Virus record (IMG/VR): IMGVR_UViG_3300027771_001853
Coordinates: 233,624-297,623 of that record
DNA: 64,000 nucleotides
Direction: 5' to 3' (one strand)
This document shows positions 1 to 64,000 of this stretch, piece after piece. The notes under the pieces were generated by a model. The model saw only the letters and a list, made by a program, of their open reading frames with translations, made no database searches and had not been told where the DNA came from. Position numbers and translations under genes: made by a program. How positions within the stretch are numbered: the first letter of the stretch is position 1; each line of letters opens with the position of its first letter.

Positions 1-106
1 TTTCATAAATGATAATTTCTATGTCCTTTAAACCTGATGTGGACTTTAGATGTTTGACGTATTCCTCGTCTCTTTGTTTTGTACTTACTACTACTGATAA
101 TCCCAT
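1..106 (-). CDS. 5' fragment of a CDS running off the window, possible glycosyltransferase family 2-like protein
   Basis: ATG at 106; reads MGLSVVVSTKQRDEEYVKHLKSTSGLKDIEIIIYE open to window edge; SVVVST...EIIIYE resembles GT2-like N-termini; co-directional and 4 nt downstream of dut. Confidence 0.4.
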   Translation of the reverse strand, partial: MGLSVVVSTKQRDEEYVKHLKSTSGLKDIEIIIYE

Positions 107-110
107 AATT

Positions 111-725
111 TTATTTTATTCCTGTACTACCAAAACCACCTTCGTCTCTGTTAGTACTTTCTAGTTTAGATACTTTTATATATTTTGCCCAATTGGTGTT
201 AAGAATGTTATTTAAAACTGCTTGAGCTACCCTATCTCCATCATTAATAGTAAAAGGGTCTTCACCTAAATTTATTAGGATAATTTTTATTTCACCTCTA
301 TAACTTCTATCAACAGTACCAGGTGTATTAAGAACTGTTATACCGTGTTTTAAAGCTAAACCACTTCTGGGTCTTACTTGTAATTCATAATTCTCTGGTA
401 ATTCAAAGTAAAGGCCGGTAGGAATTAATTTCCTTTTACCTGGATGAATAACCATAGTATCGTTTGGTATTGATGCTCTTAAATCAAAACCACTATCGTC
501 TTTATGTGCGTATTCTGGGTCTGGATTATTAGATGTGTTGACATACTTTACCTCCATCCTTGGAATGTCTTCATCAGTTATAAAAGAAGTGTTTTCTAGT
601 TCTTCTAGGTCTATTCCTAGAATTTTTGGTAATTCCAATGGGGTTTCGTCTATTGAGTTACTGTTTGCGTACCTTTCTATTTGTGATAAAGTACTTTTCA
701 TTTTTTTATTAGTGTTATTATTCAT
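111..725 (-). CDS. dut: trimeric dUTPase
   Basis: All five motifs: SGFDL, RPRSGLA, GTVDRSYRGEI, GDRVAQ, RDEGGFGSTG. Confidence 0.97.
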   Translation of the reverse strand: MNNNTNKKMKSTLSQIERYANSNSIDETPLELPKILGIDLEELENTSFITDEDIPRMEVKYVNTSNNPDPEYAHKDDSGFDLRASIPNDTMVIHPGKRKLIPTGLYFELPENYELQVRPRSGLALKHGITVLNTPGTVDRSYRGEIKIILINLGEDPFTINDGDRVAQAVLNNILNTNWAKYIKVSKLESTNRDEGGFGSTGIK

Positions 726-731
726 AGTACC

Positions 732-1463
732 TTATTTCAATAAATTTATTTTTAACATTAACCTCATGACCTCTAAAAGATTTTTTTCACACCTTTCTTT
801 AATTTCTTTTTTTCTAAATAAATCCCCTTTTCCCCAATATAGTTTGTGTGCATCACTTCGTTCCCACTGAGAATCGTGATGGTCATCTGTTTTTATTCCC
901 ATAGCTGAACTTATAACACCTAAAGAGTACAACCCCCTACCGGAAGCAAAACCCCAAACATCTTTTGTGTCTATAGCTCTAATCTCCCAAGGTTTAGTTT
1001 CGTGATTAGGGAATATTTTTGGTGGTTTTAGACCATTGATAAGCATTCTTTTTGCTATACATGGAATAGTGAATGATTTTATCTCATGTCCACATAATTT
1101 AAAACCTAAATTATCAACTTTTTCAACTATTCCTCTGAATTTAGTAATAATTTCTTTTTCGTCTAACGGATTTTCACCTAAATCACACCAGGTCTCAACT
1201 TTTGGTGTGTTGTCAGTTTGTAGGAATGCTGCACTTACACATATAATTTTAGCAAATTCAGGTATTCCTGCAGCTCTTTTTACGAAAACTTCTTCTGACG
1301 ATAATTTGTCATCCTCCGTAAACCATTTTCTAATGTAATGTATCACATTATTTTCCCAACTATCGTGTAATAGTGGGTATTTGTTTTCAAGTTCACTTAA
1401 ACTAGAAGTTATTCCAGCTGTTTCAATGTGAAAAAATAGTAGTTTGTTTAAATTCTCTGACAT
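732..1463 (-). CDS. PolB-related 3'-5' exonuclease-family protein, catalytic residues substituted (probable pseudonuclease)
   Basis: Family scaffold recognisable (EFAKIICVS, LCGH..K.F.IP.IAKRMLING, KPWEI..IDT) but ExoI FFHIET, ExoII GHEIKSFT, ExoIII RCEKN replace FDIET, GHNxxxFD, YCxxD. Confidence 0.8.
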   Translation of the reverse strand: MSENLNKLLFFHIETAGITSSLSELENKYPLLHDSWENNVIHYIRKWFTEDDKLSSEEVFVKRAAGIPEFAKIICVSAAFLQTDNTPKVETWCDLGENPLDEKEIITKFRGIVEKVDNLGFKLCGHEIKSFTIPCIAKRMLINGLKPPKIFPNHETKPWEIRAIDTKDVWGFASGRGLYSLGVISSAMGIKTDDHHDSQWERSDAHKLYWGKGDLFRKKEIKERCEKNLLEVMRLMLKINLLK

Positions 1464-1526
1464 AGTGTTTTAGGTTTATTGGTTCTTTATAAAACTAACA
1501 AATCTTAACAGTAAAATCAAACAATA

Positions 1527-1769
1527 TTACCCTAATTTTTGATTGTAGTAGTTAGGTGTTAGTTGTGGGTGAAGAATATCTTCATATGGTGCTTTGATGA
1601 CAGATATAACTTCTGAGTCTCTAGTGTCTTCTGAAAGATAATGAGATAACCTTTTATTAGCCTCAAAAACCGATTCTGATTCCACGATATATTTAAATTT
1701 TTTAACTTTGGGTTTTCCTTCACTGTCGATTACCCCTGTCTCGAATGCTACGATTGCTTGATAGTACAT
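1527..1769 (-). CDS. small DUF4494-like protein
   Basis: GKPKVKKFKYIVESESVFEANKR resembles the DUF4494 pattern KKxxExYLVxAxSxTEAExR. Confidence 0.5.
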   Translation of the reverse strand: MYYQAIVAFETGVIDSEGKPKVKKFKYIVESESVFEANKRLSHYLSEDTRDSEVISVIKAPYEDILHPQLTPNYYNQKLG

Positions 1770-1787
1770 ATTTTTAGTTTTTAGTTT

Positions 1788-3020
1788 TTATTGTTTATTT
1801 TTTTTATCTACGAGCATTTTATAATACTCCGCTCTATTTTTAGTAACCACATCTATATGGTACTTTTGTACCGATTCGTATAGTCTTTCCCCCAAATCCT
1901 CCCTTAAAGAAGGGTTAAGTAGTAAAGTTTTTATGTGTTTATCCCACATTTTGTGGTTTTTATGTGTGTCAACTAATAAAGCGTTACCTTCATTATTAAA
2001 TCCTCCACCGTGGTTAGCGGCACTTATTAAATCTATCTGGTATGGACCATAATTCTGAGCAATTAATGCTTTCTTATGGAACCCAGCTTCAATAACTTTT
2101 AATTGGGATTTAACCCTATTAAATGTATGCTCTTTAATCGGAGCAAGACTTATATCGAATTTATTATAGTTAGAAGCGTATGTGGTAATAGGTTTAGTCC
2201 ACACCCTTCTATAAGGCATATCAACCTCATTAGCGTATTCTTCCTCAACAAATTTTAATAAGTGTTTATGGTATTCTGGTGAAACAGTACTGAACTTGTT
2301 AGTGAAAATTTCTTCATATTTGTACCATATAGATTCATGTGGTTCAATTGGTCTTTGTTTTTGTTCACCAGTTGCCTGGTCTATAAAAGTTATACTCCCT
2401 CTAGTGTCAAAACCACACAATACAAATTGTAATTTATCCATATGTGGTTGTAATTTTCCCACAACACCGGATAGTATTCTTAAATCTTCCATATGCGATG
2501 AACCACCTAACCAACCCACCCTTAACCTATCAGAATCTGGTGTGTCAATTTTGAATTGGTTTTCTTTGGGGTCAACAGCATTAGGGAAAACCTCCACTGA
2601 TGGGTTTAGTTTCCTTATTTCGTCAGCGAAGATTGGTGTTGTTGTATTAACATGTTCAGCTAATTTTAAATTTTCTACAATTAATTTATCTAAATTATTT
2701 TGTTTTACCATCATATGAGCTGGATGGTCTATTGTAGGTAACCAATAATCGTCCAAATCCATAATACTGACTATCCCTAACTTTTTTAACCTAGGAGCGA
2801 CTTTTTTAGATAAGTCGTAATTAGGTGATAATGTTCTGTGATAATGAATGATATCGTATTTTTTTAAGTATTCATCATTTTCTAATTGTGGTTCGTAGTC
2901 AATGTCAACCCAAAAATCTTCTGGATATAAATTTTGTAAGGCTAGATGTGGGTCAACACTTCTAAATTTGGAGACTCCCGTTCTATCACTTGGTATTACT
3001 AGTACTTTAATTTGGCTCAT
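1788..3020 (-). CDS. GT-B fold glycosyltransferase
   Basis: Start reassigned to MSQIKVLVIPSDRTG (ATG 3020); MDLDDYW, VFPNAVD, RVGWLGGSSH and DISLAPIKEHTFNRVKSQLKVIEAG motifs typical of phage GT4-like enzymes. Confidence 0.8.
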   Translation of the reverse strand: MSQIKVLVIPSDRTGVSKFRSVDPHLALQNLYPEDFWVDIDYEPQLENDEYLKKYDIIHYHRTLSPNYDLSKKVAPRLKKLGIVSIMDLDDYWLPTIDHPAHMMVKQNNLDKLIVENLKLAEHVNTTTPIFADEIRKLNPSVEVFPNAVDPKENQFKIDTPDSDRLRVGWLGGSSHMEDLRILSGVVGKLQPHMDKLQFVLCGFDTRGSITFIDQATGEQKQRPIEPHESIWYKYEEIFTNKFSTVSPEYHKHLLKFVEEEYANEVDMPYRRVWTKPITTYASNYNKFDISLAPIKEHTFNRVKSQLKVIEAGFHKKALIAQNYGPYQIDLISAANHGGGFNNEGNALLVDTHKNHKMWDKHIKTLLLNPSLREDLGERLYESVQKYHIDVVTKNRAEYYKMLVDKKNKQ

Positions 3021-3079
3021 ATTTCTTTTATTTGAACAAAAAGTAATGAAAATAATTGGTATGTCAAACTTGTGGGCAT

Positions 3080-3108
3080 AAAAAAAAGCCCCAGAAGGGG
3101 CTTTTTTT
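3080..3108. terminator. bidirectional intrinsic terminator downstream of major capsid gene
   Basis: A8-GCCCC-AGAA-GGGGC-T7 hairpin about 20 nt after the capsid stop codon. Confidence 0.85.
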
Positions 3109-3129
3109 ATTAATATATAAAACTTAAGA

Positions 3130-4968
3130 CTATCTAAGTTCTCTAATGTCAAACGTTCTAACACCGTCAATTGTAATAGCTCCATAGAATCTATTGTTAA
3201 CCACCTTTTTAGCGTATCTAGTCATGATACCCTTGATTGGTGCAAAGTTAAATGGATTATACATTGTTGGTGTAAGTTGTAATGGTACATAAGGAGCGTA
3301 AATATATCCTGTGTCTAATAAAGATGTTCCTTTATGTCCAATTAACACTTTGTTAGCTGGGAAGTAAGGGTCTCTATATACAGTATATCTACCTGATAAT
3401 GTTCCAATCTTCTCAATACCCATATTGTACTGGTCTTGGTCTGGAGCTGCGTTTGAAGCGTGGAAGTATTCTAAGTCATCAAATATTGCAGAACATTCAG
3501 ATGAACAAACAATCCAGTTAGCACCACCTCTCAACGTAGATTTGTGAATCTGTGCTGAAATTTGGTTAATAGCAGTAATCAGAGTTTGATTCCAGTCTTT
3601 TTGAGTATAAGGAGCTTGTCCCGCTTGGAAACGTTTCCATCCGTTGTAATCCCATCTTAATGTCCAAGATGCTGCCGCTCTTAAATCTTTAAGAATCTCA
3701 CGGTCTATCTCAGCCGCAACTTCTTCAGATAATAGAGCTGTTAATTCAGCTTCTGCATCAATGTTATGGAACGCACTAACGTCTTGTGCAAGTTCTGGAG
3801 ACCAAGTAGCTCTTAATTTTCTTTCTGTTACCGAAACAGTTACAGAGTCTAAATCAAATGAAACTTCACCTAATTCATCTTCAAATTCAAGGTCTTGGTA
3901 AATTCTGTACTCAGCAGTAAAGTTAGTAGTTGCTAGTGTTGCGTTAACATTAGCTCCAACGTAACCATCTACAGACTCACATGTAATACATGCTGGACAT
4001 GATAAGTCTAATTCAACGTAAAGGTAACCTTCACCATCACAAACGTTGTCATAAGTAGAATCTTTTCCTGGCCAGTAAGAAGTACCTTGTCCTGGAATAT
4101 TATCTACAATACCTTTTCCGTATTTCTGAGTTACTAATCTAAAAGGTACATACCCTTGAGCTGCAACTACCTGAGTAGTACTACCAGTTGGACAACAAGT
4201 TACAGGATTTGTCGCTTTGAATTTCAAAGAAGACAAGAACTCTTCAGTATCCATCTCGTTACCATTAGGTCCAACTAATTTACCTTGTCCTAAGTTATTA
4301 AATCCACCTACTCTAACAAGTAAGCTTCTAAGTCCACCATTAAGACAGTCGTAACTATTATATGTCCCACTAGTAGTTGAACCAGTAAGAGTTTCGTAGA
4401 TAGTGGATGGAGTCATTGTTCCACCAGTAGTGTTCCACGTTACAAATTGAGCTGTACGTGACACACCTGAATATCTACCTTTCGAAATATCGAATAAACC
4501 TCTACCATCTTCATAGTATTGGTCATATAAGTTTACAGTGTCGTAAGTTTGTTGATTTGCGTTAGTTGCACCTGGCATTCCTTTTGGTTCGAAATGATTC
4601 CAAGTGTTATCTGCAGCACCTCCCCAACGTCTGTCGGAGATTTTTGGTACGAAGTAGAACAATTTACCAATTGGTAAGTTCAAAGCTTGTACCGATACAA
4701 TGTCGTTAGCTAGTAATTTAGAAAATACTCTTCTAATTATTGGGAAAACAACTGTTTCAAATGAACCTGAGGCATCAGCTTGTGTTGCCTCGTTGATTAA
4801 ATGCGTCGCTTGGTTTTCATATAACTGAGCGATGTTTTCTCTTGTATGACCTTTAAGTCCATCCAAGAAACCAAGTTTGTTCCATTTTTCAATAGTGTCT
4901 TCTCTAATAACTTTAAGATGTTTCAATCCGATATTACCTACTAATCCTGATTCTAATAAAGCACCCAT
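3130..4968 (-). CDS. gp23: T4 gp23-like major capsid protein with large insertion
   Basis: IIRRVFSKLLANDIVSVQ, RKLRATWSPELAQDV, LSEEVAAEIDREIL, GYIYAPYVPL, GIMTRYA; position in head cluster. Confidence 0.96.
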   Translation of the reverse strand: MGALLESGLVGNIGLKHLKVIREDTIEKWNKLGFLDGLKGHTRENIAQLYENQATHLINEATQADASGSFETVVFPIIRRVFSKLLANDIVSVQALNLPIGKLFYFVPKISDRRWGGAADNTWNHFEPKGMPGATNANQQTYDTVNLYDQYYEDGRGLFDISKGRYSGVSRTAQFVTWNTTGGTMTPSTIYETLTGSTTSGTYNSYDCLNGGLRSLLVRVGGFNNLGQGKLVGPNGNEMDTEEFLSSLKFKATNPVTCCPTGSTTQVVAAQGYVPFRLVTQKYGKGIVDNIPGQGTSYWPGKDSTYDNVCDGEGYLYVELDLSCPACITCESVDGYVGANVNATLATTNFTAEYRIYQDLEFEDELGEVSFDLDSVTVSVTERKLRATWSPELAQDVSAFHNIDAEAELTALLSEEVAAEIDREILKDLRAAASWTLRWDYNGWKRFQAGQAPYTQKDWNQTLITAINQISAQIHKSTLRGGANWIVCSSECSAIFDDLEYFHASNAAPDQDQYNMGIEKIGTLSGRYTVYRDPYFPANKVLIGHKGTSLLDTGYIYAPYVPLQLTPTMYNPFNFAPIKGIMTRYAKKVVNNRFYGAITIDGVRTFDIRELR

Positions 4969-4996
4969 AATTTTTAATTTTTTTTATTTTTGGTTA

Positions 4997-6478
4997 TTAT
5001 TTTATTTTACTCATGATATCTAAACTTCTTGCGATTTGTGGGTCAACATACGTTCTTGATTCTCTCAATTTCGATGCTCCCGTCGCAGGAGATTTATTTA
5101 TCTTTTTTTGTACACTTTCACTAAGTTGTACAGTCTTTTTGCTATTTTTACTCTCGTAAGATTCTGTTACAACACTTTTAGTACTAGAAGAAAGTTGTTT
5201 CTTCACGTTCTTATATAGTGCTTTAGATTCTTTAAGAGATTCAACTGAGTCAAACCTTCTAAGAATGTTAATTTTCTCAGACTTGTTAGTTGTGTGTTCT
5301 GTAAACAATTTCGTAGCGTAAGCTAAGTTAGAATTGAATACAGCGACTTCATTTAACTTGTCTCTAAACATTTTAAGAGCTTTTTTATATTCTCCATTTT
5401 TGTTTTTAAGAATACCAACTTCCCCTTTTAGATTATCGATAGTTTCAGTAAGAATTTTAGTGTCGTCCATTCTTTTTCTTTCGTTTATAAAACGAGTTCT
5501 TATAGAACGTTTAGACTCATTCATATTGATTCCGGCTTTTTCTCTTGCAGCTTTATTGAACTTGTTAGTTCTATTACCTGCATGAACTTTTTGACTTAGG
5601 TTGTTTCCACGATACATTTCTTGAAAATCTGCTTCCCCTTCTTCTTTGGCTGTTTCTCTAGTCTTTCCCCCTCGGCCATAACGACCTTTCTTTTTACGGT
5701 CTCCCGTTGGGATATCACCTTTCTTACCACCATAGTTTTCTTCCATATCAGTTTCCATGTCCACTTCATCCATGTCCATGTCCATATCAACTTCATACGT
5801 TGGTTCTTGCGTTTCTTCCATATCGTCATGACGTTCAGAATCATAATGTGCATCCTTTTCTAACTTCTCAATTTGTGAGTAGTCATCTTCAGCTGCATCA
5901 CCAAAATAATTTCCATCATCTTCTTCCAAGTCTTCCGCTTCAACATCAACGTCGTCCTCGTCTTCATCTTCTTCGTTCATATCGACATCATCTTTTTTAG
6001 ATTCGTCTAACTCTATTCGGTACTCCTCTCCAGTACCCTCATCTTCTATGCTGATTACATCATCGTCCTGTTTTACGATTACGCCATCTTCAGCACCCAT
6101 AGCTTTAAAGACTTTTAGTACATCTTCATCCGATGCTTGTGTTAAGTCTAGTGGTTCAAACTCGTCATCGCCTTCAGGTGATGGGATATCGTCAACATCA
6201 ATTTCGTCCGCCATAGCTAAAACGTCCTCCATTTCTGTGTCTCCTCCCTCATCGTCCATGTCCATGACATCTTCGTCATCATCGACCATAGCTTCGAGTT
6301 CTTGTTCTTTTATTACTTTTTTTGTTTTTAAACCATTGTTGGATAATGATTCTTTTACCAGTTCTTCAATTTCTTCCTTCATGGTAGAAGCAAGTATTTC
6401 TTTTGCATTGGATTTAACAGTTTCTTCAATCTGTTGGGCTTCAATCAGAGCCGATTCAAGTAAGGATTTATTACTCAT
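4997..6478 (-). CDS. prohead core/scaffold protein (gp22-like)
   Basis: Highly acidic, low complexity, many L/I-x-E sites, C-terminal LNEVAVFNSNLAYATKLF; lies between protease and capsid genes. Confidence 0.8.
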   Translation of the reverse strand: MSNKSLLESALIEAQQIEETVKSNAKEILASTMKEEIEELVKESLSNNGLKTKKVIKEQELEAMVDDDEDVMDMDDEGGDTEMEDVLAMADEIDVDDIPSPEGDDEFEPLDLTQASDEDVLKVFKAMGAEDGVIVKQDDDVISIEDEGTGEEYRIELDESKKDDVDMNEEDEDEDDVDVEAEDLEEDDGNYFGDAAEDDYSQIEKLEKDAHYDSERHDDMEETQEPTYEVDMDMDMDEVDMETDMEENYGGKKGDIPTGDRKKKGRYGRGGKTRETAKEEGEADFQEMYRGNNLSQKVHAGNRTNKFNKAAREKAGINMNESKRSIRTRFINERKRMDDTKILTETIDNLKGEVGILKNKNGEYKKALKMFRDKLNEVAVFNSNLAYATKLFTEHTTNKSEKINILRRFDSVESLKESKALYKNVKKQLSSSTKSVVTESYESKNSKKTVQLSESVQKKINKSPATGASKLRESRTYVDPQIARSLDIMSKIK

Positions 6479-6580
6479 AAATTATCTTATATATTTTTAT
6501 TATAGTTTTATTCATACATAAATAGTGAGGGGTACGTAAAAAGTTTGTGTTTTACACCTCAAAACCCGTAAAATTTAACT

Positions 6581-7306
6581 TTATCTATCTAAAAAGTTGT
6601 TTAACTTCTTCATCATAGTTAAAGCATGTGTATTTGGACCATTAAAATCTGCTGGTATTGGTGGTGGTGTTGCCTCTTCTAAAGTCTCTTCATATTTGTC
6701 TTTGTCTTTTATGTCTTTGAATAGGTAAGCTCCTGGAGTTGATGGTGACGACACTAAATCAAAACATATCAATTCAAAATCATCTTGTACTATATTTTTT
6801 CCTCCTTCACTCTTTAGTGACCCTACACCCCTAGAAGAAATACCTAGAGTAACACCATGTCTTAATAGATTAGCTGCTATATCACCAACACATGAGATAA
6901 TACCCTTAGTGTGGTAAGCTGGTGAGGTTAGTATTTGTAGTTTCCCCATTAATGTGTCCCCGTCCCAAAAAGTCTCCACAACTCTATGGGAACTTCTTTC
7001 TAAGTCCACTAATGACGATTCTGGGTGATTTAATTCGGATAAGGCTCTACCTTGTCCTATTAGTTGTTGGTATTTGTCTACCTCTCTCTTTAATATGTCT
7101 GCTGGGTATATCCTACCATTTCTGTTTTGAACCCCACACTTCTGTAGGACAGCATAAATAAAAACACCTTCAGAATCTTTAAATCCTTTGGTTTCTGTTA
7201 TTATTTTTTTATTTAAATCGTAGTGTGGTGATATGTGTCCCGCATCAATTTCTAGTAGGACTCCTTTACCGATTTCGTTAGCTTCAAGTAATTTATATGT
7301 ACGCAT
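6581..7306 (-). CDS. gp21: prohead protease (gp21-like, peptidase S77)
   Basis: QNRNGRIYP, LSELNHP (His), GISSRGVGS (Ser), FDLVSSPSTPGA. Confidence 0.93.
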   Translation of the reverse strand: MRTYKLLEANEIGKGVLLEIDAGHISPHYDLNKKIITETKGFKDSEGVFIYAVLQKCGVQNRNGRIYPADILKREVDKYQQLIGQGRALSELNHPESSLVDLERSSHRVVETFWDGDTLMGKLQILTSPAYHTKGIISCVGDIAANLLRHGVTLGISSRGVGSLKSEGGKNIVQDDFELICFDLVSSPSTPGAYLFKDIKDKDKYEETLEEATPPPIPADFNGPNTHALTMMKKLNNFLDR

Positions 7307-7349
7307 AGATTAATATCTTTACATATAAATACAATAGAGATAATTAAAA

Positions 7350-7781
7350 TTATTTTTTATTTGAGTAGAAGTTAAAGTATTTGTTATTTTTAAAATTCTG
7401 GTTTTGAATATGACCTATTGTTTTGTGTACAGAATCTTTTATTGTTTGTGAACGGATGTTCTCTTTAACTTTAAGAAATAGGGTTATTTCACAAGAAATA
7501 TAACTTCTTTTTAATAGTTCGATACCACTTGTTCGTAAATCCAAATCTACAATATTTTTTTCTGTTTTAAATAAGTTATCGTCCAATACCTCATTTAAAC
7601 TAATTTTAATATCTCTTTTTAATAACCCAACAACCCTAACCCAATTAGGTGCTTCGTTAATTGGTTGGGCCCAAGATGAAAGATTCATATATAGCGATTT
7701 AAAATTCTTGGAGTCTACTGTCCCGTAGTTAGTTTTAAAACTAGGGTGTAGGTTAAATTTGATTTGTTTTCCTGACTTCAT
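7350..7781 (-). CDS. hypothetical protein in head cluster
   Basis: 143-aa ORF co-directional with flanking structural genes. Confidence 0.7.
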   Translation of the reverse strand: MKSGKQIKFNLHPSFKTNYGTVDSKNFKSLYMNLSSWAQPINEAPNWVRVVGLLKRDIKISLNEVLDDNLFKTEKNIVDLDLRTSGIELLKRSYISCEITLFLKVKENIRSQTIKDSVHKTIGHIQNQNFKNNKYFNFYSNKK

Positions 7782-7836
7782 GATATATTCTATTTTAGTA
7801 AAATATACTAACGAATTACTTATAAGTCAAAATAAT

Positions 7837-8568
7837 CTAAGATAGGTCCTCTTCTAATTGTTGTAACCTTAATAAGTCTTTTTTTCTATACCCACAATCA
7901 ACCACCTCATTTTCTACAACTAAAAGTTTATCTTTTAACTCTGTATTTTCAGTTTCTTTGATTAGGTTCGTTAGTAACTTATTTAGATTGTCTTTACTTG
8001 TATCCACTTTTTCTTTGAGTTCTCCCACTTCTATGGATAGGTATTCTTTTAGTTTACCTTTGTCGGATTCACTTAAAGAAGAATATTTTTCATTATATAA
8101 CCTAGTTAAACTAGAAACTAATAATGAATGTCTTACTGTTGTTGTTTCATTAATTTGTTCTGGTTGATTTAACCACGTTACTAATTCTTTTTTTATTTCA
8201 TTATGTTTTCTTGGGTTATATGAAAAGTTTTCAAAAATAAGTTTATCTAGTTTTTGATAAATTTTTTCACTATCACCCTTATAATAAGGACTTTTTTCTA
8301 TTAGTTTATTAATATTTGTGGATTCCGCTATTAGAACTTTAGATTTTGATTTTAGTTCAGTTAGGACGTTTTCTAAGAAAATCCTTGCCTCATTTTTATC
8401 AGTGAACCTTTGTTTATCTATTTCACCATACAGTGTAAAAAATTCTCTTAGTGTTTTGGTCTTTTTTAAAGACCCCATTAATACATTAAAATTTCTTTTA
8501 AATGTGCTTTTGTTAGAATATGATTCTGTTAGAATGTCGTTGATTCCCTTTTTTATTTTACCAAACAT
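7837..8568 (-). CDS. hypothetical helical protein in head cluster
   Basis: 243-aa ORF directly downstream of portal, preceded by TATTTATA motif; several L/I-x-E sites. Confidence 0.7.
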   Translation of the reverse strand: MFGKIKKGINDILTESYSNKSTFKRNFNVLMGSLKKTKTLREFFTLYGEIDKQRFTDKNEARIFLENVLTELKSKSKVLIAESTNINKLIEKSPYYKGDSEKIYQKLDKLIFENFSYNPRKHNEIKKELVTWLNQPEQINETTTVRHSLLVSSLTRLYNEKYSSLSESDKGKLKEYLSIEVGELKEKVDTSKDNLNKLLTNLIKETENTELKDKLLVVENEVVDCGYRKKDLLRLQQLEEDLS

Positions 8569-8592
8569 AGATTTATATTTTACTATAAATAT

Positions 8593-10443
8593 CTAATCTT
8601 TTAGTAAATCTTCTAGGTTCTTACTAACATCCTCTAATTCCTTAACACCCTTATTAAGTTTTATTACTCCGTTGTTTGTTCTATCCTCAAGAATTAGTGG
8701 TAAGTCCGAATCTCTGGCAAACATTTCTATCTCTAAGTCTGCACCCATATCAGCTCCTCCAGCTCCACCTTCTTCAGCTGGTGGTTCTTCTGGGGCATCA
8801 CCTCCTAGGTCACCCCCTGAAGGTGGTGGTACGTCACCAAATCCTCCAGTGTCTTCACCTTCTTCTGTACCTGATTCTGCACCTCCTGCGTCTTCTTTTG
8901 GTGTTCCGTATAAAGCATCAATTTTATCAAAAATACCAGTACTTGTTATAACTTCACCAGTTTTACCCAATTCTTCACCAACAGCTTTCTCTATTCTTTG
9001 TTGTTGTAAATCTAACTTAACTTCTTCATCACTCATACCCAACACATTCTTTTTAGCCCATGTTGATGACGTTGCTTGAATCCCATTTCCTGGGTCGGTA
9101 ACACAGTCTCTATATAACGTAACTTTTTCTTTCCAAAGTTCAATTTTTAGTAAGTCCGATTGTGTGGATGGGTTAGTTAACCCTAATGTAAAATTATCTA
9201 ACTCGTCTTCAAAACCTAATATATACAAATGTATTATTGCTATTTTATTTAGTTCTTGTATAATAGCTTTTTGGACGTGGTTTATCGTTCTTGCAAATCT
9301 AATGTCTTGTAATGATAAATTTTTACCCTCACCTACTACGTCTTCAAAACCTAAAAAAGCTTTAGGTACACGTAATGCAGCTAATAATTTTTTCTGTATG
9401 TACTCAATATCCGCAATCTCACTTAAATTCTGTGCACCGGGTAAAGTTTCTATTGGCATAGGTGCTGCCGGGTCACGAACTGGGATAAAGTAATCTTGGT
9501 CCACAGCTAATTGATTGTACCTTAAATCCACATTACCATTTTGTGGGTCAACAACTTGGTCTCTTTTAAATTTATTAGCGATTCTTTGTACATAAGCCTC
9601 AACATCTTTATCATCCATATTCCCAACATAGACCTTAAATACCCTTCTTTCTGGTGCTCTAGAAGTCCTATAAATCAACATGGCATCTTCAGCTAACAAT
9701 AATTGTTTCCATATTCTTCTAGACTTATCTAGTACCGAGGTGCCATATGGTAATCTTCTATCGTCACCCAATAACCTAAAATGAGCTACTTCCCAATTTT
9801 TAAAAACCATATCCTTATCTTTCCAACCAAACTCTATCTTCCTATCTTCAGTGTCACCGTCAAATGCTCCAGCACCATAAGCGTCTGGTTTATTTTCAAT
9901 TCTTTCAATTTCTATGTTTGGTAGTTGGTTTACACCTAAAACCCCCTTTTTAGGGTCCACTTTAAGATACACAAAATTATCACCGTATTTACAAGTATTT
10001 CTAATCCACATAGGTAAATTAGTTTCCACATCTATCACATTATTGAATAGGTCTGCTAAGATACTTTTTATTCTTTTTGATTCGGAGTATATGTTCAACA
10101 TAAACCCTTGTTCTGACATTGTTGTTGCTTCGTCAGCCATAATATCTAAAGCTGCTGAAATTTCCGGAGTAAACTCCATGGATTCATAGTCATAATAAGA
10201 AGCTAACCTTGTAGGTTCATAGTAGACCGCTTGTTGGTATAGTTGGTTTTCTACCTTACTCCATTGATTATTTATATAAGATGATTGTTGTTGTTGTAGT
10301 TTTTCTTTTTCGTACTCAGCTTTGTCGGTTGTTCTTAAAAGCACTTCCTTATCAAAATCGTATGATGGTTTTGGGGCTCTTGGGCCATTTGGTCCAAACA
10401 GGGAAGCTAGTCTCTGATATAATGTTAAGTTTTTTTCTGCCAT
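8593..10443 (-). CDS. gp20: portal protein (gp20-like)
   Basis: PEISAALDIMADE, EDAMLIYRTSRAPERRVFKVYVGN, DYFIPVR, IETLPGAQNLSEIADIEY, ALRVPKAFL. Confidence 0.95.
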   Translation of the reverse strand: MAEKNLTLYQRLASLFGPNGPRAPKPSYDFDKEVLLRTTDKAEYEKEKLQQQQSSYINNQWSKVENQLYQQAVYYEPTRLASYYDYESMEFTPEISAALDIMADEATTMSEQGFMLNIYSESKRIKSILADLFNNVIDVETNLPMWIRNTCKYGDNFVYLKVDPKKGVLGVNQLPNIEIERIENKPDAYGAGAFDGDTEDRKIEFGWKDKDMVFKNWEVAHFRLLGDDRRLPYGTSVLDKSRRIWKQLLLAEDAMLIYRTSRAPERRVFKVYVGNMDDKDVEAYVQRIANKFKRDQVVDPQNGNVDLRYNQLAVDQDYFIPVRDPAAPMPIETLPGAQNLSEIADIEYIQKKLLAALRVPKAFLGFEDVVGEGKNLSLQDIRFARTINHVQKAIIQELNKIAIIHLYILGFEDELDNFTLGLTNPSTQSDLLKIELWKEKVTLYRDCVTDPGNGIQATSSTWAKKNVLGMSDEEVKLDLQQQRIEKAVGEELGKTGEVITSTGIFDKIDALYGTPKEDAGGAESGTEEGEDTGGFGDVPPPSGGDLGGDAPEEPPAEEGGAGGADMGADLEIEMFARDSDLPLILEDRTNNGVIKLNKGVKELEDVSKNLEDLLKD

Positions 10444-10482
10444 AATTTTAAATTTACGATAATAATATCGGTTGTCAATTAT

Positions 10483-10728
10483 CTAGACCACATAATCACA
10501 AATAACATAGTCTTCTAATACATATGTTACTTCACACTCGACCTCAACGAAGGGTACTTGTGGTATAGATGATTGTACGTTTCTTTTGTTTAAATCGGGT
10601 GGGAAATATATCCATTCATAAACAGCCTGGTCTAGTGCTTGTCTTAAATTCTTTTTAATGCAACGACCAAAACTATTTCTAGTTAAACCTCTACCACATT
10701 TATTACCACCTACTTTTCTTACACCCAT
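10483..10728 (-). CDS. small hypothetical protein between terminase and portal
   Basis: 81-aa ORF, basic N-half and acidic C-half, co-directional. Confidence 0.55.
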   Translation of the reverse strand: MGVRKVGGNKCGRGLTRNSFGRCIKKNLRQALDQAVYEWIYFPPDLNKRNVQSSIPQVPFVEVECEVTYVLEDYVICDYVV

Positions 10729-10735
10729 ATTATTA

Positions 10736-12469
10736 TTATTTTAGTCCTCCGAATAACCATAAATATTCTTTAGGGTTGTTTGGGTCCATATTGACAGGTC
10801 TCCCTGAAACTGTATGTGGACTCCATACCGGTTTATTACCTCTGGTTGGTTCTTCTCTTGCTACATCGGTGGTAACCCAACTATCTAACATTGCTTTAGC
10901 CTGGTTTGTGTTCCTTTCTAGTTCAGCGAAAGAATTTTGGGCTACGTATAATGCCATAGCAATTGCCATAATTAAGTCATCGTGGTGTCCTTTCATATGG
11001 TCTGGACGACCATTTAAATAAACAAATGTTTTAAACTCATTAATTAACCTATGTGACCTAACAATAAAACCTGTCCTTAATTGTTCTTCTAGAGCTTGTA
11101 TTATTTGTGCTCTTTTACTGTTAAAGTTAATCCCGGGACATTTATCCTCTTGGTTTGGGTTGAACTTCCAAATGTCGTTAGATTTTACATTATCATAATA
11201 TAAATTTTTGTATCCTAGTTCTATTAATTTTCTAGACGTTGACACTCCCATACCACCGGTAATGTCTACCACAATAAAACACTTATATTTTATAGCCCAT
11301 TTATTTGCTAATTCAGCCGCTATATCTGGTGGGATTTTCCCTAAGTATTCTAATACTTGTTCCCTATCATCAAAATCTATAATAGTAAAAGATGTAAAAT
11401 CGTCACTATCCCCTCTGGAAACATCAATCCCCATAATGTAACGATGACCTTCTTTTGGTGGTTTCCAAACCCATAGAGTATTACCTACCCATATCTCTAG
11501 TGGGTCACACACGTCTTTCATTAAGTCAGCTATAGTGTCTGAAGGTATAACATTATCACCCGAACCTAAAAATGCACATTCTAGTTCTTGTGATATTTTT
11601 CTTCTGTCAAACTTTAATTTTTTACACATTTTTTCAAACCAATCAGTAAATGGTTTGTAACCTAACTGTAATAATTCATCAGCCCTATCTAACGAGTTTT
11701 CTAATATTTCTTCATCTTTATACTCATCTCTATTTAATAGGAAATGTGTAATATCTTTAGTTTTTACCCACCTTAATCCTTTATTAAATCTAGGGTCACG
11801 AAACCACGTTAAACTACTAATTTTAAATTGGTTTAGTCCTCTAATGGATTGGTCATATATCTCATAATAAATCCTGTCGAATCCGTTCGGTGTGGATATC
11901 ACCACAACCTTACCCCCTGTAGCTAAAGATGCCATACACGCTGCCCATAAATCATCACCGGACTCTATGTAAGCCGCCTCATCAAATATTAACATAGTGG
12001 GCGTGTAACCCCTCAACGCATCCACAGATGTTGCTACAGCTTTTACTTCTGAATCATTATTTAATTTATAATGTTTTTGAGTGTCTTTGTCTTTAGAAAA
12101 CCCAACATTTATCCAATCGGGCCACTGACGTAAAAATCCTTTTATTTTACTAGCCATCTCTACTGCCGTATCTAATTTATTAGCTAATATAAGTATTTTT
12201 TCTGGTTTTTCTTTTGATGCGAATTGTAGTGTTTTAGATATCCAAGCTGATGTAGCGGTAGACACTCCTGCCTGACGATACTTTAAAACTATATTATCAT
12301 TATAGTTTTCATAGTCATGAATCATCTCTACTTGTTCGGGAAATAATTTAAATGGGACGTACTTACTCTGAGTATTATCATAAGTTTCCAAATATGTTCT
12401 TAGAGCATAATCGGTGTCTTTATAACACTTAGCGTATTCTTTTATATATTCTTGTCTATTCATAGCCAT
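10736..12469 (-). CDS. terL: large terminase subunit (gp17-like)
   Basis: LKYRQAGVST Walker A region, LIFDEAAYI Walker B, ISTPNG, MGIDVSRG and HDDLIMA nuclease motifs; no intein evident. Confidence 0.95.
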   Translation of the reverse strand: MAMNRQEYIKEYAKCYKDTDYALRTYLETYDNTQSKYVPFKLFPEQVEMIHDYENYNDNIVLKYRQAGVSTATSAWISKTLQFASKEKPEKILILANKLDTAVEMASKIKGFLRQWPDWINVGFSKDKDTQKHYKLNNDSEVKAVATSVDALRGYTPTMLIFDEAAYIESGDDLWAACMASLATGGKVVVISTPNGFDRIYYEIYDQSIRGLNQFKISSLTWFRDPRFNKGLRWVKTKDITHFLLNRDEYKDEEILENSLDRADELLQLGYKPFTDWFEKMCKKLKFDRRKISQELECAFLGSGDNVIPSDTIADLMKDVCDPLEIWVGNTLWVWKPPKEGHRYIMGIDVSRGDSDDFTSFTIIDFDDREQVLEYLGKIPPDIAAELANKWAIKYKCFIVVDITGGMGVSTSRKLIELGYKNLYYDNVKSNDIWKFNPNQEDKCPGINFNSKRAQIIQALEEQLRTGFIVRSHRLINEFKTFVYLNGRPDHMKGHHDDLIMAIAMALYVAQNSFAELERNTNQAKAMLDSWVTTDVAREEPTRGNKPVWSPHTVSGRPVNMDPNNPKEYLWLFGGLK

Positions 12470-12509
12470 ATATAATAAATATCGACAAAATTATTCTAAG
12501 AGTACAATT

Positions 12510-14816
12510 CTATTGGCTCTGTAAGAAATTTAATTCATCTGGTGATAATGAGCCCATACCTTGATTAAATATTTTATCAAGAATGACATTCATGTCTAGG
12601 TCAGATGGTATATCCCCACTTGGTTTAGTTTGTTTTGGTTTTGCTTGTGGTCTTGGTGTTGGTGGTGTTGGTTCTTCTTGACTTACACTTTCATCATAGT
12701 CATCTTCTTGTAAATCTTTAATTATAGATTTTACAATCTTTTGAAGTTCCATTTTACCTTCATCACTCCCCGATAAAATTTGTTTTGCTAAATCAAAAAA
12801 CTCTTCTGGTTCCATCCTTGTGAATTCACTAAAAAGATAATTTTGTATCTCTGTCTTATCTTCATCCATAAGTTCTTCTGGGTAAGCTGCTCTAAATTTT
12901 GACCAAATTACTGGACCTAATCTTAAGTCCCATATTTCTGCTGGTAGGGTATCAGTTGCCTTCATAACCATTTCGGCCTTTTTAGGGTCACTAGGAAGTC
13001 CTTGTGAAGCTAATAATTCCATCACACCTTTTATTAATTCATGTACTAATACTGGGAATGTTATCCCTACTGCTCTTATTGTCGGTGGGTCTGTTTCTAT
13101 ATCTATCTCTTCTTTTCCAGCTGCAGATTCTTCACCTTGTCCCATCATTTGTGCTGTCTCGTCCGACATAATCCAATATACCAAATCATTAACTGACATC
13201 ATAACACCATATAGGTCTAATAACTCTGGGTTTATAGCGTTTATCTTTTCTGGTATCATGTGGTATAGGTAGTGACCTTTCTTAGCTGAACCTTGTATTA
13301 AAGAATTTATAAATCTTCTCTTTTCTTTTTCAGCGTCAAACATCTCAAATGTACCAAATAATTCTTCTTCACTACTCATCTCTTCTTCTGATGGTTCCTC
13401 CTCTTCTCCTTTTTGCATTCCTGACATATCCACTTCACCCATACCAACAATCTTAGCGTCAAATTGTACAGCGTCATCAGGTAGTGACATATATTCTTTT
13501 ACCAATTCTACAGCTAAAGTCTCCAATTGTTCTTTATTTTGTGATTCTATCTGTAATATTTTCATAGTGGAACTTCGTAACATCATCTGTAGTTGCATAA
13601 ACTCGTTTTGAGTTACTTGACCCAAACCAGTATATTTTTTAACATTATCCACAACCTCTTTAAATCTTTCAGAAGCTACTAACTCTTCAAAATTATCTGG
13701 AATACCATCAGCGTCTACATCTGGAAAAGCTGGATTATCCCCTAAAGGGAAATCTTGTGAACCTATTTTTTGTTCAATATCCGATGCCATCCTTTCTGGG
13801 TTATCACCATAATCAATTGGTGGTGCTTCCAATAACTGGGATTTAGTGTATTCTGGTAAAGCTTTAGGTTTTGGTTTAACCCCTGGATGTGGTTTATATG
13901 GTGTACCCCTTCTTTTAGGTGGGGATTTTGTCCCAGGTTTAGTTGGTGCTATAGTTGGTGATTCTGTCTCACTGGGAGCTTCCTGACCACCCGAGAATAT
14001 AGATTCAAAATCTAACCAATCAGGTAAACCAGTTTCTTTTTCTGTTTGTACGTCCTCTACACCAACAACTTCTGTCTCATTAATTGTTCTTATTAATTCA
14101 GATTTTGTCATAGCAGGTCTAGAATTTTTTTGTACAATTTCTTTTATCCAAGTCTCTACTAACTTAGGGTTAGTATTTTTTATATTTTCATCTTGTTCTA
14201 CTTTTTCAGGTAGAGTCCCAAAATCTTCCGTATCATCAGAAAATTCTTTAGCGTATTTTTTCCATTTTTTACCTTCTTTACCTTTTTCATTCGCTTTAGC
14301 GTAAAAATATCTTGCTTGTGCTTTTGATGCGAATTTTTCTATTAGGTGTTGTTTTGTCACCCCTTCAAACATACCCATACCGTCATCGTCATCTTTTGGG
14401 TTCCCAAACCCATCGTCAGTGTCTGGACCTACCTGGTGTGGGTCTTGTGTTACCTCACCTTTTCCTGGGTGTATAGTGTCTTCATCGTACCCCTCATCTA
14501 AGTCGTTCTCATCTATAACATCTTTTTCACCGTTAACGTCTTTCTTTAATTTTTTACCGTCTACTGAAGCATCTGGAAAATCTTCATTTACCTCTAACTC
14601 TTGTTCTTTTTTTGATATGTCACCGTATGCTTTTGATAGGTCTGCGTAATCTTTCGCTATATCAGCTGAGGTCTTATCCTCTTCTTTAACCACCATACTA
14701 TGTAACATATTCATGCCACTTTCATTAAGTTTACTTAAAAAAGGTATAGACATACCCTTACTAAGTAATTTTTTAATTTTTATTCTATTTTGTTTTGTGT
14801 TCGAGATTTTTGGCAT
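12510..14816 (-). CDS. large acidic hypothetical protein, probable virion/prohead component
   Basis: 768 aa; FASKAQARYFYAKA motif, FPVLVHELIKG, C-terminal ILDKIxxxGxxSLSxDExxFL. Confidence 0.7.
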   Translation of the reverse strand: MPKISNTKQNRIKIKKLLSKGMSIPFLSKLNESGMNMLHSMVVKEEDKTSADIAKDYADLSKAYGDISKKEQELEVNEDFPDASVDGKKLKKDVNGEKDVIDENDLDEGYDEDTIHPGKGEVTQDPHQVGPDTDDGFGNPKDDDDGMGMFEGVTKQHLIEKFASKAQARYFYAKANEKGKEGKKWKKYAKEFSDDTEDFGTLPEKVEQDENIKNTNPKLVETWIKEIVQKNSRPAMTKSELIRTINETEVVGVEDVQTEKETGLPDWLDFESIFSGGQEAPSETESPTIAPTKPGTKSPPKRRGTPYKPHPGVKPKPKALPEYTKSQLLEAPPIDYGDNPERMASDIEQKIGSQDFPLGDNPAFPDVDADGIPDNFEELVASERFKEVVDNVKKYTGLGQVTQNEFMQLQMMLRSSTMKILQIESQNKEQLETLAVELVKEYMSLPDDAVQFDAKIVGMGEVDMSGMQKGEEEEPSEEEMSSEEELFGTFEMFDAEKEKRRFINSLIQGSAKKGHYLYHMIPEKINAINPELLDLYGVMMSVNDLVYWIMSDETAQMMGQGEESAAGKEEIDIETDPPTIRAVGITFPVLVHELIKGVMELLASQGLPSDPKKAEMVMKATDTLPAEIWDLRLGPVIWSKFRAAYPEELMDEDKTEIQNYLFSEFTRMEPEEFFDLAKQILSGSDEGKMELQKIVKSIIKDLQEDDYDESVSQEEPTPPTPRPQAKPKQTKPSGDIPSDLDMNVILDKIFNQGMGSLSPDELNFLQSQ

Positions 14817-15189
14817 AATTTAAAATTAAATCTTTTGTATATAGTTTATCTTCAACCGACTTCAAGTCTTCCCCGAAGGAAAATACAGCTCTTGAGTCTG
14901 TAATATTTTCATCATCGTATATCTCCCAACATAGAGAGATAACGTTATCTACAGCGTCACACATACCAAAATAATCCGAGTTTTGGATTAATTCAAATTG
15001 TATATCACTATCATACAGTGTACCTACTTTTGTAATAACTTCTAATTGTGGGGGTGTCGGACTACCTTGTGCTGGTGTTTTGTCCCAATCTTCTCCCCAA
15101 ATATCAGCTACATCATCTGAGAAGATAAATTCGTACACATTTTGCCCTTTGTAGTTGGGTCCTAGTTCATTTACATAGACAAGGAACAT
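14785..15189 (-). CDS. hypothetical protein
   Basis: 134-aa ORF in the minus-strand late operon. Confidence 0.7.
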   Translation of the reverse strand: MFLVYVNELGPNYKGQNVYEFIFSDDVADIWGEDWDKTPAQGSPTPPQLEVITKVGTLYDSDIQFELIQNSDYFGMCDAVDNVISLCWEIYDDENITDSRAVFSFGEDLKSVEDKLYTKDLILNYAKNLEHKTK

Positions 15190-15203
15190 GATTGATTAAT
15201 TTA

Positions 15204-16553
15204 TTAAGATTTTAAACCTTTTCTACTAATCTCTGTAACCTTACCATTACTGTTAAACACTAAAGAACCTTTAGTATTTTTACCAACTACTTCAATGTTG
15301 TCATTTTCAGTTAAGAATTTTCTACTAGCTGATTCTTGTTCAATAGTTTCGGTATGTTCCAAGATAGAAGTTATCTTTCTTGCTTTGGTTAACTTAGAGT
15401 CTAAAAAGTTGTTTCTTTTTTGTTTATTATTTGCTTTTTCTTCTTTACTAACTTTAAAGTAATTGTTAATCACACTACTTACTTTATCGTAACCTTCAGC
15501 AAGTTCTTCCCCGTCTGTTGGTTGGAATATGTTAGCTAATTCATCATCACTGAAATCCATTTTAGTTCCTGATTTTTTAAAACTTCTTAGTGTTTTTTCT
15601 AAAGCTTTTTCTCCGGCCCAACCACCTATTGCTGCTCCTGCTGCACCCATCATAGCTGGGATGTTTTCGTCTAAATCCAAATCACCACCATCGTCTCCCA
15701 TATCAAAATCCATTTCCATTTCTTCGTCGTCTCCCATATCAAATTCTTCTTCACCACTAGACTCCATATCACCCATGTCATCTAAATCATCATATTCAGA
15801 ATCAGTCTCTTCAAATTTTTCTACAATCTCTTCTCTATCTTCAGAATCTAGATTATCTAAATTAACAGCGGAAATAACCGAATTTAACACATATTTTATC
15901 GTTTCAGAATCTAATGCACCTTGACCATCAGCTTTACGTAATTTTTGACCCAATTTACCAGTTAGTTTTTGGATACTTTTAACAGCGTCTTCTTCTTCAG
16001 CACCATCACCACCTTCAACATCAATGTCCATATCCATTTCCATTTCTTCATCATCACCTTCATCACCACCTTCAACATCCATATCCATATCCATCTCTTC
16101 ACCTTCAATACCCATATCGTCACTACCCATATCCATATCGAAATCCATATCTTCTTCTACTTCAGGTTCTGGTGTTGGTAAGTCTATTTTTAGTACTTTT
16201 TTTTGTTCCTCTATAACCCCGTAATTGTTAGCCTCATTAATCGACTTCATTTTGAAGTTTAGTCTTTTTAATGCTGTAGAATAAGAAGTAAAAGTTTCGT
16301 TTCTATTTGCTGACCCTAATTGCCCATCAATATGTGAAAGGTTATTTTCGTCTTTACCAGATTTTATGAAATACTGTTTATTCTCTTTTATTATAGCATA
16401 AACATTACCATCCTGCCCTTTAACACTATAATGGGTATTAGAATAATTTGTTACGTTACTAGGTTTACTACTAATTCCCGCTATTTGTTTTATTCTTTCT
16501 ATTTTTTCTTGTAATGGTAGTTTTTCACTCCCCACTGGTTTTAATGCACTCAT
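15204..16553 (-). CDS. acidic low-complexity protein, scaffold-like
   Basis: 449 aa with (D/E/M/G)-rich tracts like the 4997..6478 scaffold; LQEKIERIKQIAG N-terminus. Confidence 0.65.
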   Translation of the reverse strand: MSALKPVGSEKLPLQEKIERIKQIAGISSKPSNVTNYSNTHYSVKGQDGNVYAIIKENKQYFIKSGKDENNLSHIDGQLGSANRNETFTSYSTALKRLNFKMKSINEANNYGVIEEQKKVLKIDLPTPEPEVEEDMDFDMDMGSDDMGIEGEEMDMDMDVEGGDEGDDEEMEMDMDIDVEGGDGAEEEDAVKSIQKLTGKLGQKLRKADGQGALDSETIKYVLNSVISAVNLDNLDSEDREEIVEKFEETDSEYDDLDDMGDMESSGEEEFDMGDDEEMEMDFDMGDDGGDLDLDENIPAMMGAAGAAIGGWAGEKALEKTLRSFKKSGTKMDFSDDELANIFQPTDGEELAEGYDKVSSVINNYFKVSKEEKANNKQKRNNFLDSKLTKARKITSILEHTETIEQESASRKFLTENDNIEVVGKNTKGSLVFNSNGKVTEISRKGLKS

Positions 16554-16577
16554 TTTTAATATTTTTATTTTTTTTAT

Positions 16578-17006
16578 TTAACTAAATTGTCCTGGTCCCC
16601 CTAGACTACTACCACCTAACGTATTTGGGTAGAAAGTATATCCACTATAAATACCTGGGCCACCTAACTGTCCAGGTGGGTCTGTTGCTGTACTATTATC
16701 TGGGTTAAAAGGCCACATTTTTTCTCTCATGGTCTGTCTTTCATCCTCATAACAATCATGACAACTACATGTAAAACACGCATCAGTTAAAGTACCACCA
16801 ACATGAGTTACAATCATATCTAGTGTACTCCCTGCCGGTATCGCTACTACAGCACCATTAAGTACTAGATTAGCCACAGCACCTCTAGCGTATACTGAAG
16901 TACATGTTATCCCAGACAAACGCCCGGTAGGCATCTGCATAAACGGTTGTATGTCTGCACCGCAGTATAATTTGTCACTCGAGCTGTTATCGTATCCTAT
17001 TGCCAT
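16578..17006 (-). CDS. Gly/Cys/Thr-rich hypothetical protein
   Basis: 142-aa ORF with upstream TATTTATA motif at 17028-17035. Confidence 0.6.
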   Translation of the reverse strand: MAIGYDNSSSDKLYCGADIQPFMQMPTGRLSGITCTSVYARGAVANLVLNGAVVAIPAGSTLDMIVTHVGGTLTDACFTCSCHDCYEDERQTMREKMWPFNPDNSTATDPPGQLGGPGIYSGYTFYPNTLGGSSLGGPGQFS

Positions 17007-17056
17007 ATTGTAAGTCTATTTGTTTCTTATAAATACTTCGATTAAAAAGAAAAAAT

Positions 17057-17818
17057 TTATATAGTTAATATGTTATCTATAAGTTTATTCTTTAAATCAA
17101 TTAATTTTTTAATATACCCGTTTCTTCTTAGTACTTTGAAGACCAAATTCTCATAAGAATATTCACCACCAGACTCTAATCCACAGCTTCTGTATTTCTT
17201 TAATTTAGCTTTAATGTCTTCAATTTCTTTTAGGGTTTTTTCTGGTTTAAGATTCTTAGACCTTTCCACTAACCTGTCTATAGCGTCTACCCAGTTAGTT
17301 GCTTTCTCATCTAACTTTTTATCATCTATGGTTACGTGTTGGTAGGAGGGTTCAACTATCCATTTATTGTATAGTACCGAGTACACACCACTAGAATGGT
17401 GTACTTCTCTATAGTCTTGTGAGTATATTTCTACCTCATAACCGTCTATAGTAATATCGTGGGTACTATTCCATATGGTTTTTTTACTATTTAAGTAATT
17501 TCTGACAAGTTCACTATTTTCGTCTATTTCATTAAAATCTAAAATTATGTGTAGGTCAATGTCTGAAAATTTACTCCAATTAAAATTAGCTAAACTACCA
17601 GTCATAGTCACATCATACACATCACATTCTTGTGTGTCTATATCACAACTTAACTCTTCCATACCGGTATAGTCAAGAAATCTGTCAGAAACACTTAGTA
17701 GTGTGGACCTAACTTTAGGGTTCAAAGTGTATGTCCCGTCTTCCATTTCGTCCCATATTGATGGTGCTAAATGGTCCTTAGTTTTAAAGCTTTTTAGTAT
17801 CGATGATTTTACTCCCAT
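17057..17818 (-). CDS. Pol-beta superfamily nucleotidyltransferase
   Basis: TMTGSLANFNWSKFSDIDLHII = GS-x8-DxD motif, third acid in EVEIYSQD. Confidence 0.8.
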   Translation of the reverse strand: MGVKSSILKSFKTKDHLAPSIWDEMEDGTYTLNPKVRSTLLSVSDRFLDYTGMEELSCDIDTQECDVYDVTMTGSLANFNWSKFSDIDLHIILDFNEIDENSELVRNYLNSKKTIWNSTHDITIDGYEVEIYSQDYREVHHSSGVYSVLYNKWIVEPSYQHVTIDDKKLDEKATNWVDAIDRLVERSKNLKPEKTLKEIEDIKAKLKKYRSCGLESGGEYSYENLVFKVLRRNGYIKKLIDLKNKLIDNILTI

Positions 17819-17842
17819 AACTTATAAATATTTTATAAATAA

Positions 17843-17868
17843 AAAATGGTTGCAATTGCAACCATTTT
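17843..17868. repeat. perfect 26-bp palindrome
   Basis: AAAATGGTTGCAA-TTGCAACCATTTT, no spacer, flanked by A- and T-rich tracts. Confidence 0.9.
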
Positions 17869-18077
17869 GTTTGTTTTATTTTTAATTTGTTTACACAATA
17901 TCCCCTTCTGGGGGTTATCGATATGTTTTTTAACTATTAGTTTAGTTAATTTTTATACTCTTCCCAGTACTTAAAAGTATCTCTATCTTTTTTAGAACCG
18001 TGTATTACTGGTTTCCAAAATACAAATAAAGCTACAACTATTAATATAAATGCTATCATAATGTTTTTTTAAGTTAG

Positions 18078-18149
18078 AGCGGGTGGGTGGAACGAACCAC
18101 CGTCTACATACTGGAATGTATGTCGCTTTTATCGTTAAGCTACACCCGC
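18078..18149 (-). tRNA. tRNA-Gly-like RNA with atypical loops, no encoded CCA
   Basis: GCGGGTG/CACCCGC acceptor with U73; D stem GCTT/AAGC; anticodon arm ACATA-CATTCCAG-TATGT (8-nt loop containing TCC); T arm GGTGG-TTCGTT-CCACC (6-nt loop); host-type promoter TATATTTG at 18181-18188 (minus). Confidence 0.65.
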
Positions 18150-18216
18150 ATAAATTACTATTTACTGATTAATTCAGATACAAATATACGTAGAAAAAAT
18201 CTAATACACAAGTAAA

Positions 18217-18465
18217 TTACTTCTTAATTTCGTTATATCTATACTTTTTTGATATTTCTCTATTAAAGAACTTACCCTGACTTTCTGACATCCTAAACTT
18301 AGTAAATAAATTATGTGGTACATTATGGTATTGGTATTTTCTACCACCTTTAAATGTAACTAATAGTTCACTAGTCTTAGTATCATACTCTGTAGCGAAT
18401 ATATTACTTGACGCGTACTCATTTAAAATTCTGGTTCCTTTTATTTCTTCTTTCGTTGGTTTCAT
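18217..18465 (-). CDS. KTSC domain protein
   Basis: SSNIFATEYD..TSELLVTFKGGRKYQYHNVP..LF..F..SESQGKFFNREI. Confidence 0.88.
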   Translation of the reverse strand: MKPTKEEIKGTRILNEYASSNIFATEYDTKTSELLVTFKGGRKYQYHNVPHNLFTKFRMSESQGKFFNREISKKYRYNEIKK

Positions 18466-18496
18466 ATTTAATTTTTTAAATTCTTATATTTTATAA

Positions 18497-20374
18497 TTAT
18501 TCCTTAACCTCTTCATATTCCACATCGGTAGTACTTTCTTCTACTGGTGGTTCTTGATTTACGTCCTCTTCCCCTTCTTGGGTAGTTTCGTAAAGTTTAG
18601 TACTTATTTCGTTCCAATCACTAGTTAGTTTTTCCTTTAAGGTTGTTATAGTTTCCATATTTTTACCTTCTACGGCCTCTTTTAGTTCTTTTAAAGCACT
18701 TTCTAATTTAGTTTTATCTGAGTCGTCTAATTTATCACCAAATTCTTCAATTTGTTTTTCTGTTTGGAAGATTAGTCCATCTGCCTCATTTAAAGTATTA
18801 ACATCTTCTTTCTTTTTCTTGTCTTCTTCTGCGTTTGCTTCAGCATCTGATTTCATTTTTTGGATTTCCTCATCAGACAAACTACTACCGGACTCAATCT
18901 TAATATTATGTTCTTTACCGGTACCCTTATCTTTAGCTTTAACAGTTATTATCCCATTAGCGTCAATATCAAATGTTACCTCAACCTGTGGAATCCCTCT
19001 AGGTGCTGGTGGAATGTCTGTTAGTTGGAACCTACCTAGTGTTCTATTATCTGGTGCCATAGACCTTTCTCCTTGTAAGACATGAATGTCTACCGCTGGT
19101 TGGTTATTTACCGCTGTGGAGAAAACTTCACTTTTGGACGTTGGTATTGTTGTGTTTGATTCTATTAACGTTGTCATCACACCACCCATAGTTTCTATAC
19201 CAAGTGATAGTGGGGTCACATCTAACAATAAAACATCCTTAACATCACCAACTAACACACCACCTTGTATAGCAGCTCCCATCGCTACAACCTCATCCGG
19301 ATTAACTCCTTTAGATGGTTTCTTTTTAAATAATTTTTCTACAGCTGATTGTATGATTGGTATCCTAGTTGACCCACCAACTAAAATTATCTCATCAATC
19401 TCAGTAACTTTTAAACCAGCATCTTTAATTGCCTTTCTACAAGGTGTTAAACTTTTCTTAACTAAAAATTCAACCATAGACTCAAACTTCGCTCTAGATA
19501 ATGTACGAACTAGATGTTTTGGTCCAGTAGTGTCGGCAGTTAAATAAGGTAAGTTTAGTTCTGTAGTTGTTGAGTTAGAGAGTTCTACTTTTGCTTTTTC
19601 AGCCGCTTCTCTTAGACGTTGTAAAGCAGAAGGGTCTTCACTTATATTCATACCACTTTCTTCCTTAAACTCTTCAAGTAACCAATCAACAATCACCTCA
19701 TCAAAATTATCACCACCTAAATGTGTGTCACCATTTGTGGATTTTACTTCGAACACACCACCAGATATTTCCAATATAGAAATGTCAAAAGTACCACCAC
19801 CTAAATCATAAACAGCGATAGTTTTATCTTTTGTCTCGTTTATACCGTACGCTAATGCTGCAGCAGTTGGTTCGTTGATGATTCTTAGTACGTTTAGTCC
19901 CGCGATTTCACCAGCTTCTTTTGTAGCTTGTCTTTGTGAATCATTAAAGTATGCTGGTACCGTTATTACCGCGTCTGTTACCGTTTCTCCTAGGTATTCT
20001 TCTGCTGTTTTTTTCAGATTCTGTAATATTACAGCTGATATTTCTTGTGGAACGTATGTTTTACCATCTACAACCACATTAACATTTTCGTCACTACCTT
20101 TTTTTACTGTATAAGCCATTTTTTTAGCTTCTTTACTTACCTCATCAAACTTACTACCTATAAAACGTTTTACAGAGTAAATTGTATTTGTTGGGTTTGT
20201 TACTGCTTGTCTTTTTGCTGGGTCCCCAACAACTCTATCACCATCTTTAAACGATATAACCGAAGGTGTTGTTCTTTTACCCTCCGAATTAACAATTATT
20301 GTGGGTGACCCACCTTCTACTACTGAAACACATGAGTTTGTAGTACCTAAATCTATTCCAATTACTTTTGTCAT
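18497..20374 (-). CDS. dnaK: Hsp70 chaperone DnaK
   Basis: [62 protein letters not shown]. Confidence 0.98.
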
Positions 20375-20375
20375 A

Positions 20376-20837
20376 TTAACTTATTTTTATTTGTTTTTTA
20401 TTATTACTATTTTTTACTAATTTAGGTATAACTATACCTAAAACACCATTTTCTACCTTTGCTTTAATATTGTCGATATCAACATTATCTGGTAACCTAT
20501 AATCCAACTCTAGTTCTGTATTATAGAACTCTCTTCTTAAATAAGTTATTTTCTCCGCTTTACTGTCATATAAGTCATGATGCTCTTCAGCTACTGACGT
20601 TACCACTAAAACCCCATTTTCTACTATTACCGTGATATCGTTTTTTGTTAGTCCTGGGGCTTGCATTTCTAACATATAAGATTTGTTAGTTTCTAACAAA
20701 TTACTCCTATAACTACCTAACCCACCATAACTCGAATCTTTAGTTTTGTTAAAGTTTTCATCTTGTTGTTCATGAAGGTTATCAGTAAAGAAATCATCAA
20801 TGACTCTAGTTAAATCTGCTTTTGTTTTGTAATCCAT
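20376..20837 (-). CDS. small heat-shock protein (Hsp20, alpha-crystallin domain)
   Basis: [19 protein letters not shown] and [25 protein letters not shown]; start reassigned to MDYKTK. Confidence 0.92.
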
Positions 20838-20916
20838 AATTTTATTCTTTTTTATAAATTTATTAATTTTTATTCTTTTATTCAAGTAATTTATATTACT
20901 TTTACATTACCTTTAA

Positions 20917-20933
20917 TACAATTACTGTACCAA
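20917..20933 (-). promoter_or_regulatory. sigma54-like -24/-12 element upstream of hsp20-dnaK
   Basis: Minus strand TTGGTACAGTAATTGTA = GG-N10-GT, one change from TGGCAC-N5-TTGC. Confidence 0.4.
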
Positions 20934-20954
20934 AAGCAAATATATAAAAAAATA

Positions 20955-20969
20955 ATGACATAATGTCAT
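20955..20969. promoter_or_regulatory. operator-like inverted repeat between divergent hsp20/dnaK and clpC
   Basis: ATGACAT-A-ATGTCAT, with an extra ATGTCA half-site about 20 nt downstream. Confidence 0.5.
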
Positions 20970-21025
20970 ATTAGGAAGTAAAAATGTCACTAGGTTAATA
21001 TTTTTACATTTTATAAAACATTTTA

Positions 21026-21033
21026 TATATTTG
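21026..21033 (+). promoter_or_regulatory. Bacteroidota RpoD-type -7 element for clpC
   Basis: TATATTTG matches TAnnTTTG, 24 nt upstream of ATG. Confidence 0.65.
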
Positions 21034-21057
21034 TTTAAACAATTTAAATTATAATAT

Positions 21058-23106
21058 ATGAAAGAAATAATAAAATCGTCATTCTCGGGTATCGAAGAAG
21101 ATGGAGCTCAAAGTAAAAAACCAAAGAAAAGTAAATCAGAGAAAACATCTAGAACACCCATATTAGATAACTTTTCTAGAGATTTAATAAAATTAGCTAG
21201 TGAAGGAAAATTAGACCCTGTGGTCGGTAGACAAGCTGAAATAACTAGAGTAGCACAAATATTATGTAGGAGAAAGAAAAATAATCCTGTTTTGATAGGT
21301 GGTCCTGGTTGTGGTAAAACAGCTTTGGCTGAGGGATTGGCACTTAAAATACATAGTGGTAAATGCCCACGTAACTTATTAGATAAAAAAATAGTTGCAT
21401 TAGAACTAACTAGTTTAGTTGCTGGTACAAAATACAGGGGACAATTCGAAGAAAGAATGAAAGCTGTATTGGAGGAATTAAGGGATAATCCAGATATTAT
21501 AATTTTTATAGACGAATTACATACTGTCGTAGGTACAGGAAATTCATCTGGTTCACTAGATGCAGCTAATATCTTTAAACCAGCTTTAGCTAGAGGTGAA
21601 CTACAATGTATAGGAGCTACCACATTAGATGAGTATAGGGAGAATATAGAAAAGGATGGTGCATTAGAAAGAAGGTTCCAAAAAGTTATGGTAGAACCAA
21701 CCACTGTAGAGGAAACATTAAAGATATTAACCAACCTTAAATCGAAATACGAAGACCACCATAAAGTGGTTATTAGTAACGAAATACTAAAACTTTGTGT
21801 TCAATTAGCTGAAAGATATATAACACATAGAGAATTTCCTGATAAAGCTATCGATATAATGGATGAGGTTGGTGCTAAGGTACAAGTAGATATAGAGTTC
21901 CCAGATGAAATAGAAAATTTACGTAAGAGCATTGGTAAGTTGGGTGATGAGAAAAAATCAGTAGTTAAGTCACAACAATATGAAAAGGCAGCACACCTTA
22001 GAGATAAGGAATTAAAATTAATAACTAAGTTGGATGATTTAAAACTTGCGTGGGAAATAGAAATGGAGGAGCAAAGGACAGTTGTAAGTGTGGACGATTT
22101 ATACACTGTGGTTTCTCAGATGACAAAAATACCATTAGCTAGATTATCTGAAAATGAAATGGCTAGTTTAATAGAATTAGAATCACAGTTAAAAAACTAT
22201 GTAGTTGGTCAAGATGAAGCTATTGAAAAAGTTTGTAAAGCTATAAGAAGAAATAGAGTTGGTATTAGAGATGGTTCTAAACCTATAGGTACGTTTATGT
22301 TTTTAGGTCAAACAGGTATAGGTAAAACACATTTAGCTAAATCACTAGCAAAAGAAATATTTGGTTCTGAAGATTCTCTTATTAGGGTAGATATGTCAGA
22401 ATATCAAGAAAAATTTAACACTTCTAGGTTGATAGGTTCTCCTCCTGGTTACGTTGGGTACAACCAAGGTGGTCAATTAACTGAAGCCGTTAGAAATAAA
22501 CCCTACAGTGTTGTATTATTTGACGAGATAGAGAAAGCACATCCAGATGTTTTTAACGTACTTCTACAGGTGTTCGATGATGGGCATATGACTGATGGTA
22601 TGGGTAGAGTTATTAATTTTAAAAATACGTTAATAATTATGACATCCAATATTGGTGTTAAGAAACTACAGGAGTTTGGTAGTGGTATAGGTTTTGATAC
22701 CTCCGCTAGATTAGAGAAAAAAGAAGAAGCGATGAAAGATATTATAGCATCACAATTAAAAAAATCTTTTAGTCCAGAATTCCTAAACAGGGTAGACGAC
22801 ACTATTGTATTTAACCAGTTAGATGAAAAGAACATAGAAGGTATTGTAGAAATGGAACTTAACAACCTTAAGAAAAGATTATTAGATAAAGATTACAATA
22901 TAACGTTCAATGCTTCGGTTAAGAAATTTATAGCTAAAGAATCGTATGATGAAAAGTTTGGTGCAAGACCATTAAAAAGAATGATTCAAAATAAAATAGA
23001 GGACTTTATTTCAGAAGAAATTTTAAAAGGTAAAATAAAAGAAAAAAGCCGTTATTCTATTAGTATGGATAAAAAGACTGAGAAACCTAAATTAAAGAGT
23101 CTTTAA
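21058..23106 (+). CDS. clpC: ClpC-type AAA+ unfoldase lacking the N-terminal Clp-repeat domain
   Basis: GGPGCGKT, IFIDELH, AGTKYRGQFE, UVR-like QQYEKAAHLRDKE, GQTGIGKT, PPGYVGY, LFDEIEK, ClpP-docking GIGF; only about 30 residues before the first ATPase-proximal helix. Confidence 0.9.
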   Translation: MKEIIKSSFSGIEEDGAQSKKPKKSKSEKTSRTPILDNFSRDLIKLASEGKLDPVVGRQAEITRVAQILCRRKKNNPVLIGGPGCGKTALAEGLALKIHSGKCPRNLLDKKIVALELTSLVAGTKYRGQFEERMKAVLEELRDNPDIIIFIDELHTVVGTGNSSGSLDAANIFKPALARGELQCIGATTLDEYRENIEKDGALERRFQKVMVEPTTVEETLKILTNLKSKYEDHHKVVISNEILKLCVQLAERYITHREFPDKAIDIMDEVGAKVQVDIEFPDEIENLRKSIGKLGDEKKSVVKSQQYEKAAHLRDKELKLITKLDDLKLAWEIEMEEQRTVVSVDDLYTVVSQMTKIPLARLSENEMASLIELESQLKNYVVGQDEAIEKVCKAIRRNRVGIRDGSKPIGTFMFLGQTGIGKTHLAKSLAKEIFGSEDSLIRVDMSEYQEKFNTSRLIGSPPGYVGYNQGGQLTEAVRNKPYSVVLFDEIEKAHPDVFNVLLQVFDDGHMTDGMGRVINFKNTLIIMTSNIGVKKLQEFGSGIGFDTSARLEKKEEAMKDIIASQLKKSFSPEFLNRVDDTIVFNQLDEKNIEGIVEMELNNLKKRLLDKDYNITFNASVKKFIAKESYDEKFGARPLKRMIQNKIEDFISEEILKGKIKEKSRYSISMDKKTEKPKLKSL

Positions 23107-26100
23107 ATTGTCATCACAACAACCCTTAACTTTTCTACAGAAACAACACCAATAATCCTAATTGTGTTATAGTTCATTATAGTAATGGTCACAGACGCGT
23201 CTCCAAGTAGTTTCATATCTCCACTAGCCCCATCGGTACTACCAATTAAGGAAATTAACACATCTCTACTATTAAGGTTGTGTGTCACATAAATCGAAGA
23301 ACCCACACCTAGGATGAAAGTGTTAAAATGGTCGGTAGTATATTTTCTAGCTAGTCCCATCTCGGTACTACCTGATGAAAGTGTACTACTTGGTGATGGG
23401 ATTTTTATTGAACCTGAACCTTGTGTATTTGCTGAGTAGACTGTTGACCCTGTTATCCACCCATTTGATATACTTATCCCTCTATCATCAGGGGTATTAA
23501 GCTCGACGTTACCAATAGTAGCTTTTAATACTAGTTTAGTACCTTTTACTTCTGATATTATCTCACTGTCACCAAATTTAGTTTTACCTTCTTCCGATTC
23601 TATTGTACTTTTACCACCTAGAGTGATATATGAACTTGCGTGTACACTTGTGGCTGAAACAGTATTACCGGTTAAGAATGTAGCCGTTATACCACCAATC
23701 ACATCTAGTTTACCATCTTCACCACCACCTTTCAGTCCAGAATTTAATGTTAATACACCATCTACAGTTGTATCACCACTAATGTTAGTTGTCCCACTAA
23801 ATGTTACCGGAACTCGTCCAAAACCTACAGAGTATGGCCAAATAACAACTATATTATCATCTGCTCTAAATAAGGGAGTACCAGGGTATGTGGTAGCGGT
23901 TATTGTTAAACCACCATTAATTGTAACATTTTTATTAAATTTACTATCCTCAGAGAATGAAGTCACACCAGAAACTCTTAATGCCCCATCTAAAATAGTG
24001 TTTCCTGTTACTTCAAATTGAGTGGGGGTACTAGCGTTTCTAAATCTAGCGATAAGTAGTTCACTTCCTTTTTCATCGCCATCAGGTGACCCTTGTATCC
24101 TTAAACTATCCTTGGTGGTACCATTATTATTTATTGTTAATCTACTACTAAAGTCTTGGTTAGACTCGTACCCACCAAAACCAGACGGTGTTCCAACCAT
24201 AACACTATCACCACTAATTGTTAATGTTTGATTTGTTGAACTACCTGTGAAGATACCAAATGGTGTATAACTACCATGACCAACGGCTATCCCAGAAGGT
24301 GATAGTTTTATCTGAGCTAGATTATACAATGGGTTTATGTTTTCAGATGTGGATTTTACCACTAAACCTGCTCCCACATTACTTCTACCTAAGAAATGAG
24401 CTACCACACTATTTTTACATGCCGCACTTAACGCTGGTTGTAAATCACTAGCTTCGATAGAAAGTGCTGCTGATGGGATGAAAGACAATCGTTGAGGGGT
24501 TACAGCTAAACCACTAGTTATTTGTGTTGTACTGGCTAGAATAATATTAGTACCATCTGGTCCTTCACCGGTTGCACCACAAGCGGTGATGTTTGCTGTG
24601 ACCAAACTACAAGCACTTAACACCCCTAAGACTTGGGTATTACCCGATATCAGACCACCGGAAGTGGTTGAGGACCTGGAGGAACTTGAGGTTTTAAAGT
24701 CTTGGAAATCCTTTACCTTAATAGCTCCGAACCCACCCGGTTTATTAGGGTCTAACTCTCTAACTAGAATTTGTGTTAACGTTGTTGAGGTCATTGCTGA
24801 CTGTACGTTTAATAAATTTGTGTATGACGTATCAGCACTATAAGCGAATATATCTTGTCCCGCAAGTATACTACTGTTGACCGCACTTGGTGCTATATGA
24901 TGGTTATACCCAGCTAATACCGCTGAGTTATTTCCAGTAATATGGTTGTTTCTACCTGCAAGTACGGATGACGAATTACCGTTAATAAGATTTTTTTGCC
25001 CTCCTAATATTGTAGAATATTGTGAAAGGGTACTAGCACTATTTAAAGAACCATTAAGTATTGTGTTGTATTGTTGTATGTTGGATATTGAATTGGCGGT
25101 AATAACTATTAGGTTTTGATTACCGTTAACTATTGTATTGTATGAGTTCTGGGTGGAAGTTCTGACTGGGTCAGCACCAGGTACCATCTGTACAGTATTT
25201 GTCCTACCAATAATGTTGTTGGTATTACCATTAATTATTGAATTACTTTTTGGTTGGTACGATGTTATTGTCTGATTTTGGCCATTGAGTATCTGGTTAT
25301 TTTGACTTTCTTTCAGACCACCCTTAGTATCGATAGTATTATAGTAACCATTTAGTATGGTCCCATATGATGTGGCTCCTGACTTTATGCGGTTATTTAC
25401 TCCAGTTCCTATAAGATTAGCCGTCCATCCACTTATCGCATTACCATATCCACCGGCAATTACATTACCTACACCACCCGCACGTCCACCGGAAGCCGTA
25501 CTAAAACCAAATTGTCCTGATATTTTATTCCAAGCTCCACTAATAATAGTTGATATGGAACCACTAAGAATGTGGTTACCGGTACCACCTACAACTGTAT
25601 TACCAATATAAACTGATGCATTTGAACCTCCAGCCCAGAATTTGTCTTTAGGTCTTATTAGGTTGGTACTCCCTATGGTACCCCCACTAAGCATATCACC
25701 ACCACCAAGAATTTGTGACCACTCAGAGGTTATAACGTTTTCATTAGGTCCTCCTGGTGATGTCGGGTTCCATGAATTTATCGGTCCTGCCCATTTATAT
25801 GGTGAAAGAAAGTTATTACATGTATCTGCTGTAACTGTTGTCCCCGAATTAGTATATAAATAAAGAGTACACCCTATTGTATGTGCAGAAACAACATAAC
25901 TATCTCCACTCATAAATTGTGGCTGTACTGAACCTGGTACTGGTGCCCATCTTGCTCTACCATCTGCATTTACACCAGCTAGGAATACGTTTGGACTTCC
26001 GGAATAGGCTGGACTATTAGGGATTATTATATTATTAGCTGCACCTCCATGATAATGGAATGGTCTGTCACCATCCCCAGTGTCTGTCCACACATTTAAT

Positions 26101-28529
26101 CCGTGTGTGTATGTTGTTTGGGAGGTTCTAGCTGTTATTGCGTTACCCCCTAATATTGCTGATGATGATGCTGTGTTAAATATAGTATTTCCAGTACCAC
26201 CTAGTATGTGACCACCATCAGCTAAAACTGTACTACCTGAACTACTTAATATAGTCGCAAATTTAGCACCACCAACATAATTACGAGTACCAGAAACATG
26301 ACTAAATGTAGTAGCCGAATTTAGATTATTATGATGACCGTGAATATTATTCCAACTAGAATTGTATACAAAATTTGTAATACCAAAAATTGTATTACCA
26401 GAACTACTTATTTCTAAATTACTTAACCCTTTTAAATGTGAATGTTCTCCCGCTCCTACACCACCAATAATGTTATTACTTTGACCTAACAGACTTGAAA
26501 AATTCCCAGAGGATAATCTCAGATTACCTTGTCCCATGAAAAAACCATGTTTACCCCCAAAAGTTATGTTGCCAACTCCGAACATAAGGTTGTACCCACC
26601 ATTAGTAGAGTTAAGTGCAGCATTGGATGAACCCCCTAGTATGTTGGTGTAGGTTTCAAAGTTATTATTCATACTCCCTCCTTGTACGTTACCATACAAA
26701 CCAGTAGTTTGGTTAAGTCCTAAAACTGGCATTATTGAATTGGTTCCAATCCCAAACTTATAAGGTCCTGCATTAGAACAAGTGTCAGCGGTTAAGGTTG
26801 TACCTGAATTAGTTACACCATACCAAGTACACCCACTTGTGTAGGCAGTTAACATATACACGTCAGAACCACTAAAACTAGTTATCCCACTTGGGATTAG
26901 ATTTGCTAAATTTTTCCACTTTGCGTGACCGTCATTATCATGAGAAACTAAAACTCTACCTAATCCTTGGTCTGCGTTTATACCGTGATATTGAAGCCAG
27001 TTACCGTTTGGTGTGTTTCCAGCTACATCAGAATTAACATTTAACCCTCTTAAATATGTTGTTTGAGCCGACATAGCGGTTAATTGTGAGGCCCCTATAA
27101 TCGCGGATGATATTGCTGTTTTTTCAATAGTATTTCCACTACCACCAACAATAACAACATCACTATTTTCATGTACCCTATTAAGAGTACCACCTACTAT
27201 GACTGAACTCTCACTACCATCCAAATCATTATTATTACCACCCACTATTGCACTATAGGTAGAAGCTGAAATTTCATTCTGAGTACCCCCTAGTATAGCA
27301 CTTCTAGTACTACCACTTATAACGTTAACTCCACCACCACCTATAAAACTTGCAGTACTGTATTTAAATTTATTAGCAGTACCTCCGACTATAACCGACT
27401 GTAGGCTCCCCGACATCACACTGTTAATACCACCGACTATAGCTCCGTATGCACTACCGTGTAAAAAATGGTTACTACCACCAACAATAGCACTGTAATA
27501 TGAAGGGACTCTAACAGTAGCTATTATCTTAGAACTAGTGGAACCAAGAATACTACTATATGATTCACCGGATATGGTATTTAATATACCACCAGCTATA
27601 ACATTATGTTGGTCATTTGAACCGGCTACTATTTTATTTTGTTTTCCAGCAAAAATACCTGATGAAGTGAACCCACCTTGTATAATATTACTATTACCAG
27701 CAGCGATTACATTGTCTTCTGAATTTATGCCCGACATAACTATATTATGTCTACCACCACCAATAACACTATATTTAGCGTTGGCTTGGTTTGCTCCTAG
27801 TTTTGGTTCTATAGATTGTAGTGCTTTTCCATAACGATATGGTCCAAAATCTTCACACGTATTAGCACTAAACGTTTGGTGTCCTGTATTAGAGGAATAA
27901 ACTAAGAATGTCGTACATCCTGTCGTATACCCACTTACTAAGAATGTTGCACCAGTTAAATTAACAGGTATAATATCATTCCCTCTTTTTACGCTATTAG
28001 TGGTACTATCCCAAATTAAATTGTAATCACCACCAACAGCAACATCCCTAACCATTAAATCACCAGCAATATCTAAAGTCGCTAATGGAGCTAACTTTCT
28101 AATACCTACAGTACCACCACTAGTTATTACTAATTGATGGTCTTGGGCAAAAGTAGTTCCAGTGGCGATAGTATATGTGTTGTAACTTCCCGTACCATTA
28201 CTAAAATCTACACCTGCTGCCCATATCGCGTTACCGACACCTATATCGCCTTTCCTATGTACTATGTAGGAATCTGTTTCATTTCTTGTTTGGAAGTTAA
28301 GTATAGCGTCACCCCCATCAGATACTATGGCTGCTTCTGAAGAGGCACCATCTCTAAATAATTCTAAATCCCAATCTGGTAAACTAGTACCCATACCAAT
28401 TTTCCCACCACTTCTAACGATAAAGTCAGCTATCCCAGTTCCTGAGTGTACAACACTAAATCCAGTGTATGAATCATTATCACCTTGACCCCAAACCCTT
28501 AAAGAGCCATATAAATCATTAATTCCCAT
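23103..28529 (-). CDS. giant fibre/adhesin-like protein (1808 aa) with Hep/Hag-like SxIxGGxxNxI repeats
   Basis: Dozens of about 14-15 aa repeats (e.g. SAILGGTQNEI, SVIVGGTLNRV), G(I/M)GT..P...L repeats near the N-terminus, C-terminal THNLNSRDVLISL domain. Confidence 0.8.
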   Translation of the reverse strand: MGINDLYGSLRVWGQGDNDSYTGFSVVHSGTGIADFIVRSGGKIGMGTSLPDWDLELFRDGASSEAAIVSDGGDAILNFQTRNETDSYIVHRKGDIGVGNAIWAAGVDFSNGTGSYNTYTIATGTTFAQDHQLVITSGGTVGIRKLAPLATLDIAGDLMVRDVAVGGDYNLIWDSTTNSVKRGNDIIPVNLTGATFLVSGYTTGCTTFLVYSSNTGHQTFSANTCEDFGPYRYGKALQSIEPKLGANQANAKYSVIGGGRHNIVMSGINSEDNVIAAGNSNIIQGGFTSSGIFAGKQNKIVAGSNDQHNVIAGGILNTISGESYSSILGSTSSKIIATVRVPSYYSAIVGGSNHFLHGSAYGAIVGGINSVMSGSLQSVIVGGTANKFKYSTASFIGGGGVNVISGSTRSAILGGTQNEISASTYSAIVGGNNNDLDGSESSVIVGGTLNRVHENSDVVIVGGSGNTIEKTAISSAIIGASQLTAMSAQTTYLRGLNVNSDVAGNTPNGNWLQYHGINADQGLGRVLVSHDNDGHAKWKNLANLIPSGITSFSGSDVYMLTAYTSGCTWYGVTNSGTTLTADTCSNAGPYKFGIGTNSIMPVLGLNQTTGLYGNVQGGSMNNNFETYTNILGGSSNAALNSTNGGYNLMFGVGNITFGGKHGFFMGQGNLRLSSGNFSSLLGQSNNIIGGVGAGEHSHLKGLSNLEISSSGNTIFGITNFVYNSSWNNIHGHHNNLNSATTFSHVSGTRNYVGGAKFATILSSSGSTVLADGGHILGGTGNTIFNTASSSAILGGNAITARTSQTTYTHGLNVWTDTGDGDRPFHYHGGAANNIIIPNSPAYSGSPNVFLAGVNADGRARWAPVPGSVQPQFMSGDSYVVSAHTIGCTLYLYTNSGTTVTADTCNNFLSPYKWAGPINSWNPTSPGGPNENVITSEWSQILGGGDMLSGGTIGSTNLIRPKDKFWAGGSNASVYIGNTVVGGTGNHILSGSISTIISGAWNKISGQFGFSTASGGRAGGVGNVIAGGYGNAISGWTANLIGTGVNNRIKSGATSYGTILNGYYNTIDTKGGLKESQNNQILNGQNQTITSYQPKSNSIINGNTNNIIGRTNTVQMVPGADPVRTSTQNSYNTIVNGNQNLIVITANSISNIQQYNTILNGSLNSASTLSQYSTILGGQKNLINGNSSSVLAGRNNHITGNNSAVLAGYNHHIAPSAVNSSILAGQDIFAYSADTSYTNLLNVQSAMTSTTLTQILVRELDPNKPGGFGAIKVKDFQDFKTSSSSRSSTTSGGLISGNTQVLGVLSACSLVTANITACGATGEGPDGTNIILASTTQITSGLAVTPQRLSFIPSAALSIEASDLQPALSAACKNSVVAHFLGRSNVGAGLVVKSTSENINPLYNLAQIKLSPSGIAVGHGSYTPFGIFTGSSTNQTLTISGDSVMVGTPSGFGGYESNQDFSSRLTINNNGTTKDSLRIQGSPDGDEKGSELLIARFRNASTPTQFEVTGNTILDGALRVSGVTSFSEDSKFNKNVTINGGLTITATTYPGTPLFRADDNIVVIWPYSVGFGRVPVTFSGTTNISGDTTVDGVLTLNSGLKGGGEDGKLDVIGGITATFLTGNTVSATSVHASSYITLGGKSTIESEEGKTKFGDSEIISEVKGTKLVLKATIGNVELNTPDDRGISISNGWITGSTVYSANTQGSGSIKIPSPSSTLSSGSTEMGLARKYTTDHFNTFILGVGSSIYVTHNLNSRDVLISLIGSTDGASGDMKLLGDASVTITIMNYNTIRIIGVVSVEKLRVVVMTI

Positions 28530-28530
28530 A

Positions 28531-31500
28531 TTATCCTATTATTACAGTTTTTATATTATCTTTATTCATAGTAAGCTCTACAGTTATAGTATTTAATGTT
28601 ACATATACAATCGTTGCATCGATTCTCTGACCTGCTTCTTTCCAAAGATTCACTACCACATCTAGTGTATCTAAATTATGTGTTATTGTTTCAGCTACAT
28701 TCGCTGTATAATTTCTTGTGTCCACAAATTTCTGTGGTACATTCCACGCGTATAATGTAGTTGCTGATATTGTTCCAGCTGTTAAACCACACATATATGT
28801 GGTATTAGGTTGTGTAGCTGTTAAATTGTTACACCCTATAATCGCTGACGATACAGCAGTATATTCAATCGTGTTTCCAGTACCACCAACAATATGACCA
28901 AAGTTGCCATCTACTGTATTACCGGAACCACCTAATATTGTCCCATACCCACCGGAAGGTCCAATACTATTACTTCTACCATTAAGGATTGTAGCGTAGT
29001 CTCGCATGATAGAATTATTAGTACCATTACCAATCATACTAAAATATCCTCCGTTCAAATGGCCGATTGTATTACCGGAACCACCTAAAATAACATCATA
29101 CCCTAGACCGGTTGCCCGATTACCAAGTCCACCCAATATGGATTTATGTCCAGAATTAACCACATTTCCCCAAGCTCCTGATGTATAGTCGTCAGTTATA
29201 ACATTACTATCACCACCAACAATACTACTATTAGAGATTCTTCTTATATCGTTTTGTTTACCTGCACCAATAAAATTATAGTGACCACCACCAACTATTA
29301 GATTACTCATTCCACCTACTATAGCACTAACCTTTGTTCTTCCTGTGTAATCTGTTTTTTGTGTTATAAAATTAAGTTCACCACCACCTATAAATGAACT
29401 GGTACTACCTGTAATGGTATTTCTATACCCACCAACTACTACTGAGGTGTCTGCTGATTGGATGATATTGTTATATCCGGCACCTATAAACACACCGGAC
29501 GTAGAATTGTTACTTCTAGAACCAGAGTAAGGACTATTAATTAAATTATGTTGTCCAGCAACAATTACTGAACTATTAGATTCACCACTTATTGAGTTAT
29601 TTCTTCCACCTAAAATAGCAACTGTATTTGCTGATATAATCTGGTGGTGGTGCCCATTTAAAATCGTACTGTAACTTGACCCTGATGTTATCCTATGTAG
29701 TGAACCGTTACCAATTAAATTATAACCACCCTCTTTACCTGGTCTTAATTGTGCTTTATTACCAGTTATTCTATTTTGTTTACCGTTTATAATTGTACTC
29801 CATTGTGCACCATCTTCTAAATAATTGGCGTCACCATTTAAAATAGTACCACCACGAACTGAAGCGTTATACCCACTATAACCATTTAAAATGGTTCTAT
29901 GGTTGTAAGGTTTCATAGAATCAGTATAGGTATTCCAGAAGGTGGTGTTTACAATTTTATTTTCTTGTCCATTACCTATGAAGTCATGTATTCCTTCGAT
30001 ATCATTACTGATACCATTAACAACTGAACCAAACGTACCCGGAGCTCTATTAAATAACCCCCCTTGTACTGTAGAGAAATTCCCCACTGTGGTATTTGTA
30101 CCTAAAACTGGTTTTATTGAGTTTGTGCCCGCTCCATATTGGTAAGGTCCTAGATTAGAACATGTATTTGCGGTTAATACCGCTCCTTGACATAAGGTTC
30201 CACCTGTTAGTGTCATATAAACCGTACACCCACTTGTGTAAGCGGAGGCCATATAACACCCACCAGACACGTTAGTTATGCCACTAGGTATAAATGGTAA
30301 ACTTATCCATTTTGCGTGACCATCATCAGTATTAGACATTAAGAATTTACCATTCCCTGGTGAAGCATAATTACCATGGTACCTAAATGGTCTGTGTTCT
30401 GTATTAGATACCCCACCTAGTGCTTGGGTTATGTCAGTATGAGCATCCAAACCTCTTGTATATGTTGTTTCGGAAGAATAAGCGATTAATCCCACACCGG
30501 CTGAGATGGTTGACGCACTAGCTGTAGATGATATTGTGTTTGCACTCGAGTTTAATATAACACCGTACACAGCATTAACCTTATTAAGTTTACCCGCCAA
30601 AATACTACCGTGTTCTCTAAATACTTTATTTTTAGTACCACCAACAATTGAAGCTGTTGATGCACTTATTTCATTCTGGTAACCACCTAATATAGAAGAG
30701 TAACCCCTACCCCCTTCTTTTACCAAAAAGCCATCTGTTAGACCACTTGTAATAACGTTTTTATAACCACCACCTACAAACCCCCAACCAATATCTCTTA
30801 TTACGTTCGATTGACCACCCGCTATAGTTGATTTAGTAGCTCCACTTATTAAATTTGTTTGTCCACCAGCAATCGTATTCCCAAACCTATCATTAACAGT
30901 AGGGTTACCACTCGACCCAACGTAAGGGTTTAATATTTTATTAGATACCCCACCTAGTATGGCAGATGTAGACGCTGAAGATATTAAGTTATCTTTTCCA
31001 TTTACGATAACACTATTACTACTAGCTACATTGAGTCCTACCCCAAGAATACCACTACCAGCTATAGTATTACCAGAACCACCACCTATAGAAGCGTTTG
31101 TATTATCTGGGCTAATTACATTAAGGTACCCACCAGCGATATTAGAATACTGACCTCTGGCGATATTCTCCCCTAAACGTGGTCTAATTCCGGTGTAGTC
31201 CGGTGCAGTCTCATTAAAGACGTAAGGTGTCTCACCCGATAATTGTAAATTCCATTGTACACCGTCACTTCTATGAATATTAATAATACTTGGATGTCCA
31301 CCTAGGTTGGTACCCCATGATGTGTCGTCCACATATAAATCAGTAAATACTGTAGCTGAAGACGATACTGTACCCCACATTAGTTGGTTACTACATCCAC
31401 CTGTTTGTGATGCTGGTGGAGCTAAAACTAAAGTTTGTCCAGTGGTTGCTGGACCATACATTGGGAATGTATACCCTGAAGTGGCTTTTTCAAATTTTAT

Positions 31501-31866
31501 ACCACAGTCCCCACATGGTGTTATTGTACCCGCAGTTAAAGCTGAATCACAAAATTCAGGAAACACACTAAGAGTTAGAGTACCATCACCAAATGAATCA
31601 GTAATTGTAATACCAGAACCACCAATTAAACTATAAAAATTTAATGTACCGTTATCTGCAGCATAAGTTTTGCTATGGTAAACCCCGAAAGTACCTGCAG
31701 GACCAACATTAAGACCAATGGTGTCGTTAATCTTTTGATTTAACATCAAAAGACTCGTATCTAATTCGGCCCAACTTAGGACAGAACCTTTTGGTATTGC
31801 TTGTCCAGCTATGGGGGACGCATTTGAACGAGTAAAAAATTGACTCGGATATGGGGTTAAAGGCAT
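28531..31866 (-). CDS. fibre/adhesin-like protein (1111 aa), paralog of 23103..28529
   Basis: Same repeats and hinge (IPSGIT..SG...AYTSGCT...TANTCSN.GPY..G.GTNSI.PVLG); N-terminal KGSVLSWAELD; C-terminal THNLDTLDVVVNL. Confidence 0.8.
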   Translation of the reverse strand: MPLTPYPSQFFTRSNASPIAGQAIPKGSVLSWAELDTSLLMLNQKINDTIGLNVGPAGTFGVYHSKTYAADNGTLNFYSLIGGSGITITDSFGDGTLTLSVFPEFCDSALTAGTITPCGDCGIKFEKATSGYTFPMYGPATTGQTLVLAPPASQTGGCSNQLMWGTVSSSATVFTDLYVDDTSWGTNLGGHPSIINIHRSDGVQWNLQLSGETPYVFNETAPDYTGIRPRLGENIARGQYSNIAGGYLNVISPDNTNASIGGGSGNTIAGSGILGVGLNVASSNSVIVNGKDNLISSASTSAILGGVSNKILNPYVGSSGNPTVNDRFGNTIAGGQTNLISGATKSTIAGGQSNVIRDIGWGFVGGGYKNVITSGLTDGFLVKEGGRGYSSILGGYQNEISASTASIVGGTKNKVFREHGSILAGKLNKVNAVYGVILNSSANTISSTASASTISAGVGLIAYSSETTYTRGLDAHTDITQALGGVSNTEHRPFRYHGNYASPGNGKFLMSNTDDGHAKWISLPFIPSGITNVSGGCYMASAYTSGCTVYMTLTGGTLCQGAVLTANTCSNLGPYQYGAGTNSIKPVLGTNTTVGNFSTVQGGLFNRAPGTFGSVVNGISNDIEGIHDFIGNGQENKIVNTTFWNTYTDSMKPYNHRTILNGYSGYNASVRGGTILNGDANYLEDGAQWSTIINGKQNRITGNKAQLRPGKEGGYNLIGNGSLHRITSGSSYSTILNGHHHQIISANTVAILGGRNNSISGESNSSVIVAGQHNLINSPYSGSRSNNSTSGVFIGAGYNNIIQSADTSVVVGGYRNTITGSTSSFIGGGELNFITQKTDYTGRTKVSAIVGGMSNLIVGGGHYNFIGAGKQNDIRRISNSSIVGGDSNVITDDYTSGAWGNVVNSGHKSILGGLGNRATGLGYDVILGGSGNTIGHLNGGYFSMIGNGTNNSIMRDYATILNGRSNSIGPSGGYGTILGGSGNTVDGNFGHIVGGTGNTIEYTAVSSAIIGCNNLTATQPNTTYMCGLTAGTISATTLYAWNVPQKFVDTRNYTANVAETITHNLDTLDVVVNLWKEAGQRIDATIVYVTLNTITVELTMNKDNIKTVIIG

Positions 31867-31899
31867 AATATATCTTTTAATGATAAATATGCACGATGT

Positions 31900-32793
31900 T
31901 TAGAATAAATTAAAGTGGTTTGTGGGTTTTGATTTGTATTTGTATTTGTTTTCCCCTAGTATGTTGGTTACTTTTTTACCTAGAGTAAGAGCGTTAAATA
32001 CGTCCTCTACCACCACATACTCATTTTTGGTATGGTAATTGTAGTATCCAGCCGCAAAATTTAAACAACTAAAATCAAATTTCTTTTTTAACATCATAGT
32101 ATCGGTGTATGGGTGATTTAACCATTCTGTTATACCATGTTCTAAAATTACGTCTTTAGTTTTATTAATAAACTCACTATTTTCTTCAAATAATTTTACA
32201 CCCATTAATGAAATACTCATAGTATCGTTTTCTGTAGAATCAAATTGTAAGGCATAACCAACGTCTTTAAAAAAGTCTTCGTCAGCTTCTTTAGAACCGT
32301 GACACCCAGTTTCTTCAGCAACAGGTAGGAATATTTTACAAACATCCAATTCTTTTAATAGTTCCAAACATATAAAAACACCAGCTTTATCGTCACCACC
32401 TATACCAGTGGGTTCACCACTTATTTTTTCATAAGCTTTTAAAGCTAATTTTAATTCACCCTGTGCGTTAGGTAACATTTCTTCTTCTACTACCATATCT
32501 ACCTTTTCATGTACACTATCTAAATGAGCAACAAAACATGGGTAATATTCAGCTTTACCTTTGGTTATGTAGATGTTACCTAAACTGTCTATGTCCATAT
32601 CATCGAAACCTTTAGTGTTGGTTACTATGTATTCGATTAACTCGTCTTCTTCCCAAGTTTTAGTTGGGACAGATAAAATATTTTTTAACCTTGCCAGTTT
32701 TTCTTTGTGTTCATTAGAGTGATATTCGTCGTCAATATAATCATTTACCATATTAGTTTGATTTTTAAGGATGTGTTCTGTTGTTTTACTCAT
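31900..32793 (-). CDS. zinc peptidase, M28/M42-like
   Basis: VAHLDSVH, GIGGDDKAG, AEETGCHGS, FAAGYYNYHT; TATCTTTG promoter at 32809-32816 (minus). Confidence 0.85.
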   Translation of the reverse strand: MSKTTEHILKNQTNMVNDYIDDEYHSNEHKEKLARLKNILSVPTKTWEEDELIEYIVTNTKGFDDMDIDSLGNIYITKGKAEYYPCFVAHLDSVHEKVDMVVEEEMLPNAQGELKLALKAYEKISGEPTGIGGDDKAGVFICLELLKELDVCKIFLPVAEETGCHGSKEADEDFFKDVGYALQFDSTENDTMSISLMGVKLFEENSEFINKTKDVILEHGITEWLNHPYTDTMMLKKKFDFSCLNFAAGYYNYHTKNEYVVVEDVFNALTLGKKVTNILGENKYKYKSKPTNHFNLF

Positions 32794-32888
32794 AATATAT
32801 ATTTTAAGCAAAGATACACTTTATTTCTTTTAAACACCAATATAATTAAAATAATCCATAATTGTTTTGTCATTTTATAAAGTTTGTA

Positions 32889-32896
32889 TATATTTG
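32889..32896 (+). promoter_or_regulatory. Bacteroidota RpoD-type -7 element for tmRNA
   Basis: TATATTTG 6 nt upstream of the tmRNA 5' end. Confidence 0.75.
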
Positions 32897-32902
32897 TCTT
32901 AT

Positions 32903-33312
32903 GGGGGTGACTGGAATTGATTGGCATTATTTGGTTAATATCAGCACGTCAAGCCTGAATTAAGCTTGTAAAACTGATTCACACTTTCTAAACGGTGACG
33001 TATTAGATACTATGGCTACTCTTGGACTTGTCCGTGAAGAGTCATTAGCGACAGCGTAGTTAGACTACGAGGTTGTTACATCCCATCTAAAGAATTTAAG
33101 ATTTGTGTCTTTAGTTTTTGGGGTGTCGAATAGACAAATCGAACCCGGGAATATTACCCCACCGGTTTATGTTGGGCGGGTAGTTGAGACTGACTTGAAG
33201 GTTGTTTATTCTATAGGGTTAAGTCTGACAACAAATGAATGAACTAAACGTGTAGGATAGATATTTTTTGAAGATGAACAAGACGGGGGTTCGATACCCC
33301 CCACCTCCACCA
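32903..33312 (+). ncRNA. ssrA: transfer-messenger RNA
   Basis: 5' GGGGGTGACTGGAATTGA; 3' GACGGGGGTTCGATACCCCCCACCTCCACCA; acceptor GGGGGTG/CACCTCC with G3:U70 and A73, encoded CCA; internal tag ORF. Confidence 0.95.
32994..33059 (+). other. tmRNA tag reading frame (A)GDVLDTMATLGLVREESLATA-stop
   Basis: Open frame after CTAAAC ending in hydrophobic SLATA then TAG; resume codon inferred from Gly-start tags of Bacteroidota tmRNAs. Confidence 0.7.
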
Positions 33313-33339
33313 AATTAAATTTAAATAAAAACCTAGAAA

Positions 33340-33612
33340 ATGGCAAAAGTAAGAAAGAACGGACCAACCAGTAGAAACGAAAGAAGACGAGAGGCTGAGG
33401 TAAGACAAGAATCCTATAGTGCTTTAACACCACAAGAAAAATTAAATAAACTACCACCTACTGGGTCGAAGAAACAAAGAGCAAAATTAGAACACCTAGT
33501 AAAGTTTGGTAGGAAATTAAATGAATCGGTTACTCCGTCTAAGACTAAAAAAATGAAAGACGCTAAACCATCAAGAAGAGAAAGGTGGGAAGAAAAATCA
33601 AAACAGGAGTAA
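33340..33612 (+). CDS. small basic hypothetical protein
   Basis: 90 aa, K/R-rich, immediately after tmRNA; no SmpB motifs. Confidence 0.65.
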   Translation: MAKVRKNGPTSRNERRREAEVRQESYSALTPQEKLNKLPPTGSKKQRAKLEHLVKFGRKLNESVTPSKTKKMKDAKPSRRERWEEKSKQE

Positions 33613-33614
33613 TG

Positions 33615-34403
33615 TTAGGCTGTTGTGGATGCTTGTTTACCAAATAGATTACTAATAAACCCAGTAAGTCCAGTACCAGCATCTTTCATATTAAAGCCTT
33701 CTGATTCTTTTCCTGGTGTTTCTCCAGCACCTGAAACTTTTTGTGTTGTAGCGTCACCCATTCTTCCTTTTAAGTCTTTTAAATTATCACATAAAACTGG
33801 GATAGCTTTTTTCTTAATATCTTCAAGGAAAGCGTCATCAATTAATTCATTCATACTTTCACCAACCCAACTACTAAACATTCCACCACCAGGTAAAGTA
33901 CCGGTCATTTTCCTGAAATAGTATTCAAGGACACCTTTTAACACTTTATCTAATAAAAATTCACAACTACTAAATAATTTAGGGAATTGTGTAAATGGGA
34001 CATTACCTAAAGAAATCGCGATAGCGTCTCTTAGACCACTTTCTTTTACACCGAACACACTTAAAACCCATGTAATTAAATACGTACGAATCCCTTCTAC
34101 AGCACCTGTTGATGAAGCACCGAATATAAGACTCATAATACCCTCATTAATTATTTTTGGGTTAACACCTTTTTCACCTAAACGTATACTTTTACTAGCA
34201 ACAACACTAAAGATATCACTAGAATTAGATTCATTTATGACTTTATACTTTTTGGATATCTTTTGGAATGTTTTATTAACTAAAACTTTGTGTTCCCTTA
34301 GTAGTTGTTTTTCATTGATTGTAGTTTTTTTATTTCTACTTTCTCTGATAACTTTTCTAACTACGTTTTTTAGGTTTTTTTCGTTTAATTTTATAACTGT
34401 CAT
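33615..34403 (-). CDS. KLxE-leader protein with hydrophobic helical cargo
   Basis: MTVIKLNEKNLKNVVRKVIRES leader; repeated INE sites. Confidence 0.7.
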   Translation of the reverse strand: MTVIKLNEKNLKNVVRKVIRESRNKKTTINEKQLLREHKVLVNKTFQKISKKYKVINESNSSDIFSVVASKSIRLGEKGVNPKIINEGIMSLIFGASSTGAVEGIRTYLITWVLSVFGVKESGLRDAIAISLGNVPFTQFPKLFSSCEFLLDKVLKGVLEYYFRKMTGTLPGGGMFSSWVGESMNELIDDAFLEDIKKKAIPVLCDNLKDLKGRMGDATTQKVSGAGETPGKESEGFNMKDAGTGLTGFISNLFGKQASTTA

Positions 34404-34405
34404 AT

Positions 34406-36724
34406 CTAAAATTTCTCTGTTTTTTTAATGTTTCTACGTGTTTTTAAATCATAAGCTTTTCTTACTTTTCTAGAACCATCACCTAAAGCTGGGAAATTAT
34501 GATTATCGTAACATGTTTTAAGTGGTCTTAAATTAGTTGCCTTTTTCATACCACTTTTTAACATACCAGCTTCAAACCTAATTAAAATCTGACAATACTT
34601 TTTTTGTTGTTTACCAGAAGAATTCATAACATCTTTTTGTAACTTACCTCTTTTACCTGGTACACTTTCACTTTGTGTTTCTTCTTTTTCAGGTTTTACT
34701 GGACTAGGTTTTACTGTTGTTGTGTCTGTGGTAACTGTTTCTTCTTCAGGTTTTACTGTTTCACCAGCAGTCTCATTCTTATATTTTAAAGTTTCCAAAG
34801 CTATTAAATCATCACAATCTATAACCCCTCTTTGTGATTGGTCACTCTTACCTAAAAAGGCATTAACAGCTGTTTTAGTTTCTGCACCGAAGTCACCGTC
34901 TGCTCCATGTTCAGGTAATTTATAACCATTTCTTATCAATTCTTTCTGTAGTTGTTTAACACCACTTCCACTATCACCTAATTTAAACACATTAGTACAT
35001 TCTTTTACTGAGTCATATGATTTTGTTTCTTTTTTCTTTTTTGGTTTGTTTTCTTCACCAGCAGTGTTGTCAACTTTTCCTCTAACTCTACGGATTCTAT
35101 GTTTTCCCTCAATCTCACTTCTACTATATTTTTGTTCACCTAGAAAATGGTTTTCTTTTATTAACCTTTCCAAACCTTTATAAGCTTCTTGTAATACCTC
35201 AAAATCAGCCGCATCCATCACATATGCGATTGCTGCACCTTGTAATACATGATTTTGTCTTTTTGCTGTTCTAGGGTTATCTTGTACCATCTCATCATAA
35301 ATGACATCAGCATAACCACCAGGACCAGCAATAGTACCTAAATCTTCACCTTTTTCATAAAGTTCTCCGGCTACCTCAATATCCCTACCTAATTCGTAAT
35401 CACCACCAGTAGAGTCACCCTTTCCAAATATTTTTAATATAGCTGCTCTATCATCTGCGTCCGCTATTGCTCCTACTTTTTTATTAGGTAACAATAAATA
35501 AACTTTATCTTCAGAATTTTCTATATATTCAAACTGTCCTAAATATTCTTTTCCTGCGGCTACAAATACTGGAGCTACATTACCATCAACAAACACATCA
35601 ACAGTATCACCATCAAATAATAGTTTAAATTTAACTCTTGTGGCTGGTAAACCTTCTGGTCTATTAACCATATCATTCGCTAAATTTTCTATTTTATCGT
35701 TTAAGTCCTCTGGACTATATATTTTTTCACCATCAATAATACAAATAGGTTTATCTCTTAATATATCAGCAATCGGTTGGAAGTCACCCTCATCCAATTC
35801 ATCTAATAATTCTTCTAACAAAGGTGTCCCAAATTTTAATTGGTAGATACCTGATAAGTGTGAACAATCGTAAAGTGAATTTATTTGTCTAAAAGCTGAG
35901 TAGATATCATCTTCTTCTGTACCAGCACCTTTTGTAGCTCCAAAAGACAACACATCAACAACCCCTTTACCAAAATATTTTTCACCACCTTCAGTAGCAT
36001 CATTAATTACATCAGCTAATTGGGATAATGCTCCTTCATCTTGAAAATTAAAAGGTATTTCCTGTATTAGACCTTGTTGTTCTACTTGGTCGTAAACTTC
36101 CGGTGTAAAAGCGATAGATAAGTAATCGTCTTCACTTAACTCACCACCACCAGACCAATCCTCCATAGCTGAGGCTGCGTTTCCTGGTACTTTCGCACCA
36201 CTACTACCTATATTACCTATAAGATACGCTCCCGTACCCCAAGTTAATAACCTGTTTAATCCAGAAGCGGCTTGTTTATTAATAATTGCTTTACTTACAT
36301 TAAGTGGTACAAGTCCTTTGCCTAATTTTTGACCAGTAGCTATTTTTGACGCGATAGACGCTGGTACACCCTTTAACCCAGTTGTACTTACTCTACCAAA
36401 CCCACCTATCCATTTTAAACCATTAGGTAAACTTTTCATTATACCACGACTACCTATCGATGCTCCACCTCTACCTATATTAGCTAAACCTCTAACAGCT
36501 GTAGGAAGAATTCTTGCTAGTCCAGCAATTAATGGTGCCCACTCAGTTAAAAGAGCGTACGGTTTTTCACTATTATTTTTTTTAGTATTTTTTGGTGTTA
36601 ACTTATCTAAGTTATTATATTCTAATAAGTCTTTTTGTTCTGTATGTGGTTGTGCTCTGTCGAACCCAATTAAATACTGTAAAGAGCCTAATTCCTCTTT
36701 AAGATTTTGTTTGTCTTTTTGCAT
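34406..36724 (-). CDS. multidomain protein: Gly-rich amphipathic segment, annexin-like repeat, peptidoglycan-binding domain
   Basis: ATKGAGTEEDDIYSAF...YQLKFGTPLLEELLDELDEGDF; FKLGDSGSGVKQLQKELIRNGY...GADGDFGAETKTAV (PG_binding_1 pattern); start reassigned to MQKDKQ. Confidence 0.75.
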   Translation of the reverse strand: MQKDKQNLKEELGSLQYLIGFDRAQPHTEQKDLLEYNNLDKLTPKNTKKNNSEKPYALLTEWAPLIAGLARILPTAVRGLANIGRGGASIGSRGIMKSLPNGLKWIGGFGRVSTTGLKGVPASIASKIATGQKLGKGLVPLNVSKAIINKQAASGLNRLLTWGTGAYLIGNIGSSGAKVPGNAASAMEDWSGGGELSEDDYLSIAFTPEVYDQVEQQGLIQEIPFNFQDEGALSQLADVINDATEGGEKYFGKGVVDVLSFGATKGAGTEEDDIYSAFRQINSLYDCSHLSGIYQLKFGTPLLEELLDELDEGDFQPIADILRDKPICIIDGEKIYSPEDLNDKIENLANDMVNRPEGLPATRVKFKLLFDGDTVDVFVDGNVAPVFVAAGKEYLGQFEYIENSEDKVYLLLPNKKVGAIADADDRAAILKIFGKGDSTGGDYELGRDIEVAGELYEKGEDLGTIAGPGGYADVIYDEMVQDNPRTAKRQNHVLQGAAIAYVMDAADFEVLQEAYKGLERLIKENHFLGEQKYSRSEIEGKHRIRRVRGKVDNTAGEENKPKKKKETKSYDSVKECTNVFKLGDSGSGVKQLQKELIRNGYKLPEHGADGDFGAETKTAVNAFLGKSDQSQRGVIDCDDLIALETLKYKNETAGETVKPEEETVTTDTTTVKPSPVKPEKEETQSESVPGKRGKLQKDVMNSSGKQQKKYCQILIRFEAGMLKSGMKKATNLRPLKTCYDNHNFPALGDGSRKVRKAYDLKTRRNIKKTEKF

Positions 36725-36770
36725 AATAATTATTTTTCTCCTATAAATATGTTTATAACGGTAAAAAAAG

Positions 36771-37364
36771 TTACATATAAGTAGGATTCCCCTTACCTCT
36801 TGTAACTTTACTTTCCCATGGTGCTCCACTTTGTAGTGGATTAGCGTTTGCTCGTGTTAAACCAGTGTCGTGTGGTCCTCCACTTTGTAGTGGGTTCCCT
36901 TTCCCTCTTGTGACCCCTGTTTCCCATTCTGGTGCTCCTGTCCCACCCCCACCACTTGGTGTTGAGGTGTCACTACTCGTTGTATCTAGTCCTCCGTCTA
37001 GGTCTTGTTCAGATAAATCATCTTCATTACTACCCAACCATTCATCCAATAAATCTCCAGCTATTCCATTAACTCTGCCATTTATTTGAATTAGTGTTGG
37101 TTCTTCCTCTTCTATGGTTATTTCCTCCATAGCTTGACTTATAAGGTCTTCCCTAAACTCTTCAATAACTGTATTAATGTTAATTTCTTCACCTAACTTA
37201 GTTTCTAAATCTAGAAAATTGAAAACATCTACACTTATGTCGTCCCCAACAATAGGTGCTTCATCTTCGTATTCAGTACCATCGTATTCGGTATCGTATT
37301 CTTTTAATACTTTCCTTACTAAATTTTCTATGTCGGATTCTGTTAGTTTTACCACCTTTCTCAT
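36771..37364 (-). CDS. KLTE-leader protein with three C-terminal W(E)xxVTRGxxNP repeats
   Basis: MRKVVKLTESDIENLVRKVLKE; WETGVTRGKGNPLQSG / HDTGLTRANANPLQSG / WESKVTRGKGNP. Confidence 0.75.
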   Translation of the reverse strand: MRKVVKLTESDIENLVRKVLKEYDTEYDGTEYEDEAPIVGDDISVDVFNFLDLETKLGEEININTVIEEFREDLISQAMEEITIEEEEPTLIQINGRVNGIAGDLLDEWLGSNEDDLSEQDLDGGLDTTSSDTSTPSGGGGTGAPEWETGVTRGKGNPLQSGGPHDTGLTRANANPLQSGAPWESKVTRGKGNPTYM

Positions 37365-37379
37365 TGTTCTATGTTTATC

Positions 37380-37459
37380 TATAAATACTTTGTAACATAT
37401 TATAAATATTTTCGTATACCCTATTAGTTAATTAAAAAAAACATTATCTTTGTATTATG
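37380..37459. repeat. copy A of an 80-bp bidirectional promoter cassette
   Basis: First 37 nt identical and 68/80 identical without gaps to 47191..47270. Confidence 0.92.
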
Positions 37460-37627
37460 ATTAAAAAAAGTGGGTATAAATTAGTGAGTGTGGGGTTCAG
37501 TGACCCCAGAGGTATAGAAATTGGTCGATTACTCGTTAAAAAACAAGCTATATTATCACACTTTTCTATGAATAAATTCTACTACTGGATAAAAAACGGA
37601 ATAAAATTGTCTAACCTTAAAAAATAA
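37457..37627 (+). CDS. 56-aa hypothetical protein (not in ORF track)
   Basis: MIKKSGYKLVSVGFSDPRGIEIGRLLVKKQAILSHFSMNKFYYWIKNGIKLSNLKK; ATG 4 nt after TATCTTTG. Confidence 0.55.
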   Translation: MIKKSGYKLVSVGFSDPRGIEIGRLLVKKQAILSHFSMNKFYYWIKNGIKLSNLKK

Positions 37628-37632
37628 AAAAA

Positions 37633-38181
37633 ATGAAATATCCTAAACTTGTACTTTTACTTTCACTATTAATAACTTTTACTTCTTGTGAAAAAAATGA
37701 ATTCGATGATTACCCACAACCACCAACCACAGTAGATGTTGATTCTGACAATACTAGTGTCGTAACGGACGATTACCCAAACCTTAGTGGTAAATGGTTA
37801 TTATATGAGGGTATAAGATATACACACACTGAGGGTATGGCCTCTACTGATACCTACGATGTAACAGAATACGATGTAAACGGATACGAAAATGTTTATA
37901 ACTCACCACAAACACCATTAGATAGCGTGTCTGTTAATAACACTGTTTGGGAACTCACTTATAACGATTTGTTAGTTAATTACCAATATAATTTTGTATA
38001 CGTTATAGGTAACTTTAATAATACCGTAGAAATAAACACTGGAGGCACAAAAAGAATATTCACAATCCTAGAGTACGAAAACTTAGGAACTGAGTTAAGA
38101 ATTAAAACTGCTAACCAAGAATGGTTAGATAATGGTGTACCTAAGTACCAGTTTAGTATCTTGAAATTTTATAAGATTTAG
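37633..38181 (+). CDS. lipoprotein, lipocalin-like
   Basis: Signal MKYPKLVLLLSLLITFTS-C followed by EKNEFDD; LSGKWLL motif. Confidence 0.75.
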   Translation: MKYPKLVLLLSLLITFTSCEKNEFDDYPQPPTTVDVDSDNTSVVTDDYPNLSGKWLLYEGIRYTHTEGMASTDTYDVTEYDVNGYENVYNSPQTPLDSVSVNNTVWELTYNDLLVNYQYNFVYVIGNFNNTVEINTGGTKRIFTILEYENLGTELRIKTANQEWLDNGVPKYQFSILKFYKI

Positions 38182-38327
38182 GTATCGTCTCTTTCGAAGT
38201 AGAAATCTTTTCGGTCTTCATCTTCTTCTAAAGTTTCTAATACCCCTAAACATCTTTCTACTAATGCCCAATCTTCTTCTTGTATGGCTGTTTTAAGGTC
38301 GTCTATTAAGTCTGTAATATAATTCAT
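38178..38327 (-). CDS. 49-aa acidic hypothetical protein (not in ORF track)
   Basis: MNYITDLIDDLKTAIQEEDWALVERCLGVLETLEEDEDRKDFYFERDDT. Confidence 0.5.
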   Translation of the reverse strand: MNYITDLIDDLKTAIQEEDWALVERCLGVLETLEEDEDRKDFYFERDDT

Positions 38328-38374
38328 ATTTATTTTTCTCAATATTAAATATAGATTATATTTAAAAAAGTACT

Positions 38375-39442
38375 TTAAATAAGCATACTATTTTTAAAAA
38401 CGTAATATTCTATGAGTGGTTTGAGTATTTTCTTGTCTTCATTTATTGTGGTTCTAATGAAAGATGATTTTGGAAATATGTAAGATTTACGGTCACTACC
38501 GGATTTAACATCCACGTCGTTTTTAAATACTAGTTTTTCACCGTCATACTGTCCACCGTTACCAACAAACACATAAAAATCTGGTCCGTTAGGTGGTTGG
38601 AGGTATGGTTTAGAGTTACCCACTTGTGTTACCACATAGTCCCCATTAACGGCATTATTTACATCACGAAATGGTTTTACTTGAAATCCTTGTGGTACAC
38701 CATCTAATATTTGTGTAATATCTATTCCCTTCTTAACGTCATCCTTATCTCCGTGACACGCACCTATCCATTCTCCACCTCTTGTAGAAATATCCTGTAA
38801 ATATGTTAAAGCTTCGCCCTCTCTAATGTCCCCGTCTACCGTAGTATGTTGTATCATACATAAAATATCAGAGTAGTATTTTCCATCCTCACTAAAAAAG
38901 TCTTTATATGTTGGTGTCTTTATAGTTTTACTTTCTCTTTCTATTTGTTGACTTACCACCCTATCCCCAGGTCTCATATATTGTCCACTAGCTTCCATTT
39001 CTTCCGGACTTAGATTTGGTATGTCAGAAACCACCTCTTCTTCTGTGGTTACTTGGCCAGTAGTTAATGTTTCTCTTAATAAATCTATATCTACCTTATT
39101 GTTATATACCACATTTAAACCTAATGAGTCTAACACATTAAGAATGTAAGCAAAAACATAGAAATGATTATCCACTCTATTTAATATTGACCATGACCTA
39201 TCTTTATTAACCACCCCAAACCTATAGGCTTTATTACCTTTAGCTTCAAGACAAGGAGTAGTGTTGGTCCATCTATCCAATGGTTTATAAATGTTTTCTG
39301 TGAAACCCAGTAAAAGTTTTCCAAAAGCCCTTAGGTTGCCTAAGTTTTTGGCTTTTGTATAATTCCACTTACTACCAGCATTTCTAACAATAGTTCCAGC
39401 GGGACTACAATTTTCTATTCTTTGTTCGTTAATTATCTTCAT
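38375..39442 (-). CDS. protein with C-terminal PD-(D/E)xK-like nuclease motif
   Basis: DDVKKGIDIT...GFQVKPF; short MKIINEQ leader. Confidence 0.55.
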   Translation of the reverse strand: MKIINEQRIENCSPAGTIVRNAGSKWNYTKAKNLGNLRAFGKLLLGFTENIYKPLDRWTNTTPCLEAKGNKAYRFGVVNKDRSWSILNRVDNHFYVFAYILNVLDSLGLNVVYNNKVDIDLLRETLTTGQVTTEEEVVSDIPNLSPEEMEASGQYMRPGDRVVSQQIERESKTIKTPTYKDFFSEDGKYYSDILCMIQHTTVDGDIREGEALTYLQDISTRGGEWIGACHGDKDDVKKGIDITQILDGVPQGFQVKPFRDVNNAVNGDYVVTQVGNSKPYLQPPNGPDFYVFVGNGGQYDGEKLVFKNDVDVKSGSDRKSYIFPKSSFIRTTINEDKKILKPLIEYYVFKNSMLI

Positions 39443-39446
39443 ACGT

Positions 39447-39716
39447 TTAATTACTCAATTTAATCCAAACATCAGCCTCGTCCATAATATCTAAAGTCCT
39501 ACCATTATCCCATTTCACCACATATTGTTCTCCCCAAGGTGTTTTTTGTATGCCAATAACTTTCCCTTCACTATTAGCTGGGACAGCTGTTGGGTCATCC
39601 ATATACAATAACCTAACTCTATCATTTATACTCAATTTTTGATTAACTTCCATCTTGGCAGTTCTTTCACCAATCTCATTTATTAATGTTTGTGTTAGAC
39701 CAAATTTATTCTTCAT
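39447..39716 (-). CDS. DUF4314-like protein
   Basis: DRVRLLYMDDP.AVPANSEGKV.G.......YVVKWDNGRTL. Confidence 0.7.
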   Translation of the reverse strand: MKNKFGLTQTLINEIGERTAKMEVNQKLSINDRVRLLYMDDPTAVPANSEGKVIGIQKTPWGEQYVVKWDNGRTLDIMDEADVWIKLSN

Positions 39717-39775
39717 AGAGCGTTTTACACATAAATAGTTTGATAAGTTGTTTAATATTATTTATCATTGATAAT

Positions 39776-40120
39776 ATGAATAGATATATCTTAATTTCCA
39801 TACTGCTTTTCTTTTTAGCACAAACTATGGTTTGGTTACAATTAAACGGCCAATTCGTGTGGACTTCTTTTCGTAAATACGAATGGGTTTTAATTCTTTT
39901 TGGGTTACCTATTAGTTGGTTGTTTCTAGAAGCTACTAGACATGGTGTAGCTGCTTTTGATGGGTTACTTTGGCCACAAAGATTTATTGCGTTCGCTTGT
40001 GGTATTGTTATTTTTACTTTTTTTACTTGGGTATTTAAGGGTGAAGGTATTAATACTAAAACCCTAATTTCTTTGTGTTTGGCAAGTTGCTTAGCGTTAA
40101 TTCAGATTTTTTGGAAGTAA
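39776..40120 (+). CDS. small multi-pass membrane protein (SMR/EamA-like size)
   Basis: Four hydrophobic segments; start reassigned to MNRYIL. Confidence 0.7.
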   Translation: MNRYILISILLFFLAQTMVWLQLNGQFVWTSFRKYEWVLILFGLPISWLFLEATRHGVAAFDGLLWPQRFIAFACGIVIFTFFTWVFKGEGINTKTLISLCLASCLALIQIFWK

Positions 40121-40122
40121 TT

Positions 40123-40503
40123 CTATCTTAATCGACCCGAAAATCCTCCAGCTGAACCAGCTGATGTAGCTTCCTTAGTCTCAACCTCATCCTCATCGTC
40201 TCTTGTTATAGAAACTTCACCATTTTCAGATTCAAAGGCTGCTTTACTATTATTAACTTGATGGTTTTTATATTCAGTAACATCTAACTCATTGTTAAGG
40301 GTAATACCTCCACCATCCACAGCAAGACCATGGTTATCTTTATATTGTTTTAACATCTCAGTAACTTTTTCAGCGGAGTTAATTCTTTGGTTTTCGTGAA
40401 TATGCAATTCTCTAATTCTATCTTCTTCAGATTTATTATTAGTAAAATTATTAGAGTTTTCTTTATATGTATTGAACTTAGGTCCTGGTATTATTGCTGT
40501 CAT
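40123..40503 (-). CDS. hypothetical protein
   Basis: 126 aa, ends KEATSAGSAGGFSGRLR; upstream TATTTAT. Confidence 0.65.
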   Translation of the reverse strand: MTAIIPGPKFNTYKENSNNFTNNKSEEDRIRELHIHENQRINSAEKVTEMLKQYKDNHGLAVDGGGITLNNELDVTEYKNHQVNNSKAAFESENGEVSITRDDEDEVETKEATSAGSAGGFSGRLR

Positions 40504-40601
40504 AGTATATTCTTTTTAAATAAATATACGTGAAGTATAATATAGTCTTTATTGTCTTTTCAAATTGTTGACTTAGATTACAATATAGAGTATAACATAT
40601 A

Positions 40602-40760
40602 ATGTATAAACAAGTTGTGGTTAAAGGTTATTTTAGAAAAAACGGTACCTGGGTTGGGGAACATACCCGTAGAATAAAAGCATCATCTAAAATTGTGTTT
40701 GTTACCCTTAAAGACATTAAAACTGAAAATCCAAATCAACTAAGTATTAATTTTGAATAG
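40602..40760 (+). CDS. 52-aa basic protein with VxGYxRKNGTxVxxHxR motif (not in ORF track)
   Basis: MYKQVVVKGYFRKNGTWVGEHTRRIKASSKIVFVTLKDIKTENPNQLSINFE. Confidence 0.6.
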   Translation: MYKQVVVKGYFRKNGTWVGEHTRRIKASSKIVFVTLKDIKTENPNQLSINFE

Positions 40761-40786
40761 TTAAAAAAATTCACTACCCTTACACT

Positions 40787-41110
40787 ATGATACCACACGT
40801 AGACGAAAAATATCTATCGACAGGAAAATTAATATCAACCCCATGGAGGTATGTGGATACTGAATACTCAAAACCGTACAATGTAATGTTTTTGGTACAG
40901 GAAAGAAGGAATGTACACGACATGGGTAAAACAGATGTTAGTTATTGTGAATTATTAGGTTACAAAAATTTTAATAAATTCAAAAAGGTAATACACGAAC
41001 AAATGAAATGGTACGAACCTAAATTGTGTGAATTACATAAGAAACATTACCCGACTATAAATAAAATAAACGACATCATATATAAATTAAGTCCTTGGAG
41101 ATGGCAATAG
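40787..41110 (+). CDS. hypothetical protein
   Basis: 107-aa ORF. Confidence 0.6.
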   Translation: MIPHVDEKYLSTGKLISTPWRYVDTEYSKPYNVMFLVQERRNVHDMGKTDVSYCELLGYKNFNKFKKVIHEQMKWYEPKLCELHKKHYPTINKINDIIYKLSPWRWQ

Positions 41111-41171
41111 TTAAGTTTTTAACAGTCCTATTGTTTTTATATTTTTTGTATATTTGTTTAACTAAAGAAGA

Positions 41172-41426
41172 TTAGTCCCAGAATATTATCTTACCCAATA
41201 TACCTATAAGGACAATCCAAATAGACCATAATGTTTTTTGACTAAACTTTCTAAACGCTGTATTCTTATTGACTCTTGCTATCGCACCATCGTCAGGGTT
41301 AAGTAATTGTTTCTTAATCATAGTTAAATCGTCTTGCATTTTGGACTGTCCGTCCCTTAGATGTTGTACATCTTTTTTTACAAGTTTTATCTCACTAGCT
41401 AGATTTTCGTTTGTTAATCCGGGCAT
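41172..41426 (-). CDS. coiled-coil plus C-terminal TM protein, XhlA/holin-like
   Basis: Heptad N-half and LWSIWIVLIGILGKIIF tail. Confidence 0.5.
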   Translation of the reverse strand: MPGLTNENLASEIKLVKKDVQHLRDGQSKMQDDLTMIKKQLLNPDDGAIARVNKNTAFRKFSQKTLWSIWIVLIGILGKIIFWD

Positions 41427-41450
41427 TAATTTTTTTTTAATAAATACTCC

Positions 41451-42146
41451 TTACCTTGGTCTTTGGTTAGATTTATTACGAGTATTTGTCTTATTTATCC
41501 TATTTGTGTTTGTTTTTTTAACATTAGTACGAGTATTGGTTTTAATAACCTTTGTATTGTTGGACCGATTACTGTTAGTTTTTACTCTAATAGGTATTAT
41601 TTTATTATCAATATTTCTAATCGTTGTTCTATTGGGGGTAAAAGTTACCTTAGTTCTGTTTGTTTTAACTCTAACATTGCCTCTCCATTTGGTAGGTACA
41701 TTTGAGTTACTTATAACTTTTACTCCTGTGGTATGAACATTGTTGTGGTTATATGTTAAGTTTGTTTTATTGTTGTGTCTCCAATTACCTCTTGGTCTGT
41801 AGACATACCCACTATTACCTAAGTGACAATGTACGTGTGTGGTAATGTTGTAATAATAAGAAGGTGTGTGGTTGTAGTAATACCACCAAGGGTAGATATG
41901 TCTATACCCGTAGTAGTAATAGTACCCACTGTGGTATCCCCAATATGGTGAATCGTTATAATAATAAAGTCCAGCTATAGGTGCGTAATTAACGTTAAAA
42001 TAGTCTAGTTCATCCTCACCATGGTAAGAGGTACCACCATAACTTCCTCCATAGACAAGACAACCAGATAATAAAGTCACTAAACATGTTGTTATAAAGA
42101 ATACCACTAATACTCTCGATATTGTTATTTCATCCCAATTTTTCAT
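41451..42146 (-). CDS. putative lipoprotein with Tyr-rich core and N/T/R-rich tail
   Basis: LLSG-C lipobox, YYYYGYRHIYPWWYYY, low-complexity basic C-terminus. Confidence 0.65.
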   Translation of the reverse strand: MKNWDEITISRVLVVFFITTCLVTLLSGCLVYGGSYGGTSYHGEDELDYFNVNYAPIAGLYYYNDSPYWGYHSGYYYYYGYRHIYPWWYYYNHTPSYYYNITTHVHCHLGNSGYVYRPRGNWRHNNKTNLTYNHNNVHTTGVKVISNSNVPTKWRGNVRVKTNRTKVTFTPNRTTIRNIDNKIIPIRVKTNSNRSNNTKVIKTNTRTNVKKTNTNRINKTNTRNKSNQRPR

Positions 42147-42151
42147 TTTAT

Positions 42152-42415
42152 TTATATTTTAATTAATTTTATTAATTGTTCTGGAGTGTCGAAATCCCTG
42201 TCTACCGCTAAGAATTTAAGTTCCTTGGTGTTACGATTTACCTCAACTATGGTTGGGGTGTACTTAATTTTTTCTTGTTCCCTTACGGATTCCCACTCCA
42301 TCCTATTTAAAGATACGTCTTTTACGGTGTAAGGTACATTATTACTGTCTAAAACCTTTTTTAGTTCATCACAGAATTCGCACCCTTCTTGACTATATAA
42401 GAAATATTTAATCAT
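42152..42415 (-). CDS. glutaredoxin-like protein
   Basis: LYSQEGCEFCDELK (CxxC), KYTPTIV. Confidence 0.85.
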   Translation of the reverse strand: MIKYFLYSQEGCEFCDELKKVLDSNNVPYTVKDVSLNRMEWESVREQEKIKYTPTIVEVNRNTKELKFLAVDRDFDTPEQLIKLIKI

Positions 42416-42496
42416 TGTTGGTCTTTCTAGTTTTATTTGTTACATTTAATTAATAAATAGATTCTATTAATATAATATTAATTAAAAAAGTTTAAA

Positions 42497-42703
42497 ATGC
42501 AAAATAAAAACACAAAGAAGGATAAATTTGTTAGGGATTTAACTCACGGTAATATAGGTGGTGTTTGTGCTGGAATAGCTAATTACTTCGGTAGTAATGT
42601 TACCTTAGTAAGGGTATTATTCATTATGTCATTTTTCATACCTTCCATACCAATAATATTAATATACCTAATTTTATGTATTGTAACACCTGAAAAATAC
42701 TAA
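42497..42703 (+). CDS. pspC: PspC domain protein
   Basis: RDLTHGNIGGVCAGIANYFG....LVRVLF......PIILIYLILCIVTP. Confidence 0.88.
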   Translation: MQNKNTKKDKFVRDLTHGNIGGVCAGIANYFGSNVTLVRVLFIMSFFIPSIPIILIYLILCIVTPEKY

Positions 42704-42704
42704 T

Positions 42705-42929
42705 ATGGGGTTCAATAAAAAACACCTACTCAATGAAAGTGTACTAAAGTTATTAAAGACCGGTGGTTTGGATAGTGTTAGGGAGTGGTTAAAAAAAGCT
42801 GACTCTGTAATCGCTGAAAGTGGGGTATCATCTGAAGTGCTAGACTTGTTAGAGGGTGAAAATTTAACACCAGAAAAAATACAAGATAAAGTAAAAAAAA
42901 TTATAGATAAGGGTAGGGACTTAAACTAA
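42705..42929 (+). CDS. hypothetical protein
   Basis: 74-aa ORF 1 nt after pspC-like gene. Confidence 0.65.
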   Translation: MGFNKKHLLNESVLKLLKTGGLDSVREWLKKADSVIAESGVSSEVLDLLEGENLTPEKIQDKVKKIIDKGRDLN

Positions 42930-44036
42930 AACAACCTCCACTTTACAGAATGTAGATGTGAACTCTATCGTCTCGGAATAAAACTCCCACATCATTTCTA
43001 TAACCTCTAACTGTTCCTCACTATAATTTCTAAATGAAGTTAATTTATTTCTTGCACTTTCTGGAAACAATTCTTGTATAAATGGTTTAACCTCATCTAG
43101 GTTGTAGATAACTTCCATGTTAACTGGTAACCCCAAGTCACCATCTTTATCTATAAGAACCCTAATATCCCAACAAGCATAACCATGTTCACCAAAGTTT
43201 TCGGACTCATCATATAGGTAATCATAATCAACTGGTTCTATTTTAAATTTTAATCTTTCAAAACCCATTTCACTAGTGTCTAACCAATTCATATTCGCGA
43301 ACTTAGTATTCTTAATACCACCAATCCATTCAAGATAGAGGAGAGGGTAAACTACATCCCCAATATTACGAAAATCAGTAAATTCTTCATCAACTCCCTC
43401 ATCACTTATATTAAATAATTTTAAAACACCGAAATCGGCTTTACCAAGTTTATCCCACTGTTTAAAAATTTGTTTTTTATATTCTGGTTTAACAAACTCG
43501 TTAAAATACGCGTCGTCCCCTCCTCCTTCAGCAAATTTGTTTGGGTATTCACCACTATCCTGTTGTTCATTAATACCCACCTTATTCACCTCTTGTTCGA
43601 AGTACGGGGAACGCATAATGGTTGTGTAAGCTTTACGAGTTAAATATTCAAAAAAGTGATTTACATTACCGGTGGACATTTCTTCACCGTTTTCTTGCAT
43701 ATACAACATAGTGAATCTAGTCATAATGTCTCTCATTTTTTGTGAATTATCATGAATATATTTCACTTCTGGGTACCTTTCTTCTAAAAACATCTCGTAG
43801 TCAAAATCTTCACCCTCTTCATCCATAGCATTTAAAATTTCCGCCGCTAGTTCTCGTCTAAGGACATTTTTTCCGTCTGTAAAGAAAGGTGTTAAATTTG
43901 TGGTAATTGTATTATATTTCCCCCAAGTTCTAAGTATGTTAAACCATTTAGCTATTTCTTTTTTATCGGAACCAGTTAAATGTTTTAAAATTTCTCGGTT
44001 GGACCACAGTATTTCTATTTCTTGAGGTAATGCCAT
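42921..44036 (-). CDS. acidic hypothetical protein
   Basis: Start reassigned to MALPQEIE; upstream TATTTATA at 44048-44055; internal INEQQ site. Confidence 0.7.
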   Translation of the reverse strand: MALPQEIEILWSNREILKHLTGSDKKEIAKWFNILRTWGKYNTITTNLTPFFTDGKNVLRRELAAEILNAMDEEGEDFDYEMFLEERYPEVKYIHDNSQKMRDIMTRFTMLYMQENGEEMSTGNVNHFFEYLTRKAYTTIMRSPYFEQEVNKVGINEQQDSGEYPNKFAEGGGDDAYFNEFVKPEYKKQIFKQWDKLGKADFGVLKLFNISDEGVDEEFTDFRNIGDVVYPLLYLEWIGGIKNTKFANMNWLDTSEMGFERLKFKIEPVDYDYLYDESENFGEHGYACWDIRVLIDKDGDLGLPVNMEVIYNLDEVKPFIQELFPESARNKLTSFRNYSEEQLEVIEMMWEFYSETIEFTSTFCKVEVVLV

Positions 44037-44058
44037 ATATTTGTTTATATAAATATAC

Positions 44059-44081
44059 AAAAAAAAGGGACAGAAGTCCCT
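44059..44081 (-). terminator. intrinsic terminator
   Basis: Minus strand AGGGAC-TTCT-GTCCCT followed by T7. Confidence 0.75.
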
Positions 44082-44138
44082 AATTTATTTTATGTTTGGG
44101 TATAACCCTGTACTAAGTATTTTAGCTGTTAGAATTAA

Positions 44139-44384
44139 CTAGCTAATTTCTAGTATGTCTGAGTACGGACCTTTTCTTGTGTCTAGTAAAAATTTGTCAC
44201 CGTTTTGTGTCTGACCTGTCAAATAGTAAGTGAATGCAAATTTACTGGCTCTTATGTTATTTTCATTAATTGCCCCTTCTGACATGTTCCAAACTGAACC
44301 TCTTGTGTTGTAGTCATGACCGTCAGTATTTCCAGCTGGTGCCGCTTGTGGTGGAAATTGTCCGTAGTTGTTATTTAATCCCAT
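44139..44384 (-). CDS. hypothetical protein
   Basis: Start reassigned to MGLNNNYG; upstream TATTTAT. Confidence 0.6.
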   Translation of the reverse strand: MGLNNNYGQFPPQAAPAGNTDGHDYNTRGSVWNMSEGAINENNIRASKFAFTYYLTGQTQNGDKFLLDTRKGPYSDILEIS

Positions 44385-44454
44385 AGTATTTGTTTTTTCT
44401 TTTATAATAAATATCTCCAACTATTAAAAAGTTTGTGGTTGTTATTTACTTTTT

Positions 44455-44751
44455 TTATATTTCTTCCTCTTCTTCGTAATCATACTCATGAGTTACTGTG
44501 GTGTGTGTTGGGTTTTGGTCCTCCTCAGTTGGTTCTTCACCACCTTTAGGTGAGAAGTTTTCTGCTGCGGTAAACCCAAGTCCTGCCATTACTATCCACT
44601 GTAACGATTGAAATAGGTCACTTTCAATTGTAAAATCCCAAAATAAATTTGCTGTGTAACCAATTAACATAAATAATAGACATATAAATGTCACAAATCT
44701 CTTACTAGAGACTTTACCCTCACTACTTAACATATTTTTAAAGAAATTCAT
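44455..44751 (-). CDS. two-TM membrane protein, holin-like
   Basis: MNFFKNMLSSEGKVSSKRFVTFICLLFMLIG...LQWIVMAGLGFTAAE, acidic tail. Confidence 0.55.
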   Translation of the reverse strand: MNFFKNMLSSEGKVSSKRFVTFICLLFMLIGYTANLFWDFTIESDLFQSLQWIVMAGLGFTAAENFSPKGGEEPTEEDQNPTHTTVTHEYDYEEEEEI

Positions 44752-44821
44752 AGTATTTGTTTTTATTATAAATAGCCGTATACTTAAGAAAATAACATTA
44801 TTATAACAAAAAATTAAAAAA

Positions 44822-45001
44822 ATGGCAGTAGAAATTAACATTATGGAAAATGGACCAATTTTGGTCAAAGGAGAAACCATTGTAACAAAAGGTGGTGAAA
44901 AAATAACAGTGGGTGAAAATTATGCGTTGTGTAGGTGTGGACAATCTAAGAAACAACCAATGTGCGACGGAGCTCATAAGGCTTGTGGTTTTAAAGGATA
45001 A
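44822..45001 (+). CDS. CDGSH iron-sulfur (2Fe-2S) domain protein (not in ORF track)
   Basis: MAVEINIMENGPILVKGETIVTKGGEKITVGENYALCRCGQSKKQPMCDGAHKACGFKG; C-x-C-x2-S-x3-P-x-C-D-G-A-H motif complete. Confidence 0.92.
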   Translation: MAVEINIMENGPILVKGETIVTKGGEKITVGENYALCRCGQSKKQPMCDGAHKACGFKG

Positions 45002-45006
45002 AACAA

Positions 45007-45369
45007 ATGAAAACGATTATCTGTGATATAGACGGTACTTTAGTTTCATACAAAAAAGACACTAAGGGTATTGTTACAACACCTCACGACATATTACCGG
45101 GGGTTTCAAAACACCTTAATAAGTGGGAAAATCAAGGTTGTAAAATAATTCTTATTACCGGTAGGAGGGAAAACTTAAGAAAAGTAACTGAGGAAGAATT
45201 AACTAATCTAGGTCTTCCTTTTGATTTACTAATCATGGGTTGTGCTGATTCTGGTAGGGTATTAATAAATGATGAAGGTGGTAAAGTAAAAGCTCACGCG
45301 GTATCTTTAAAACGTGATGAAGGATTTAATGACTATGATTGGTCTGAAGTTGGTTTAAGTAAGGTATGA
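45007..45369 (+). CDS. HAD-superfamily phosphatase (PseT phosphatase-like)
   Basis: IICDIDGTL (DxDGT), ILITGRRE, RVLINDE. Confidence 0.85.
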   Translation: MKTIICDIDGTLVSYKKDTKGIVTTPHDILPGVSKHLNKWENQGCKIILITGRRENLRKVTEEELTNLGLPFDLLIMGCADSGRVLINDEGGKVKAHAVSLKRDEGFNDYDWSEVGLSKV

Positions 45370-45635
45370 AAAAAGAAACAGTGAGAAATATAGAGTTGTT
45401 GGTAAAGGATATCGTGGGTGTTGTGACATTCAAAGAAATCAAAACCCGCATAAATGACGGTAGAATATCGTCACATTTAGAATTACGGTTATGGGGGTTA
45501 TCGAGTATATACACCGACCCAACCTACCTAAAGATTATTTACGAGGCCTTTAAAATTAAAAAATATACTTGGTTAAAGTACCTTAACCCCAGATATTGGG
45601 TACTGTTGTTGGGTTGTTTCTTTGTATTGGTCTAG
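45366..45635 (+). CDS. hypothetical protein
   Basis: 89 aa, start overlaps HAD stop. Confidence 0.55.
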   Translation: MKKETVRNIELLVKDIVGVVTFKEIKTRINDGRISSHLELRLWGLSSIYTDPTYLKIIYEAFKIKKYTWLKYLNPRYWVLLLGCFFVLV

Positions 45636-45786
45636 CTGGTTCTACTAAGATGTTAGTCCCTCTTGTCGTATCTTCTTTAACACTACCCATTCTAGATTTT
45701 AATAAATCTAAATCTTGGGGGGACAATCCTCCTTGTTTTGAGTCTATAAAACCTTTTAACCAATTGTAAAAATCTCTGTGATTCAT
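45583..45786 (-). CDS. hypothetical protein
   Basis: 67 aa MNHRDFYNWLKGFID; follows 45793..46095. Confidence 0.6.
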   Translation of the reverse strand: MNHRDFYNWLKGFIDSKQGGLSPQDLDLLKSRMGSVKEDTTRGTNILVEPARPIQRNNPTTVPNIWG

Positions 45787-45792
45787 ATATTA

Positions 45793-46095
45793 TTATTTAG
45801 TAATCTTCTTTCTGTTCCCATTGTTAGATTTTTCGAAAACTTTCCTAGCTTTACGACTTTCTCTAATTCTTTTAAAATCCTCCTTTTTAACCACATTAAC
45901 AGTATTTTCCTTTTTTGACTCTGTAACTTTCGGTTTTTGTGTTTTATTTTCTGCGGTAACTTTATCAACTATTTTATATAAATCATTCTCATTTAATTTA
46001 ATGGTATCGGACTGTCTTTCTTTTTTTATCCGTTTAACTGTTTGTTCTATAAAGTCTATTAATTCTGTTTCTGTAAGTTGTAATTTCTTTTTCAT
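45793..46095 (-). CDS. protein made of two KLxE leader-like motifs
   Basis: KLQLTETELIDFIEQTV and IKLNENDLYKIVDKVTAE. Confidence 0.7.
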   Translation of the reverse strand: MKKKLQLTETELIDFIEQTVKRIKKERQSDTIKLNENDLYKIVDKVTAENKTQKPKVTESKKENTVNVVKKEDFKRIRESRKARKVFEKSNNGNRKKITK

Positions 46096-46138
46096 ATTTA
46101 AGTTTTTTGATTATTTTAGTTGTTAATACCTAATTCCA

Positions 46139-46741
46139 CTAAGCACCAGCATTTTTAATTTTTCTACGTATATCACTATAGTATGGTTTCACACCTACTG
46201 GTCTTAAAGTTCCATCAGCTGATTCACCCAATCCACCTTTTAAACCTTTGGTTACCATTGTATTTAATTTATCCGTACCCGATTCTAATGCCCACGCATA
46301 TGTTGGGGTATGACCCTGACCATTGTGACATTCAATCTCACCACCACAACATTGTAACATACCGTTATCCATATAAGTGTCATTTAATAATGCCCATTGA
46401 CCTGGACCTTGTTCATCTTCACAGAATTGTATTCTTTCCGTTACTGGTGTATTAGCACCCGCCCCGAATAACGCTCCTTCATCCGATTTACGTTCAAAAA
46501 TTGGTTGTCCGTTTAATGTCTGACTTATTTTCATAAATGTTAAACCACTGACCAATAACCCCATTACCTGACTAGGTATGTTTAAAGCTGTGGATGTTGT
46601 TGCTGTAGAGTAGTCTACATTTTTTGCTATTGGTTCTGCCTGTAGTCCACCCGCCATTGATGGTGCTACACCACCTGGTATAACTGGTGATGTAAACATA
46701 CCATATGTGTGTGTTCCTCCCGGATTGTTAATATTTCCCAT
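46139..46741 (-). CDS. hypothetical Gly-rich protein
   Basis: 200 aa; upstream TATTTATA at 46755-46762. Confidence 0.7.
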   Translation of the reverse strand: MGNINNPGGTHTYGMFTSPVIPGGVAPSMAGGLQAEPIAKNVDYSTATTSTALNIPSQVMGLLVSGLTFMKISQTLNGQPIFERKSDEGALFGAGANTPVTERIQFCEDEQGPGQWALLNDTYMDNGMLQCCGGEIECHNGQGHTPTYAWALESGTDKLNTMVTKGLKGGLGESADGTLRPVGVKPYYSDIRRKIKNAGA

Positions 46742-46772
46742 AATTTTGTTTAATTATAAATATCTTTATTTT

Positions 46773-47186
46773 CTATTTATTCCCACCGACCTTAAAGCCT
46801 ATAGGTCCTTCTTCTTTGTCTGGTAAACCATCAAGAATATCAATCAATTCCTGTACTAGTGAATGTAGTTCACCACCTTCAGCTAACAGTTGGTACATTC
46901 TTTGTACTAACACATCGTCCTCGTATAGTGATTTTTTATTTACTTGGTCTTTTATATGTCCAGATACCACATCTATAAAAGAATCTATATCATCTTTTAA
47001 TTCACCACTATAACTTTTGGTGAACCCCATAGCTTCTTCCACGTCTTCTTTTTTTTCTGATTCTGGTTTACATGCCTTACTTTTACCACACCAGTACATC
47101 CCTTTAGGACACTTATTTTTCCCCCCTTCTGAGACAACTTTTTCTATAAGTTTTACTAATTCTGTTTCTGTTAATTTAAATTTCAT
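46773..47186 (-). CDS. KLTE-leader protein with small Cys motif
   Basis: MKFKLTETELVKLIEKVVSEG then KCPKGMYWCGKSKACKP; C-terminal PIGFK. Confidence 0.72.
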   Translation of the reverse strand: MKFKLTETELVKLIEKVVSEGGKNKCPKGMYWCGKSKACKPESEKKEDVEEAMGFTKSYSGELKDDIDSFIDVVSGHIKDQVNKKSLYEDDVLVQRMYQLLAEGGELHSLVQELIDILDGLPDKEEGPIGFKVGGNK

Positions 47187-47190
47187 ACTT

Positions 47191-47270
47191 TATAAATACT
47201 TTGTAACATATTATAAATATTTTCGTACACCATATTAGTAACCAATAAAAATTAATATCTTCGTAATATG
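47191..47270. repeat. copy B of the 80-bp bidirectional promoter cassette
   Basis: See 37380..37459; ends at the ATG of the first CAP gene. Confidence 0.92.
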
Positions 47271-47867
47271 AAAAAAATAACACTAACATTCATCCTAATC
47301 CTACTTTCAGTACTTGGGTTTTCCCAGTATAGTGACTTTGAGTTGGCGGTGGCTGATGGGGTGAACGAATATAGAAACTCACAGGGTTTGTCAGACTTAG
47401 AATTTTTACCTTCATTAAGTGACAAACTGGATTTCTTACTGGAGAGGGTTGTTGATGCTAATTCGTTGTGGGGACCTGATGGGGGACACTCTTCAAATTT
47501 TAAATATTCTGGTAAACTAATTTCTGAACAGATTAAAGAAAATACCGTACCCAATAAAGAAATAGAAACGTTATACAAAAGTATAAAATTTAAATATGAG
47601 TCAGTAAAAATGATACGAGGTGAAGGAGAGACAACGTTTAACTCTATTTCACATTTAGCTGGTGAAAATTTATTTCGTACAAATTATGATATGGACCCAA
47701 AAAGGTTTGTGGTTAACTGGATAAACTCACCAACACACGAACATATAATGACTTTAGATAAACATAGAGAAAACGTAGTCCCTATTGGTGTTGTTAATGT
47801 GATTTACGATGGTCAATGGTGTTACGTTACATTCATAATAATATTATTAGAAAAAGAAGACCTTTAA
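47268..47867 (+). CDS. secreted CAP (SCP) domain protein
   Basis: Signal peptide MKKITLTFILILLSVLGFSQ; VNEYRNSQGL, HS, AGENL, WINSPTH. Confidence 0.8.
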   Translation: MKKITLTFILILLSVLGFSQYSDFELAVADGVNEYRNSQGLSDLEFLPSLSDKLDFLLERVVDANSLWGPDGGHSSNFKYSGKLISEQIKENTVPNKEIETLYKSIKFKYESVKMIRGEGETTFNSISHLAGENLFRTNYDMDPKRFVVNWINSPTHEHIMTLDKHRENVVPIGVVNVIYDGQWCYVTFIIILLEKEDL

Positions 47868-47902
47868 AGAAACAAAACACAACCTACAACGTATACTATA
47901 AT

Positions 47903-48382
47903 ATGAAGAAACTAATCACATTATTATCCCTAATCTTAACACTAAACTCTTACGGTCAAACCGTTTTAGATTCACTTGTTTTTAAAAGACTTAACGAGTA
48001 CCGTATAGAGAACGGTAAAGTAGCCTTAACTTTAGATACCTTAGTATATAAAGCGGCTTACCACCATTCTAAATACTTACACGACAATGGTTGGGATTGG
48101 GGGCACAGAGAAGATTCTTTGGTTAAACCTTGGGATAGATTAAAAGCACAGGGATTATTTTTTTGGTCGGCTGGTGAGAACATAGCTACGTTTACCGTAA
48201 ATTTAGTTTCACAAGATGGGTGGGTGGATATGGAAGCTTTATCAACACAAGTTTTAACTCAGTGGATTGGTTCACCTTCACATCATTGGTTAATGTTAAA
48301 CGAAAAGATTAACCAGGGAGCTATAGCTGTATACATTGGTTCTGGAAAGGTATTTGTAACACTAAACGCGATAAAGCAATAA
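47903..48382 (+). CDS. secreted CAP (SCP) domain protein, second copy
   Basis: Signal MKKLITLLSLILTLNSYGQ; LNEYRIENG, AAYHHSKYL, GHRE, AGENIA, WIGSPSH. Confidence 0.85.
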   Translation: MKKLITLLSLILTLNSYGQTVLDSLVFKRLNEYRIENGKVALTLDTLVYKAAYHHSKYLHDNGWDWGHREDSLVKPWDRLKAQGLFFWSAGENIATFTVNLVSQDGWVDMEALSTQVLTQWIGSPSHHWLMLNEKINQGAIAVYIGSGKVFVTLNAIKQ

Positions 48383-48389
48383 AAAACTC

Positions 48390-49661
48390 CTAAGTGGTAG
48401 CGACTGGTTCACAAGGATTAAACGGTCCAAATAATGCACACTTTTGTTTATAACTTCTACATCCCTTGTAACTTTTTACCTTACTAGCTTCTGCATCTAA
48501 TAAGGTTTCCCCTTTACCGTTTACCATAGTTATAAAAGGTACTTCAGAATGTGGGTCCGAGGATAATCCTTTAATTTGTAATGTTAATTCACCTGGTTCC
48601 CACTTCGACCCTTCACCAGTGTTAGCCACTATTTTTTGTAGTTGTTCTTGTGTTACAGCAAATGTACCCTTTCTACTTAAACCATCTTCAAGATTATTTA
48701 AGTTTACTTTACCTACTGGTACGTCATTTAGGAAAAATGCAAATTTTGCTCTATCACATTTATGATACGCTGTACTCGCACGACCATTATTAAAACTAGA
48801 CACAGCTTGTTTTACGTGATAACCACTTAGTGGTCGTCCTTTTGCTAACGCAGCCGTTACATAATAACCACACGTTATTTGGAGATTATTTGTACATTCT
48901 TCAAAGTCACCAAATTCAGATTTTTCAGATGTATAAGCAAAATCTAACGTAGTATCAACAAACTGTCCTGGGTTTTTGAAGCTCTTACTACAGTTTGGGT
49001 CTCTTTTACATTTTTCATCCGTTAAACCACCGGTACTAACTATACTAGAGGTTACTGTTTCTTTTATTGCTGGGAATATTTTTACACCTTTTGCTATTAA
49101 GGCCGTTTTAAGTGCAGCTAAAAATTTTGTACTTCTTCTTTGAGCTAGAGCTTTATTAGCTTTCCAGTTATCTGTCGTGTTATCACTTAAAGAACCATAA
49201 CCGTCAGGGAATACGTTAGGATTAGTGTAGTAATTTAAATTAGGATTACTCTTGTAGTCATTATCCACTTCAGGTTGTAAAGGTGTTTTATACCAGTTAC
49301 TAGCACCACTTCTAATATTTGCTGTAGCTAGTTGGAGTTCCCCTTTTTCTAGTGCTAATTTCATATCAGCGTCGGAATCAATAGTTGCTACAATACCATC
49401 AACAAACTGTTTTAAGAATTTACTTGGGTCGTCCTTGTTAACCGCGTACATACCTATTTCGTTATAATTTTTTTTAAGGTTCTTAGTTTTCATACCCATA
49501 AAGACCTTTCCATCAACAACATCACCAATCTCTAAACCTTCACTATCTTGTTCCGTAATCAAACTAGGGTTACATAATTTAGTCCCCCAACCAGATATGT
49601 TTTTAGACTGTCTTTTTCTTATATGAGCTTTCTCAGCTTCTGTTAATTTTAATCTTGGCAT
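48390..49661 (-). CDS. KLTE-leader protein with large unknown cargo
   Basis: MPRLKLTEAEKAHIRK...LITEQ; ALAQRRS segment faintly OmpA-C-like; upstream TATTTATA. Confidence 0.72.
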   Translation of the reverse strand: MPRLKLTEAEKAHIRKRQSKNISGWGTKLCNPSLITEQDSEGLEIGDVVDGKVFMGMKTKNLKKNYNEIGMYAVNKDDPSKFLKQFVDGIVATIDSDADMKLALEKGELQLATANIRSGASNWYKTPLQPEVDNDYKSNPNLNYYTNPNVFPDGYGSLSDNTTDNWKANKALAQRRSTKFLAALKTALIAKGVKIFPAIKETVTSSIVSTGGLTDEKCKRDPNCSKSFKNPGQFVDTTLDFAYTSEKSEFGDFEECTNNLQITCGYYVTAALAKGRPLSGYHVKQAVSSFNNGRASTAYHKCDRAKFAFFLNDVPVGKVNLNNLEDGLSRKGTFAVTQEQLQKIVANTGEGSKWEPGELTLQIKGLSSDPHSEVPFITMVNGKGETLLDAEASKVKSYKGCRSYKQKCALFGPFNPCEPVATT

Positions 49662-49754
49662 AATAATTTCTATTTTATTATAAATACCACGAAATAAATT
49701 AAAACCTAGGGTATTGTTATGGTCATTTTTTTTTAATATACTTTAAATAAAGTA

Positions 49755-49979
49755 ATGAGTAAAAAAAGAACATTAAACGAGTTAAGACAGGTAAAAACAT
49801 TCGGATATCGACCACCTAACAGTAATCAGGACAGTAATGAGTGTAAACCACTTACTGAAATAGAAAAAATGGTTAAAAACACACCTAACGACATGGAACT
49901 TGGTGCAAAAATTAGATATTATATGAAATGTAATGAAACTGGGGTAGAATTTATCTGGGACGATTTTTTTTCTGCTTAA
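49755..49979 (+). CDS. hypothetical protein
   Basis: 74 aa; TPNDMELGAKIR. Confidence 0.6.
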   Translation: MSKKRTLNELRQVKTFGYRPPNSNQDSNECKPLTEIEKMVKNTPNDMELGAKIRYYMKCNETGVEFIWDDFFSA

Positions 49980-50054
49980 TATAGCAGCTTAAAGCTCTTA
50001 AAGCTTTAAAGCAAATAAGCAAATAAGCTGCATATAGCATATATGCATTAAAGC
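49972..50054. repeat. dense intergenic array of short direct and inverted repeats
   Basis: TTAAAGC x4, AAATAAGC x2 tandem, inverted repeats CTGCT-N6-AGCAG, GCTTTAAAGC, TGCATATA-N3-TATATGCA. Confidence 0.85.
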
Positions 50055-50112
50055 AGGAAAAATCTCTCTTTTACGGAAGTTTTTTTGAACATTTTAAATA
50101 AAAAATTAAACA

Positions 50113-50820
50113 ATGAAAAAATACATTTATACTGGTGAGTATTTTCACCAAACAAACGAACATTATCCTAGTAATGATGTAAAGATTGGTCTTACTAAGG
50201 ATGTCTTACAGAGAGAACGTGAACTTACTGGGACCAACGGCCCAATTAAGTACGAAATGACCAGTGTGTGGGAAATTTCTATAGAAAATATAGAAAACCC
50301 CGCTTTTATTGTGGAAAGTATATGTCATTCTTTCTTTCACTTATTCAGATACGATGGGAATGAGTGGTTCAATACGGAATTATTGGGTAAATCAGCGTTT
50401 TACACGTGTTTAAGTCGGGGGTTAGCTTCTTTAAATAGAATTCCTGGTGTAAAGATAACTAAGGTTAATGACATAATAGATAGTGAGACGGATGAGACGG
50501 TAGAAAAGCGTAGGAGATTGATTACGAAACTAGGAAATTCCGAAGGTGACCCAAGAATCGTCGAGTTGTGTGAGAAGTTAGGTGAATCTGAGGTGGAATT
50601 AAGAAGATACTATAAGGGTAGTGAGGTTTCGGTAACTGTAACCGCGGATGGGAGGTATAAGTTCATGGGTATAGATTATAACACACATAATAAAATGTAT
50701 AATAATGGTATTGTTCTAGAACATAGGGGTGTTAAGGGTGGTAGTGGTAATAGTTCTCTTAAACCGTACACTATATATAAAACAGGTGATAAAGTTAGTG
50801 ATATAATAGAATTAAAATGA
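50113..50820 (+). CDS. T5orf172/GIY-YIG family protein
   Basis: KYIY...VKIGLTKDVLQRERELTGTNGP...VESICHSFF...GNEWFN. Confidence 0.8.
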   Translation: MKKYIYTGEYFHQTNEHYPSNDVKIGLTKDVLQRERELTGTNGPIKYEMTSVWEISIENIENPAFIVESICHSFFHLFRYDGNEWFNTELLGKSAFYTCLSRGLASLNRIPGVKITKVNDIIDSETDETVEKRRRLITKLGNSEGDPRIVELCEKLGESEVELRRYYKGSEVSVTVTADGRYKFMGIDYNTHNKMYNNGIVLEHRGVKGGSGNSSLKPYTIYKTGDKVSDIIELK

Positions 50821-51020
50821 CATACAACATATTAAAAATAATGACAGATGGTAAGGGTAAAACGTTAAATGTTCTTATGTTAGATGGTTTGGCTAGTATT
50901 CTTGAAATTGAGACTAAAACTAGGGCTGTAAAGTTCGCTAAGATGTTAAACGAGAATTCTGATAGTAATTGGACTTACGAAGTTAGGAGTGGGGGAAAAA
51001 CTATTCCTCTGACTGATTGA
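50817..51020 (+). CDS. hypothetical protein
   Basis: 67 aa, ATGA overlap with upstream gene. Confidence 0.6.
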   Translation: MTYNILKIMTDGKGKTLNVLMLDGLASILEIETKTRAVKFAKMLNENSDSNWTYEVRSGGKTIPLTD

Positions 51021-51369
51021 GTAGTTTAAGTATCCTAGTTATATCATCATCCTCCTCATCCTCTTCATGTTCTTCACCATCCATAATAGTTCCGTCTGGC
51101 ATTACATGGGTAGGTTCTTCCTCATAATCCACTTGTATATCCATTTCAGGTTTTTTAGTGATGTCCACCTCTGGAGGTAGTTCAGTGTGAACTTCCACAC
51201 CCACAAGTTCTCCGGGTTCTCTTTCCATCCCCAATTGGTCAAATTCAGCGTCGGCATTCCACGCTCTTTTCGAAATGTAACTTAACGGGTGGTTGTGTTG
51301 TCCTGACGAAGAGGCTGTAGTAGCTTCTTTAATCATCAAATCTTTTAGTATTTCGGTAATCTTAAACAT
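51001..51369 (-). CDS. acidic hypothetical protein with leader-like N-terminus
   Basis: MFKITEILKDLMIKEATTASSSG; HVMPDGTIMDG; C-terminal ITRILKLL; upstream TATTTAT. Confidence 0.68.
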   Translation of the reverse strand: MFKITEILKDLMIKEATTASSSGQHNHPLSYISKRAWNADAEFDQLGMEREPGELVGVEVHTELPPEVDITKKPEMDIQVDYEEEPTHVMPDGTIMDGEEHEEDEEDDDITRILKLLNQSEE

Positions 51370-51590
51370 ATACTAATAAATATAACCTTTCTTTGGTTTA
51401 TACGTATAAAGAGTTACTTGGCCTCTTATGTTTTTATTCTGATTTTAATTTTTTTGGTTTCAACACTAACTTCAGATACCTCGGCCTTAATAATTGTAGA
51501 TATAAAATGTTTTATTTCTTTTAATCCCATGAACTAATAATAACTAACAATCTACTTTCGTAAATGAAATTAATTCCTTATCTTTGTACT

Positions 51591-51971
51591 ATGAACAACT
51601 ACTCAAAAACAAACCTAAACTATAACAATGGTAACACCATTAAATTAATTAAATCTTTAGTTAAAAAAGGTGATATCCTAAATTGGCATCAACCTATTTC
51701 GGGTAATATATTTAAAGATAATAAGGGTAAATTCAAAATAACTTCAGTGAAGCTTAACTCCTGGGGTTCCATTTATGTTAATGTACGTCTAATAAAAGCT
51801 AGATACTTTAATGAGGATTTAATGACGGTACTGACTCGGTCAACAAGACATGAAAATCAGAAACAAAGAGAAGAGTTTAAATACCTTACTTTAAAAAAAC
51901 TAATACATAAACAATTAAAATTAGTAGGTTACGAACCACACACAATATTCATCAAAAAACTTTATATATAA
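51591..51971 (+). CDS. hypothetical protein
   Basis: Start reassigned to ATG 4 nt after TATCTTTG (51579-51586). Confidence 0.65.
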   Translation: MNNYSKTNLNYNNGNTIKLIKSLVKKGDILNWHQPISGNIFKDNKGKFKITSVKLNSWGSIYVNVRLIKARYFNEDLMTVLTRSTRHENQKQREEFKYLTLKKLIHKQLKLVGYEPHTIFIKKLYI

Positions 51972-51972
51972 T

Positions 51973-52131
51973 ATGAAAGAAATAGACCAAATGTTAGAAC
52001 AATGGATACCAGTAAATACCATTATTAGGAAACAACTAAGAGATTTAATAGTTAAAGAAATAGAAAAAGAAAGAACCAGGGAAAGGATAAAACTATTAAC
52101 CTGGGATAACCAATTAAAAAATAAAAGATGA
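51973..52131 (+). CDS. 52-aa hypothetical protein (not in ORF track)
   Basis: MKEIDQMLEQWIPVNTIIRKQLRDLIVKEIEKERTRERIKLLTWDNQLKNKR; stop overlaps ligase ATG. Confidence 0.55.
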   Translation: MKEIDQMLEQWIPVNTIIRKQLRDLIVKEIEKERTRERIKLLTWDNQLKNKR

Positions 52132-53432
52132 ATGAAAATTTAAAAAAAATACAAGGTATGGTGGACGAACTAAAATCCACCAACGCGACAAATGAAAAAA
52201 TTACAATCCTTAAAAAATATAAAGACGATGAATATCTTTGTGCTATACTAGAAACTGTATATTCCCCATTTAAACAATTCTATGTGACCAGTAAGACCTG
52301 TAAAAAAAATAAGAAATTAGTTAACGAACATTACCTTGGTAGTGTTGATATGTTGTTATATAATCTAAGTGGTAGGGTTTGGACCGGTCATGACGCAATC
52401 TCATACATTAATGGACTAGTCTCCAACTACCCAGAATATGAAGAACTAATATATTCACTTATAGATAAAAACTTAAAGACAAGAACGGGAGCGGACCTAA
52501 TAAACAAAGCAATACCAGGATGTGTCCCAACTTTTAAGGTAGCGTTAGCTAACTCTTATGATAAACAAAAGGGTAAGGTTAATTTTGACACACAAAAATG
52601 GTTTGCCTCACATAAGTTAGATGGGGTTAGATGTTTAGCTATAATAGATGAAAATGGAAATTGTAATTTCTTCTCAAGACAAGGTAAGACATTCGATACT
52701 TTAGATGTACTTAAAAATGAAATAGAGAGTTTAGATTTGTGTAATATGGTACTTGATGGTGAAGTGTGTATTGTCGATGAAAATGGAGCAGAAGACTTTC
52801 AAGGTATTATGAAAGAGATTAAAAGAAAAGACCACACAATCCAAAATCCTAAGTACAAAGTATTTGATTACTTAATGTCAGATGAGTTTGACAGCCAAAA
52901 AAGTAAACGTACATTGAGTGATAGGTTAGGTAAGTTTAACATGATATATAATACATTTGGAAAAGAGTTAAAATGTATTGACGTGTTAGGTCAGTGGGAA
53001 GTAGAGTCAGAAGACCACTTTCAGGAACTCGCAGAACTTGCAACAAAAAATAATTGGGAAGGTTTAATCTTACGTAAAGATTGTGAGTATAAAGGTAAAA
53101 GAAGTAATGACCTACTTAAGGTTAAAAAATTCTTTGACGAAGAATATGTGGTTACTGGTGTCGAGAACTCAATACATAGAATAATTGTAGATGGCTTAGA
53201 GGTGGAAGAAGAAATGCTTAGTAATGTAATTATTGAACATAGGGGTTGTGATGTTGGTGTCGGTTCTGGGTTTAGTCAAGAAGAAAGAAAACTGTACTTT
53301 AAAAGACCGGAACTTATTATTGGTAAAACAATAACTGTTCAATATTTTGAAGAGACTTTAAACCAGGATGGTTGTCATTCTTTACGATTTCCTGTGGTTA
53401 AACATGTGTTTGAAAATGGTAGAAATGTATAA
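52128..53432 (+). CDS. lig: ATP-dependent DNA ligase
   Basis: SHKLDGVRC (KxDG), LDGEVC, KVFDYL, WEGLILRK, LLKVK, VGSGF, SLRFP. Confidence 0.96.
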   Translation: MNENLKKIQGMVDELKSTNATNEKITILKKYKDDEYLCAILETVYSPFKQFYVTSKTCKKNKKLVNEHYLGSVDMLLYNLSGRVWTGHDAISYINGLVSNYPEYEELIYSLIDKNLKTRTGADLINKAIPGCVPTFKVALANSYDKQKGKVNFDTQKWFASHKLDGVRCLAIIDENGNCNFFSRQGKTFDTLDVLKNEIESLDLCNMVLDGEVCIVDENGAEDFQGIMKEIKRKDHTIQNPKYKVFDYLMSDEFDSQKSKRTLSDRLGKFNMIYNTFGKELKCIDVLGQWEVESEDHFQELAELATKNNWEGLILRKDCEYKGKRSNDLLKVKKFFDEEYVVTGVENSIHRIIVDGLEVEEEMLSNVIIEHRGCDVGVGSGFSQEERKLYFKRPELIIGKTITVQYFEETLNQDGCHSLRFPVVKHVFENGRNV

Positions 53433-53555
53433 TAAAATAAATTTAGATAAACAGAATCGTATGTTACGGTTTGGTTTTGGAAAACATAACGGAACCTGGT
53501 TCATAAGAATAGACCTTTGGTACTTCGGAATAAGGATATACAAAATATAATAAAT

Positions 53556-56030
53556 ATGAAATTTACAATAGATTTAAAGGAGGTCTGTCTTGACGACATA
53601 CCATTAGTAGGTGGTAAAAACGCGTCACTAGGTGAGATGATTCAAAATTTAACTAAAGTAGGTATAAAAGTACCAGGTGGTTTTGCTGTCACTTCTGATG
53701 GTTATTGGGAGTTTTTACGTTATAATGGTTTAAAAACTATAATTAGGAAATTAGTGGAATCCATCAAGGAAGACGATGTGGTGTCATTAAGAAAGGTCGG
53801 TAATGAAGTTAGACAAATTATAAGAAATGGAAAATGGCCACAAGAACTAAAAGATGAGATTAGAGAAAAGTATAATCAGATGTGTGAAGAGTACGGACAC
53901 GACATGACTGATGTAGCTGTTCGTTCATCAGCTACAGCTGAAGATTTACCTGACGCGTCTTTTGCCGGTCAACAAGAAACCTATTTAAATGTTAGGGGTC
54001 CAGAAACATTATTAGAGTCCGTTAGGAATTGTTTTGCTTCCCTTTTTACTGATAGAGCAATTTCATACAGGGGTACTTTTGGTTTCGACCACTTCAACGT
54101 AGCTCTTTCGGTATGTGTACAAAAAATGGTTAGAACCGACTTAGGTTCTTCCGGTGTAGCGTTTTCTATAGATACGGATAGTGGTTTTAAAGATACTGTA
54201 TTGATTAACTCGTCTTATGGTTTAGGTGAAATGGTTGTACAAGGTTCTGTATCTCCTGATGAGTTCCTAGTATTTAAACCAACACTAGAAAAGGGGTTTA
54301 GTTCTATTATAGAAAAAAAGATGGGTATAAAAGACAATAAAATGATTTACGGTAGTGACCCAGGTAAATTAACGAAAATAGTACAAATACAAGAATCACA
54401 ACAAAAAGAATTTTCTATAAGTGATAAACAAGTATTAAAAATTGCTGAATGGGTTACTTTTATAGAAAGGTATTATTCGGAACGTAAGGGGTCGTGGTGC
54501 CCTATGGATATAGAATGGGGTATAGATGGTATGACTAACGAATTACACATACTACAGGCTAGACCAGAAACAATACATTCTCGTAAGACTAATGATACTT
54601 TGGTTGAGTATAAACTACAAAAGAATGACGACAATAAAGTAAAATTAAAAGGTATAGCTGTTGGTGACAGGATAGGTTGTGGTGAAGTAAGGATACTCCA
54701 TTCAATAGATGGTAGAGATGGTAGTCTTGATGGTGCTGATTTTAAGGCTGGTGATGTGTTAGTAACTGATATGACCGACCCAGACTGGGAACCTTTAATG
54801 AAAAAAGCTAGTGCTATAGTAACAAATAAGGGTGGTAGAACTTGTCACGCTGCAATTGTAGCTAGGGAATTGGGTGTCCCAGCGTTAGTGGGTTGTGTAA
54901 ATGCTACAGAAAAACTTGTAGATAATGAAGTGGTTACTGTAAGTTGTACAGAAGGTGATGTGGGGTTTGTTTATGAGGGGGAAGTTAAATACGATAAAAT
55001 AGAAACATCACTTAAAGACCTACCAGAAGTTAAAACACCAATAATGTTAAATGTGGCTTCACCAGATTTAGCTTTTAAATTCTCGAGTCTACCACATAGT
55101 GGTGTTGGTTTGGCTAGAGAAGAATTCATAATAAACAATTATATAAAAGCTCACCCACTTGCTTTATTGAGACATAAGGGTTTGGGTGACGAAAAATTAA
55201 GTAAATCTATAGAACAACTAACACAAGGGTATAAGGATGAGGAAACTTTTTTCGTTAAAAGATTGTCTTATGGTGTAGCAAAAATAGCTTCAGCTTTTTA
55301 CCCACAAAAAGTTATTGTTAGGTTATCTGATTTTAAAACTAATGAATATAGAAATTTATTAGGAGGAGAGTACTTCGAACCAGTAGAGGAAAACCCAATG
55401 ATTGGTTGGCGTGGAGCTTCAAGATATTACTCAGAAGAATATAAAGAGGCTTTCGGAATGGAGTGTAAAGCGATTAAAAGAGTTAGGGAAAAAATGGGAT
55501 TAAGTAATGTAACTATTATGATTCCTTTTTGTAGGACAGTAGAAGAATTACATAAGGTTTATGGTGTAATGAAAGAATATGGTTTAGAACGAGGTAAAGA
55601 TGGGTTAGAGGTTTATTTAATGGCCGAGTTACCCTCAAACATTATACTAGCTGAAAGTTTTGCAAAACATATAGACGGGTTTTCAATTGGTTCTAACGAC
55701 CTAACACAATTAACCTTAGGTTTAGATAGAGACTCTTCTTTAGTTGCTCACTTATACGACGAAAGAAACGAATCGGTTAAAGAATCAATTAGGACACTTA
55801 TAAAGGTGGCTAAAAAAACTAAAACAAAGGTGGGTATATGTGGACAAGGACCTTCAGACTTCCCTGATTTTGCTTCGTTTTTAGTTGAGGAAGGGATAGA
55901 TAGTATATCGGTTACCCCCGATTCCCTACTTAAAACTTTAAAGACACTTAGTCGTCTTGAACGGGATTCAGATATTAGGTATTCTGCCTCTATAGATGGA
56001 CCAGGTCAACCAGTTAAAGAAATTTATTAA
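53556..56030 (+). CDS. ppsA: phosphoenolpyruvate synthase (pyruvate, water dikinase)
   Basis: VGGKNASLGEM, VAVRSSATAEDLPDASFAGQQETYLN, GGRTCHAAIVARELG (phospho-His), EENPMIGWRGASRY, FSIGSNDLTQL, GICGQ. Confidence 0.97.
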   Translation: MKFTIDLKEVCLDDIPLVGGKNASLGEMIQNLTKVGIKVPGGFAVTSDGYWEFLRYNGLKTIIRKLVESIKEDDVVSLRKVGNEVRQIIRNGKWPQELKDEIREKYNQMCEEYGHDMTDVAVRSSATAEDLPDASFAGQQETYLNVRGPETLLESVRNCFASLFTDRAISYRGTFGFDHFNVALSVCVQKMVRTDLGSSGVAFSIDTDSGFKDTVLINSSYGLGEMVVQGSVSPDEFLVFKPTLEKGFSSIIEKKMGIKDNKMIYGSDPGKLTKIVQIQESQQKEFSISDKQVLKIAEWVTFIERYYSERKGSWCPMDIEWGIDGMTNELHILQARPETIHSRKTNDTLVEYKLQKNDDNKVKLKGIAVGDRIGCGEVRILHSIDGRDGSLDGADFKAGDVLVTDMTDPDWEPLMKKASAIVTNKGGRTCHAAIVARELGVPALVGCVNATEKLVDNEVVTVSCTEGDVGFVYEGEVKYDKIETSLKDLPEVKTPIMLNVASPDLAFKFSSLPHSGVGLAREEFIINNYIKAHPLALLRHKGLGDEKLSKSIEQLTQGYKDEETFFVKRLSYGVAKIASAFYPQKVIVRLSDFKTNEYRNLLGGEYFEPVEENPMIGWRGASRYYSEEYKEAFGMECKAIKRVREKMGLSNVTIMIPFCRTVEELHKVYGVMKEYGLERGKDGLEVYLMAELPSNIILAESFAKHIDGFSIGSNDLTQLTLGLDRDSSLVAHLYDERNESVKESIRTLIKVAKKTKTKVGICGQGPSDFPDFASFLVEEGIDSISVTPDSLLKTLKTLSRLERDSDIRYSASIDGPGQPVKEIY

Positions 56031-56068
56031 AATTAGTTTATGTCAATTAATTTCATTATCTTTGTATT

Positions 56069-56428
56069 ATGAAGTTAACAAAACAACAATTAAATAAAAA
56101 ACTAAGGTCAAAAATACTAACACTACAAGCACGGAAAAAAAATCTAAAGGATTTACGAATTATGGTGGTTAGGGCAAGAAACGTAGATGTAACAAATGTT
56201 TTGTACCGTCACACTTCTGTAACTGTAAAAATATCAGGAGAGGTTAAATCCAGTAACGACAAATGGCTTCCTTTACAACTTTATAGACCAAACCAAATTA
56301 GAAAATTTTTACGTAGGAAGGATGTCGGTATAGTTGAATCTGTAAGTAAGTGGGTTAGATTGTGGGGTTTTGATAGTGATGTGTCCCTAGAGACGATAGA
56401 CATTGTTAATAAGGTTTTACCTAATTAA
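56069..56428 (+). CDS. basic hypothetical protein
   Basis: ATG 4 nt after TATCTTTG (56057-56064). Confidence 0.65.
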   Translation: MKLTKQQLNKKLRSKILTLQARKKNLKDLRIMVVRARNVDVTNVLYRHTSVTVKISGEVKSSNDKWLPLQLYRPNQIRKFLRRKDVGIVESVSKWVRLWGFDSDVSLETIDIVNKVLPN

Positions 56429-56947
56429 ACTAACTTGTCCTGTATAGTGTTGGTTGTGGGTCCTAATTGAATACCCGTATACACCTATTTGACAACCCTT
56501 ACCATCCCAGGGGCTATTATTTGTAGTCTCATATATTTTCTCACCCCACCTATTAAAAATTATCATCAATTCTATATCACCCTTGTCAGCACCATGCACA
56601 TAAAAAGTCTCATTGGAGTTATCTTCGTTTGGTGTAAAAGAGTTAGGTACGAATATTTGTAGGTAGGGACAGTCCTCTATTATTACTTCGTGGTACGAAG
56701 TATCACCTTCACACCCAAACCTTGTAGTATAAACAGATATTATGTACGTACCTATAGAGTCAGGCCATTGTACTGTAATTGAATTCCCTTGGTCGTATAT
56801 GATTTGACCTTGTGAAATATCCCAGTAATATAATTTATCCACATCATAACTTACTTGGTATTCTTGTGGTACTATGTCACCACAATTCGTATAAGTTTCT
56901 TGTGCGAATAATTGCAGTGGTAGTAATATGTATACTAACCACTTCAT
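56417..56947 (-). CDS. secreted protein: PKD-like domain plus type IX secretion type B C-terminal domain (gliding-motility-associated CTD)
   Basis: Signal MKWLVYILLPLQLFAQ; IFVPNSFTPNEDNSNETF, IFNRWGEKIYET, WDG, GVYGYSI, TGQVSLIR-stop. Confidence 0.88.
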   Translation of the reverse strand: MKWLVYILLPLQLFAQETYTNCGDIVPQEYQVSYDVDKLYYWDISQGQIIYDQGNSITVQWPDSIGTYIISVYTTRFGCEGDTSYHEVIIEDCPYLQIFVPNSFTPNEDNSNETFYVHGADKGDIELMIIFNRWGEKIYETTNNSPWDGKGCQIGVYGYSIRTHNQHYTGQVSLIR

Positions 56948-56948
56948 A

Positions 56949-57491
56949 TTAAAAGTGTTGTATTGGTCCTGTTACCGGTCCGTTATTTACTATAACATTG
57001 ATGGTTGTATTACAACCTGCCATTGAGTAAGTTAGTACGTAGTTTCCTACACCTGCTGTTGATGGTTGGAATGTATTAGCTACTACACCTGTTCCTGTCC
57101 ATGTACCACCTAACGGGGTACCTACTAATGGTGTTGTTGGGTCACCAGGACAAAAAGGTCCTATGACATTCCCAGATAAATCTAACACAAACACGTCTAA
57201 TAGTACCGGCGTTCCAGGACAGTTGGCAGCGTTTGATTCTATTACCTCAATTGCGTTTGGGTAAAGTCCTGAACCAACTCCCGTGTAATCCACGGTAATT
57301 GAATTCGTTCCTTGTCCTGTACTTAATGTTCCACCACCTGTAACTACCCAATTATATGTTGACGTTGGTGTGTTTGTTACAAAGTATTGTTCCCCAGTTG
57401 CGTTTACACACACTGTGTCTGGGTTGATTGTTGTTTGTCCGTATGTTGCTAACCCGAAGCAAACTAATAGAACTGTAAGTAATTTTTTCAT
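56949..57491 (-). CDS. secreted protein with two PKD/Ig-like domains
   Basis: Signal MKKLLTVLLVCFGLATYGQ; TYNWVVTGGG...GQGTNSITVDY; GGTWTGTGV....F.PSTAGVGNYVLTYS; ends GPVTGPIQHF. Confidence 0.8.
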   Translation of the reverse strand: MKKLLTVLLVCFGLATYGQTTINPDTVCVNATGEQYFVTNTPTSTYNWVVTGGGTLSTGQGTNSITVDYTGVGSGLYPNAIEVIESNAANCPGTPVLLDVFVLDLSGNVIGPFCPGDPTTPLVGTPLGGTWTGTGVVANTFQPSTAGVGNYVLTYSMAGCNTTINVIVNNGPVTGPIQHF

Positions 57492-57557
57492 AGTTTTTGT
57501 TTTTTTTTGTTTATGTTTTGTCTTGTTTTCTCGTGAATAAACAAGACAAAGTTATTA

Positions 57558-58121
57558 TTAATAATGATTTATGTTCGACGTAATGGGTGTTACTACTTGA
57601 ACGTTTCCGTTGTATATGTTAAAGGCTGGGTCAGTACAACACGCCCCATTGTTCCAACCACCAGTAAGACAATCTCCTATTACGTTTATACCAATAGACA
57701 AATCATCAGGAGTACATGTTGGTCCTACAGTTACTCTAAATCTCATTGTGAATGGTCCTGTTGAACTACTTCCCCAGTCTGGATTAAAACCTGTGTTAAT
57801 AAATCTCCATCCAGGTCCAAAATTTAATCCACTTGGGTACGTATTTTGTACATCCCACGTCCAGGTTCCAGGTTGTGTTCCTCCACCTACTGGAGTTATT
57901 AATGGTATTAAGTTAGTCCATCCTGTCCCTAAGTTAATTTGAAATGCGATTATCCAATTTATGTTTAGTTGTGTGAATGTCCCTAATGTATAATCCACAG
58001 CGACAACATCTCCTGGTTGATATGGTCCAACTGGTGTCATAGTAAACGACTGATTTGAGACACACTGTGAATGAACGGTTAAGTTAATAAATAAAAATAA
58101 TACAAATAATAGTCTTTTCAT
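57558..58121 (-). CDS. secreted beta-rich protein
   Basis: Signal MKRLLFVLFLFINLTVHSQ; ends TPITSNINHY; upstream TATTTATA 58139-58146. Confidence 0.75.
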   Translation of the reverse strand: MKRLLFVLFLFINLTVHSQCVSNQSFTMTPVGPYQPGDVVAVDYTLGTFTQLNINWIIAFQINLGTGWTNLIPLITPVGGGTQPGTWTWDVQNTYPSGLNFGPGWRFINTGFNPDWGSSSTGPFTMRFRVTVGPTCTPDDLSIGINVIGDCLTGGWNNGACCTDPAFNIYNGNVQVVTPITSNINHY

Positions 58122-58176
58122 TAGATTAGTCCTTTATATATAAATAGTAGTTAAAGGGTGACCATTTGTCAAACCA

Positions 58177-58689
58177 TTATGTAATACCTTGTTCTTTTAA
58201 TATTCTTTTAATTAATTTTTTGCTTTCTGAAAGATTACGTAATTTAATTAAGTCTCTTTTTATTCTAGCTACATTAATCCTTAATAAATCTACATTGTCC
58301 CTATCTCTCCTACTTTTATATCCTTTTTTGGACATTAATTCATCTAAGTATTCCTGACTAACCTCTAACTCTTTAATTTTTTGTAATATCTGTGGGGACT
58401 CTAATTCTTTCTCTGGTTTTACTGGTGGTGGTGGTGGTTCTGGTACCTCATCTATAGTTAATGATTTTATATAGTCTTCTGGTGAGTCTATATATTTTTC
58501 TAGTTCGGAAACCCCTCTTTTCAATACGTTTTCCATAGCTTGTCTAGTTAACCTTAAATTAAGTGAGTCTGTAATATCAGGAATATCCATAGATAGGATT
58601 TCAGATTTGTCAGCTTGTTTAATTACGTCTAACAAACTAATCTCATTAATTATTTTATTATACTGATTCTTATTAACTAGTATTTTCAT
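58177..58689 (-). CDS. leader-bearing hypothetical protein
   Basis: MKILVNKNQYNKIINE; PPPPP linker; C-terminal LSESKKLIKRILKE. Confidence 0.68.
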   Translation of the reverse strand: MKILVNKNQYNKIINEISLLDVIKQADKSEILSMDIPDITDSLNLRLTRQAMENVLKRGVSELEKYIDSPEDYIKSLTIDEVPEPPPPPVKPEKELESPQILQKIKELEVSQEYLDELMSKKGYKSRRDRDNVDLLRINVARIKRDLIKLRNLSESKKLIKRILKEQGIT

Positions 58690-58721
58690 ACCAATAAATA
58701 TTCCTATAGAGTCAATTAAAA

Positions 58722-59273
58722 CTAAACTCTTTTAGACGTACCAATTAACTGATAATAATCTTTTTTACCCTCTAGGTATTCTTTACATAATTTTAACATT
58801 CCTTTAAACATGAAAGCACCTGTGGTTTGTTTTTCACACTTACAAAATAATTCAACAAGTGTGGCTATTAGGTCTATTGGTAAGGCACCAATATCATCTA
58901 ATTCCTGGTAGGTTTTCGACAACCCTTTGGTATATCTTAGTTTATAACCGTCTCTTTCCTCTACAGTTGTAAATGGTTCTATATTATCATAAACAATACT
59001 TAAAGCGTTAACCAAAGATAATGTAGCTCTCTTGTTTAGTTCTCCTTTAATTACCAAATCAACAATCCAGTGTGTATGTGATGGTGTTCGTAATCTTTTA
59101 TTTGGTTCTTTATATTTTACGATAAAATCTAGGTCTGGGTTTTCCCCACGAAATCCTTGGTATATCGCTACTATGGTACCGTCTTTCATTTCCCATTGGT
59201 TTAACGGGTAACTACGTCTATCTTCGTTTTTTATTTTATAGGATAAATCTACTATTTTACTTTGCTGGGTCAT
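58722..59273 (-). CDS. hypothetical protein
   Basis: 183 aa globular ORF; RTPSHTHWIVDL. Confidence 0.7.
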   Translation of the reverse strand: MTQQSKIVDLSYKIKNEDRRSYPLNQWEMKDGTIVAIYQGFRGENPDLDFIVKYKEPNKRLRTPSHTHWIVDLVIKGELNKRATLSLVNALSIVYDNIEPFTTVEERDGYKLRYTKGLSKTYQELDDIGALPIDLIATLVELFCKCEKQTTGAFMFKGMLKLCKEYLEGKKDYYQLIGTSKRV

Positions 59274-59556
59274 ACCATTTATATTTTAAAGTTAGTTCTT
59301 CACCACGTTGTATGGTTTTTTTAGTTTTAATCTGAATTAAACCATCATCCTCAACTCGTTCACAGTTAGGTTTTTCCGAATGGTTTATAAAACCACCTAG
59401 TGGTGTTCTAACGTAACTATCTTCGAATCTAATGTCTTTTACGTGACTTATGCCCATAAATAAATCTTTATCTAAATCATCTATAGCGAATAGACCTAGT
59501 CCTTGTACTTCAGATTCTTTAATTGTTAGGTAGTGTGGTAGAGGTTTGTAATTCAT
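59257..59556 (-). CDS. SET-domain protein-lysine methyltransferase-like
   Basis: GLGLFA, GGFINHSEKPNC, GEELTLKY; start reassigned to MNYKPL. Confidence 0.88.
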   Translation of the reverse strand: MNYKPLPHYLTIKESEVQGLGLFAIDDLDKDLFMGISHVKDIRFEDSYVRTPLGGFINHSEKPNCERVEDDGLIQIKTKKTIQRGEELTLKYKWYDPAK

Positions 59557-59604
59557 ATAATTAAATGTAACGAATAAAAACATAAATTTCCAATATTTAT
59601 TGAT

Positions 59605-59811
59605 ATGAGAGTTACAAAATCAAGAAGTATATTGAAAGCTGTGAGTTGGAGAGTTATAGGAACGTTAGATACTATGGCTCTAGGGTGGTTAGTAACCGGA
59701 AGTCCGTTACTAGGTTTAAAAATAGGGGCACTAGAATTAGTGACTAAATTTGCCCTATATTATATGCACGAAAGAATATGGTTAAAATGTAAGTTTGGTA
59801 CTAAGGATTAA
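59605..59811 (+). CDS. DUF2061 membrane protein
   Basis: SILKAVSWRVIGTLDT...KFALYYMHERIW. Confidence 0.85.
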   Translation: MRVTKSRSILKAVSWRVIGTLDTMALGWLVTGSPLLGLKIGALELVTKFALYYMHERIWLKCKFGTKD

Positions 59812-60266
59812 TTAGAAATACCTGTACCTAAAACCTTGAGTGCGTCTCCTAGTCCACTTGCTAATGCTGATACACTTTTTACACCTAGACAAGTAAGAAC
59901 ACCAGTTAAATTAACAGCTTTCTCAAAACTCATTTGACAATTAGGGTTTTGCATTATGTTCATCATTTCACATTCTGAATTTTCCGTCATCCAAGTTTTA
60001 AGTGAATCATCATCACACTCCTTCAACATTTGTTGAAGTTTTGTTTTGTTCTCATTACCCAACTCAGTCCAAAACATTTTCCAATCCTGAGGTGATGATT
60101 GTGTATTTTCCCCCATATCTTGTTCTGGTTCATCTTGTTTAAATCCGTGACCAAATGCAGCTCCTGTAGGGGTTTCTTTTATTAAAGTTCCGTGTTGATT
60201 TTTGTGAGAATTGTGAAGTCCTCTAATCCTATCTTTTTCTGACTCTGTTAAGTTAATTTTTTTCAT
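59808..60266 (-). CDS. LTESEK-leader protein
   Basis: MKKINLTESEKDRIRGLH...LIKE. Confidence 0.72.
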   Translation of the reverse strand: MKKINLTESEKDRIRGLHNSHKNQHGTLIKETPTGAAFGHGFKQDEPEQDMGENTQSSPQDWKMFWTELGNENKTKLQQMLKECDDDSLKTWMTENSECEMMNIMQNPNCQMSFEKAVNLTGVLTCLGVKSVSALASGLGDALKVLGTGISN

Positions 60267-60284
60267 TGTGTTTTTTTTTTTGAT

Positions 60285-60566
60285 TTAGTTTATGTTACCA
60301 CTTGTGTTTATATAATCATCCGCTTTATTTAAATAATCCGCGGCTAATGTAATTTTATCCATCCACCAAGTAGGTAATTCACCACCAACCTGTTGTAATT
60401 CAGCTAATTTCTCTAATATATCGTCAGCGTTATCTAAAATTAGTTTACATTTTCTAATAGCTGAAGGAATATCTGTATGACCATCCTCATTTAAAGTTAT
60501 TTTTTTACCCTTAATAACTTTTTCTATAAGATTTACTAGTTCTGATTCTTTAATTTCAACTTTCAT
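60285..60566 (-). CDS. KESEL-leader protein
   Basis: MKVEIKESELVNLIEKVIKG..ITLNE; LPTWWMDKITLAADYL. Confidence 0.72.
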   Translation of the reverse strand: MKVEIKESELVNLIEKVIKGKKITLNEDGHTDIPSAIRKCKLILDNADDILEKLAELQQVGGELPTWWMDKITLAADYLNKADDYINTSGNIN

Positions 60567-60576
60567 GGTATATTAC

Positions 60577-60978
60577 TTATATTCTTTGTCCGTCTGTTCC
60601 CTTACCTGATTGACACCAACTATGTAAAGCTTTTAATACTGGTTTATCAGTTCCACAAGCTCTAGGACATCCACCCCTGTGTGAATGTTTACAATATTCC
60701 ATTAAAATTTCTTCAGTAAGGTTATTGGTTAGGTCTCCCATGTTCTTCAACCACTCCAACGGATTCCATTCGGTTTCTGAGTCTGGTGAAGTTTCACTAG
60801 ACGTAGATTTTACTGCATCAGTATTACGTGATTGTTCACCAACGTCTTGTCTACTATTAAACTTATCCAACCTATCCGAACCTTCTTGTTTGGTTACGAA
60901 CCCAGATTGTTCATTGATGTGGTGTAGACCTTTGATTCTGTTCTTTTCTTCCTCACTAACTTTAAACTTATTATTCAT
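60577..60978 (-). CDS. VSEEEK-leader protein with C-terminal Cys motif
   Basis: MNNKFKVSEEEKNRIKGLHHINEQ; YCKH....CPRAC.......HSWC; upstream TATTTATA. Confidence 0.72.
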   Translation of the reverse strand: MNNKFKVSEEEKNRIKGLHHINEQSGFVTKQEGSDRLDKFNSRQDVGEQSRNTDAVKSTSSETSPDSETEWNPLEWLKNMGDLTNNLTEEILMEYCKHSHRGGCPRACGTDKPVLKALHSWCQSGKGTDGQRI

Positions 60979-61016
60979 GATATTATTTTACTATAAATAG
61001 TTTATGTTTTGCAAAT

Positions 61017-61043
61017 AAAAAAAAGGGTCCTAAAAAAGGACCC
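61017..61043 (-). terminator. intrinsic terminator
   Basis: Minus strand GGGTCCT-T5-AGGACCC followed by T8, just after 61052..61351. Confidence 0.75.
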
Positions 61044-61051
61044 CTTAATGA

Positions 61052-61351
61052 TTAAGTTAGTAAATCCTTGTTAGGATTCAAGATTTTCTCCAACTTATGT
61101 ACTTCATTCCATACGTTGTCAAACCTTCTATCTAGATTACTCTCGTGTCTATCCCTATATGATTCAATATTAGAATTAATACCTTCTAATTCATTATACA
61201 AATCTCGTCTAGTACTACCAAGTTCATCTATAAAATCCAACCTGTTAAGCTCCAAGTCATTGACCCTTCGCTTCAACCTTACCACACTCCAAACAGAAGC
61301 TACTAAAGCCACTACCCCAAGTGTAATTAAAACTGTTAAAATTGTTTCCAT
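61052..61351 (-). CDS. N-terminal TM plus coiled-coil protein
   Basis: ILTVLITLGVVALVASVWSVV then heptads. Confidence 0.65.
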   Translation of the reverse strand: METILTVLITLGVVALVASVWSVVRLKRRVNDLELNRLDFIDELGSTRRDLYNELEGINSNIESYRDRHESNLDRRFDNVWNEVHKLEKILNPNKDLLT

Positions 61352-61656
61352 GATATTTTTTTTATATATTTGTTTATGTCTCTAGGACATAGTAAAAATA
61401 AAACATTTAATAACAAAGTCCATTTAATTTAATGGACAATTTAGTAAAATTACAGGATGAGTGGAGCAAAGAAGAAAAAACCAAGTAAAATATCAACACA
61501 TAAAAGAAAGAAACAAAGTAGGAAAAATAGGCATAAAACTAAAAAATAATATGGAAACAATAACAATAGTAGCATTCTTTGGGATGGGTGTAGCAGTAGG
61601 TCTATACATATCAAGTCAAATTGATAACAATATAGATAAAAACATTAAAAAATAAC

Positions 61657-62043
61657 ATGGAAATAATTAAAACACGTAAATTCGATAGAAGACGAGCTTT
61701 AGACTGTAAACTAATTAAAAAGTCTGAAACTTACACTGGTTACTACAAATACGAAGTAACCATAGGGGAGAAAGATGGGACGATACATAAACAACCAGCA
61801 TATGGTAAAGACATGCAAGGTGCTTTAAGTAGACTATTAAAAAAAGAATTGACCGTTAAGGTTGAAAGAAAACTGGAGACCAATACTGGATTCATATTTT
61901 TAGCATGGTTAGTAACTATGGGGACACCAGCTTTATTTGCTGATAGAAGTTCTCCGTGGTTCCTAGCGTACATATTTGGTGTGGTGTTAGTTTTGGTTTG
62001 TATGACTGTTTGGTGGTATAACTACGTAAATAAAGGAGAATAA
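61657..62043 (+). CDS. hypothetical protein with two C-terminal TM segments
   Basis: 128 aa; AYGKDMQGAL. Confidence 0.65.
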   Translation: MEIIKTRKFDRRRALDCKLIKKSETYTGYYKYEVTIGEKDGTIHKQPAYGKDMQGALSRLLKKELTVKVERKLETNTGFIFLAWLVTMGTPALFADRSSPWFLAYIFGVVLVLVCMTVWWYNYVNKGE

Positions 62044-62049
62044 TAGATT

Positions 62050-62301
62050 ATGGTGGAAACAATTTTAGATACAATATCAGAGATAAACCCAAAAGCATTA
62101 AAAGCAGATGGGTTTAATGATGCGATTTTAGGTATAACAAGTAGATGTGGTGACGATTCTCTTATTGCTTATGACTATGACGAATGTGTAAAAATTCTAC
62201 AGAAAGACATGTCCTACGAAGATTCTGTAGAATATATGGAATTTAATGTGGTGGGTTCTTATGTAGGAGAGGGGACACCTATTTTTATAAAAAAATTATA
62301 A
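62050..62301 (+). CDS. hypothetical phage protein
   Basis: ADGFNDAILG...EYMEFNVVGSYVGEGTPIFI. Confidence 0.7.
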   Translation: MVETILDTISEINPKALKADGFNDAILGITSRCGDDSLIAYDYDECVKILQKDMSYEDSVEYMEFNVVGSYVGEGTPIFIKKL

Positions 62302-62480
62302 TGGAAATAATAGAAACGGTATTAGGTATGGTTTGGGTGTTGGTATGTGTAGGTGTTTTAGGTTTCGGTGTATCGTCTTACCTACATTTACTGACTAGAG
62401 GTGACAATAATAAGATAATGGATAATATCGATAAAATGGAAAGAGATGAAAAGAAACGTAAGGAAGGTAAGACTAATTAA
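62301..62480 (+). CDS. 59-aa N-terminal TM protein (not in ORF track)
   Basis: MEIIETVLGMVWVLVCVGVLGFGVSSYL; start overlaps upstream stop. Confidence 0.5.
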   Translation: MEIIETVLGMVWVLVCVGVLGFGVSSYLHLLTRGDNNKIMDNIDKMERDEKKRKEGKTN

Positions 62481-62769
62481 TCTTAGTTCTTAAGAATCTC
62501 TTAACCGGGTTTATATAGTAATGTTTAATGAACGTTCTAATCTCCGGCATCTTTAGTTTCCTTCGTAACCTATTTTCCCATATTGTGGCTGGACAAACAA
62601 GAACTGGTGAAAAGATTAAATGCATGACCCAGACATTCACGGGTACCCATATCCAGAAAGGTTCGTTAATCATAACAAACACGGGGGTTATTATTAGTAA
62701 CACTATAAAGATGTGGTGTATGAGTACTAACAGTAATAATATAAACTTATCATCAATCAATTCTTTCAT
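62473..62769 (-). CDS. DUF2784-like membrane protein
   Basis: Two TM segments followed by CPATIWENRLRRK. Confidence 0.6.
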   Translation of the reverse strand: MKELIDDKFILLLLVLIHHIFIVLLIITPVFVMINEPFWIWVPVNVWVMHLIFSPVLVCPATIWENRLRRKLKMPEIRTFIKHYYINPVKRFLRTKIN

Positions 62770-62846
62770 ACATTATAAATAACACACTATACCCGTTTTA
62801 TACAGGAACCTGAAATAAACCCGAAAGTTTTCGGAAAAATTTTTTT

Positions 62847-63290
62847 TTATTCTCCATAACCCTTATTAGGGGTAATAAGTCCAACTTTAACAATATAATC
62901 GTCACCATATATCTCTTTTAATAAAATAGCCCTATGATTACCGTCAAGTATACGATGGTTATCAAAATCCTCCCAACCTTCATGCTTCTTTATAAAGATA
63001 CCATCAGTATAACCGTTACTTAGTAATGACTCCTTTAAGGTATCCCAATCATAATAATGTCCACAAGGACACCATTTCTCCGTTGGGTCATCTGGATTCT
63101 CCTGAACACATGGACCTTCGTTGAGGATACCAAGTTCAATACACATAGGACAATCGGAACATTCAGGGGTATTACCTTCCAAATAATACTTACGTTGAAT
63201 TATTAGACTCTTACGAGTTATCAGTTTACCCAGGGGTATATTAATAAATTCACTACTTAATTCTTCTTTCACACTTTTCCCACTTACCAT
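62847..63290 (-). CDS. ParB/Srx-like domain protein with Cys-rich insertion
   Basis: RILDGNHRAILL; CSDCPMC and WCPC. Confidence 0.6.
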   Translation of the reverse strand: MVSGKSVKEELSSEFINIPLGKLITRKSLIIQRKYYLEGNTPECSDCPMCIELGILNEGPCVQENPDDPTEKWCPCGHYYDWDTLKESLLSNGYTDGIFIKKHEGWEDFDNHRILDGNHRAILLKEIYGDDYIVKVGLITPNKGYGE

Positions 63291-63777
63291 TTGTTAATAA
63301 TTTAAAAGTTCCTACATATATCTTATCCCATTGAGATGGTTCAATTAAACTTAAGAATAAGTTACCTTTCTCATAATGATGGTATAGGTGGTAAGATTCA
63401 CCTACTATGGGTTGGAAGGAGTATTCAGAACCATACACTAAAGAAGTCCACTCATACTCATCTACCAATTTATCGTATTCACCCTTTAACTCCGTGAACC
63501 TGGTCTCAAAGTATCGATTAACTTTAACAGAGTCACTCTTGTCAACCACTATAGGTTTAAAGTTCTGAGACCCTACTGTAGTAGGAAAAGATTTTATATT
63601 AGAGTCGAATTTTTCAGTATCGTCATTATAGACTACATTGTCAGGTTTCTTCTTCTTCGTCTTCTCCCTACCTATAATATCTTTATATTCATACCATGCT
63701 GGATTAGGTAACTCCGAATAGTGGTCCCACAATCCTTTCTCTACTATCTCTGATTCTTTCTTATCTTTTTTACCCAT
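63253..63777 (-). CDS. DUF2452-like protein
   Basis: YSFQPIVGESYHLY....G.LFLSLIEPSQW. Confidence 0.7.
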   Translation of the reverse strand: MGKKDKKESEIVEKGLWDHYSELPNPAWYEYKDIIGREKTKKKKPDNVVYNDDTEKFDSNIKSFPTTVGSQNFKPIVVDKSDSVKVNRYFETRFTELKGEYDKLVDEYEWTSLVYGSEYSFQPIVGESYHLYHHYEKGNLFLSLIEPSQWDKIYVGTFKLLTNGKWEKCERRIK

Positions 63778-64000
63778 GTATAATAATACCTAACTTTCCC
63801 ATAAAAATCTATAGAAATAATTTTTTACTCTATACGGCTTTCTCTCAGAACTGCTTCGCTTTTAGGGGTACTCTCTCTTTCCAACTTTTATAAAAAAAAA
63901 TAGTATAAATATTTTTTAACCTTACATGCTTTGTTTACGGCACCGTCCCCCTTATATGAGCCGCTAAAAGCTGCTGGTTACAGGGGATACGGCGGGGGGC

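What the first reader, a model, noticed from the sequence alone, without database searches (positions are those of the whole stretch)
18078..18149. tRNA-Gly-like RNA with intact acceptor identity but abnormal D, anticodon and T loops
Seen: all four stems pair perfectly and G1-C72, C2-G71, G3-C70 and U73 are present, yet the D loop (AACGATAA) lacks GG, the anticodon loop has 8 nt (CATTCCAG) and the T loop has 6 nt (TTCGTT); it has its own TAnnTTTG promoter. Established: those acceptor features are bacterial GlyRS determinants; staphylococcal non-proteinogenic tRNA-Gly species lack the D-loop GG and normal T-loop; 8-nt anticodon loops occur in +1 frameshift suppressors. Inference: a non-ribosomal glycyl donor, a decoy for anticodon nucleases or uncharged-tRNA sensors, or a frameshifting tRNA. 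Perfect stems argue against simple decay.
Basis: partly seen in the sequence, partly recalled or inferred. Interest (0 to 1): 0.63.

Follow-up and report, generated by a model that had tools for sequence, protein, structure and literature searches.

The report
Non-decoding glycine tRNA of marine phages
A giant marine phage carries a conserved tRNA that still looks chargeable with glycine but is misshapen for the ribosome; its closest relatives sit directly behind phage mom genes, whose enzyme takes glycine from tRNA to modify DNA, so it is probably a dedicated non-ribosomal glycine carrier.

Summary
On the minus strand (18149 to 18077) lies a perfect cloverleaf with the bacterial glycine identity set (G1-C72, C2-G71, G3-C70, U73, C35, C36). 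It has an 8-nt anticodon loop, a 6-nt T loop and no GG in the D loop. Independent assemblies show the same loop lengths, so this is not a sequencing error.

The window is the end of a 297-kb T4-like marine phage contig. The element belongs to an RNA family. 17 variants in related jumbo phages keep the 8-nt loop CAUUCCAG while the D and T loops drift and stems change by compensation.

In one clade of phage Mom genes, at least 74 of 80 loci have a tRNA-Gly-like gene 0-30 nt after mom. Acceptor pairs 1-3, U73 and C74 are fixed there and pairs 4-7 covary. Half carry the same 8-nt loop, and others lack U33 or the elbow. A second Mom clade gave 1 of 81.

Mom was recently shown to transfer glycine from Gly-tRNAGly to DNA adenine. 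Best reading: a ribosome-excluded glycyl carrier, analogous to staphylococcal non-proteinogenic tRNAGly. No mom gene was found in the window or near its closest relatives, so the acceptor enzyme here is inferred, not shown. I found no report of the mom-tRNA linkage.

The parts
18077..18149 (-). tRNA-Gly-like RNA gene: G1 at 18149, discriminator U73 at 18078, conserved C74 at 18077; no encoded CCA
18111..18118 (-). 8-nt anticodon loop CAUUCCAG (C32, extra A, U, U34 C35 C36, A37, G38). C32 and G38 can pair, leaving a 6-nt loop
   Evidence: Identical in 15 of 16 parsed main-clade variants and in 18 distinct mom-linked relatives. Kept in loci fetched through proteins, not through the RNA pattern
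18091..18096 (-). 6-nt T loop UUCGUU between T stem GGUGG (18097-18101) and CCACC (18086-18090)
   Evidence: In relatives the loop varies (CUUGGA, UUCGAC, UUUGUU, 8-nt CUCACACU) while the stem is kept or compensated to GGUGA/UCACC
18129..18136 (-). D loop AACGAUAA without G18-G19; D stem at 18137-18140 and 18125-18128
   Evidence: 3-nt deletion variants at 18130/18132 in other assemblies
18079..18085 (-). 3' acceptor strand CACCCGC pairing with 18143-18149; holds C70, G71, C72 of the glycine identity set
   Evidence: Invariant in all main-clade variants. Identity set as listed in PMC9976931
18181..18188 (-). TATATTTG, a Bacteroidota-type TAnnTTTG promoter-like motif 32 nt upstream of G1
   Evidence: Present in the window lineage, L075, L080 and L091 only
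17946..18059 (-). 37-aa hydrophobic small ORF directly downstream of the RNA; same start in L054/L056/L071/L080/L096
   Evidence: no family assigned
17843..17868 (.). 11-bp palindromic hairpin with T runs on both strands (bidirectional terminator-like). It would close a unit of promoter, RNA and small ORF
   Evidence: 2 found against 0.2 expected

Best explanation
The element is a functional, phage-encoded tRNA-Gly derivative that has kept what glycyl-tRNA synthetase needs and lost what the ribosome needs.

Proposed pathway (all steps inferred): it is transcribed from its own AT-rich promoter or by read-through. RNase P trims the 5' end. A 3' nuclease trims the other end and the host CCA-adding enzyme adds CCA, which is not encoded. 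Host GlyRS then charges it through G1-C72, C2-G71, G3-C70, U73, C35 and C36.

Three features should keep it out of decoding: the 8-nt anticodon loop closed by C32-G38, the missing G18-G19, and the 6-nt T loop with no canonical elbow. The glycine would instead go to a Gly-tRNA-dependent transferase. The most likely one is a Mom-type GNAT that glycylates N6 of adenine in phage DNA, which then rearranges to 6-NcmdA and protects against restriction. A private donor would spare the translational Gly-tRNA pool.

Shown here: the structure, its conservation, family membership by shared derived characters, and tight linkage of the relatives to mom. Inferred: expression, processing, charging, exclusion from EF-Tu and the ribosome, and the identity of the acceptor enzyme in this phage.
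For: (1) Real, selected structure. Cloverleaf z = -4.96 and Rfam tRNA 48.4 bits. Main-clade variants keep acceptor and D stems unchanged while D and T loops vary. Compensatory changes occur: GGUGG/CCACC to GGUGA/UCACC, and A29-U41 to G29-C41.

(2) The 8-nt loop CAUUCCAG is constant, also in loci fetched through neighbouring proteins (L186, L187, L191, L192).

(3) Relatives with the same loop lie 0-30 nt after a Mom gene (PF25680, E 1e-47 to 1e-51; 35% identical to Mu Mom, E 3e-23).

(4) Of 80 loci of that Mom clade, 70 have a match to the RNA model directly after mom. ARAGORN adds 4 more. Some are convergent to mom, so the linkage does not depend on orientation.

(5) Control: 81 loci of a second Mom clade gave 1 match.

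(6) In 57 distinct non-main sequences, pairs 1-3 are G-C, C-G, G-C (56 of 57) and U73 and C74 are invariant. Pairs 4-7 each show 3-6 pair types, with 227 of 228 cells paired. C35-C36 is always kept. 29 have 8-nt loops, 10 of the 28 7-nt loops lack U33, 22 lack GG, and 26 lack a TTCRANN T loop. This matches the bacterial glycine identity set (PMC9976931) without the constraints of decoding.

(7) Mom transfers glycine from Gly-tRNAGly to dA in DNA (PMC13219725).

(8) Precedent for an unlinked arrangement in a jumbo phage: the 245-kb contig of L189 has a Mom gene, and a family-type tRNA-Gly with the bulged-A T stem lies elsewhere on it (L063). Mom genes are reported as common in jumbo phages (PMC7824862).
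Against: No Mom homologue was found in the 64-kb window, in about 20 kb to its left, or within about 10 kb of the RNA in any main-clade locus (Mom HMM on six-frame translations; Pfam tables). Searches for relatives of a jumbo-phage Mom did not return this contig, but 233 kb of the contig were not examined.

In its own clade the RNA sits beside DnaK/KTSC, or beside a DUF2828+vWA 'RNA-binding' gene and a normal tRNA-Arg(UCU). That is a tRNA/RNA-repair neighbourhood, not a DNA-modification one.

Full-length identity to mom-linked relatives (78%) is no higher than to ordinary phage tRNA-Gly (77%). Kinship therefore rests on shared odd characters, which could be convergent. The window copy also lacks the bulged-A T stem typical of many mom-linked members.

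There is no RNA evidence. Whether RNase P, the CCA-adding enzyme and GlyRS accept a tRNA without a canonical elbow was not tested.
Confidence: 0.5

Rival explanations
1. It is still a decoding tRNA-Gly(UCC) that supplies GGA/GGG codons for an AT-rich phage. Its unusual loops would be tolerated, or selected because they escape a host anticodon nuclease.
For: T4-like phages typically carry tRNA-Gly(UCC) and tRNA-Arg(UCU) (own knowledge). Relatives have a normal tRNA-Arg(UCU) 1.2 kb upstream. GGA plus GGG make up 37% of glycine codons in the window. The Rfam tRNA score is above threshold.
Against: Three independent departures from universal tRNA features (8-nt loop, 6-nt T loop, no G18-G19) are fixed across the clade. 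The neighbouring tRNA-Arg stays canonical. The T and D loops vary freely in sequence and length, which is not expected if the elbow were used by the ribosome. A C32-G38 Watson-Crick pair is very unusual in decoders (own knowledge).
Confidence: 0.13
2. It is a tRNA-like partner or substrate of the phage's RNA-repair and quality-control module (a DUF2828+vWA protein, possibly Ro60/TROVE-like), comparable to the tRNA-like Y RNAs encoded next to Ro60.
For: In at least 12 related loci the order is RNA, 92-aa gene, 484-aa DUF2828+DUF7788 protein (phrog_850 'RNA-binding protein'). That protein family lies next to RNA ligases, PolyA_pol, PNKP-like genes, tmRNA and tRNA arrays in other jumbo phages. 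Y RNAs with tRNA-like domains next to Ro60 are known in bacteria and phages (PMC4201824; PMC7824862).
Against: The window has no such protein. In other phages the same protein sits beside ordinary tRNA genes, so adjacency is not specific to this RNA. The RNA is a plain 72-nt cloverleaf without a Ro-binding stem, and Rfam gave only the tRNA hit. No TROVE signal was found at sequence level. This reading does not explain the fixed glycine identity set or the mom linkage of relatives.
Confidence: 0.1
3. It is a decoy or sponge for a host defence that targets tRNA-Gly or Gly-tRNA-Gly. Examples are GNAT toxins of the TacT/AtaT2 type, which read U73 and G71, or an anticodon nuclease.
For: Acceptor-end identity (U73, G71) is exactly what such toxins read (PMC9976931). 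The RNA keeps those positions invariant. Phage tRNAs that counter tRNA-targeting defences are known (own knowledge).
Against: There is no defence or anti-defence context in the window. An 8-nt loop is a poor mimic for an anticodon nuclease target. The mom linkage of relatives has a simpler explanation.
Confidence: 0.08
4. It is a +1 frameshift-suppressor (quadruplet-reading) tRNA used for programmed recoding at GGA-N.
For: 8-nt anticodon loops characterise sufD, SufA6, SufB2 and SufJ (own knowledge; 10.1101/2020.12.31.424971 listed). Loop variants UUCC, AUCC and UACC exist in the family.
Against: 330 GGA codons (96 of them GGAA) occur in 44 window ORFs and are not avoided. No pair of long ORFs is joined by a +1 shift at GGA-N; the overlaps hold ordinary start codons. 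The elbow needed on the ribosome is degenerate. Relatives with 7-nt loops lacking U33 fit loss of decoding, not quadruplet reading.
Confidence: 0.04
5. It is a decaying tRNA-Gly pseudogene with no function.
For: It is not detected by the default tRNA finder. 13 of 16 main-clade variants have a mismatch at pair 29:41.
Against: All other stem pairs are intact in all variants, and compensatory changes occur. The loop CAUUCCAG is invariant while other loops change. The element is present in 20 runs from 16 studies and in several genomic contexts.
Confidence: 0.05

Closest known systems
Non-proteinogenic tRNAGly of Staphylococcus (glycine donors for FemXAB peptidoglycan cross-bridges)
   Same: A tRNA-Gly(UCC) lineage that keeps GlyRS identity but has lost universal tRNA features: no G18-G19, aberrant T loop, changes that lower use in translation. 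It serves a GNAT-fold aminoacyl-tRNA transferase (PMC7826273; PMC9976931).
   Different: The Staphylococcus genes are chromosomal bacterial genes; this one is phage-encoded. The staphylococcal species keep 7-nt anticodon and T loops and escape EF-Tu through T-stem pairs 49-65 and 51-63. Here loop lengths change (8 and 6 nt) and the presumed acceptor is DNA, not peptidoglycan. Neither the acceptor nor EF-Tu avoidance is shown here.
Mom / Gly-tRNAGly DNA momylation of phage Mu (Silva et al. 2026, PMC13219725)
   Same: The relatives of this RNA are encoded directly after Mom-family genes (PF25680). Mom needs Gly-tRNAGly, and the authors suggest it probably reads mainly the acceptor end.
   Different: Mu has no tRNA gene and uses host isoacceptors. 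The paper speaks of exploiting a host resource and does not mention phage tRNA genes. No mom gene was found in this window.
Ordinary phage-encoded tRNA-Gly(UCC), as in T4-like phages
   Same: Same anticodon and acceptor identity. It is carried by a T4-like phage (Gp23, Gp20, prohead protease), next to tRNA-Arg(UCU) in relatives.
   Different: 8-nt anticodon loop, 6-nt T loop, no G18-G19; not called by ARAGORN with default settings.
+1 frameshift suppressor tRNAs (sufD, SufA6, SufB2, SufJ)
   Same: The anticodon loop is expanded by one nucleotide. The extra base lies 5' of the anticodon, as I recall for SufJ.
   Different: Those are laboratory mutants of otherwise canonical tRNAs. Here the elbow is degenerate, and no frameshift targets were found.
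YrlA-type bacterial and phage Y RNAs (tRNA mimics bound by Ro60)
   Same: A tRNA-like non-coding RNA encoded next to an RNA-binding vWA-containing protein in relatives.
   Different: This is a full cloverleaf with a glycine identity set and no Ro-binding stem. There is no Rfam Y RNA hit, and the neighbouring protein is not shown to be Ro60-like.

Membership tests
Canonical bacterial elongator tRNA-Gly | Cloverleaf scored as tRNA by a covariance model | tested here: met
   RF00005 48.4 bits against a gathering score of 29
Canonical bacterial elongator tRNA-Gly | 7-nt anticodon loop with U33 | tested here: not met
   8-nt CAUUCCAG, confirmed in independent assemblies
Canonical bacterial elongator tRNA-Gly | Elbow: G18-G19 in the D loop and a 7-nt T54-Psi55-C56 T loop | tested here: not met
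   D loop AACGAUAA and T loop UUCGUU of 6 nt. ARAGORN with default settings finds nothing
Canonical bacterial elongator tRNA-Gly | GlyRS identity set U73, G1-C72, C2-G71, G3-C70, C35, C36 | tested here: met
   All present in the sequence; set as in PMC9976931. Actual charging was not tested
   Window GCGGGUG/CACCCGC-UC; family statistics
   Identical loop in 18 distinct mom-linked sequences
   No Mom in the window or in main-clade loci. The neighbours are KTSC and a 37-aa ORF
   The window T stem is a perfect 5 bp; the bulge is seen in L048, L060, L099 and L126
Staphylococcal-type non-proteinogenic tRNA-Gly (functional class) | Loss of D-loop GG and of the TTC T-loop triplet, with GlyRS identity retained | tested here: inconclusive
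   GG is lost and identity is retained. The T loop keeps UUC but is one nucleotide short; relatives have CUUGGA or UUUGUU. Features of the class from PMC7826273
Staphylococcal-type non-proteinogenic tRNA-Gly (functional class) | Weak EF-Tu binding and use by an aminoacyl-tRNA transferase | not testable with these tools
   Needs binding and transfer assays
+1 frameshift suppressor tRNA | 8-nt anticodon loop | tested here: met
+1 frameshift suppressor tRNA | Genes that need a +1 shift at the cognate codon | tested here: not met
   No such ORF pair in the 64 kb; GGA is abundant. The rest of the genome was not examined
YrlA-type Y RNA | Ro-binding stem plus tRNA-like module, encoded next to a Ro60 orthologue | tested here: not met
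   Plain cloverleaf with only a tRNA hit in Rfam. No DUF2828/Ro-like gene in the window

The most novel reading that the evidence does not exclude
Phages encode private, ribosome-excluded glycyl-tRNAs whose job is to feed glycine to DNA-hypermodifying Mom enzymes. The copy in this jumbo phage is an unlinked member of that system, or it feeds a still unknown Gly-tRNA-dependent transferase. This would be the first tRNA dedicated to DNA modification. It would also be a natural example of how a tRNA is taken out of translation: an expanded or C32-G38-closed anticodon loop, loss of U33, loss of the elbow, and a bulged T stem.
Probability: 0.4. Interest if true: 0.85.

Novelty: new variant of a known kind. 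Interest (0 to 1): 0.7.

Why it matters
Mom-type DNA momylation was only recently shown to draw on Gly-tRNAGly, and the published work assumes the host pool is used. A phage-encoded donor placed directly after mom in most loci of one Mom clade would change that picture. It suggests the phage insulates translation from DNA modification. It also gives a ready enzyme and co-substrate pair for biochemistry, and shows which tRNA features Mom and GlyRS need (acceptor end, C35-C36) and which only the ribosome needs.

It is also a practical warning for annotation. These genes are missed or labelled 'tRNA-???' by standard tRNA finders, and one lies unannotated in a cultured Psychrobacter phage. For the window itself, the element marks a jumbo phage as likely to run a Gly-tRNA-dependent side pathway that is still to be found.

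Tried and rejected
(1) First viral DNA scan: I miscounted the spacer, so the zero result is meaningless. It was corrected.

(2) Sequencing or assembly error: rejected (and identical copies in several IMG and TARA contigs).

(3) +1 frameshift targets: all long ORF pairs with overlaps were listed. None needs a shift at GGA-N. Codon usage shows no avoidance.

(4) Search for Mom in this phage, all negative:
- tblastn and a Mom HMM over six-frame translations of the window and all main-clade loci.
- A walk of 20 kb to the left of the window, which found a sugar/glycosyltransferase island.
- 10-kb flanks in L186, L191 and L192.
- Relatives of a jumbo-phage Mom.
233 kb of the contig remain unseen, so absence is not shown.

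(5) The 253-aa downstream gene as a tRNA-specific enzyme: it is a Pol-beta-fold nucleotidyltransferase (GS...DxD motif; model pLDDT 81). It has only weak, generic fold matches to ANT, MNT and CD-NTase. It also occurs in relatives that lack the RNA. No specific link.

(6) DUF2828 protein as Ro60: no PDB sequence hit and no TROVE Pfam hit. Its structure was not predicted.

(7) RNA evidence: no RNA run holds the element. One possible RNA run covers only neighbouring genes of a relative.

(8) Cultured phages: no close copy, only ordinary tRNA-Gly at 77%.

(9) A match in Methylophilales phage Melnitz looks like an ordinary tRNA-Trp and was dropped.

(10) Literature: no paper in the held library links mom to a phage tRNA gene or describes natural 8-nt-loop tRNA-Gly in phages.

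Full report
OBSERVATION

The minus strand from 18149 to 18077 reads as a 72-nt cloverleaf plus one conserved C. Its parts are:
- acceptor GCGGGUG/CACCCGC
- D arm GCUU-AACGAUAA-AAGC
- anticodon arm ACAUA-CAUUCCAG-UAUGU
- variable AGAC
- T arm GGUGG-UUCGUU-CCACC
- then U73, C74

Every stem pairs. The minimum-free-energy fold is this cloverleaf (-29.8 kcal/mol, z = -4.96). The Rfam tRNA model scores it at 48.4 bits against a threshold of 29. The whole-window run with Rfam's fast filters missed it.

ARAGORN with default settings finds no tRNA in the 64 kb. With relaxed settings it reports an undetermined Glu|Gly tRNA with a 6- or 8-nt anticodon loop.

The loop lengths are not an artefact. Contigs assembled from two other studies cover the element without any difference or gap. 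The variants seen elsewhere are substitutions at 18102, 18108 and 18121 and 3-nt deletions in the D loop. 20 runs from 16 studies hold the stretch.

The motif TATATTTG lies at 18188-18181. It is conserved only in the nearest relatives.

A 37-aa hydrophobic ORF (18059-17946) and a terminator-like hairpin (17843-17868) follow the RNA.

WHERE IT SITS

The window equals the last 64 kb of a 297,623-bp viral contig. Its genes include:
- T4-type major capsid protein, portal, prohead protease and terminase
- DnaK, Hsp20 and ClpB
- a tmRNA
- a DNA ligase and a pyruvate phosphate dikinase
- a protein with a CHU_C type IX secretion sorting domain, which points to a Bacteroidota host

The RNA lies between a KTSC-domain gene and a 253-aa Pol-beta-fold nucleotidyltransferase. 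Phages whose DnaK is 76-80% identical have KTSC directly followed by that transferase, with no RNA between them. So the RNA plus the small ORF is a lineage-specific insert.

THE RNA FAMILY IN JUMBO PHAGES

DNA-pattern scans, a covariance model built from two sequences (R1) and look-ups through neighbouring proteins gave 17 distinct variants with the same acceptor stem. Sixteen of these were parsed.

Acceptor and D stems never change. The anticodon loop is CAUUCCAG in all parsed variants but one, which has CAUACCAG.

The D loop keeps AA-NNNN-AA but varies in sequence and length. The T loop is 6 nt in most (UUCGUU, CUUGGA, UUCGAC, UUUGGA, UUCAUU) and 8 nt in two.

The T stem changes from GGUGG/CCACC to GGUGA/UCACC. 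Pair 29:41 is A-U, G-C or mismatched.

Loci reached through proteins rather than through the RNA pattern carry the same 8-nt loop. This removes the ascertainment worry for that feature.

This is the pattern of a selected structure whose elbow is not under constraint.

The genomic contexts differ:
- DnaK, KTSC, RNA
- or a 497-aa gene, a 62-aa gene, RNA, a 92-aa gene, then a DUF2828+vWA protein, with a normal tRNA-Arg(UCU) 1.2 kb upstream

THE MOM LINK

A more distant set shares the D arm and the identical 8-nt loop but has different, covarying acceptor stems. In every case it lies just after a 220-245-aa gene preceded by a ParB-like gene.

That gene is a Mom family member: PF25680, E 1e-47 to 1e-51, phrog 'Mom-like DNA modification protein', and 35% identity to Mu Mom.

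Using an alignment of these Mom proteins I fetched the 80 best of at least 422 relatives. The RNA model found a match starting 0-30 nt after mom in 70 of them. ARAGORN added four more. Nine of the 70 are convergent to mom.

As a control, 81 loci of a second Mom clade (459 kb) gave one match.

A cultured Psychrobacter phage (OQ059336) has ParB, Mom, an unannotated 66-nt degenerate copy and then the small terminase.

WHAT THE FAMILY CONSERVES

These figures are for 57 distinct sequences outside the jumbo clade:
- Pairs 1-3 are G-C, C-G, G-C in 56.
- U73 and C74 are invariant.
- Pairs 4-7 each take three to six pair types, with 227 of 228 cells paired.
- C35, C36 and mostly A37, G38 are fixed.
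- 29 have an 8-nt loop (CAUUCCAG, CAAUCCAG, CAUACCAG, CACUCCAG).
- Of the 28 7-nt loops, ten lack U33 (CAUCCAG, CCUCCAG, CAACCAG).
- 22 lack GG in the D loop, and 26 lack a TTCRANN T loop.
- Many have a one-base bulge in the 3' strand of the T stem.

C32 and G38 can form a Watson-Crick pair in nearly all. To my knowledge this is very unusual in decoding tRNAs.

The invariant positions are exactly the experimentally defined bacterial glycine identity set (PMC9976931). The lost positions are those used by the ribosome and, in the T stem, by EF-Tu.

Syntenic pairs such as L057 (canonical D and T loops) and L060 (degenerate) show that the elbow was lost repeatedly.

MECHANISM

Silva et al. (PMC13219725) showed three things. 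Mu Mom transfers glycine from Gly-tRNAGly to N6 of adenine in double-stranded DNA, and the product rearranges to 6-NcmdA. All E. coli tRNAGly isoacceptors work. The authors suggest that Mom probably reads the acceptor end.

They treat the donor as a host resource and note possible costs to translation. Neither the paper nor its preprint mentions phage tRNA genes.

The simplest reading of the linkage is that this Mom clade brings its own glycine carrier. GlyRS can charge it, but it is progressively unfit for the ribosome. This is the same logic as the non-proteinogenic tRNAGly that feed Fem transferases in Staphylococcus (PMC7826273).

THE WINDOW COPY

It shares the derived characters of the family but not the linkage.

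No Mom homologue occurs in the window, in 20 kb to its left, or near the RNA in its closest relatives. Two searches seeded with a jumbo-phage Mom did not return this contig. However, 233 kb of the contig were not seen.

A 245-kb jumbo contig does carry both a Mom gene and an unlinked family-type tRNA-Gly. Mom genes are reported as common in jumbo phages (PMC7824862).

I therefore hold 'non-ribosomal glycine carrier' at about 0.5, and 'for a Mom enzyme in this phage' somewhat lower.

RIVALS

- A working decoder is unlikely. There are three fixed anomalies and freely varying elbow loops, while the neighbouring tRNA-Arg stays canonical.
- A frameshift suppressor is unlikely. GGA is frequent, and no split gene was found in the window.
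- A Ro60/Y-RNA-like role is suggested by the DUF2828+vWA neighbour in relatives. But that protein also sits beside ordinary tRNAs, tmRNA and RNA-repair genes in other phages. It is not shown to be Ro-like.
- A decoy for toxins that target Gly-tRNA-Gly is possible but has no support in the gene context.
- Simple decay is contradicted by the substitution pattern.

NOVELTY

The kinds of thing are known: dedicated non-proteinogenic tRNAGly, phage tRNAs, and Mom's use of Gly-tRNA. New, as far as the held literature shows, are the near-obligate mom-tRNA gene pair in one Mom clade, the recurrent routes out of decoding, and the unlinked jumbo-phage clade to which this window belongs.

Noticed in passing
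window 32903-33312 (+) and 33340-33603 (+): A phage-encoded tmRNA (Rfam 89.6 bits) is followed at once by an 88-aa basic ORF. That ORF is 73% identical to the 92-aa gene that follows the tRNA-like RNA in related phages. So this small gene always sits just 3' of a tRNA-shaped RNA gene. It has no family hit.
   Followed up: partly
L179 2162-2227 (OQ059336.1, Psychrobacter phage vB_PmaS_Y8A, about 7786-7851): An unannotated 66-nt degenerate tRNA-Gly-like element (GCGUGUA...UACACGC-UC, reduced D arm) lies between the Mom homologue (annotated as hypothetical) and the small terminase gene of a cultured phage. The model score is weak (11.3 bits).
   Followed up: partly
L099-L178 (80 Mom loci) against L193-L273 (81 loci of a second Mom clade): The tRNA-Gly-like gene follows mom in at least 74 of 80 loci of the ParB-linked Mom clade, but in only 1 of 81 loci of the other clade. 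The linkage is clade-specific.
   Followed up: yes
L189 10001-12878 (Ga0255047_10000002, 245,874 bp): In a jumbo phage a Mom gene (PF25680) lies 700 nt downstream of the DUF2828+vWA gene. The same contig has a tRNA-Gly(ACC) with the bulged T stem elsewhere (L063 6254-6326).
   Followed up: partly
L188, L190, L192 (loci around DUF2828+DUF7788 genes): The very large, mostly viral DUF2828+vWA family (7567 hits) sits next to tRNA arrays, a tmRNA, Rnl1- and Rnl2-type RNA ligases, PolyA_pol/CCA-type nucleotidyltransferases and a PNKP-like phosphatase. This looks like an RNA-repair or tRNA quality-control module.
   Followed up: partly
window 17057-17818 (-): A 253-aa protein with the Pol-beta nucleotidyltransferase signature (TGS...SDIDLH). 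The model has pLDDT 81, with only generic matches to ANT, MNT and CD-NTase enzymes. It is conserved after KTSC also in phages without the RNA.
   Followed up: yes
window 17946-18059 (-); also L088 just after its RNA: A small hydrophobic ORF (37 aa here) directly follows the RNA in the window lineage. A different small hydrophobic ORF follows it in L088.
   Followed up: no
window 18217-23106: A chaperone cluster of KTSC, DnaK (Hsp70, E 1.8e-258), Hsp20 and a divergently transcribed ClpB-like AAA+ protein in a phage. The DnaK is about 70% identical at DNA level to those of 630-735-kb uncultured phages.
   Followed up: no
window 23103-31866 (-): Two very large adjacent ORFs (1808 and 1111 aa) without any Pfam family.
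   Followed up: no
window 53517-56030 (+), 56417-57491 (-): A full-length pyruvate phosphate dikinase gene in a phage, and two small proteins with CHU_C (type IX secretion sorting) and PKD-like domains, which suggest a Bacteroidota host.
   Followed up: no
L183 and L185 (20 kb left of the window on related contigs): A long island of glycosyltransferases, a sulfotransferase, an asparagine-synthase-like amidotransferase, sugar epimerases/dehydratases and aminotransferases, next to dUTPase.
   Followed up: no
window 18078-18149: Method note: the Rfam tRNA hit (48.4 bits, above the gathering score) is absent from the whole-window gathering run and appears only with permissive filters on a short stretch.
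   Followed up: yes

What the first reader, a model, noticed from the sequence alone, without database searches (positions are those of the whole stretch)
18497..33312. Self-contained proteostasis set: Hsp20, DnaK, ClpC, peptidase and tmRNA within 15 kb
Seen: hsp20-dnaK divergent from clpC, then (across two fibre genes) a zinc peptidase divergent from ssrA, each with a TAnnTTTG element. No dnaJ, grpE, clpP or smpB is visible in the window. Inference: a phage-run tag-unfold-degrade circuit in which stalled products receive a phage-specific tag and are routed via the phage ClpC to host ClpP.
Basis: partly seen in the sequence, partly recalled or inferred. Interest (0 to 1): 0.66.

Follow-up and report, generated by a model that had tools for sequence, protein, structure and literature searches.

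The report
Jumbo-phage protein-turnover island with private tmRNA tag
A 300-kb marine phage of Bacteroidota carries its own chaperones, a truncated ClpC unfolding motor, a peptidase and a working tmRNA that adds a tag twice as long as its hosts' tag; the genes are real and conserved, but the idea that the tag feeds the phage ClpC is still untested.

Summary
Window 18497-33312 encodes Hsp20 and DnaK (one leftward unit), a divergent two-ring Clp ATPase, two paralogous repeat giants, a metallopeptidase and a divergent tmRNA (Rfam 89.6 bits; ARAGORN misses it).

The window is the end of a 297,623-bp marine virus record. That genome also encodes ClpP and DnaJ, but not SmpB or GrpE, so "host ClpP" is not required.

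The ATPase is ClpC-type: ClpC-length M-domain, GIGF ClpP-docking loop, no N-domain. All 80 IMG/VR relatives share this form, while Bacteroidota ClpC sits in 854-900-aa frames.

The conserved order is portal-TerL-...-NTase-KTSC-[variable slot: UVR protein, sHsp or DnaK]-ClpC-peptidase-tmRNA. A tmRNA occurs in 37 of 50 relatives' records and in 4 of 4 near-complete ones.

The tmRNAs keep G3:U70 and covarying stems. Their 21-22-aa tag (here GDVLDTMATLGLVREESLATA) shows coding-type constraint. Five Bacteroidota genomes give GENNYALAA or GEDNYALAA.

Routing of the tag to ClpC remains inference, and 4-5 relatives keep ClpC and peptidase without a tmRNA.

The lineage fits the published "moraphages", whose chaperones are described but whose tmRNA is not. 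I rate this a new variant of a known kind.

The parts
17057..17818 (-). Nucleotidyltransferase-fold protein (253 aa). It is a conserved left neighbour of the module; function unknown.
   Evidence: Weak PF01909 match, E 8e-4. phrog_36119, E 1e-41. Present in 77 of 80 related loci in the same position.
18217..18465 (-). KTSC-domain protein (82 aa), conserved next to clpC. Probably what is labelled 'Lysine-tRNA ligase' among the moraphage core genes.
   Evidence: PF13619, E 2.5e-18. Found in 77 related loci. The core VOG list is in PMC12619734.
18497..20374 (-). DnaK (Hsp70), 625 aa, full length.
   Evidence: PF00012, E 1.8e-258. NCBIfam NF001413 scores 989 bits, above its 648-bit cut-off. Nearest cellular relatives are all Bacteroidota, at 63-69% identity. 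Present beside clpC in only 6 of 80 related loci, with one more copy about 7 kb away in L068.
20376..20837 (-). Small heat-shock protein (Hsp20), 153 aa from the ATG. Its stop lies 1 nt before the dnaK start, so hsp20 and dnaK form one unit.
   Evidence: PF00011, E 2e-18; phrog_432. Translation shown.
20937..20944 (-). TATATTTG, a Bacteroidota-type -7 promoter element upstream of hsp20-dnaK.
   Evidence: This octamer is intergenic in 14 of its 47 genome copies.
21026..21033 (+). TATATTTG -7 element 25 nt upstream of the clpC ATG. It shares the context CATTTTATAAA-N6/7-TATATATTTGT with the ssrA promoter.
   Evidence: Sequences.
21058..23106 (+). N-domain-less ClpC-type Hsp100 unfoldase (682 aa). 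It has two AAA+ rings, a ClpC-length M-domain and a GIGF ClpP-docking loop.
   Evidence: Aligns in one stretch (28-663) to B. subtilis ClpC 155-789, E 7e-216, with GIGF opposite YVGF; ClpB aligns in two stretches. No Clp_N hit. Walker A/B motifs, pore loops and the GF of the docking loop are >=95% conserved in 77 sequences. All 80 relatives are 650-712 aa, and in nearly all a stop lies within about 100 nt upstream of the start. The Bacteroidota homologues lie in frames of 854-900 aa.
23103..28529 (-). 1808-aa repeat protein. It is a lineage-specific insertion between clpC and the peptidase and is not a proteostasis gene; possibly a fibre or adhesin.
   Evidence: No Pfam, PHROG or PDB match. 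Paralogous to the next ORF. Found only in L003 and L004.
28531..31866 (-). 1111-aa paralogue of the 1808-aa repeat protein.
31900..32793 (-). MH-clan (M42/M20-like) two-metal peptidase, 297 aa from the ATG. In 74 of 80 relatives it lies near clpC, usually directly beside it.
   Evidence: phrog_4191, E 5e-35. Matches TET1 (2cf4, E 8e-6) and PepT (3gb0). Pfam M42 scores 21.0 bits, below its 23.2-bit cut-off. Motifs H.D.VH, GIGGDdK, EETG, QfD and yHt are conserved in 70 sequences. Synteny.
32809..32816 (-). TATCTTTG, a candidate -7 element 16 nt upstream of the peptidase ATG.
32889..32896 (+). TATATTTG -7 element 6 nt before tmRNA position 1, with TTTG 19 nt upstream of it.
   Evidence: A TAnnTTTG lies within 50 nt upstream of the tmRNA in 31 of 38 family members.
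32903..33312 (+). One-piece tmRNA (ssrA), 410 nt.
   Evidence: RF00023, 89.6 bits, covering model positions 1-374. Across the family the acceptor stem pairs at 259 of 259 positions over 13 distinct stems, G3:U70 is present in 37 of 37, and the T stem pairs at 162 of 165 positions over 16 distinct stems. Contigs from independent samples cover the junctions.
32994..33059 (+). Tag reading frame. The resume codon is GGT and the frame reads GDVLDTMATLGLVREESLATA (21 aa), ending at TAG (33057-33059).
   Evidence: The frame is conserved in all 38 family tmRNAs. Summed codon-position entropy is 19.1 / 11.6 / 25.3. The only indel is one codon long. Most members have 'TA' at -5/-4 before the resume codon. 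ARAGORN calls the same frame in 6 relatives.

Best explanation
This is the protein-turnover and folding island of a roughly 300-kb marine T4-like jumbo phage of Bacteroidota (probably Flavobacteriia). It fits the published 'moraphage' lineage.

The conserved core is an N-domain-less ClpC-type unfoldase, a two-metal aminopeptidase-like enzyme and a functional tmRNA. Hsp20-DnaK is an addition of this sub-clade in a variable slot that holds a UVR-motif protein or another sHsp in relatives. ClpP and DnaJ lie elsewhere in the genome.

Proposed working, with shown and inferred steps marked:
1. Host RNA polymerase transcribes ssrA, clpC and hsp20-dnaK from Bacteroidota-type promoters. The motifs are shown; their use is inferred.
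2. The tmRNA is charged with alanine (G3:U70 is shown). With host SmpB and EF-Tu it rescues ribosomes stalled during infection and appends a phage-specific 21-aa tag. The peptide-level constraint is shown; tagging is inferred.
3. The N-less ClpC docks by its GIGF loop onto the phage ClpP, or onto host ClpP in relatives that lack one. Lacking the adaptor-binding N-domain, it acts outside host control. The tagged products are among its substrates. This is the least supported step and is inferred only from synteny.
4. The neighbouring peptidase trims the released peptides to amino acids (inferred).
5. Hsp20, DnaK and DnaJ hold and fold phage proteins, using host GrpE (inferred).
For: - Components and their motifs.
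- Whole-genome content: ClpP and DnaJ present, SmpB and GrpE absent, only one AAA_2 ATPase, and no GroEL or RF-1 family protein.
- Synteny: the order ClpC-peptidase-tmRNA, always on the clpC strand and 2-6.5 kb downstream, holds across a family with 61-68% ClpC identity. A tmRNA occurs in 37 of 50 records and 4 of 4 near-complete ones.
- The variable slot beside clpC always holds chaperone-type genes: a UVR-motif protein, Hsp20 or DnaK.
- tmRNA covariation and G3:U70.
- Tag under coding constraint and unlike the Bacteroidota tags.
- Two relatives carry SmpB.
- Host phylum from DnaK relatives and the promoter type.
- Bacteroidota ClpC lies in frames long enough for an N-domain.
- The lineage's chaperones are described in PMC12619734.
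Against: - No experiment or RNA data: no RNA run holds the locus.
- The synteny is within one lineage and directly follows the collinear head and packaging block (portal, TerL), so it may be inherited order rather than functional coupling.
- 4-5 relatives with enough flank keep ClpC and peptidase without a tmRNA.
- In other huge phages N-less ClpC and tmRNA are far apart, or the tmRNA is absent.
- ClpP is missing from one complete relative.
- The tag still ends in Ala with a non-polar penultimate residue, so host proteases might handle it.
Confidence: 0.55

Rival explanations
1. The genes are independent auxiliary functions that merely lie together. The tmRNA only boosts ribosome rescue, for example after host mRNA decay or RNase-based abortive-infection defences. 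It may also outcompete host tmRNA for SmpB. Tagged products are left to host proteases. ClpC-ClpP removes host or defence proteins, and the chaperones serve virion assembly.
For: - Each unit has its own promoter-like element.
- ClpC and peptidase persist without a tmRNA in L033, L035, L069 and L076.
- There is no adjacency in other huge phages.
- Phage tmRNAs occur in phages with other protease sets, for example phage G with ClpX/ClpP (PMC12484599).
- A TLD-like molecule is reported to inhibit tmRNA, perhaps by titrating SmpB (PMC4131195).
Against: - The internal tag residues (K[LM]xAxGL[ILV]R..E) are under peptide-level constraint. Ribosome rescue alone would not require that.
- The gene order ClpC-peptidase-tmRNA is kept while the DNA downstream of the tmRNA is not collinear.
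Confidence: 0.3
2. ClpC and the peptidase are head-morphogenesis factors, for example for scaffold removal or folding of capsid proteins. On this view their position next to portal and terminase reflects that role, and the tmRNA is a passenger.
For: - The module directly follows portal (PF07230, E 7e-78) and TerL (phrog_2, E 2.5e-41) in a collinear block.
Against: - clpC is transcribed divergently from that block and has its own host-type promoter element.
- The lineage is reported to have a separate T4-type prohead core protease (PMC12619734).
- ClpP lies 170 kb away, next to metK.
Confidence: 0.08
3. Hsp20, DnaK and the Clp ATPase form a ClpB-type disaggregase team rather than a protease.
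For: - hsp20-dnaK lies divergently next to the ATPase.
- The top NCBIfam hit by score is ClpB: 825 bits, below its 1232-bit cut-off.
Against: - The protein aligns with ClpC in one stretch and with ClpB only in two, so it lacks the long ClpB M-domain. It carries the GIGF ClpP-docking loop. That ClpB lacks this loop is from my own knowledge, not tested here.
- DnaK is absent from most relatives.
- A phage ClpP exists.
Confidence: 0.05
4. The tmRNA is host DNA, an assembly chimera or an integration-site remnant.
For: - Contig depth peaks at the 3' tRNA-like end, where contigs of other organisms also match.
- Many prophages integrate into ssrA (my own knowledge, not tested here).
Against: - It is full length, covering model positions 1-374.
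- Its tag differs from the Bacteroidota tags.
- It is conserved in position and strand in 37 related records.
- Contigs from independent samples bridge peptidase to ssrA.
Confidence: 0.02

Closest known systems
Moraphages (Perez-Hernandez et al., Arch Virol 2025, PMC12619734)
   Same: - Aquatic jumbo phages of 200-307 kb with T4-like structural genes and predicted Flavobacteriia hosts.
- Core genes include a Clp ATPase ('ClpA'), a 'putative peptidase' and a 'Lysine-tRNA ligase' (here an 82-aa KTSC domain).
- DnaJ is common, DnaK is in 8 of 25 genomes and HSP20 is in some.
- The same pattern is seen here.
   Different: - That paper does not mention a tmRNA, the missing N-domain, the ClpP gene or the conserved ClpC-peptidase-ssrA order.
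- Its genomes come mostly from freshwater; this phage is marine.
- Membership was not tested by phylogeny because their sequences were not on hand.
Phage-encoded tmRNAs (mycobacteriophage Bxz1 group, Bacillus phage G, huge phages of Al-Shayeb et al. 2020)
   Same: A full one-piece tmRNA carried by a large phage, sometimes with SmpB (PMC4131195, PMC7162821, PMC12484599).
   Different: - This is a family-wide tmRNA in fixed synteny with an N-less ClpC and a peptidase.
- Its tag is a conserved 21-22 aa, against 13 aa reported for phage G.
- ARAGORN, the tool used in those surveys, misses most of these tmRNAs.
Bacterial ClpC-ClpP (B. subtilis and S. aureus ClpC; Bacteroidota ClpC)
   Same: - Two AAA+ rings, a short M-domain with a UVR-like motif, and a (V/I)GF loop.
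- 55-58% identity to Bacteroidota ClpC.
   Different: It lacks the N-terminal Clp_N domain. That domain binds adaptors such as MecA and phospho-arginine substrates and restrains activity; this role is established knowledge and was not tested here.
Bacterial trans-translation with ClpXP/SspB degradation of SsrA-tagged proteins
   Same: An Ala-charged tmRNA, a resume codon preceded by a UA element, and a tag ending in a non-polar residue followed by Ala.
   Different: - The tag is twice as long and has a conserved internal motif.
- No phage ClpX was found: ClpC is the only AAA_2 ATPase in the genome.
- There is no SmpB in this genome.
TET (M42) aminopeptidases acting downstream of ATP-dependent proteases in archaea
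   Same: An MH-clan two-metal peptidase encoded beside an unfoldase. The best PDB sequence match is TET1.
   Different: - The sequence similarity is only weak, and the Pfam M42 score is below its cut-off.
- Oligomeric state and substrate are unknown.

Membership tests
tmRNA (Rfam RF00023) | Covariance-model score above the gathering threshold over the full model | tested here: met
   89.6 bits against a threshold of 47, covering model positions 1-374.
tmRNA (Rfam RF00023) | tRNA-like domain: a 7-bp acceptor stem with G3:U70, a T arm and a discriminator A | tested here: met
   Across the family, 259 of 259 acceptor positions pair over 13 distinct stems. G3:U70 is present in 37 of 37. The T stem pairs at 162 of 165 positions.
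tmRNA (Rfam RF00023) | Internal tag reading frame with a resume codon and an in-frame stop | tested here: met
   A 21-22-aa frame is conserved in 38 of 38 members. Codon-position entropy is 19.1 / 11.6 / 25.3. ARAGORN agrees in 6 relatives.
tmRNA (Rfam RF00023) | SmpB partner encoded by the same genome | tested here: not met
   There is no PF01668 match in the 297-kb record. SmpB is present in 2 of 5 long relatives, so host SmpB is presumed.
tmRNA (Rfam RF00023) | Alanylation and tagging activity | not testable with these tools
   This needs biochemistry or proteomics.
ClpC subfamily of Hsp100/Clp ATPases | Two AAA+ modules with Walker A/B motifs and pore loops | tested here: met
ClpC subfamily of Hsp100/Clp ATPases | Short (ClpC-length) M-domain | tested here: met
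   A single alignment stretch of residues 28-663 against ClpC 155-789, whereas ClpB aligns in two stretches.
ClpC subfamily of Hsp100/Clp ATPases | ClpP-docking (I/V)GF loop | tested here: met
   GIGF lies opposite YVGF of B. subtilis ClpC. The GF is >=95% conserved in 77 sequences.
ClpC subfamily of Hsp100/Clp ATPases | N-terminal Clp_N repeat domain | tested here: not met
   No Clp_N hit. The protein begins at the equivalent of ClpC residue ~150. All 80 relatives are N-less. I therefore file it as a ClpC-type, N-less variant, not as canonical ClpC.
ClpB disaggregase | Long M-domain, no ClpP loop, and the NCBIfam ClpB cut-off | tested here: not met
   825 bits against a cut-off of 1232. The alignment to ClpB is split, and a GIGF loop is present.
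DnaK (Hsp70) | Equivalog model above its cut-off, full length | tested here: met
   NF001413 at 989 bits against a cut-off of 648, covering residues 1-624.
Small heat-shock protein (Hsp20) | Alpha-crystallin domain | tested here: met
   PF00011 at 66.8 bits against a cut-off of 20.8.
ClpP | CLP_protease domain with the Ser-His-Asp triad | tested here: met
   PF00574, E 1.7e-58. GMAASMGS, HQ and RD align with the matching residues of solved ClpP 5g1q. The NCBIfam equivalog cut-off is not reached (235 bits against 361).
MH-clan metallopeptidase (M42/M20) | Family model above its cut-off | tested here: inconclusive
   PF05343 scores 21.0 bits against a cut-off of 23.2. TET1 matches at E 8e-6 and PepT at E 5e-4. 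phrog_4191 'peptidase' matches at E 5e-35.
MH-clan metallopeptidase (M42/M20) | Conserved metal-ligand and catalytic motifs (H, D, EE, D, H) | tested here: met
   H.D.VH, GIGGDdK, EETG, QfD and yHt are >=95% or >=70% conserved in 70 sequences. The structure was not modelled.
Moraphage lineage | Monophyly with published moraphage TerL/MCP/PolB sequences | not tested
   Only gene content and genome size were compared.

The most novel reading that the evidence does not exclude
The family-specific 21-22-aa tag is a private degron. The phage tmRNA takes over host trans-translation, and the products are read only by the phage's adaptor-free N-less ClpC. Recognition could be direct or through a small conserved neighbour such as the KTSC or UVR-motif protein. 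ClpP then degrades the products and the adjacent aminopeptidase reduces them to amino acids. On this reading the phage runs an orthogonal tag-unfold-degrade-recycle pathway inside the host.
Probability: 0.25. Interest if true: 0.78.

Novelty: new variant of a known kind. Interest (0 to 1): 0.55.

Why it matters
Phage tmRNAs and phage Clp or chaperone genes are each known, but what they do during infection is not.

This family offers a clean, testable case:
- a tag whose peptide sequence is under selection and differs from the host tag;
- an unfoldase stripped of its regulatory domain;
- a ClpP;
- a peptidase held in fixed order beside them.

If the tag is read by the phage ClpC, that would be a virus-owned protein-degradation code and a ready-made orthogonal degron and protease pair for Bacteroidota.

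It also shows that ARAGORN-based surveys miss most tmRNAs of this abundant aquatic phage group.

Tried and rejected
- ARAGORN on the window and the whole genome found no tmRNA and no tRNA. For the tmRNA this is a false negative: Rfam finds it, and ARAGORN detects only 10 of the 38 family tmRNAs.
- blastn of the tmRNA against GenBank phages gave no match. tblastn of ClpC, DnaK and the peptidase found no close cultured relative; the best matches were 55-63% to huge metagenomic phages and 33% to Cellulophaga phage peptidases.
- The loose TAnnTTTG count is not enriched in the window. The generic sigma-70 and terminator scans were at chance level.
- Pfam, PHROG and PDB sequence searches of the two giant ORFs gave nothing.
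- Expression could not be checked: no RNA run holds the locus, and the laid runs are contigs only.
- The ClpB-type disaggregase reading was rejected on M-domain length and the GIGF loop.
- Host contamination or an att-site remnant was rejected for the tmRNA.
- Not run, by choice:
  - The large protein searches, because the family scans settled the identities.
  - Complex prediction, because I do not claim a specific binding pair and the tag is shorter than 30 residues.
  - Structure prediction.
No alternative genetic code was used. Read laying was given 5,901 letters.

Full report
**What is there**

The finding's coordinates hold.
- DnaK lies on the minus strand at 18497-20374. It matches PF00012 at E 1.8e-258 and the NCBIfam DnaK equivalog at 989 bits, above its cut-off.
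- Hsp20 lies at 20376-20837 from the likely ATG and matches PF00011 at E 2e-18. Its stop is one base from the dnaK start, so the two genes form one unit.
- A 682-aa two-ring Clp ATPase is transcribed divergently at 21058-23106.
- Two large minus-strand ORFs follow, of 1808 and 1111 aa. They are paralogues rich in GG-x-N repeats and match nothing in Pfam, PHROGs or the PDB. "Fibre" is plausible but unproven. They occur only in the two closest relatives.
- A metallopeptidase lies at 31900-32793 on the minus strand. Its real start is probably the ATG at 32793.
- A tmRNA is transcribed divergently from it at 32903-33312. It scores 89.6 bits against Rfam RF00023 over the whole model. ARAGORN does not see it.

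**Promoter-like elements**

TATATTTG precedes hsp20, clpC and ssrA, and TATCTTTG precedes the peptidase.

The loose pattern TAnnTTTG is at chance level in the window (94 found, 96.6 expected). The octamer TATATTTG, however, is intergenic in 14 of its 47 genome copies, although only about 5% of the genome is intergenic.

A TAnnTTTG lies within 50 nt upstream of the tmRNA in 31 of 38 family members. The ssrA site also has TTTG 19 nt upstream. That matches the Bacteroidota -33/-7 promoter layout as I know it from the literature.

**The genome**

The window is bases 233624-297623 of a 297,623-bp IMG/VR virus record that CheckV rates 93% complete.
- Outside the window the genome encodes a ClpP. It matches PF00574 at E 1.7e-58, and its Ser, His and Asp motifs align with the matching residues of a solved ClpP.
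- It also encodes a DnaJ with a J-domain and a DnaJ_C domain.
- It has no SmpB, GrpE, GroEL, RF-1/ArfB family protein or second AAA_2 ATPase.
- ARAGORN finds no tRNA gene in it.

It still depends on the host for SmpB and GrpE.

**The ATPase**

It aligns end to end (residues 28-663) with B. subtilis ClpC residues 155-789 in a single stretch. ClpB aligns in two stretches because of its longer M-domain.

It carries GIGF where ClpC has YVGF, the loop that docks on ClpP. Walker motifs, pore loops and the GF are at least 95% conserved in 77 distinct family sequences.

It has no Clp_N domain. All 80 related genes are 650-712 aa, and in nearly all a stop lies within about 100 nt upstream of the start. 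Bacteroidota homologues at 55-58% identity lie in frames of 854-900 aa.

Two unrelated huge phages, LR756502 and LR756508, also have N-less versions. I file the protein as a ClpC-type, ClpP-competent, N-less variant. It is not a ClpB.

**The family and its gene order**

More than 597 IMG/VR contigs encode relatives, and I analysed the best 80. The following order recurs:
- portal (T4 gp20-like), TerL and three conserved ORFs;
- NTase, then the KTSC protein;
- a variable slot;
- ClpC on the plus strand, then the peptidase;
- an unknown gene;
- the tmRNA on the plus strand.

The variable slot holds one of three things. It can be a small UVR-motif protein (PF02151, E 2.3e-15), an sHsp (PF00011, E 1.6e-12), or DnaK, with Hsp20 in the window's phage and its two closest relatives. 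Collinearity ends after the tmRNA.

In the window's phage the two giant ORFs are inserted between ClpC and the peptidase. DnaK-Hsp20 fills the variable slot.

Rfam finds a full tmRNA in 37 of 50 relatives' records and in all 4 that are at least 90% complete. It is always on the clpC strand, 2-6.5 kb downstream.

Most records without a tmRNA are cut short. Four or five have 7-10 kb of flank yet lack one: L033, L035, L069, L076 and perhaps L020.

Gene content among long relatives varies:

| Gene | Relatives with it |
|---|---|
| ClpP | 4 of 5 |
| SmpB | 2 of 5 |
| DnaJ | 8 of 10 |
| DnaK | 3 of 10 |

**The tmRNA and its tag**

Across the family the acceptor stem takes 13 different forms with 259 of 259 positions paired. 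G3:U70 is present in 37 of 37, and the T stem has 16 forms with 162 of 165 positions paired. This is what a working, alanine-accepting tmRNA should show.

One reading frame is conserved in all 38. It starts at GGN (GAY in two members) and is preceded in most members by TA at positions -5/-4. It runs 21 or 22 codons and ends in [VATG]-A in all but one member.

The consensus is G-[NED]-[VT]-[LFI]-[NA]-K-[LM]-x-A-x-G-L-[ILVT]-R-x-E-E-x-x-V-A. The window's tag is GDVLDTMATLGLVREESLATA.

Summed entropy by codon position is 19.1, 11.6 and 25.3, and the only indel is one codon long. That is the pattern of selection on a peptide. ARAGORN, where it does detect the gene, calls the same frame in six relatives.

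Five Bacteroidota genomes were chosen because their DnaK is closest to the phage's (63-69% identity, and all 80 best matches are Bacteroidota). They encode GENNYALAA or GEDNYALAA. The phage tag is therefore more than twice as long and has a conserved internal motif.

**The peptidase**

It belongs to the MH clan. Its best PDB sequence match is the M42 aminopeptidase TET1 (E 8e-6), followed by PepT. Pfam M42 falls just below its cut-off, and phrog_4191 "peptidase" matches at E 5e-35.

The expected metal-ligand motifs are conserved in 70 sequences. Its nearest GenBank phage homologues are in Cellulophaga phages, which fits a Flavobacteriia host.

**Environment and literature**

The stretch occurs in marine water, sediment and sponge metagenomes from at least 16 studies, and no RNA run holds it. 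Contigs from independent samples cover the giant ORF-peptidase-ssrA junctions without a difference.

The lineage fits the "moraphages" described in 2025 (PMC12619734). Those are 200-307-kb phages with T4-like structural genes and predicted Flavobacteriia hosts. Their core genes include a ClpA-like ATPase, a putative peptidase and a "Lysine-tRNA ligase". DnaJ is common, DnaK occurs in 8 of 25 genomes and HSP20 in some.

That paper does not mention a tmRNA. Phage tmRNAs as such are known from the Bxz1 group, phage G and huge phages (PMC4131195, PMC12484599, PMC7162821).

**How it most likely works**

Shown:
- the parts exist;
- their catalytic and structural motifs are intact and conserved;
- the tag peptide is under selection and differs from the host tag;
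- ClpC has a ClpP-docking loop and no N-domain;
- ClpC, peptidase and ssrA keep their order across the family;
- chaperone-type genes recur in the slot beside clpC.

Inferred:
- The phage tmRNA works with host SmpB to rescue ribosomes during infection and marks the released chains with the phage tag.
- The N-less ClpC works with phage ClpP, or with host ClpP, outside host adaptor control.
- Tagged chains are among its substrates.
- The peptidase finishes the job by releasing amino acids.
- Hsp20, DnaK and DnaJ assist folding of phage proteins.

The tag-to-ClpC step rests only on synteny within one lineage. It is weakened by relatives that keep ClpC without a tmRNA, and by the position of the module at the end of the collinear head and packaging block. 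I give the integrated model 0.55 overall and the specific private-degron reading about 0.25.

**Rivals**
- Independent auxiliary genes, with the tmRNA acting only in ribosome rescue or counter-defence: 0.3.
- Head-morphogenesis role for ClpC and the peptidase: 0.08.
- ClpB-like disaggregase team: 0.05. The M-domain length, the GIGF loop and the patchy presence of DnaK all speak against it.
- Host DNA or an att-site remnant: 0.02.

**Verdict**

The chaperone content of the lineage and the existence of phage tmRNAs are already published. Three things appear to be new:
- the family-wide N-less ClpC;
- its fixed order with a peptidase and a tmRNA;
- the conserved long tag.

I rate this a new variant of a known kind, with interest 0.55.

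Noticed in passing
window 32903-33312, and the tmRNAs of loci L006-L082: ARAGORN misses this tmRNA and 28 of the 38 in the family, while Rfam/Infernal finds them. Phage surveys that relied on ARAGORN probably under-count tmRNAs in this lineage.
   Followed up: yes
whole genome G000:C1:1-297623: ARAGORN finds no tRNA gene in a 297-kb phage genome that does carry a tmRNA. Several relatives show clusters of short tRNA-sized matches.
   Followed up: partly
L024:9442-9795 (-) and its cluster in 38 related loci: A 117-150-aa protein with UvrB/UvrC (UVR) motifs lies divergently upstream of clpC, in the slot where this phage has Hsp20-DnaK. It is a candidate ClpC partner of the McsA or ClpF kind.
   Followed up: partly
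window 17057-18465: An NTase-fold protein and an 82-aa KTSC-domain protein are conserved immediately left of the module in 77 of 80 loci. Further NTase paralogues lie downstream of the tmRNA in several relatives. The 'Lysine-tRNA ligase' core gene reported for moraphages is probably this KTSC domain alone.
   Followed up: partly
window 23103-31866: Two paralogous giant proteins (1808 and 1111 aa) with GG-x-N repeats are inserted between clpC and the peptidase. They occur only in this phage and its two closest relatives.
   Followed up: partly
window 20990-21036 and 32860-32900: The clpC and ssrA upstream regions share an extended motif, CATTTTATAAA-N6/7-TATATATTTGT. This suggests co-regulation.
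   Followed up: partly
loci L008-L082, the 15 nt before tmRNA position 1: Most relatives have a conserved leader, GTTCTTTGAAAATAT, directly before the mature 5' end. The window's phage lacks it and has the promoter element only 6 nt upstream.
   Followed up: no
3' ends of the 37 family tmRNAs with a complete 3' end: The terminal CCA is encoded in only 19 of 37, so the others would need CCA addition.
   Followed up: no
G028:C1:187024-187425 and G032:C1:23555-23968: Two complete relatives encode their own SmpB. One of them (G028) is the relative that lacks ClpP.
   Followed up: no
window 34406-36829 (-): An 807-aa protein with a peptidoglycan-binding domain and endolysin-like PHROG matches lies downstream of the tmRNA.
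   Followed up: no
window 33340-33612 (+): A 90-aa basic ORF lies directly after the tmRNA. It has no family match and no homologue in the related loci.
   Followed up: partly
G000:C1:187576-201114 (-): A single open frame of about 4,500 aa lies elsewhere in the genome.
   Followed up: no
LR756504.1 280507-280863 (locus L177): Another huge phage's tmRNA also seems to encode a long tag (frame ending ...NDNVNSFEQSILNELFAPVEMAVAA). The resume codon was not determined.
   Followed up: partly

What the first reader, a model, noticed from the sequence alone, without database searches (positions are those of the whole stretch)
34406..36724. Annexin-like repeat fused to a peptidoglycan-binding domain in a leader-bearing protein
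Seen: ATKGAGTEEDDIYSAFRQI...YQLKFGTPLLEELLDELDEGDFQPIADIL (about 35758-35938) aligns by eye with the annexin repeat AMKGLGTDExxLIEIL...YxxxYGKxLxxDIxSETSGDFxxLLxxL; a Gly-rich amphipathic stretch (WAPLIAGLARILPTAVRGLANIGRGG) precedes it and a PG_binding_1 domain (about 34858-34988) follows. Established: the GxGT(D/E)E loop is the annexin Ca2+/phospholipid site. Inference: an ejected protein that bridges membrane and cell wall during DNA entry, or patches the membrane after injection.
Basis: partly seen in the sequence, partly recalled or inferred. Interest (0 to 1): 0.7.

Follow-up and report, generated by a model that had tools for sequence, protein, structure and literature searches.

The report
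Phage annexin repeat fused to wall-binding domain
An uncultured marine jumbo phage encodes a 772-residue protein that joins one genuine annexin-type (calcium/lipid-binding) repeat to a peptidoglycan-binding domain, a combination not described for viruses; it probably ties the cell wall to a membrane, but how it reaches the cell envelope is unproven.

Summary
Window 34406-36724 (-) is one 772-aa gene in a 297.6-kb T4-like jumbo phage record. Residues 230-325 form an annexin repeat. A profile of its orthologues finds only annexins in the PDB (E 2e-4), and E reaches 9e-18 when paralog-family segments are added. Two AlphaFold models give annexins or giardins as top hits in Foldseek and in an independent VIA search (Z up to 10.2, unrelated hits 5.5 or lower). 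The GxGT loop and the distal acidic cap (D308/E309) are conserved. P0001 itself misses Pfam PF00191, but one related protein passes the threshold. PG_binding_1 (residues 578-645) is above Pfam's cut-off. A basic, glycine-rich region (56-185) is present, with no confident transmembrane helix and no signal peptide.

The "ejected bridging protein" idea is plausible but untested. In its favour:
- an oriented TATTTATA element 25 nt upstream, shared with the prohead protease, gp25-like and gp19-like genes
- conserved synteny between leader-bearing genes
- a T4-type prohead protease in the genome and a conserved L-x-E at residues 8-10

Against it:
- the target's N-terminus does not match the flanking genes' leader profile
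- no virion data exist
- no lytic domain was found

A shorter paralog lies elsewhere in the genome. I found no cultured-phage relative beyond the wall-binding domain.

The parts
34406..36724 (-). Whole gene, 772 aa plus stop (P0001)
   Evidence: ORF list and translation. 20 homologues align from this ATG.
36742..36749 (-). Promoter-like element TATTTATA (sense strand), 25 nt from its first base to the ATG
   Evidence: 43 of 79 genome occurrences lie within 80 nt upstream of ORFs in sense orientation, median distance 23 nt. The same element precedes the prohead protease, gp25-like and gp19-like genes.
36635..36724 (-). Conserved N-terminal motif, residues 1-30 (family consensus M-x-K-x-K-x-x-L-x-E-E-L ... 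L-x-G-Y), with a candidate L-x-E protease site at residues 8-10
   Evidence: L8, E10 and E11 are at least 90% conserved. The motif is shared only with paralog P0022. It does not match the flanking genes' leader HMM.
36170..36559 (-). Basic glycine-rich, weakly hydrophobic region, residues 56-185
   Evidence: pI 11.8, 18% Gly, 15 K+R against 1 D+E. The best 19-residue Kyte-Doolittle window scores 1.29, so there is no confident TM helix. pLDDT is below 50.
35750..36037 (-). Annexin-type repeat, residues 230-325: helix A 230-245, inserted loop 246-261, helices B-E 271-323
   Evidence: Profile hits to annexins only. Foldseek top 50 are all annexins. VIA-wide Z 9.3-10.2 to giardins and annexin I domain 1. 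AFDB cluster top hits are named Annexin.
35942..35989 (-). Family-specific insertion between helix A and the GxGT loop, residues 246-261 (core E-G-G-E-K-Y-x-G-K); the most conserved stretch of the protein
   Evidence: Absent from the paralog family. Mean top-residue frequency 0.82. Low pLDDT in both models.
35912..35932 (-). K-G-A-G-T-E-E loop, residues 265-271: annexin AB-loop (type II Ca2+ site) signature
   Evidence: G268, T269 and E271 are invariant; G266 and A267 are 95% conserved. The loop aligns to annexin K-G-x-G-T-D-E.
35798..35803 (-). D308-E309, candidate acidic cap of the Ca2+ site; 39 residues lie between T269 and E309 (38 in the canonical site)
   Evidence: E309 is invariant and D308 95% conserved. 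E309 aligns with the Glu of annexin A4 K-S-E-L-S.
35420..35749 (-). Beta-rich domain, residues 326-435, fold not identified
   Evidence: Seven strands plus a helix, pLDDT 61-81 (10-residue block means). Only weak PH-domain-like Foldseek hits. No VIA, Pfam or Atlas hit.
35081..35419 (-). Alpha/beta domain, residues 436-548, fold not identified, highly conserved
   Evidence: No hit in any library.
34790..34993 (-). PG_binding_1 domain, residues 578-645
   Evidence: Pfam 29.7 bits against cut-off 23. Family profile against PDB PG-binding domains of phiKZ gp144, SleB and others, E 3e-10. VIA Z 6.1, 34% identity to the AP3 endolysin domain.
34445..34654 (-). C-terminal four-helix domain, residues 691-760, with two conserved Cys (C711, C738); shared with the paralog
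   Evidence: pLDDT 73-84 (10-residue block means). 41% identity to the P0022 C-terminus. No fold match above background.
34409..34444 (-). Basic C-terminal tail, residues 761-772
   Evidence: Alignment A1 shows K/R-rich tails in all family members.
36771..37364 (-). Upstream neighbour, 197 aa, carrying the K-L-T-E-S-D-I leader; two TATTTATA elements upstream
   Evidence: Position conserved in relatives.
33615..34403 (-). Downstream neighbour, 262 aa, carrying the same leader type; its ATG lies 2 nt after the target's stop; weakly hydrophobic segment at residues 101-119
6581..7306 (-). T4 gp21-type prohead protease (Peptidase_S77), the enzyme that would process any capsid-targeted protein
   Evidence: Pfam E 1.4e-25, 90.3 bits.

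Best explanation
The gene encodes a late-expressed envelope-acting protein of a marine T4-like jumbo phage. Shown: it contains one annexin-type repeat with an intact GxGT/acidic-cap signature and a PG_binding_1 domain. These are preceded by a very basic glycine-rich region and followed by a conserved Cys-containing helical domain with a basic tail. Inferred mechanism: both recognisable domains make sense only outside the cytoplasm. Peptidoglycan is there, and so is millimolar Ca2+ in seawater-bathed periplasm, whereas bacterial cytosolic free Ca2+ is sub-micromolar (general knowledge). The protein would therefore hold peptidoglycan through residues 578-645. The annexin repeat, helped by the basic region, would dock Ca2+-dependently on anionic phospholipid of the inner membrane or the inner leaflet of the outer membrane. 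The result is a wall-to-membrane tether. Most likely route (least certain step): it is packaged in the head through its N-terminal segment, trimmed by the S77 prohead protease after a conserved L-x-E, and expelled through the tail at infection together with its leader-bearing neighbours. There it would stabilise or seal the entry site.
For: - Annexin repeat: profile searches, Pfam hits in relatives (P0067 31.8 bits, above the cut-off of 25; orthologue P0016 E 2e-4), fold searches and conserved Ca2+-site residues.
- PG_binding_1.
- No signal peptide and no confident TM helix, so ordinary export is not obvious.
- Late/structural co-regulation: an oriented TATTTATA element lies 25 nt before the ATG, the same distance as for the prohead protease. 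It also precedes the gp25-like and gp19-like genes.
- The gene order leader-gene / target / leader-gene / peptidase is conserved in relatives at only 35-41% identity.
- A T4-type prohead protease is present, and L8-x-E10 is at least 90% conserved.
- [LI][LT]E[SAET] is 5.4-fold enriched in the first 20 residues of the phage's proteins. The hits include the capsid protein, the scaffold-position gene, the protease and a portal-adjacent gene (the pattern was chosen post hoc).
- Precedent: T4 capsid targeting sequences of 10-20 residues, cleaved after Glu, load diverse proteins that are delivered into the host (PMC9026906, PMC5694885).
Against: - No virion proteomics or expression data exist, and I found no cultured relative.
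- The target's N-terminus is not a statistically recognisable member of the neighbours' leader family.
- T4 internal proteins go to the cytoplasm, not the periplasm.
- No muralytic domain was found, unlike known envelope-crossing ejection proteins.
- Late expression fits lysis or exclusion functions equally well.
- P0001 itself does not reach Pfam's annexin threshold.
- A single repeat may bind lipid weakly or not at all.
- Lipid, Ca2+ and wall binding are all untested.
Confidence: 0.4

Rival explanations
1. The domains and the tethering chemistry are the same, but the protein is made late in infection and inserted into the inner membrane by its weakly hydrophobic segment (signal-anchor or SAR-like). 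It would then act from the infected cell: superinfection exclusion, control of lysis timing, or reinforcement of the envelope during a long jumbo-phage cycle.
For: Paralog-family members have a better hydrophobic segment at the same position (Kyte-Doolittle 1.84 in P0067, 1.55 in P0063). The late-type upstream element is equally compatible. The gene lies far from the tail module. The N-terminus does not match the neighbours' leader.
Against: In P0001 and its orthologues the segment contains two Arg and scores only 1.29-1.52. In P0022 the positive charges lie after the hydrophobic segment, not before it, which argues against an N-in/C-out anchor (sequence). The gene sits tightly between two leader-bearing genes in conserved order.
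Confidence: 0.3
2. It is a tail- or baseplate-associated structural protein, such as a tail-tip or tape-measure accessory, that uses the wall-binding domain to grip peptidoglycan during penetration. It would not be packaged in the head.
For: Wall-binding or wall-degrading domains are common in tail-tip proteins (general knowledge). Glycine-rich hydrophobic stretches occur in tape-measure proteins. The upstream element is shared with tail genes.
Against: The gene lies about 60 kb from the tail/baseplate block (genome coordinates about 99-210 kb, against 268 kb for the target). No long-helix tape-measure architecture is predicted. It has no similarity to any PHROG structural family outside the wall-binding domain.
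Confidence: 0.12
3. The annexin fold is real but has been re-used for something other than lipid binding, for example protein-protein contacts or Ca2+ sensing. The invariant inserted loop (residues 246-261) would be the true functional site.
For: The insertion is the most conserved segment of the protein (0.82) and interrupts the helix A/B junction next to the Ca2+ loop. There is a single repeat rather than a four-repeat disc. Some paralog-family members have degenerate GxGT motifs (P0050, P0058).
Against: The GxGT loop and acidic cap are invariant across orthologues that are only 35% identical overall, which argues for a retained Ca2+ site.
Confidence: 0.12
4. The annexin resemblance is a chance or convergent motif match in a generic helical bundle.
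For: Single-sequence E is 0.13. There is no Pfam hit for P0001 itself. Per-repeat HMMER scores are individually weak. Foldseek E-values are 0.07-0.5.
Against: Every top hit in four independent searches is an annexin or giardin. Isolated annexin I domain 1 aligns over all 73 of its residues at 2.0 A. The full-length model, built without the paralogs, gives the same result. Relatives reach or approach Pfam's threshold.
Confidence: 0.03

Closest known systems
Bacterial single- and few-repeat annexins (Cytophaga hutchinsonii, Kordia, Aquimarina and others; Kodavali et al. 2014, PMC3894181)
   Same: They have annexin repeats outside eukaryotes, often a single repeat fused to unrelated domains or TM segments, and occur mostly in marine Bacteroidetes. 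That is the likely host phylum here: the nearest capsid hits are Flavobacterium phages, and many ORFs carry Bacteroidetes-style signal peptides (inference). The nearest AFDB fold clusters are short proteins named Annexin.
   Different: That survey found no annexins in viruses and reported no peptidoglycan-binding partner domain. This protein is phage-encoded and carries a 16-residue invariant insertion before the GxGT loop. It reaches Pfam's threshold only through relatives.
Eukaryotic annexins (A4, A5, A6, XII; giardins)
   Same: The five-helix repeat fold, the K-G-x-G-T-(D/E)-E AB loop and a distal acidic residue are shared.
   Different: There is one repeat instead of a four- or eight-repeat disc. 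Identity is 15-20%. The protein is embedded in a 772-aa multidomain chain. Lipid binding is untested.
Phage proteins with PG_binding_1 (phiKZ gp144 endolysin, Burkholderia AP3 endolysin, Bacillus SleB-like lysins)
   Same: The three-helix wall-binding module is shared.
   Different: No catalytic (muramidase, amidase, peptidase or transglycosylase) domain was detected anywhere in the protein.
T4 internal proteins and giant-phage ejection proteins (IPI-III, Alt; phiKZ/SPN3US inner-body proteins)
   Same: The phage has a T4-type capsid protein, portal, terminase and S77 prohead protease. It has a short conserved N-terminal segment with L-x-E, and neighbours that share only a leader, as T-even internal-protein loci do (PMC9026906, PMC5694885).
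   Different: Packaging and cleavage are unproven. The domains point to the periplasm, not the cytoplasm. The target's N-terminal motif differs from its neighbours' leader.
Envelope-spanning ejection proteins of podoviruses (T7 gp14/15/16, P22 gp7/20/16)
   Same: Both are sets of adjacent genes for weakly hydrophobic proteins thought to act in the envelope at DNA entry, and T7 gp16 has a wall-directed domain (general knowledge; P22 channel preprint 10.64898/2026.09.03.749273, abstract only).
   Different: There is no sequence or fold similarity. This protein has a binding domain rather than a lytic one. The virion is a myovirus-type.

Membership tests
Annexin (Pfam PF00191) | The sequence matches the family profile above the curated threshold (25 bits) | tested here: not met
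   P0001, whole or as residues 222-335, gives no hit at E up to 10. Orthologue P0016 scores 21.7 bits, paralog P0022 16.5 bits, and paralog-family member P0067 31.8 bits, which passes.
Annexin (Pfam PF00191) | A reverse profile search from the phage family recovers annexins specifically | tested here: met
   The orthologue-only profile A2 gives 17 top hits that are all annexins/giardin, E 2e-4. Profile A3 gives 60 listed hits, all annexins, best E 9e-18.
Annexin (Pfam PF00191) | Five-helix annexin repeat fold | tested here: met
   These are predicted models, not experimental structures. Foldseek probability is about 1.0 with all top 50 hits annexins. VIA-wide gives Z 9.3 (sub-model) and 10.2 (full model), with unrelated hits at 5.5 or lower.
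Annexin (Pfam PF00191) | Type II Ca2+ site signature: G-x-G-T in the AB loop plus an acidic residue about 38 residues downstream | tested here: met
   G266-A-G268-T269 with E309 39 residues after T269. G268, T269 and E309 are invariant; G266, A267 and D308 are 95% conserved. This is sequence evidence only.
Annexin (Pfam PF00191) | A core of four (or eight) repeats forming a curved disc | tested here: not met
   Only one repeat is detectable per protein, as in the bacterial single-domain annexins (PMC3894181).
Annexin (Pfam PF00191) | Ca2+-dependent binding to acidic phospholipid | not testable with these tools
   The Ca2+ co-folding job was not folded. Liposome assays are needed.
PG_binding_1 (Pfam PF01471) | Profile match above the curated threshold (23 bits) | tested here: met
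   29.7 bits, E 7.3e-7, covering model positions 1-37 of 57. The family profile hits PDB wall-binding domains at E 3e-10.
PG_binding_1 (Pfam PF01471) | Three-helix bundle fold | tested here: met
   Residues 578-645 align to the AP3 endolysin domain (Z 6.1, 34% identity) and to the C. difficile PG-binding protein (Z 5.7). Local pLDDT is only 54-66.
PG_binding_1 (Pfam PF01471) | Binds peptidoglycan | not testable with these tools
   A sacculus pull-down is needed.
T4-type capsid-targeted internal/ejection protein | The phage encodes a gp21-type (S77) prohead protease | tested here: met
   Window 6581-7306, Pfam E 1.4e-25.
T4-type capsid-targeted internal/ejection protein | A short N-terminal propeptide ending in a hydrophobic-x-Glu cleavage motif | tested here: inconclusive
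   L8-K9-E10 is at least 90% conserved and such motifs are enriched at N-termini. However, the motif is short, and the target does not match the neighbours' leader HMM.
T4-type capsid-targeted internal/ejection protein | Present in the virion, processed, and delivered to the host | not testable with these tools
   There is no cultured relative and no proteome.
Virion-associated peptidoglycan hydrolase / endolysin | A catalytic wall-degrading domain | tested here: not met
   PHROG endolysin hits cover only the binding domain. No catalytic domain was found in Pfam, NCBIfam, the PDB profile search or fold searches.

The most novel reading that the evidence does not exclude
This is the first viral annexin. 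A jumbo-phage head-packaged protein is shot into the periplasm of a marine bacterium. There it uses seawater-level Ca2+ to clamp its annexin repeat onto membrane phospholipid while its PG_binding_1 domain holds the wall. This seals or anchors the DNA-entry site, a bacterial-scale analogue of annexin membrane repair. The finding would also suggest that annexin repeats move between Bacteroidota and their phages.
Probability: 0.25. Interest if true: 0.75.

Novelty: new variant of a known kind. Interest (0 to 1): 0.55.

Why it matters
Annexins are regarded as eukaryotic membrane-repair and trafficking proteins with a few bacterial outliers. A 2014 survey found none in viruses (PMC3894181), and my literature searches found no later report. 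A conserved phage family that fuses one annexin repeat to a wall-binding domain gives a small, tractable system for asking two questions: what a single annexin repeat can do, and how Ca2+-dependent lipid binding works on bacterial membranes. It also adds a non-enzymatic wall/membrane tether to the known ways large phages deal with the Gram-negative envelope. If the protein is ejected, it bears on the open question of what jumbo-phage ejection proteins do on arrival.

Tried and rejected
- Direct Pfam scan of P0001 for annexin found no hit.
- tblastn of the target, both neighbours, the paralog and the best annexin segment against 50,697 cultured or deposited phage records returned only wall-binding-domain matches or nothing. 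Megablast of the locus found nothing.
It worked with A1.
- The Protein Atlas search of the central domains gave no usable hit.
- Foldseek on the full 772-aa model was dominated by spurious DH/PH and FERM hits at rmsd 17-24 A, so I did not use them.
- The co-folding job with Ca2+ was not folded and gives no evidence either way.
- I considered whether the target shares its neighbours' K-L-T-E-S-E-L leader. The HMM test rejects this.
- I tested the classic T4 late promoter TATAAATA in sense orientation. The enriched, positioned element is its reverse complement, TATTTATA.
- I considered endolysin and virion-hydrolase readings and rejected them for lack of any catalytic domain.
Full report
**What is there.** Window 34406-36724 (-) encodes a 772-aa protein, P0001. 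The mechanical ORF extends to a GTG at 36829. However, all 20 database homologues begin at the ATG at 36724, and a promoter-like element lies between the two starts.

The window is the right-hand 64 kb of a 297.6-kb IMG/VR virus record, estimated 93% complete. It encodes:
- a T4-type major capsid protein, portal and large terminase
- a gp21-type prohead protease, Peptidase_S77, E 1.4e-25
- elsewhere in the genome, gp25-like, gp19-like and sheath proteins

The nearest capsid relatives are Flavobacterium phages at 36% identity. GC content is about 33%. This is an uncultured marine T4-like jumbo phage. Its host is probably a member of the Bacteroidota; that is an inference from the capsid hits and from the many Bacteroidetes-style signal peptides among the ORFs.

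**Checking the annexin claim.** Evidence strengthens step by step:
- Pfam does not hit P0001 with PF00191, even at E 10.
- phmmer of residues 230-420 against all PDB sequences puts annexin A4 first, but only at E 0.13.
- A profile of the 21 orthologues over residues 222-335 (A2) returns 17 annexins/giardin as its top hits at E 2e-4.
- A shorter paralog, P0022 (549 aa, genome 19026-20675), and its family carry the same segment without a 29-column insertion.
- Adding six such segments (A3) gives 60 listed PDB hits, all annexins, the best being annexin VI at E 9e-18.
- One paralog-family member, P0067, passes Pfam's annexin threshold outright (31.8 bits against 25). Orthologue P0016 reaches 21.7 bits, and P0058 hits Annexin_2.

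One caveat applies to the profile results. The whole-sequence E-values sum several weak per-repeat matches (i-E 0.4-60). What carries the argument is specificity: nothing but annexins appears.

**Fold.** The full-length AlphaFold model, built from orthologues only, has a mean pLDDT of 55.7. It places helices at 230-245, 271-279, 284-298, 302-309 and 312-323. A model of residues 222-335 reaches pLDDT 83.7 and pTM 0.74.
- Foldseek against the PDB returns annexins for all top 50 hits, probability about 1.0 and TM about 0.55, though E is only 0.07-0.5 for this short domain.
- VIA-align against 48,161 chains, independent of Foldseek, gives alpha-11 giardin Z 9.3 and annexin I domain 1 Z 8.9 (73 of 73 residues, 2.0 A). 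The astrotactin annexin-like domain scores 7.8, and unrelated folds 5.5 or lower.
- The full-length model gives the same list, Z 10.2-7.4 on residues 226-340.
- The AlphaFold DB cluster search is led by short proteins named Annexin.
- In the viral structure library only one protein matches: an 801-aa uncharacterised protein of an uncultured phage.

**Ca2+ site.** K265-G-A-G-T-E-E271 aligns with the annexin K-G-x-G-T-D-E loop. G268, T269 and E271 are invariant, and G266 and A267 are 95% conserved. E309 (invariant) and D308 (95%) align with the acidic cap, 39 residues after T269 against the canonical 38. An insertion at residues 246-261 (core E-G-G-E-K-Y-x-G-K) sits just before the loop. It is the most conserved stretch of the protein and I cannot explain it.

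**Other parts.**
- PG_binding_1 is above threshold. The family profile matches the binding domains of phiKZ gp144, SleB and others at E 3e-10, and the fold matches the AP3 endolysin domain.
- No catalytic domain exists in the protein.
- Residues 56-185 are very basic and glycine-rich, with no confident TM helix (maximum Kyte-Doolittle score 1.29). The N-terminus is hydrophilic, so there is no classical signal peptide.
- Two central domains, 326-435 and 436-548, are highly conserved but match nothing.
- The C-terminal helical domain has two conserved Cys and a basic tail, and is shared with the paralog.

**Context and route.** In relatives only 35-41% identical, the gene order is conserved: small leader-bearing gene, 314-375-aa leader-bearing gene, target, roughly 280-aa leader-bearing gene, M20/M42-like peptidase, a large protein, ClpB-like ATPase, Hsp70.

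The neighbours' leader (K-L-T-E-S-E-L-x-x-I-E) occurs on at least 9 ORFs of this genome and is conserved in their orthologues. The target's N-terminus (M-x-K-x-K-x-x-L-x-E-E-L ... G-Y) does not match that HMM (E > 2). It is shared significantly only with the paralog. "Leader-bearing" is therefore only loosely true.

An oriented element, TATTTATA, is strongly positioned before start codons. Of its 79 genome occurrences, 43 lie within 80 nt upstream in sense orientation, with a median of 23 nt to the ATG, compared with 19 for its reverse complement. It precedes the prohead protease, a portal-adjacent gene, the gp25-like and gp19-like genes, the target (25 nt), its upstream neighbour (two copies) and the paralog. 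This suggests late, structural-type expression, but no transcript data exist.

[LI][LT]E[SAET] is 5.4-fold enriched in the first 20 residues (p 1.5e-6; the pattern was chosen after looking). The hits include the head-assembly proteins. This fits T4-type processing after Glu and the capsid-targeting-sequence precedent (PMC9026906, PMC5694885).

**Interpretation.** Domain identities are well supported. An extracytoplasmic site of action is inferred from three features: the wall-binding domain, a Ca2+-requiring lipid-binding fold, and a conserved Cys pair. A wall-to-membrane tether is the simplest reading.

Delivery by ejection from the head is my favoured route, at about 0.4, on the circumstantial grounds above. 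Export during infection is a serious rival at about 0.3. A tail-associated role, or a re-purposed annexin fold, cannot be excluded. Chance resemblance is very unlikely.

**Comparison with known families and novelty.** The closest known relatives in kind are the bacterial single- and few-repeat annexins, which occur mostly in marine Bacteroidetes. That survey found none in viruses and no wall-binding partner domain (PMC3894181). My literature searches found no phage annexin, within the limits of the library.

The family is small and confined to this lineage of marine jumbo phages. I rate it a new variant of known kinds: a new architecture and a new host class for a known fold, with moderate interest.

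Noticed in passing
window 32903-33312 (+): A phage-encoded tmRNA: Rfam RF00023, 89.6 bits (gathering score 47), E 2.9e-35, full-length model match. ARAGORN reported no tmRNA or tRNA in the window. It lies between the peptidase gene and the target's downstream neighbour. The spurious 'GGIEPP'-type ORFs at the same place in relatives suggest it is conserved.
   Followed up: partly
window 36771-37364, 33615-34403 and others; genome ORFs 45228-45650, 50717-51115, 279416-279718, 280396-280809, 293431-293889, 293908-294189: A family of otherwise unrelated proteins share only an N-terminal leader of about 20 residues (M-x-K-x-x-K-L-T-E-S-E-L-x-x-L-I-x-K-V). It is conserved in orthologues at 30% overall identity. 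This resembles the polymorphic internal-protein loci of T-even phages with a common capsid targeting sequence.
   Followed up: partly
genome-wide; in the window e.g. 7324-7331, 8584-8591, 36742-36749, 37380-37387, 37401-37408 (+ strand coordinates): An oriented upstream element, TATTTATA (sense), lies about 23 nt before start codons of at least 39 ORFs, including head, tail and baseplate genes. It is a candidate late promoter and is the reverse complement of the T4 late -10 box.
   Followed up: partly
G000:C1:19026-20675 (+) = L002:487-2133: Paralog P0022 (549 aa) has the same plan: N-terminal motif, hydrophobic segment, annexin repeat without the insertion, PG_binding_1 (E 7e-10) and the same C-terminal Cys domain (41% identity). 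It has its own small family in the same phage lineage.
   Followed up: yes
window 18497-20374 (-), 20376-20885 (-), 21058-23106 (+): The phage encodes a chaperone set next to this module: full-length Hsp70/DnaK (Pfam E 1.8e-258), Hsp20, and a two-AAA ClpB-like ATPase. All are conserved in relatives.
   Followed up: no
window 31900-32793 (-): An M20/M42-type metallopeptidase (phrog_4191 E 5e-35; weak DapE/PepT-like NCBIfam hits) sits in conserved synteny two genes downstream of the target, at 64-68% identity in distant relatives. Its function is unknown.
   Followed up: no
window 36774-36929 (-), C-terminus of the upstream neighbour: A short motif, roughly W-E-x-x-V-T-R-G-K-G-N-P-L-Q-S-G, recurs three times in a Gly/Pro-rich tail (sequence).
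   Followed up: no
window 23103-28529 (-) and 28531-31866 (-): Two large proteins (1808 and 1111 aa) have no Pfam or PHROG hit. Only the N-terminal ~85 residues of the 1111-aa protein (M-P-L-x-P ...) are conserved in the 500-889-aa proteins at the same position in relatives.
   Followed up: no
BFVD entry A0A6J5RF64 (not in the window): This is the only viral predicted structure that matches the annexin sub-model: an 801-aa uncharacterised protein of an uncultured Caudovirales phage (probability 1.0, TM 0.63, rmsd 2.7 A, 21% identity). It may be a distant member of the same family outside the marine lineage.
   Followed up: no
genome 187576-201114 (-), 4258-15066 (-), 109552-117771 (-): There are very large ORFs of 4512, 3602 and 2739 aa in the tail-side half of the genome.
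   Followed up: no
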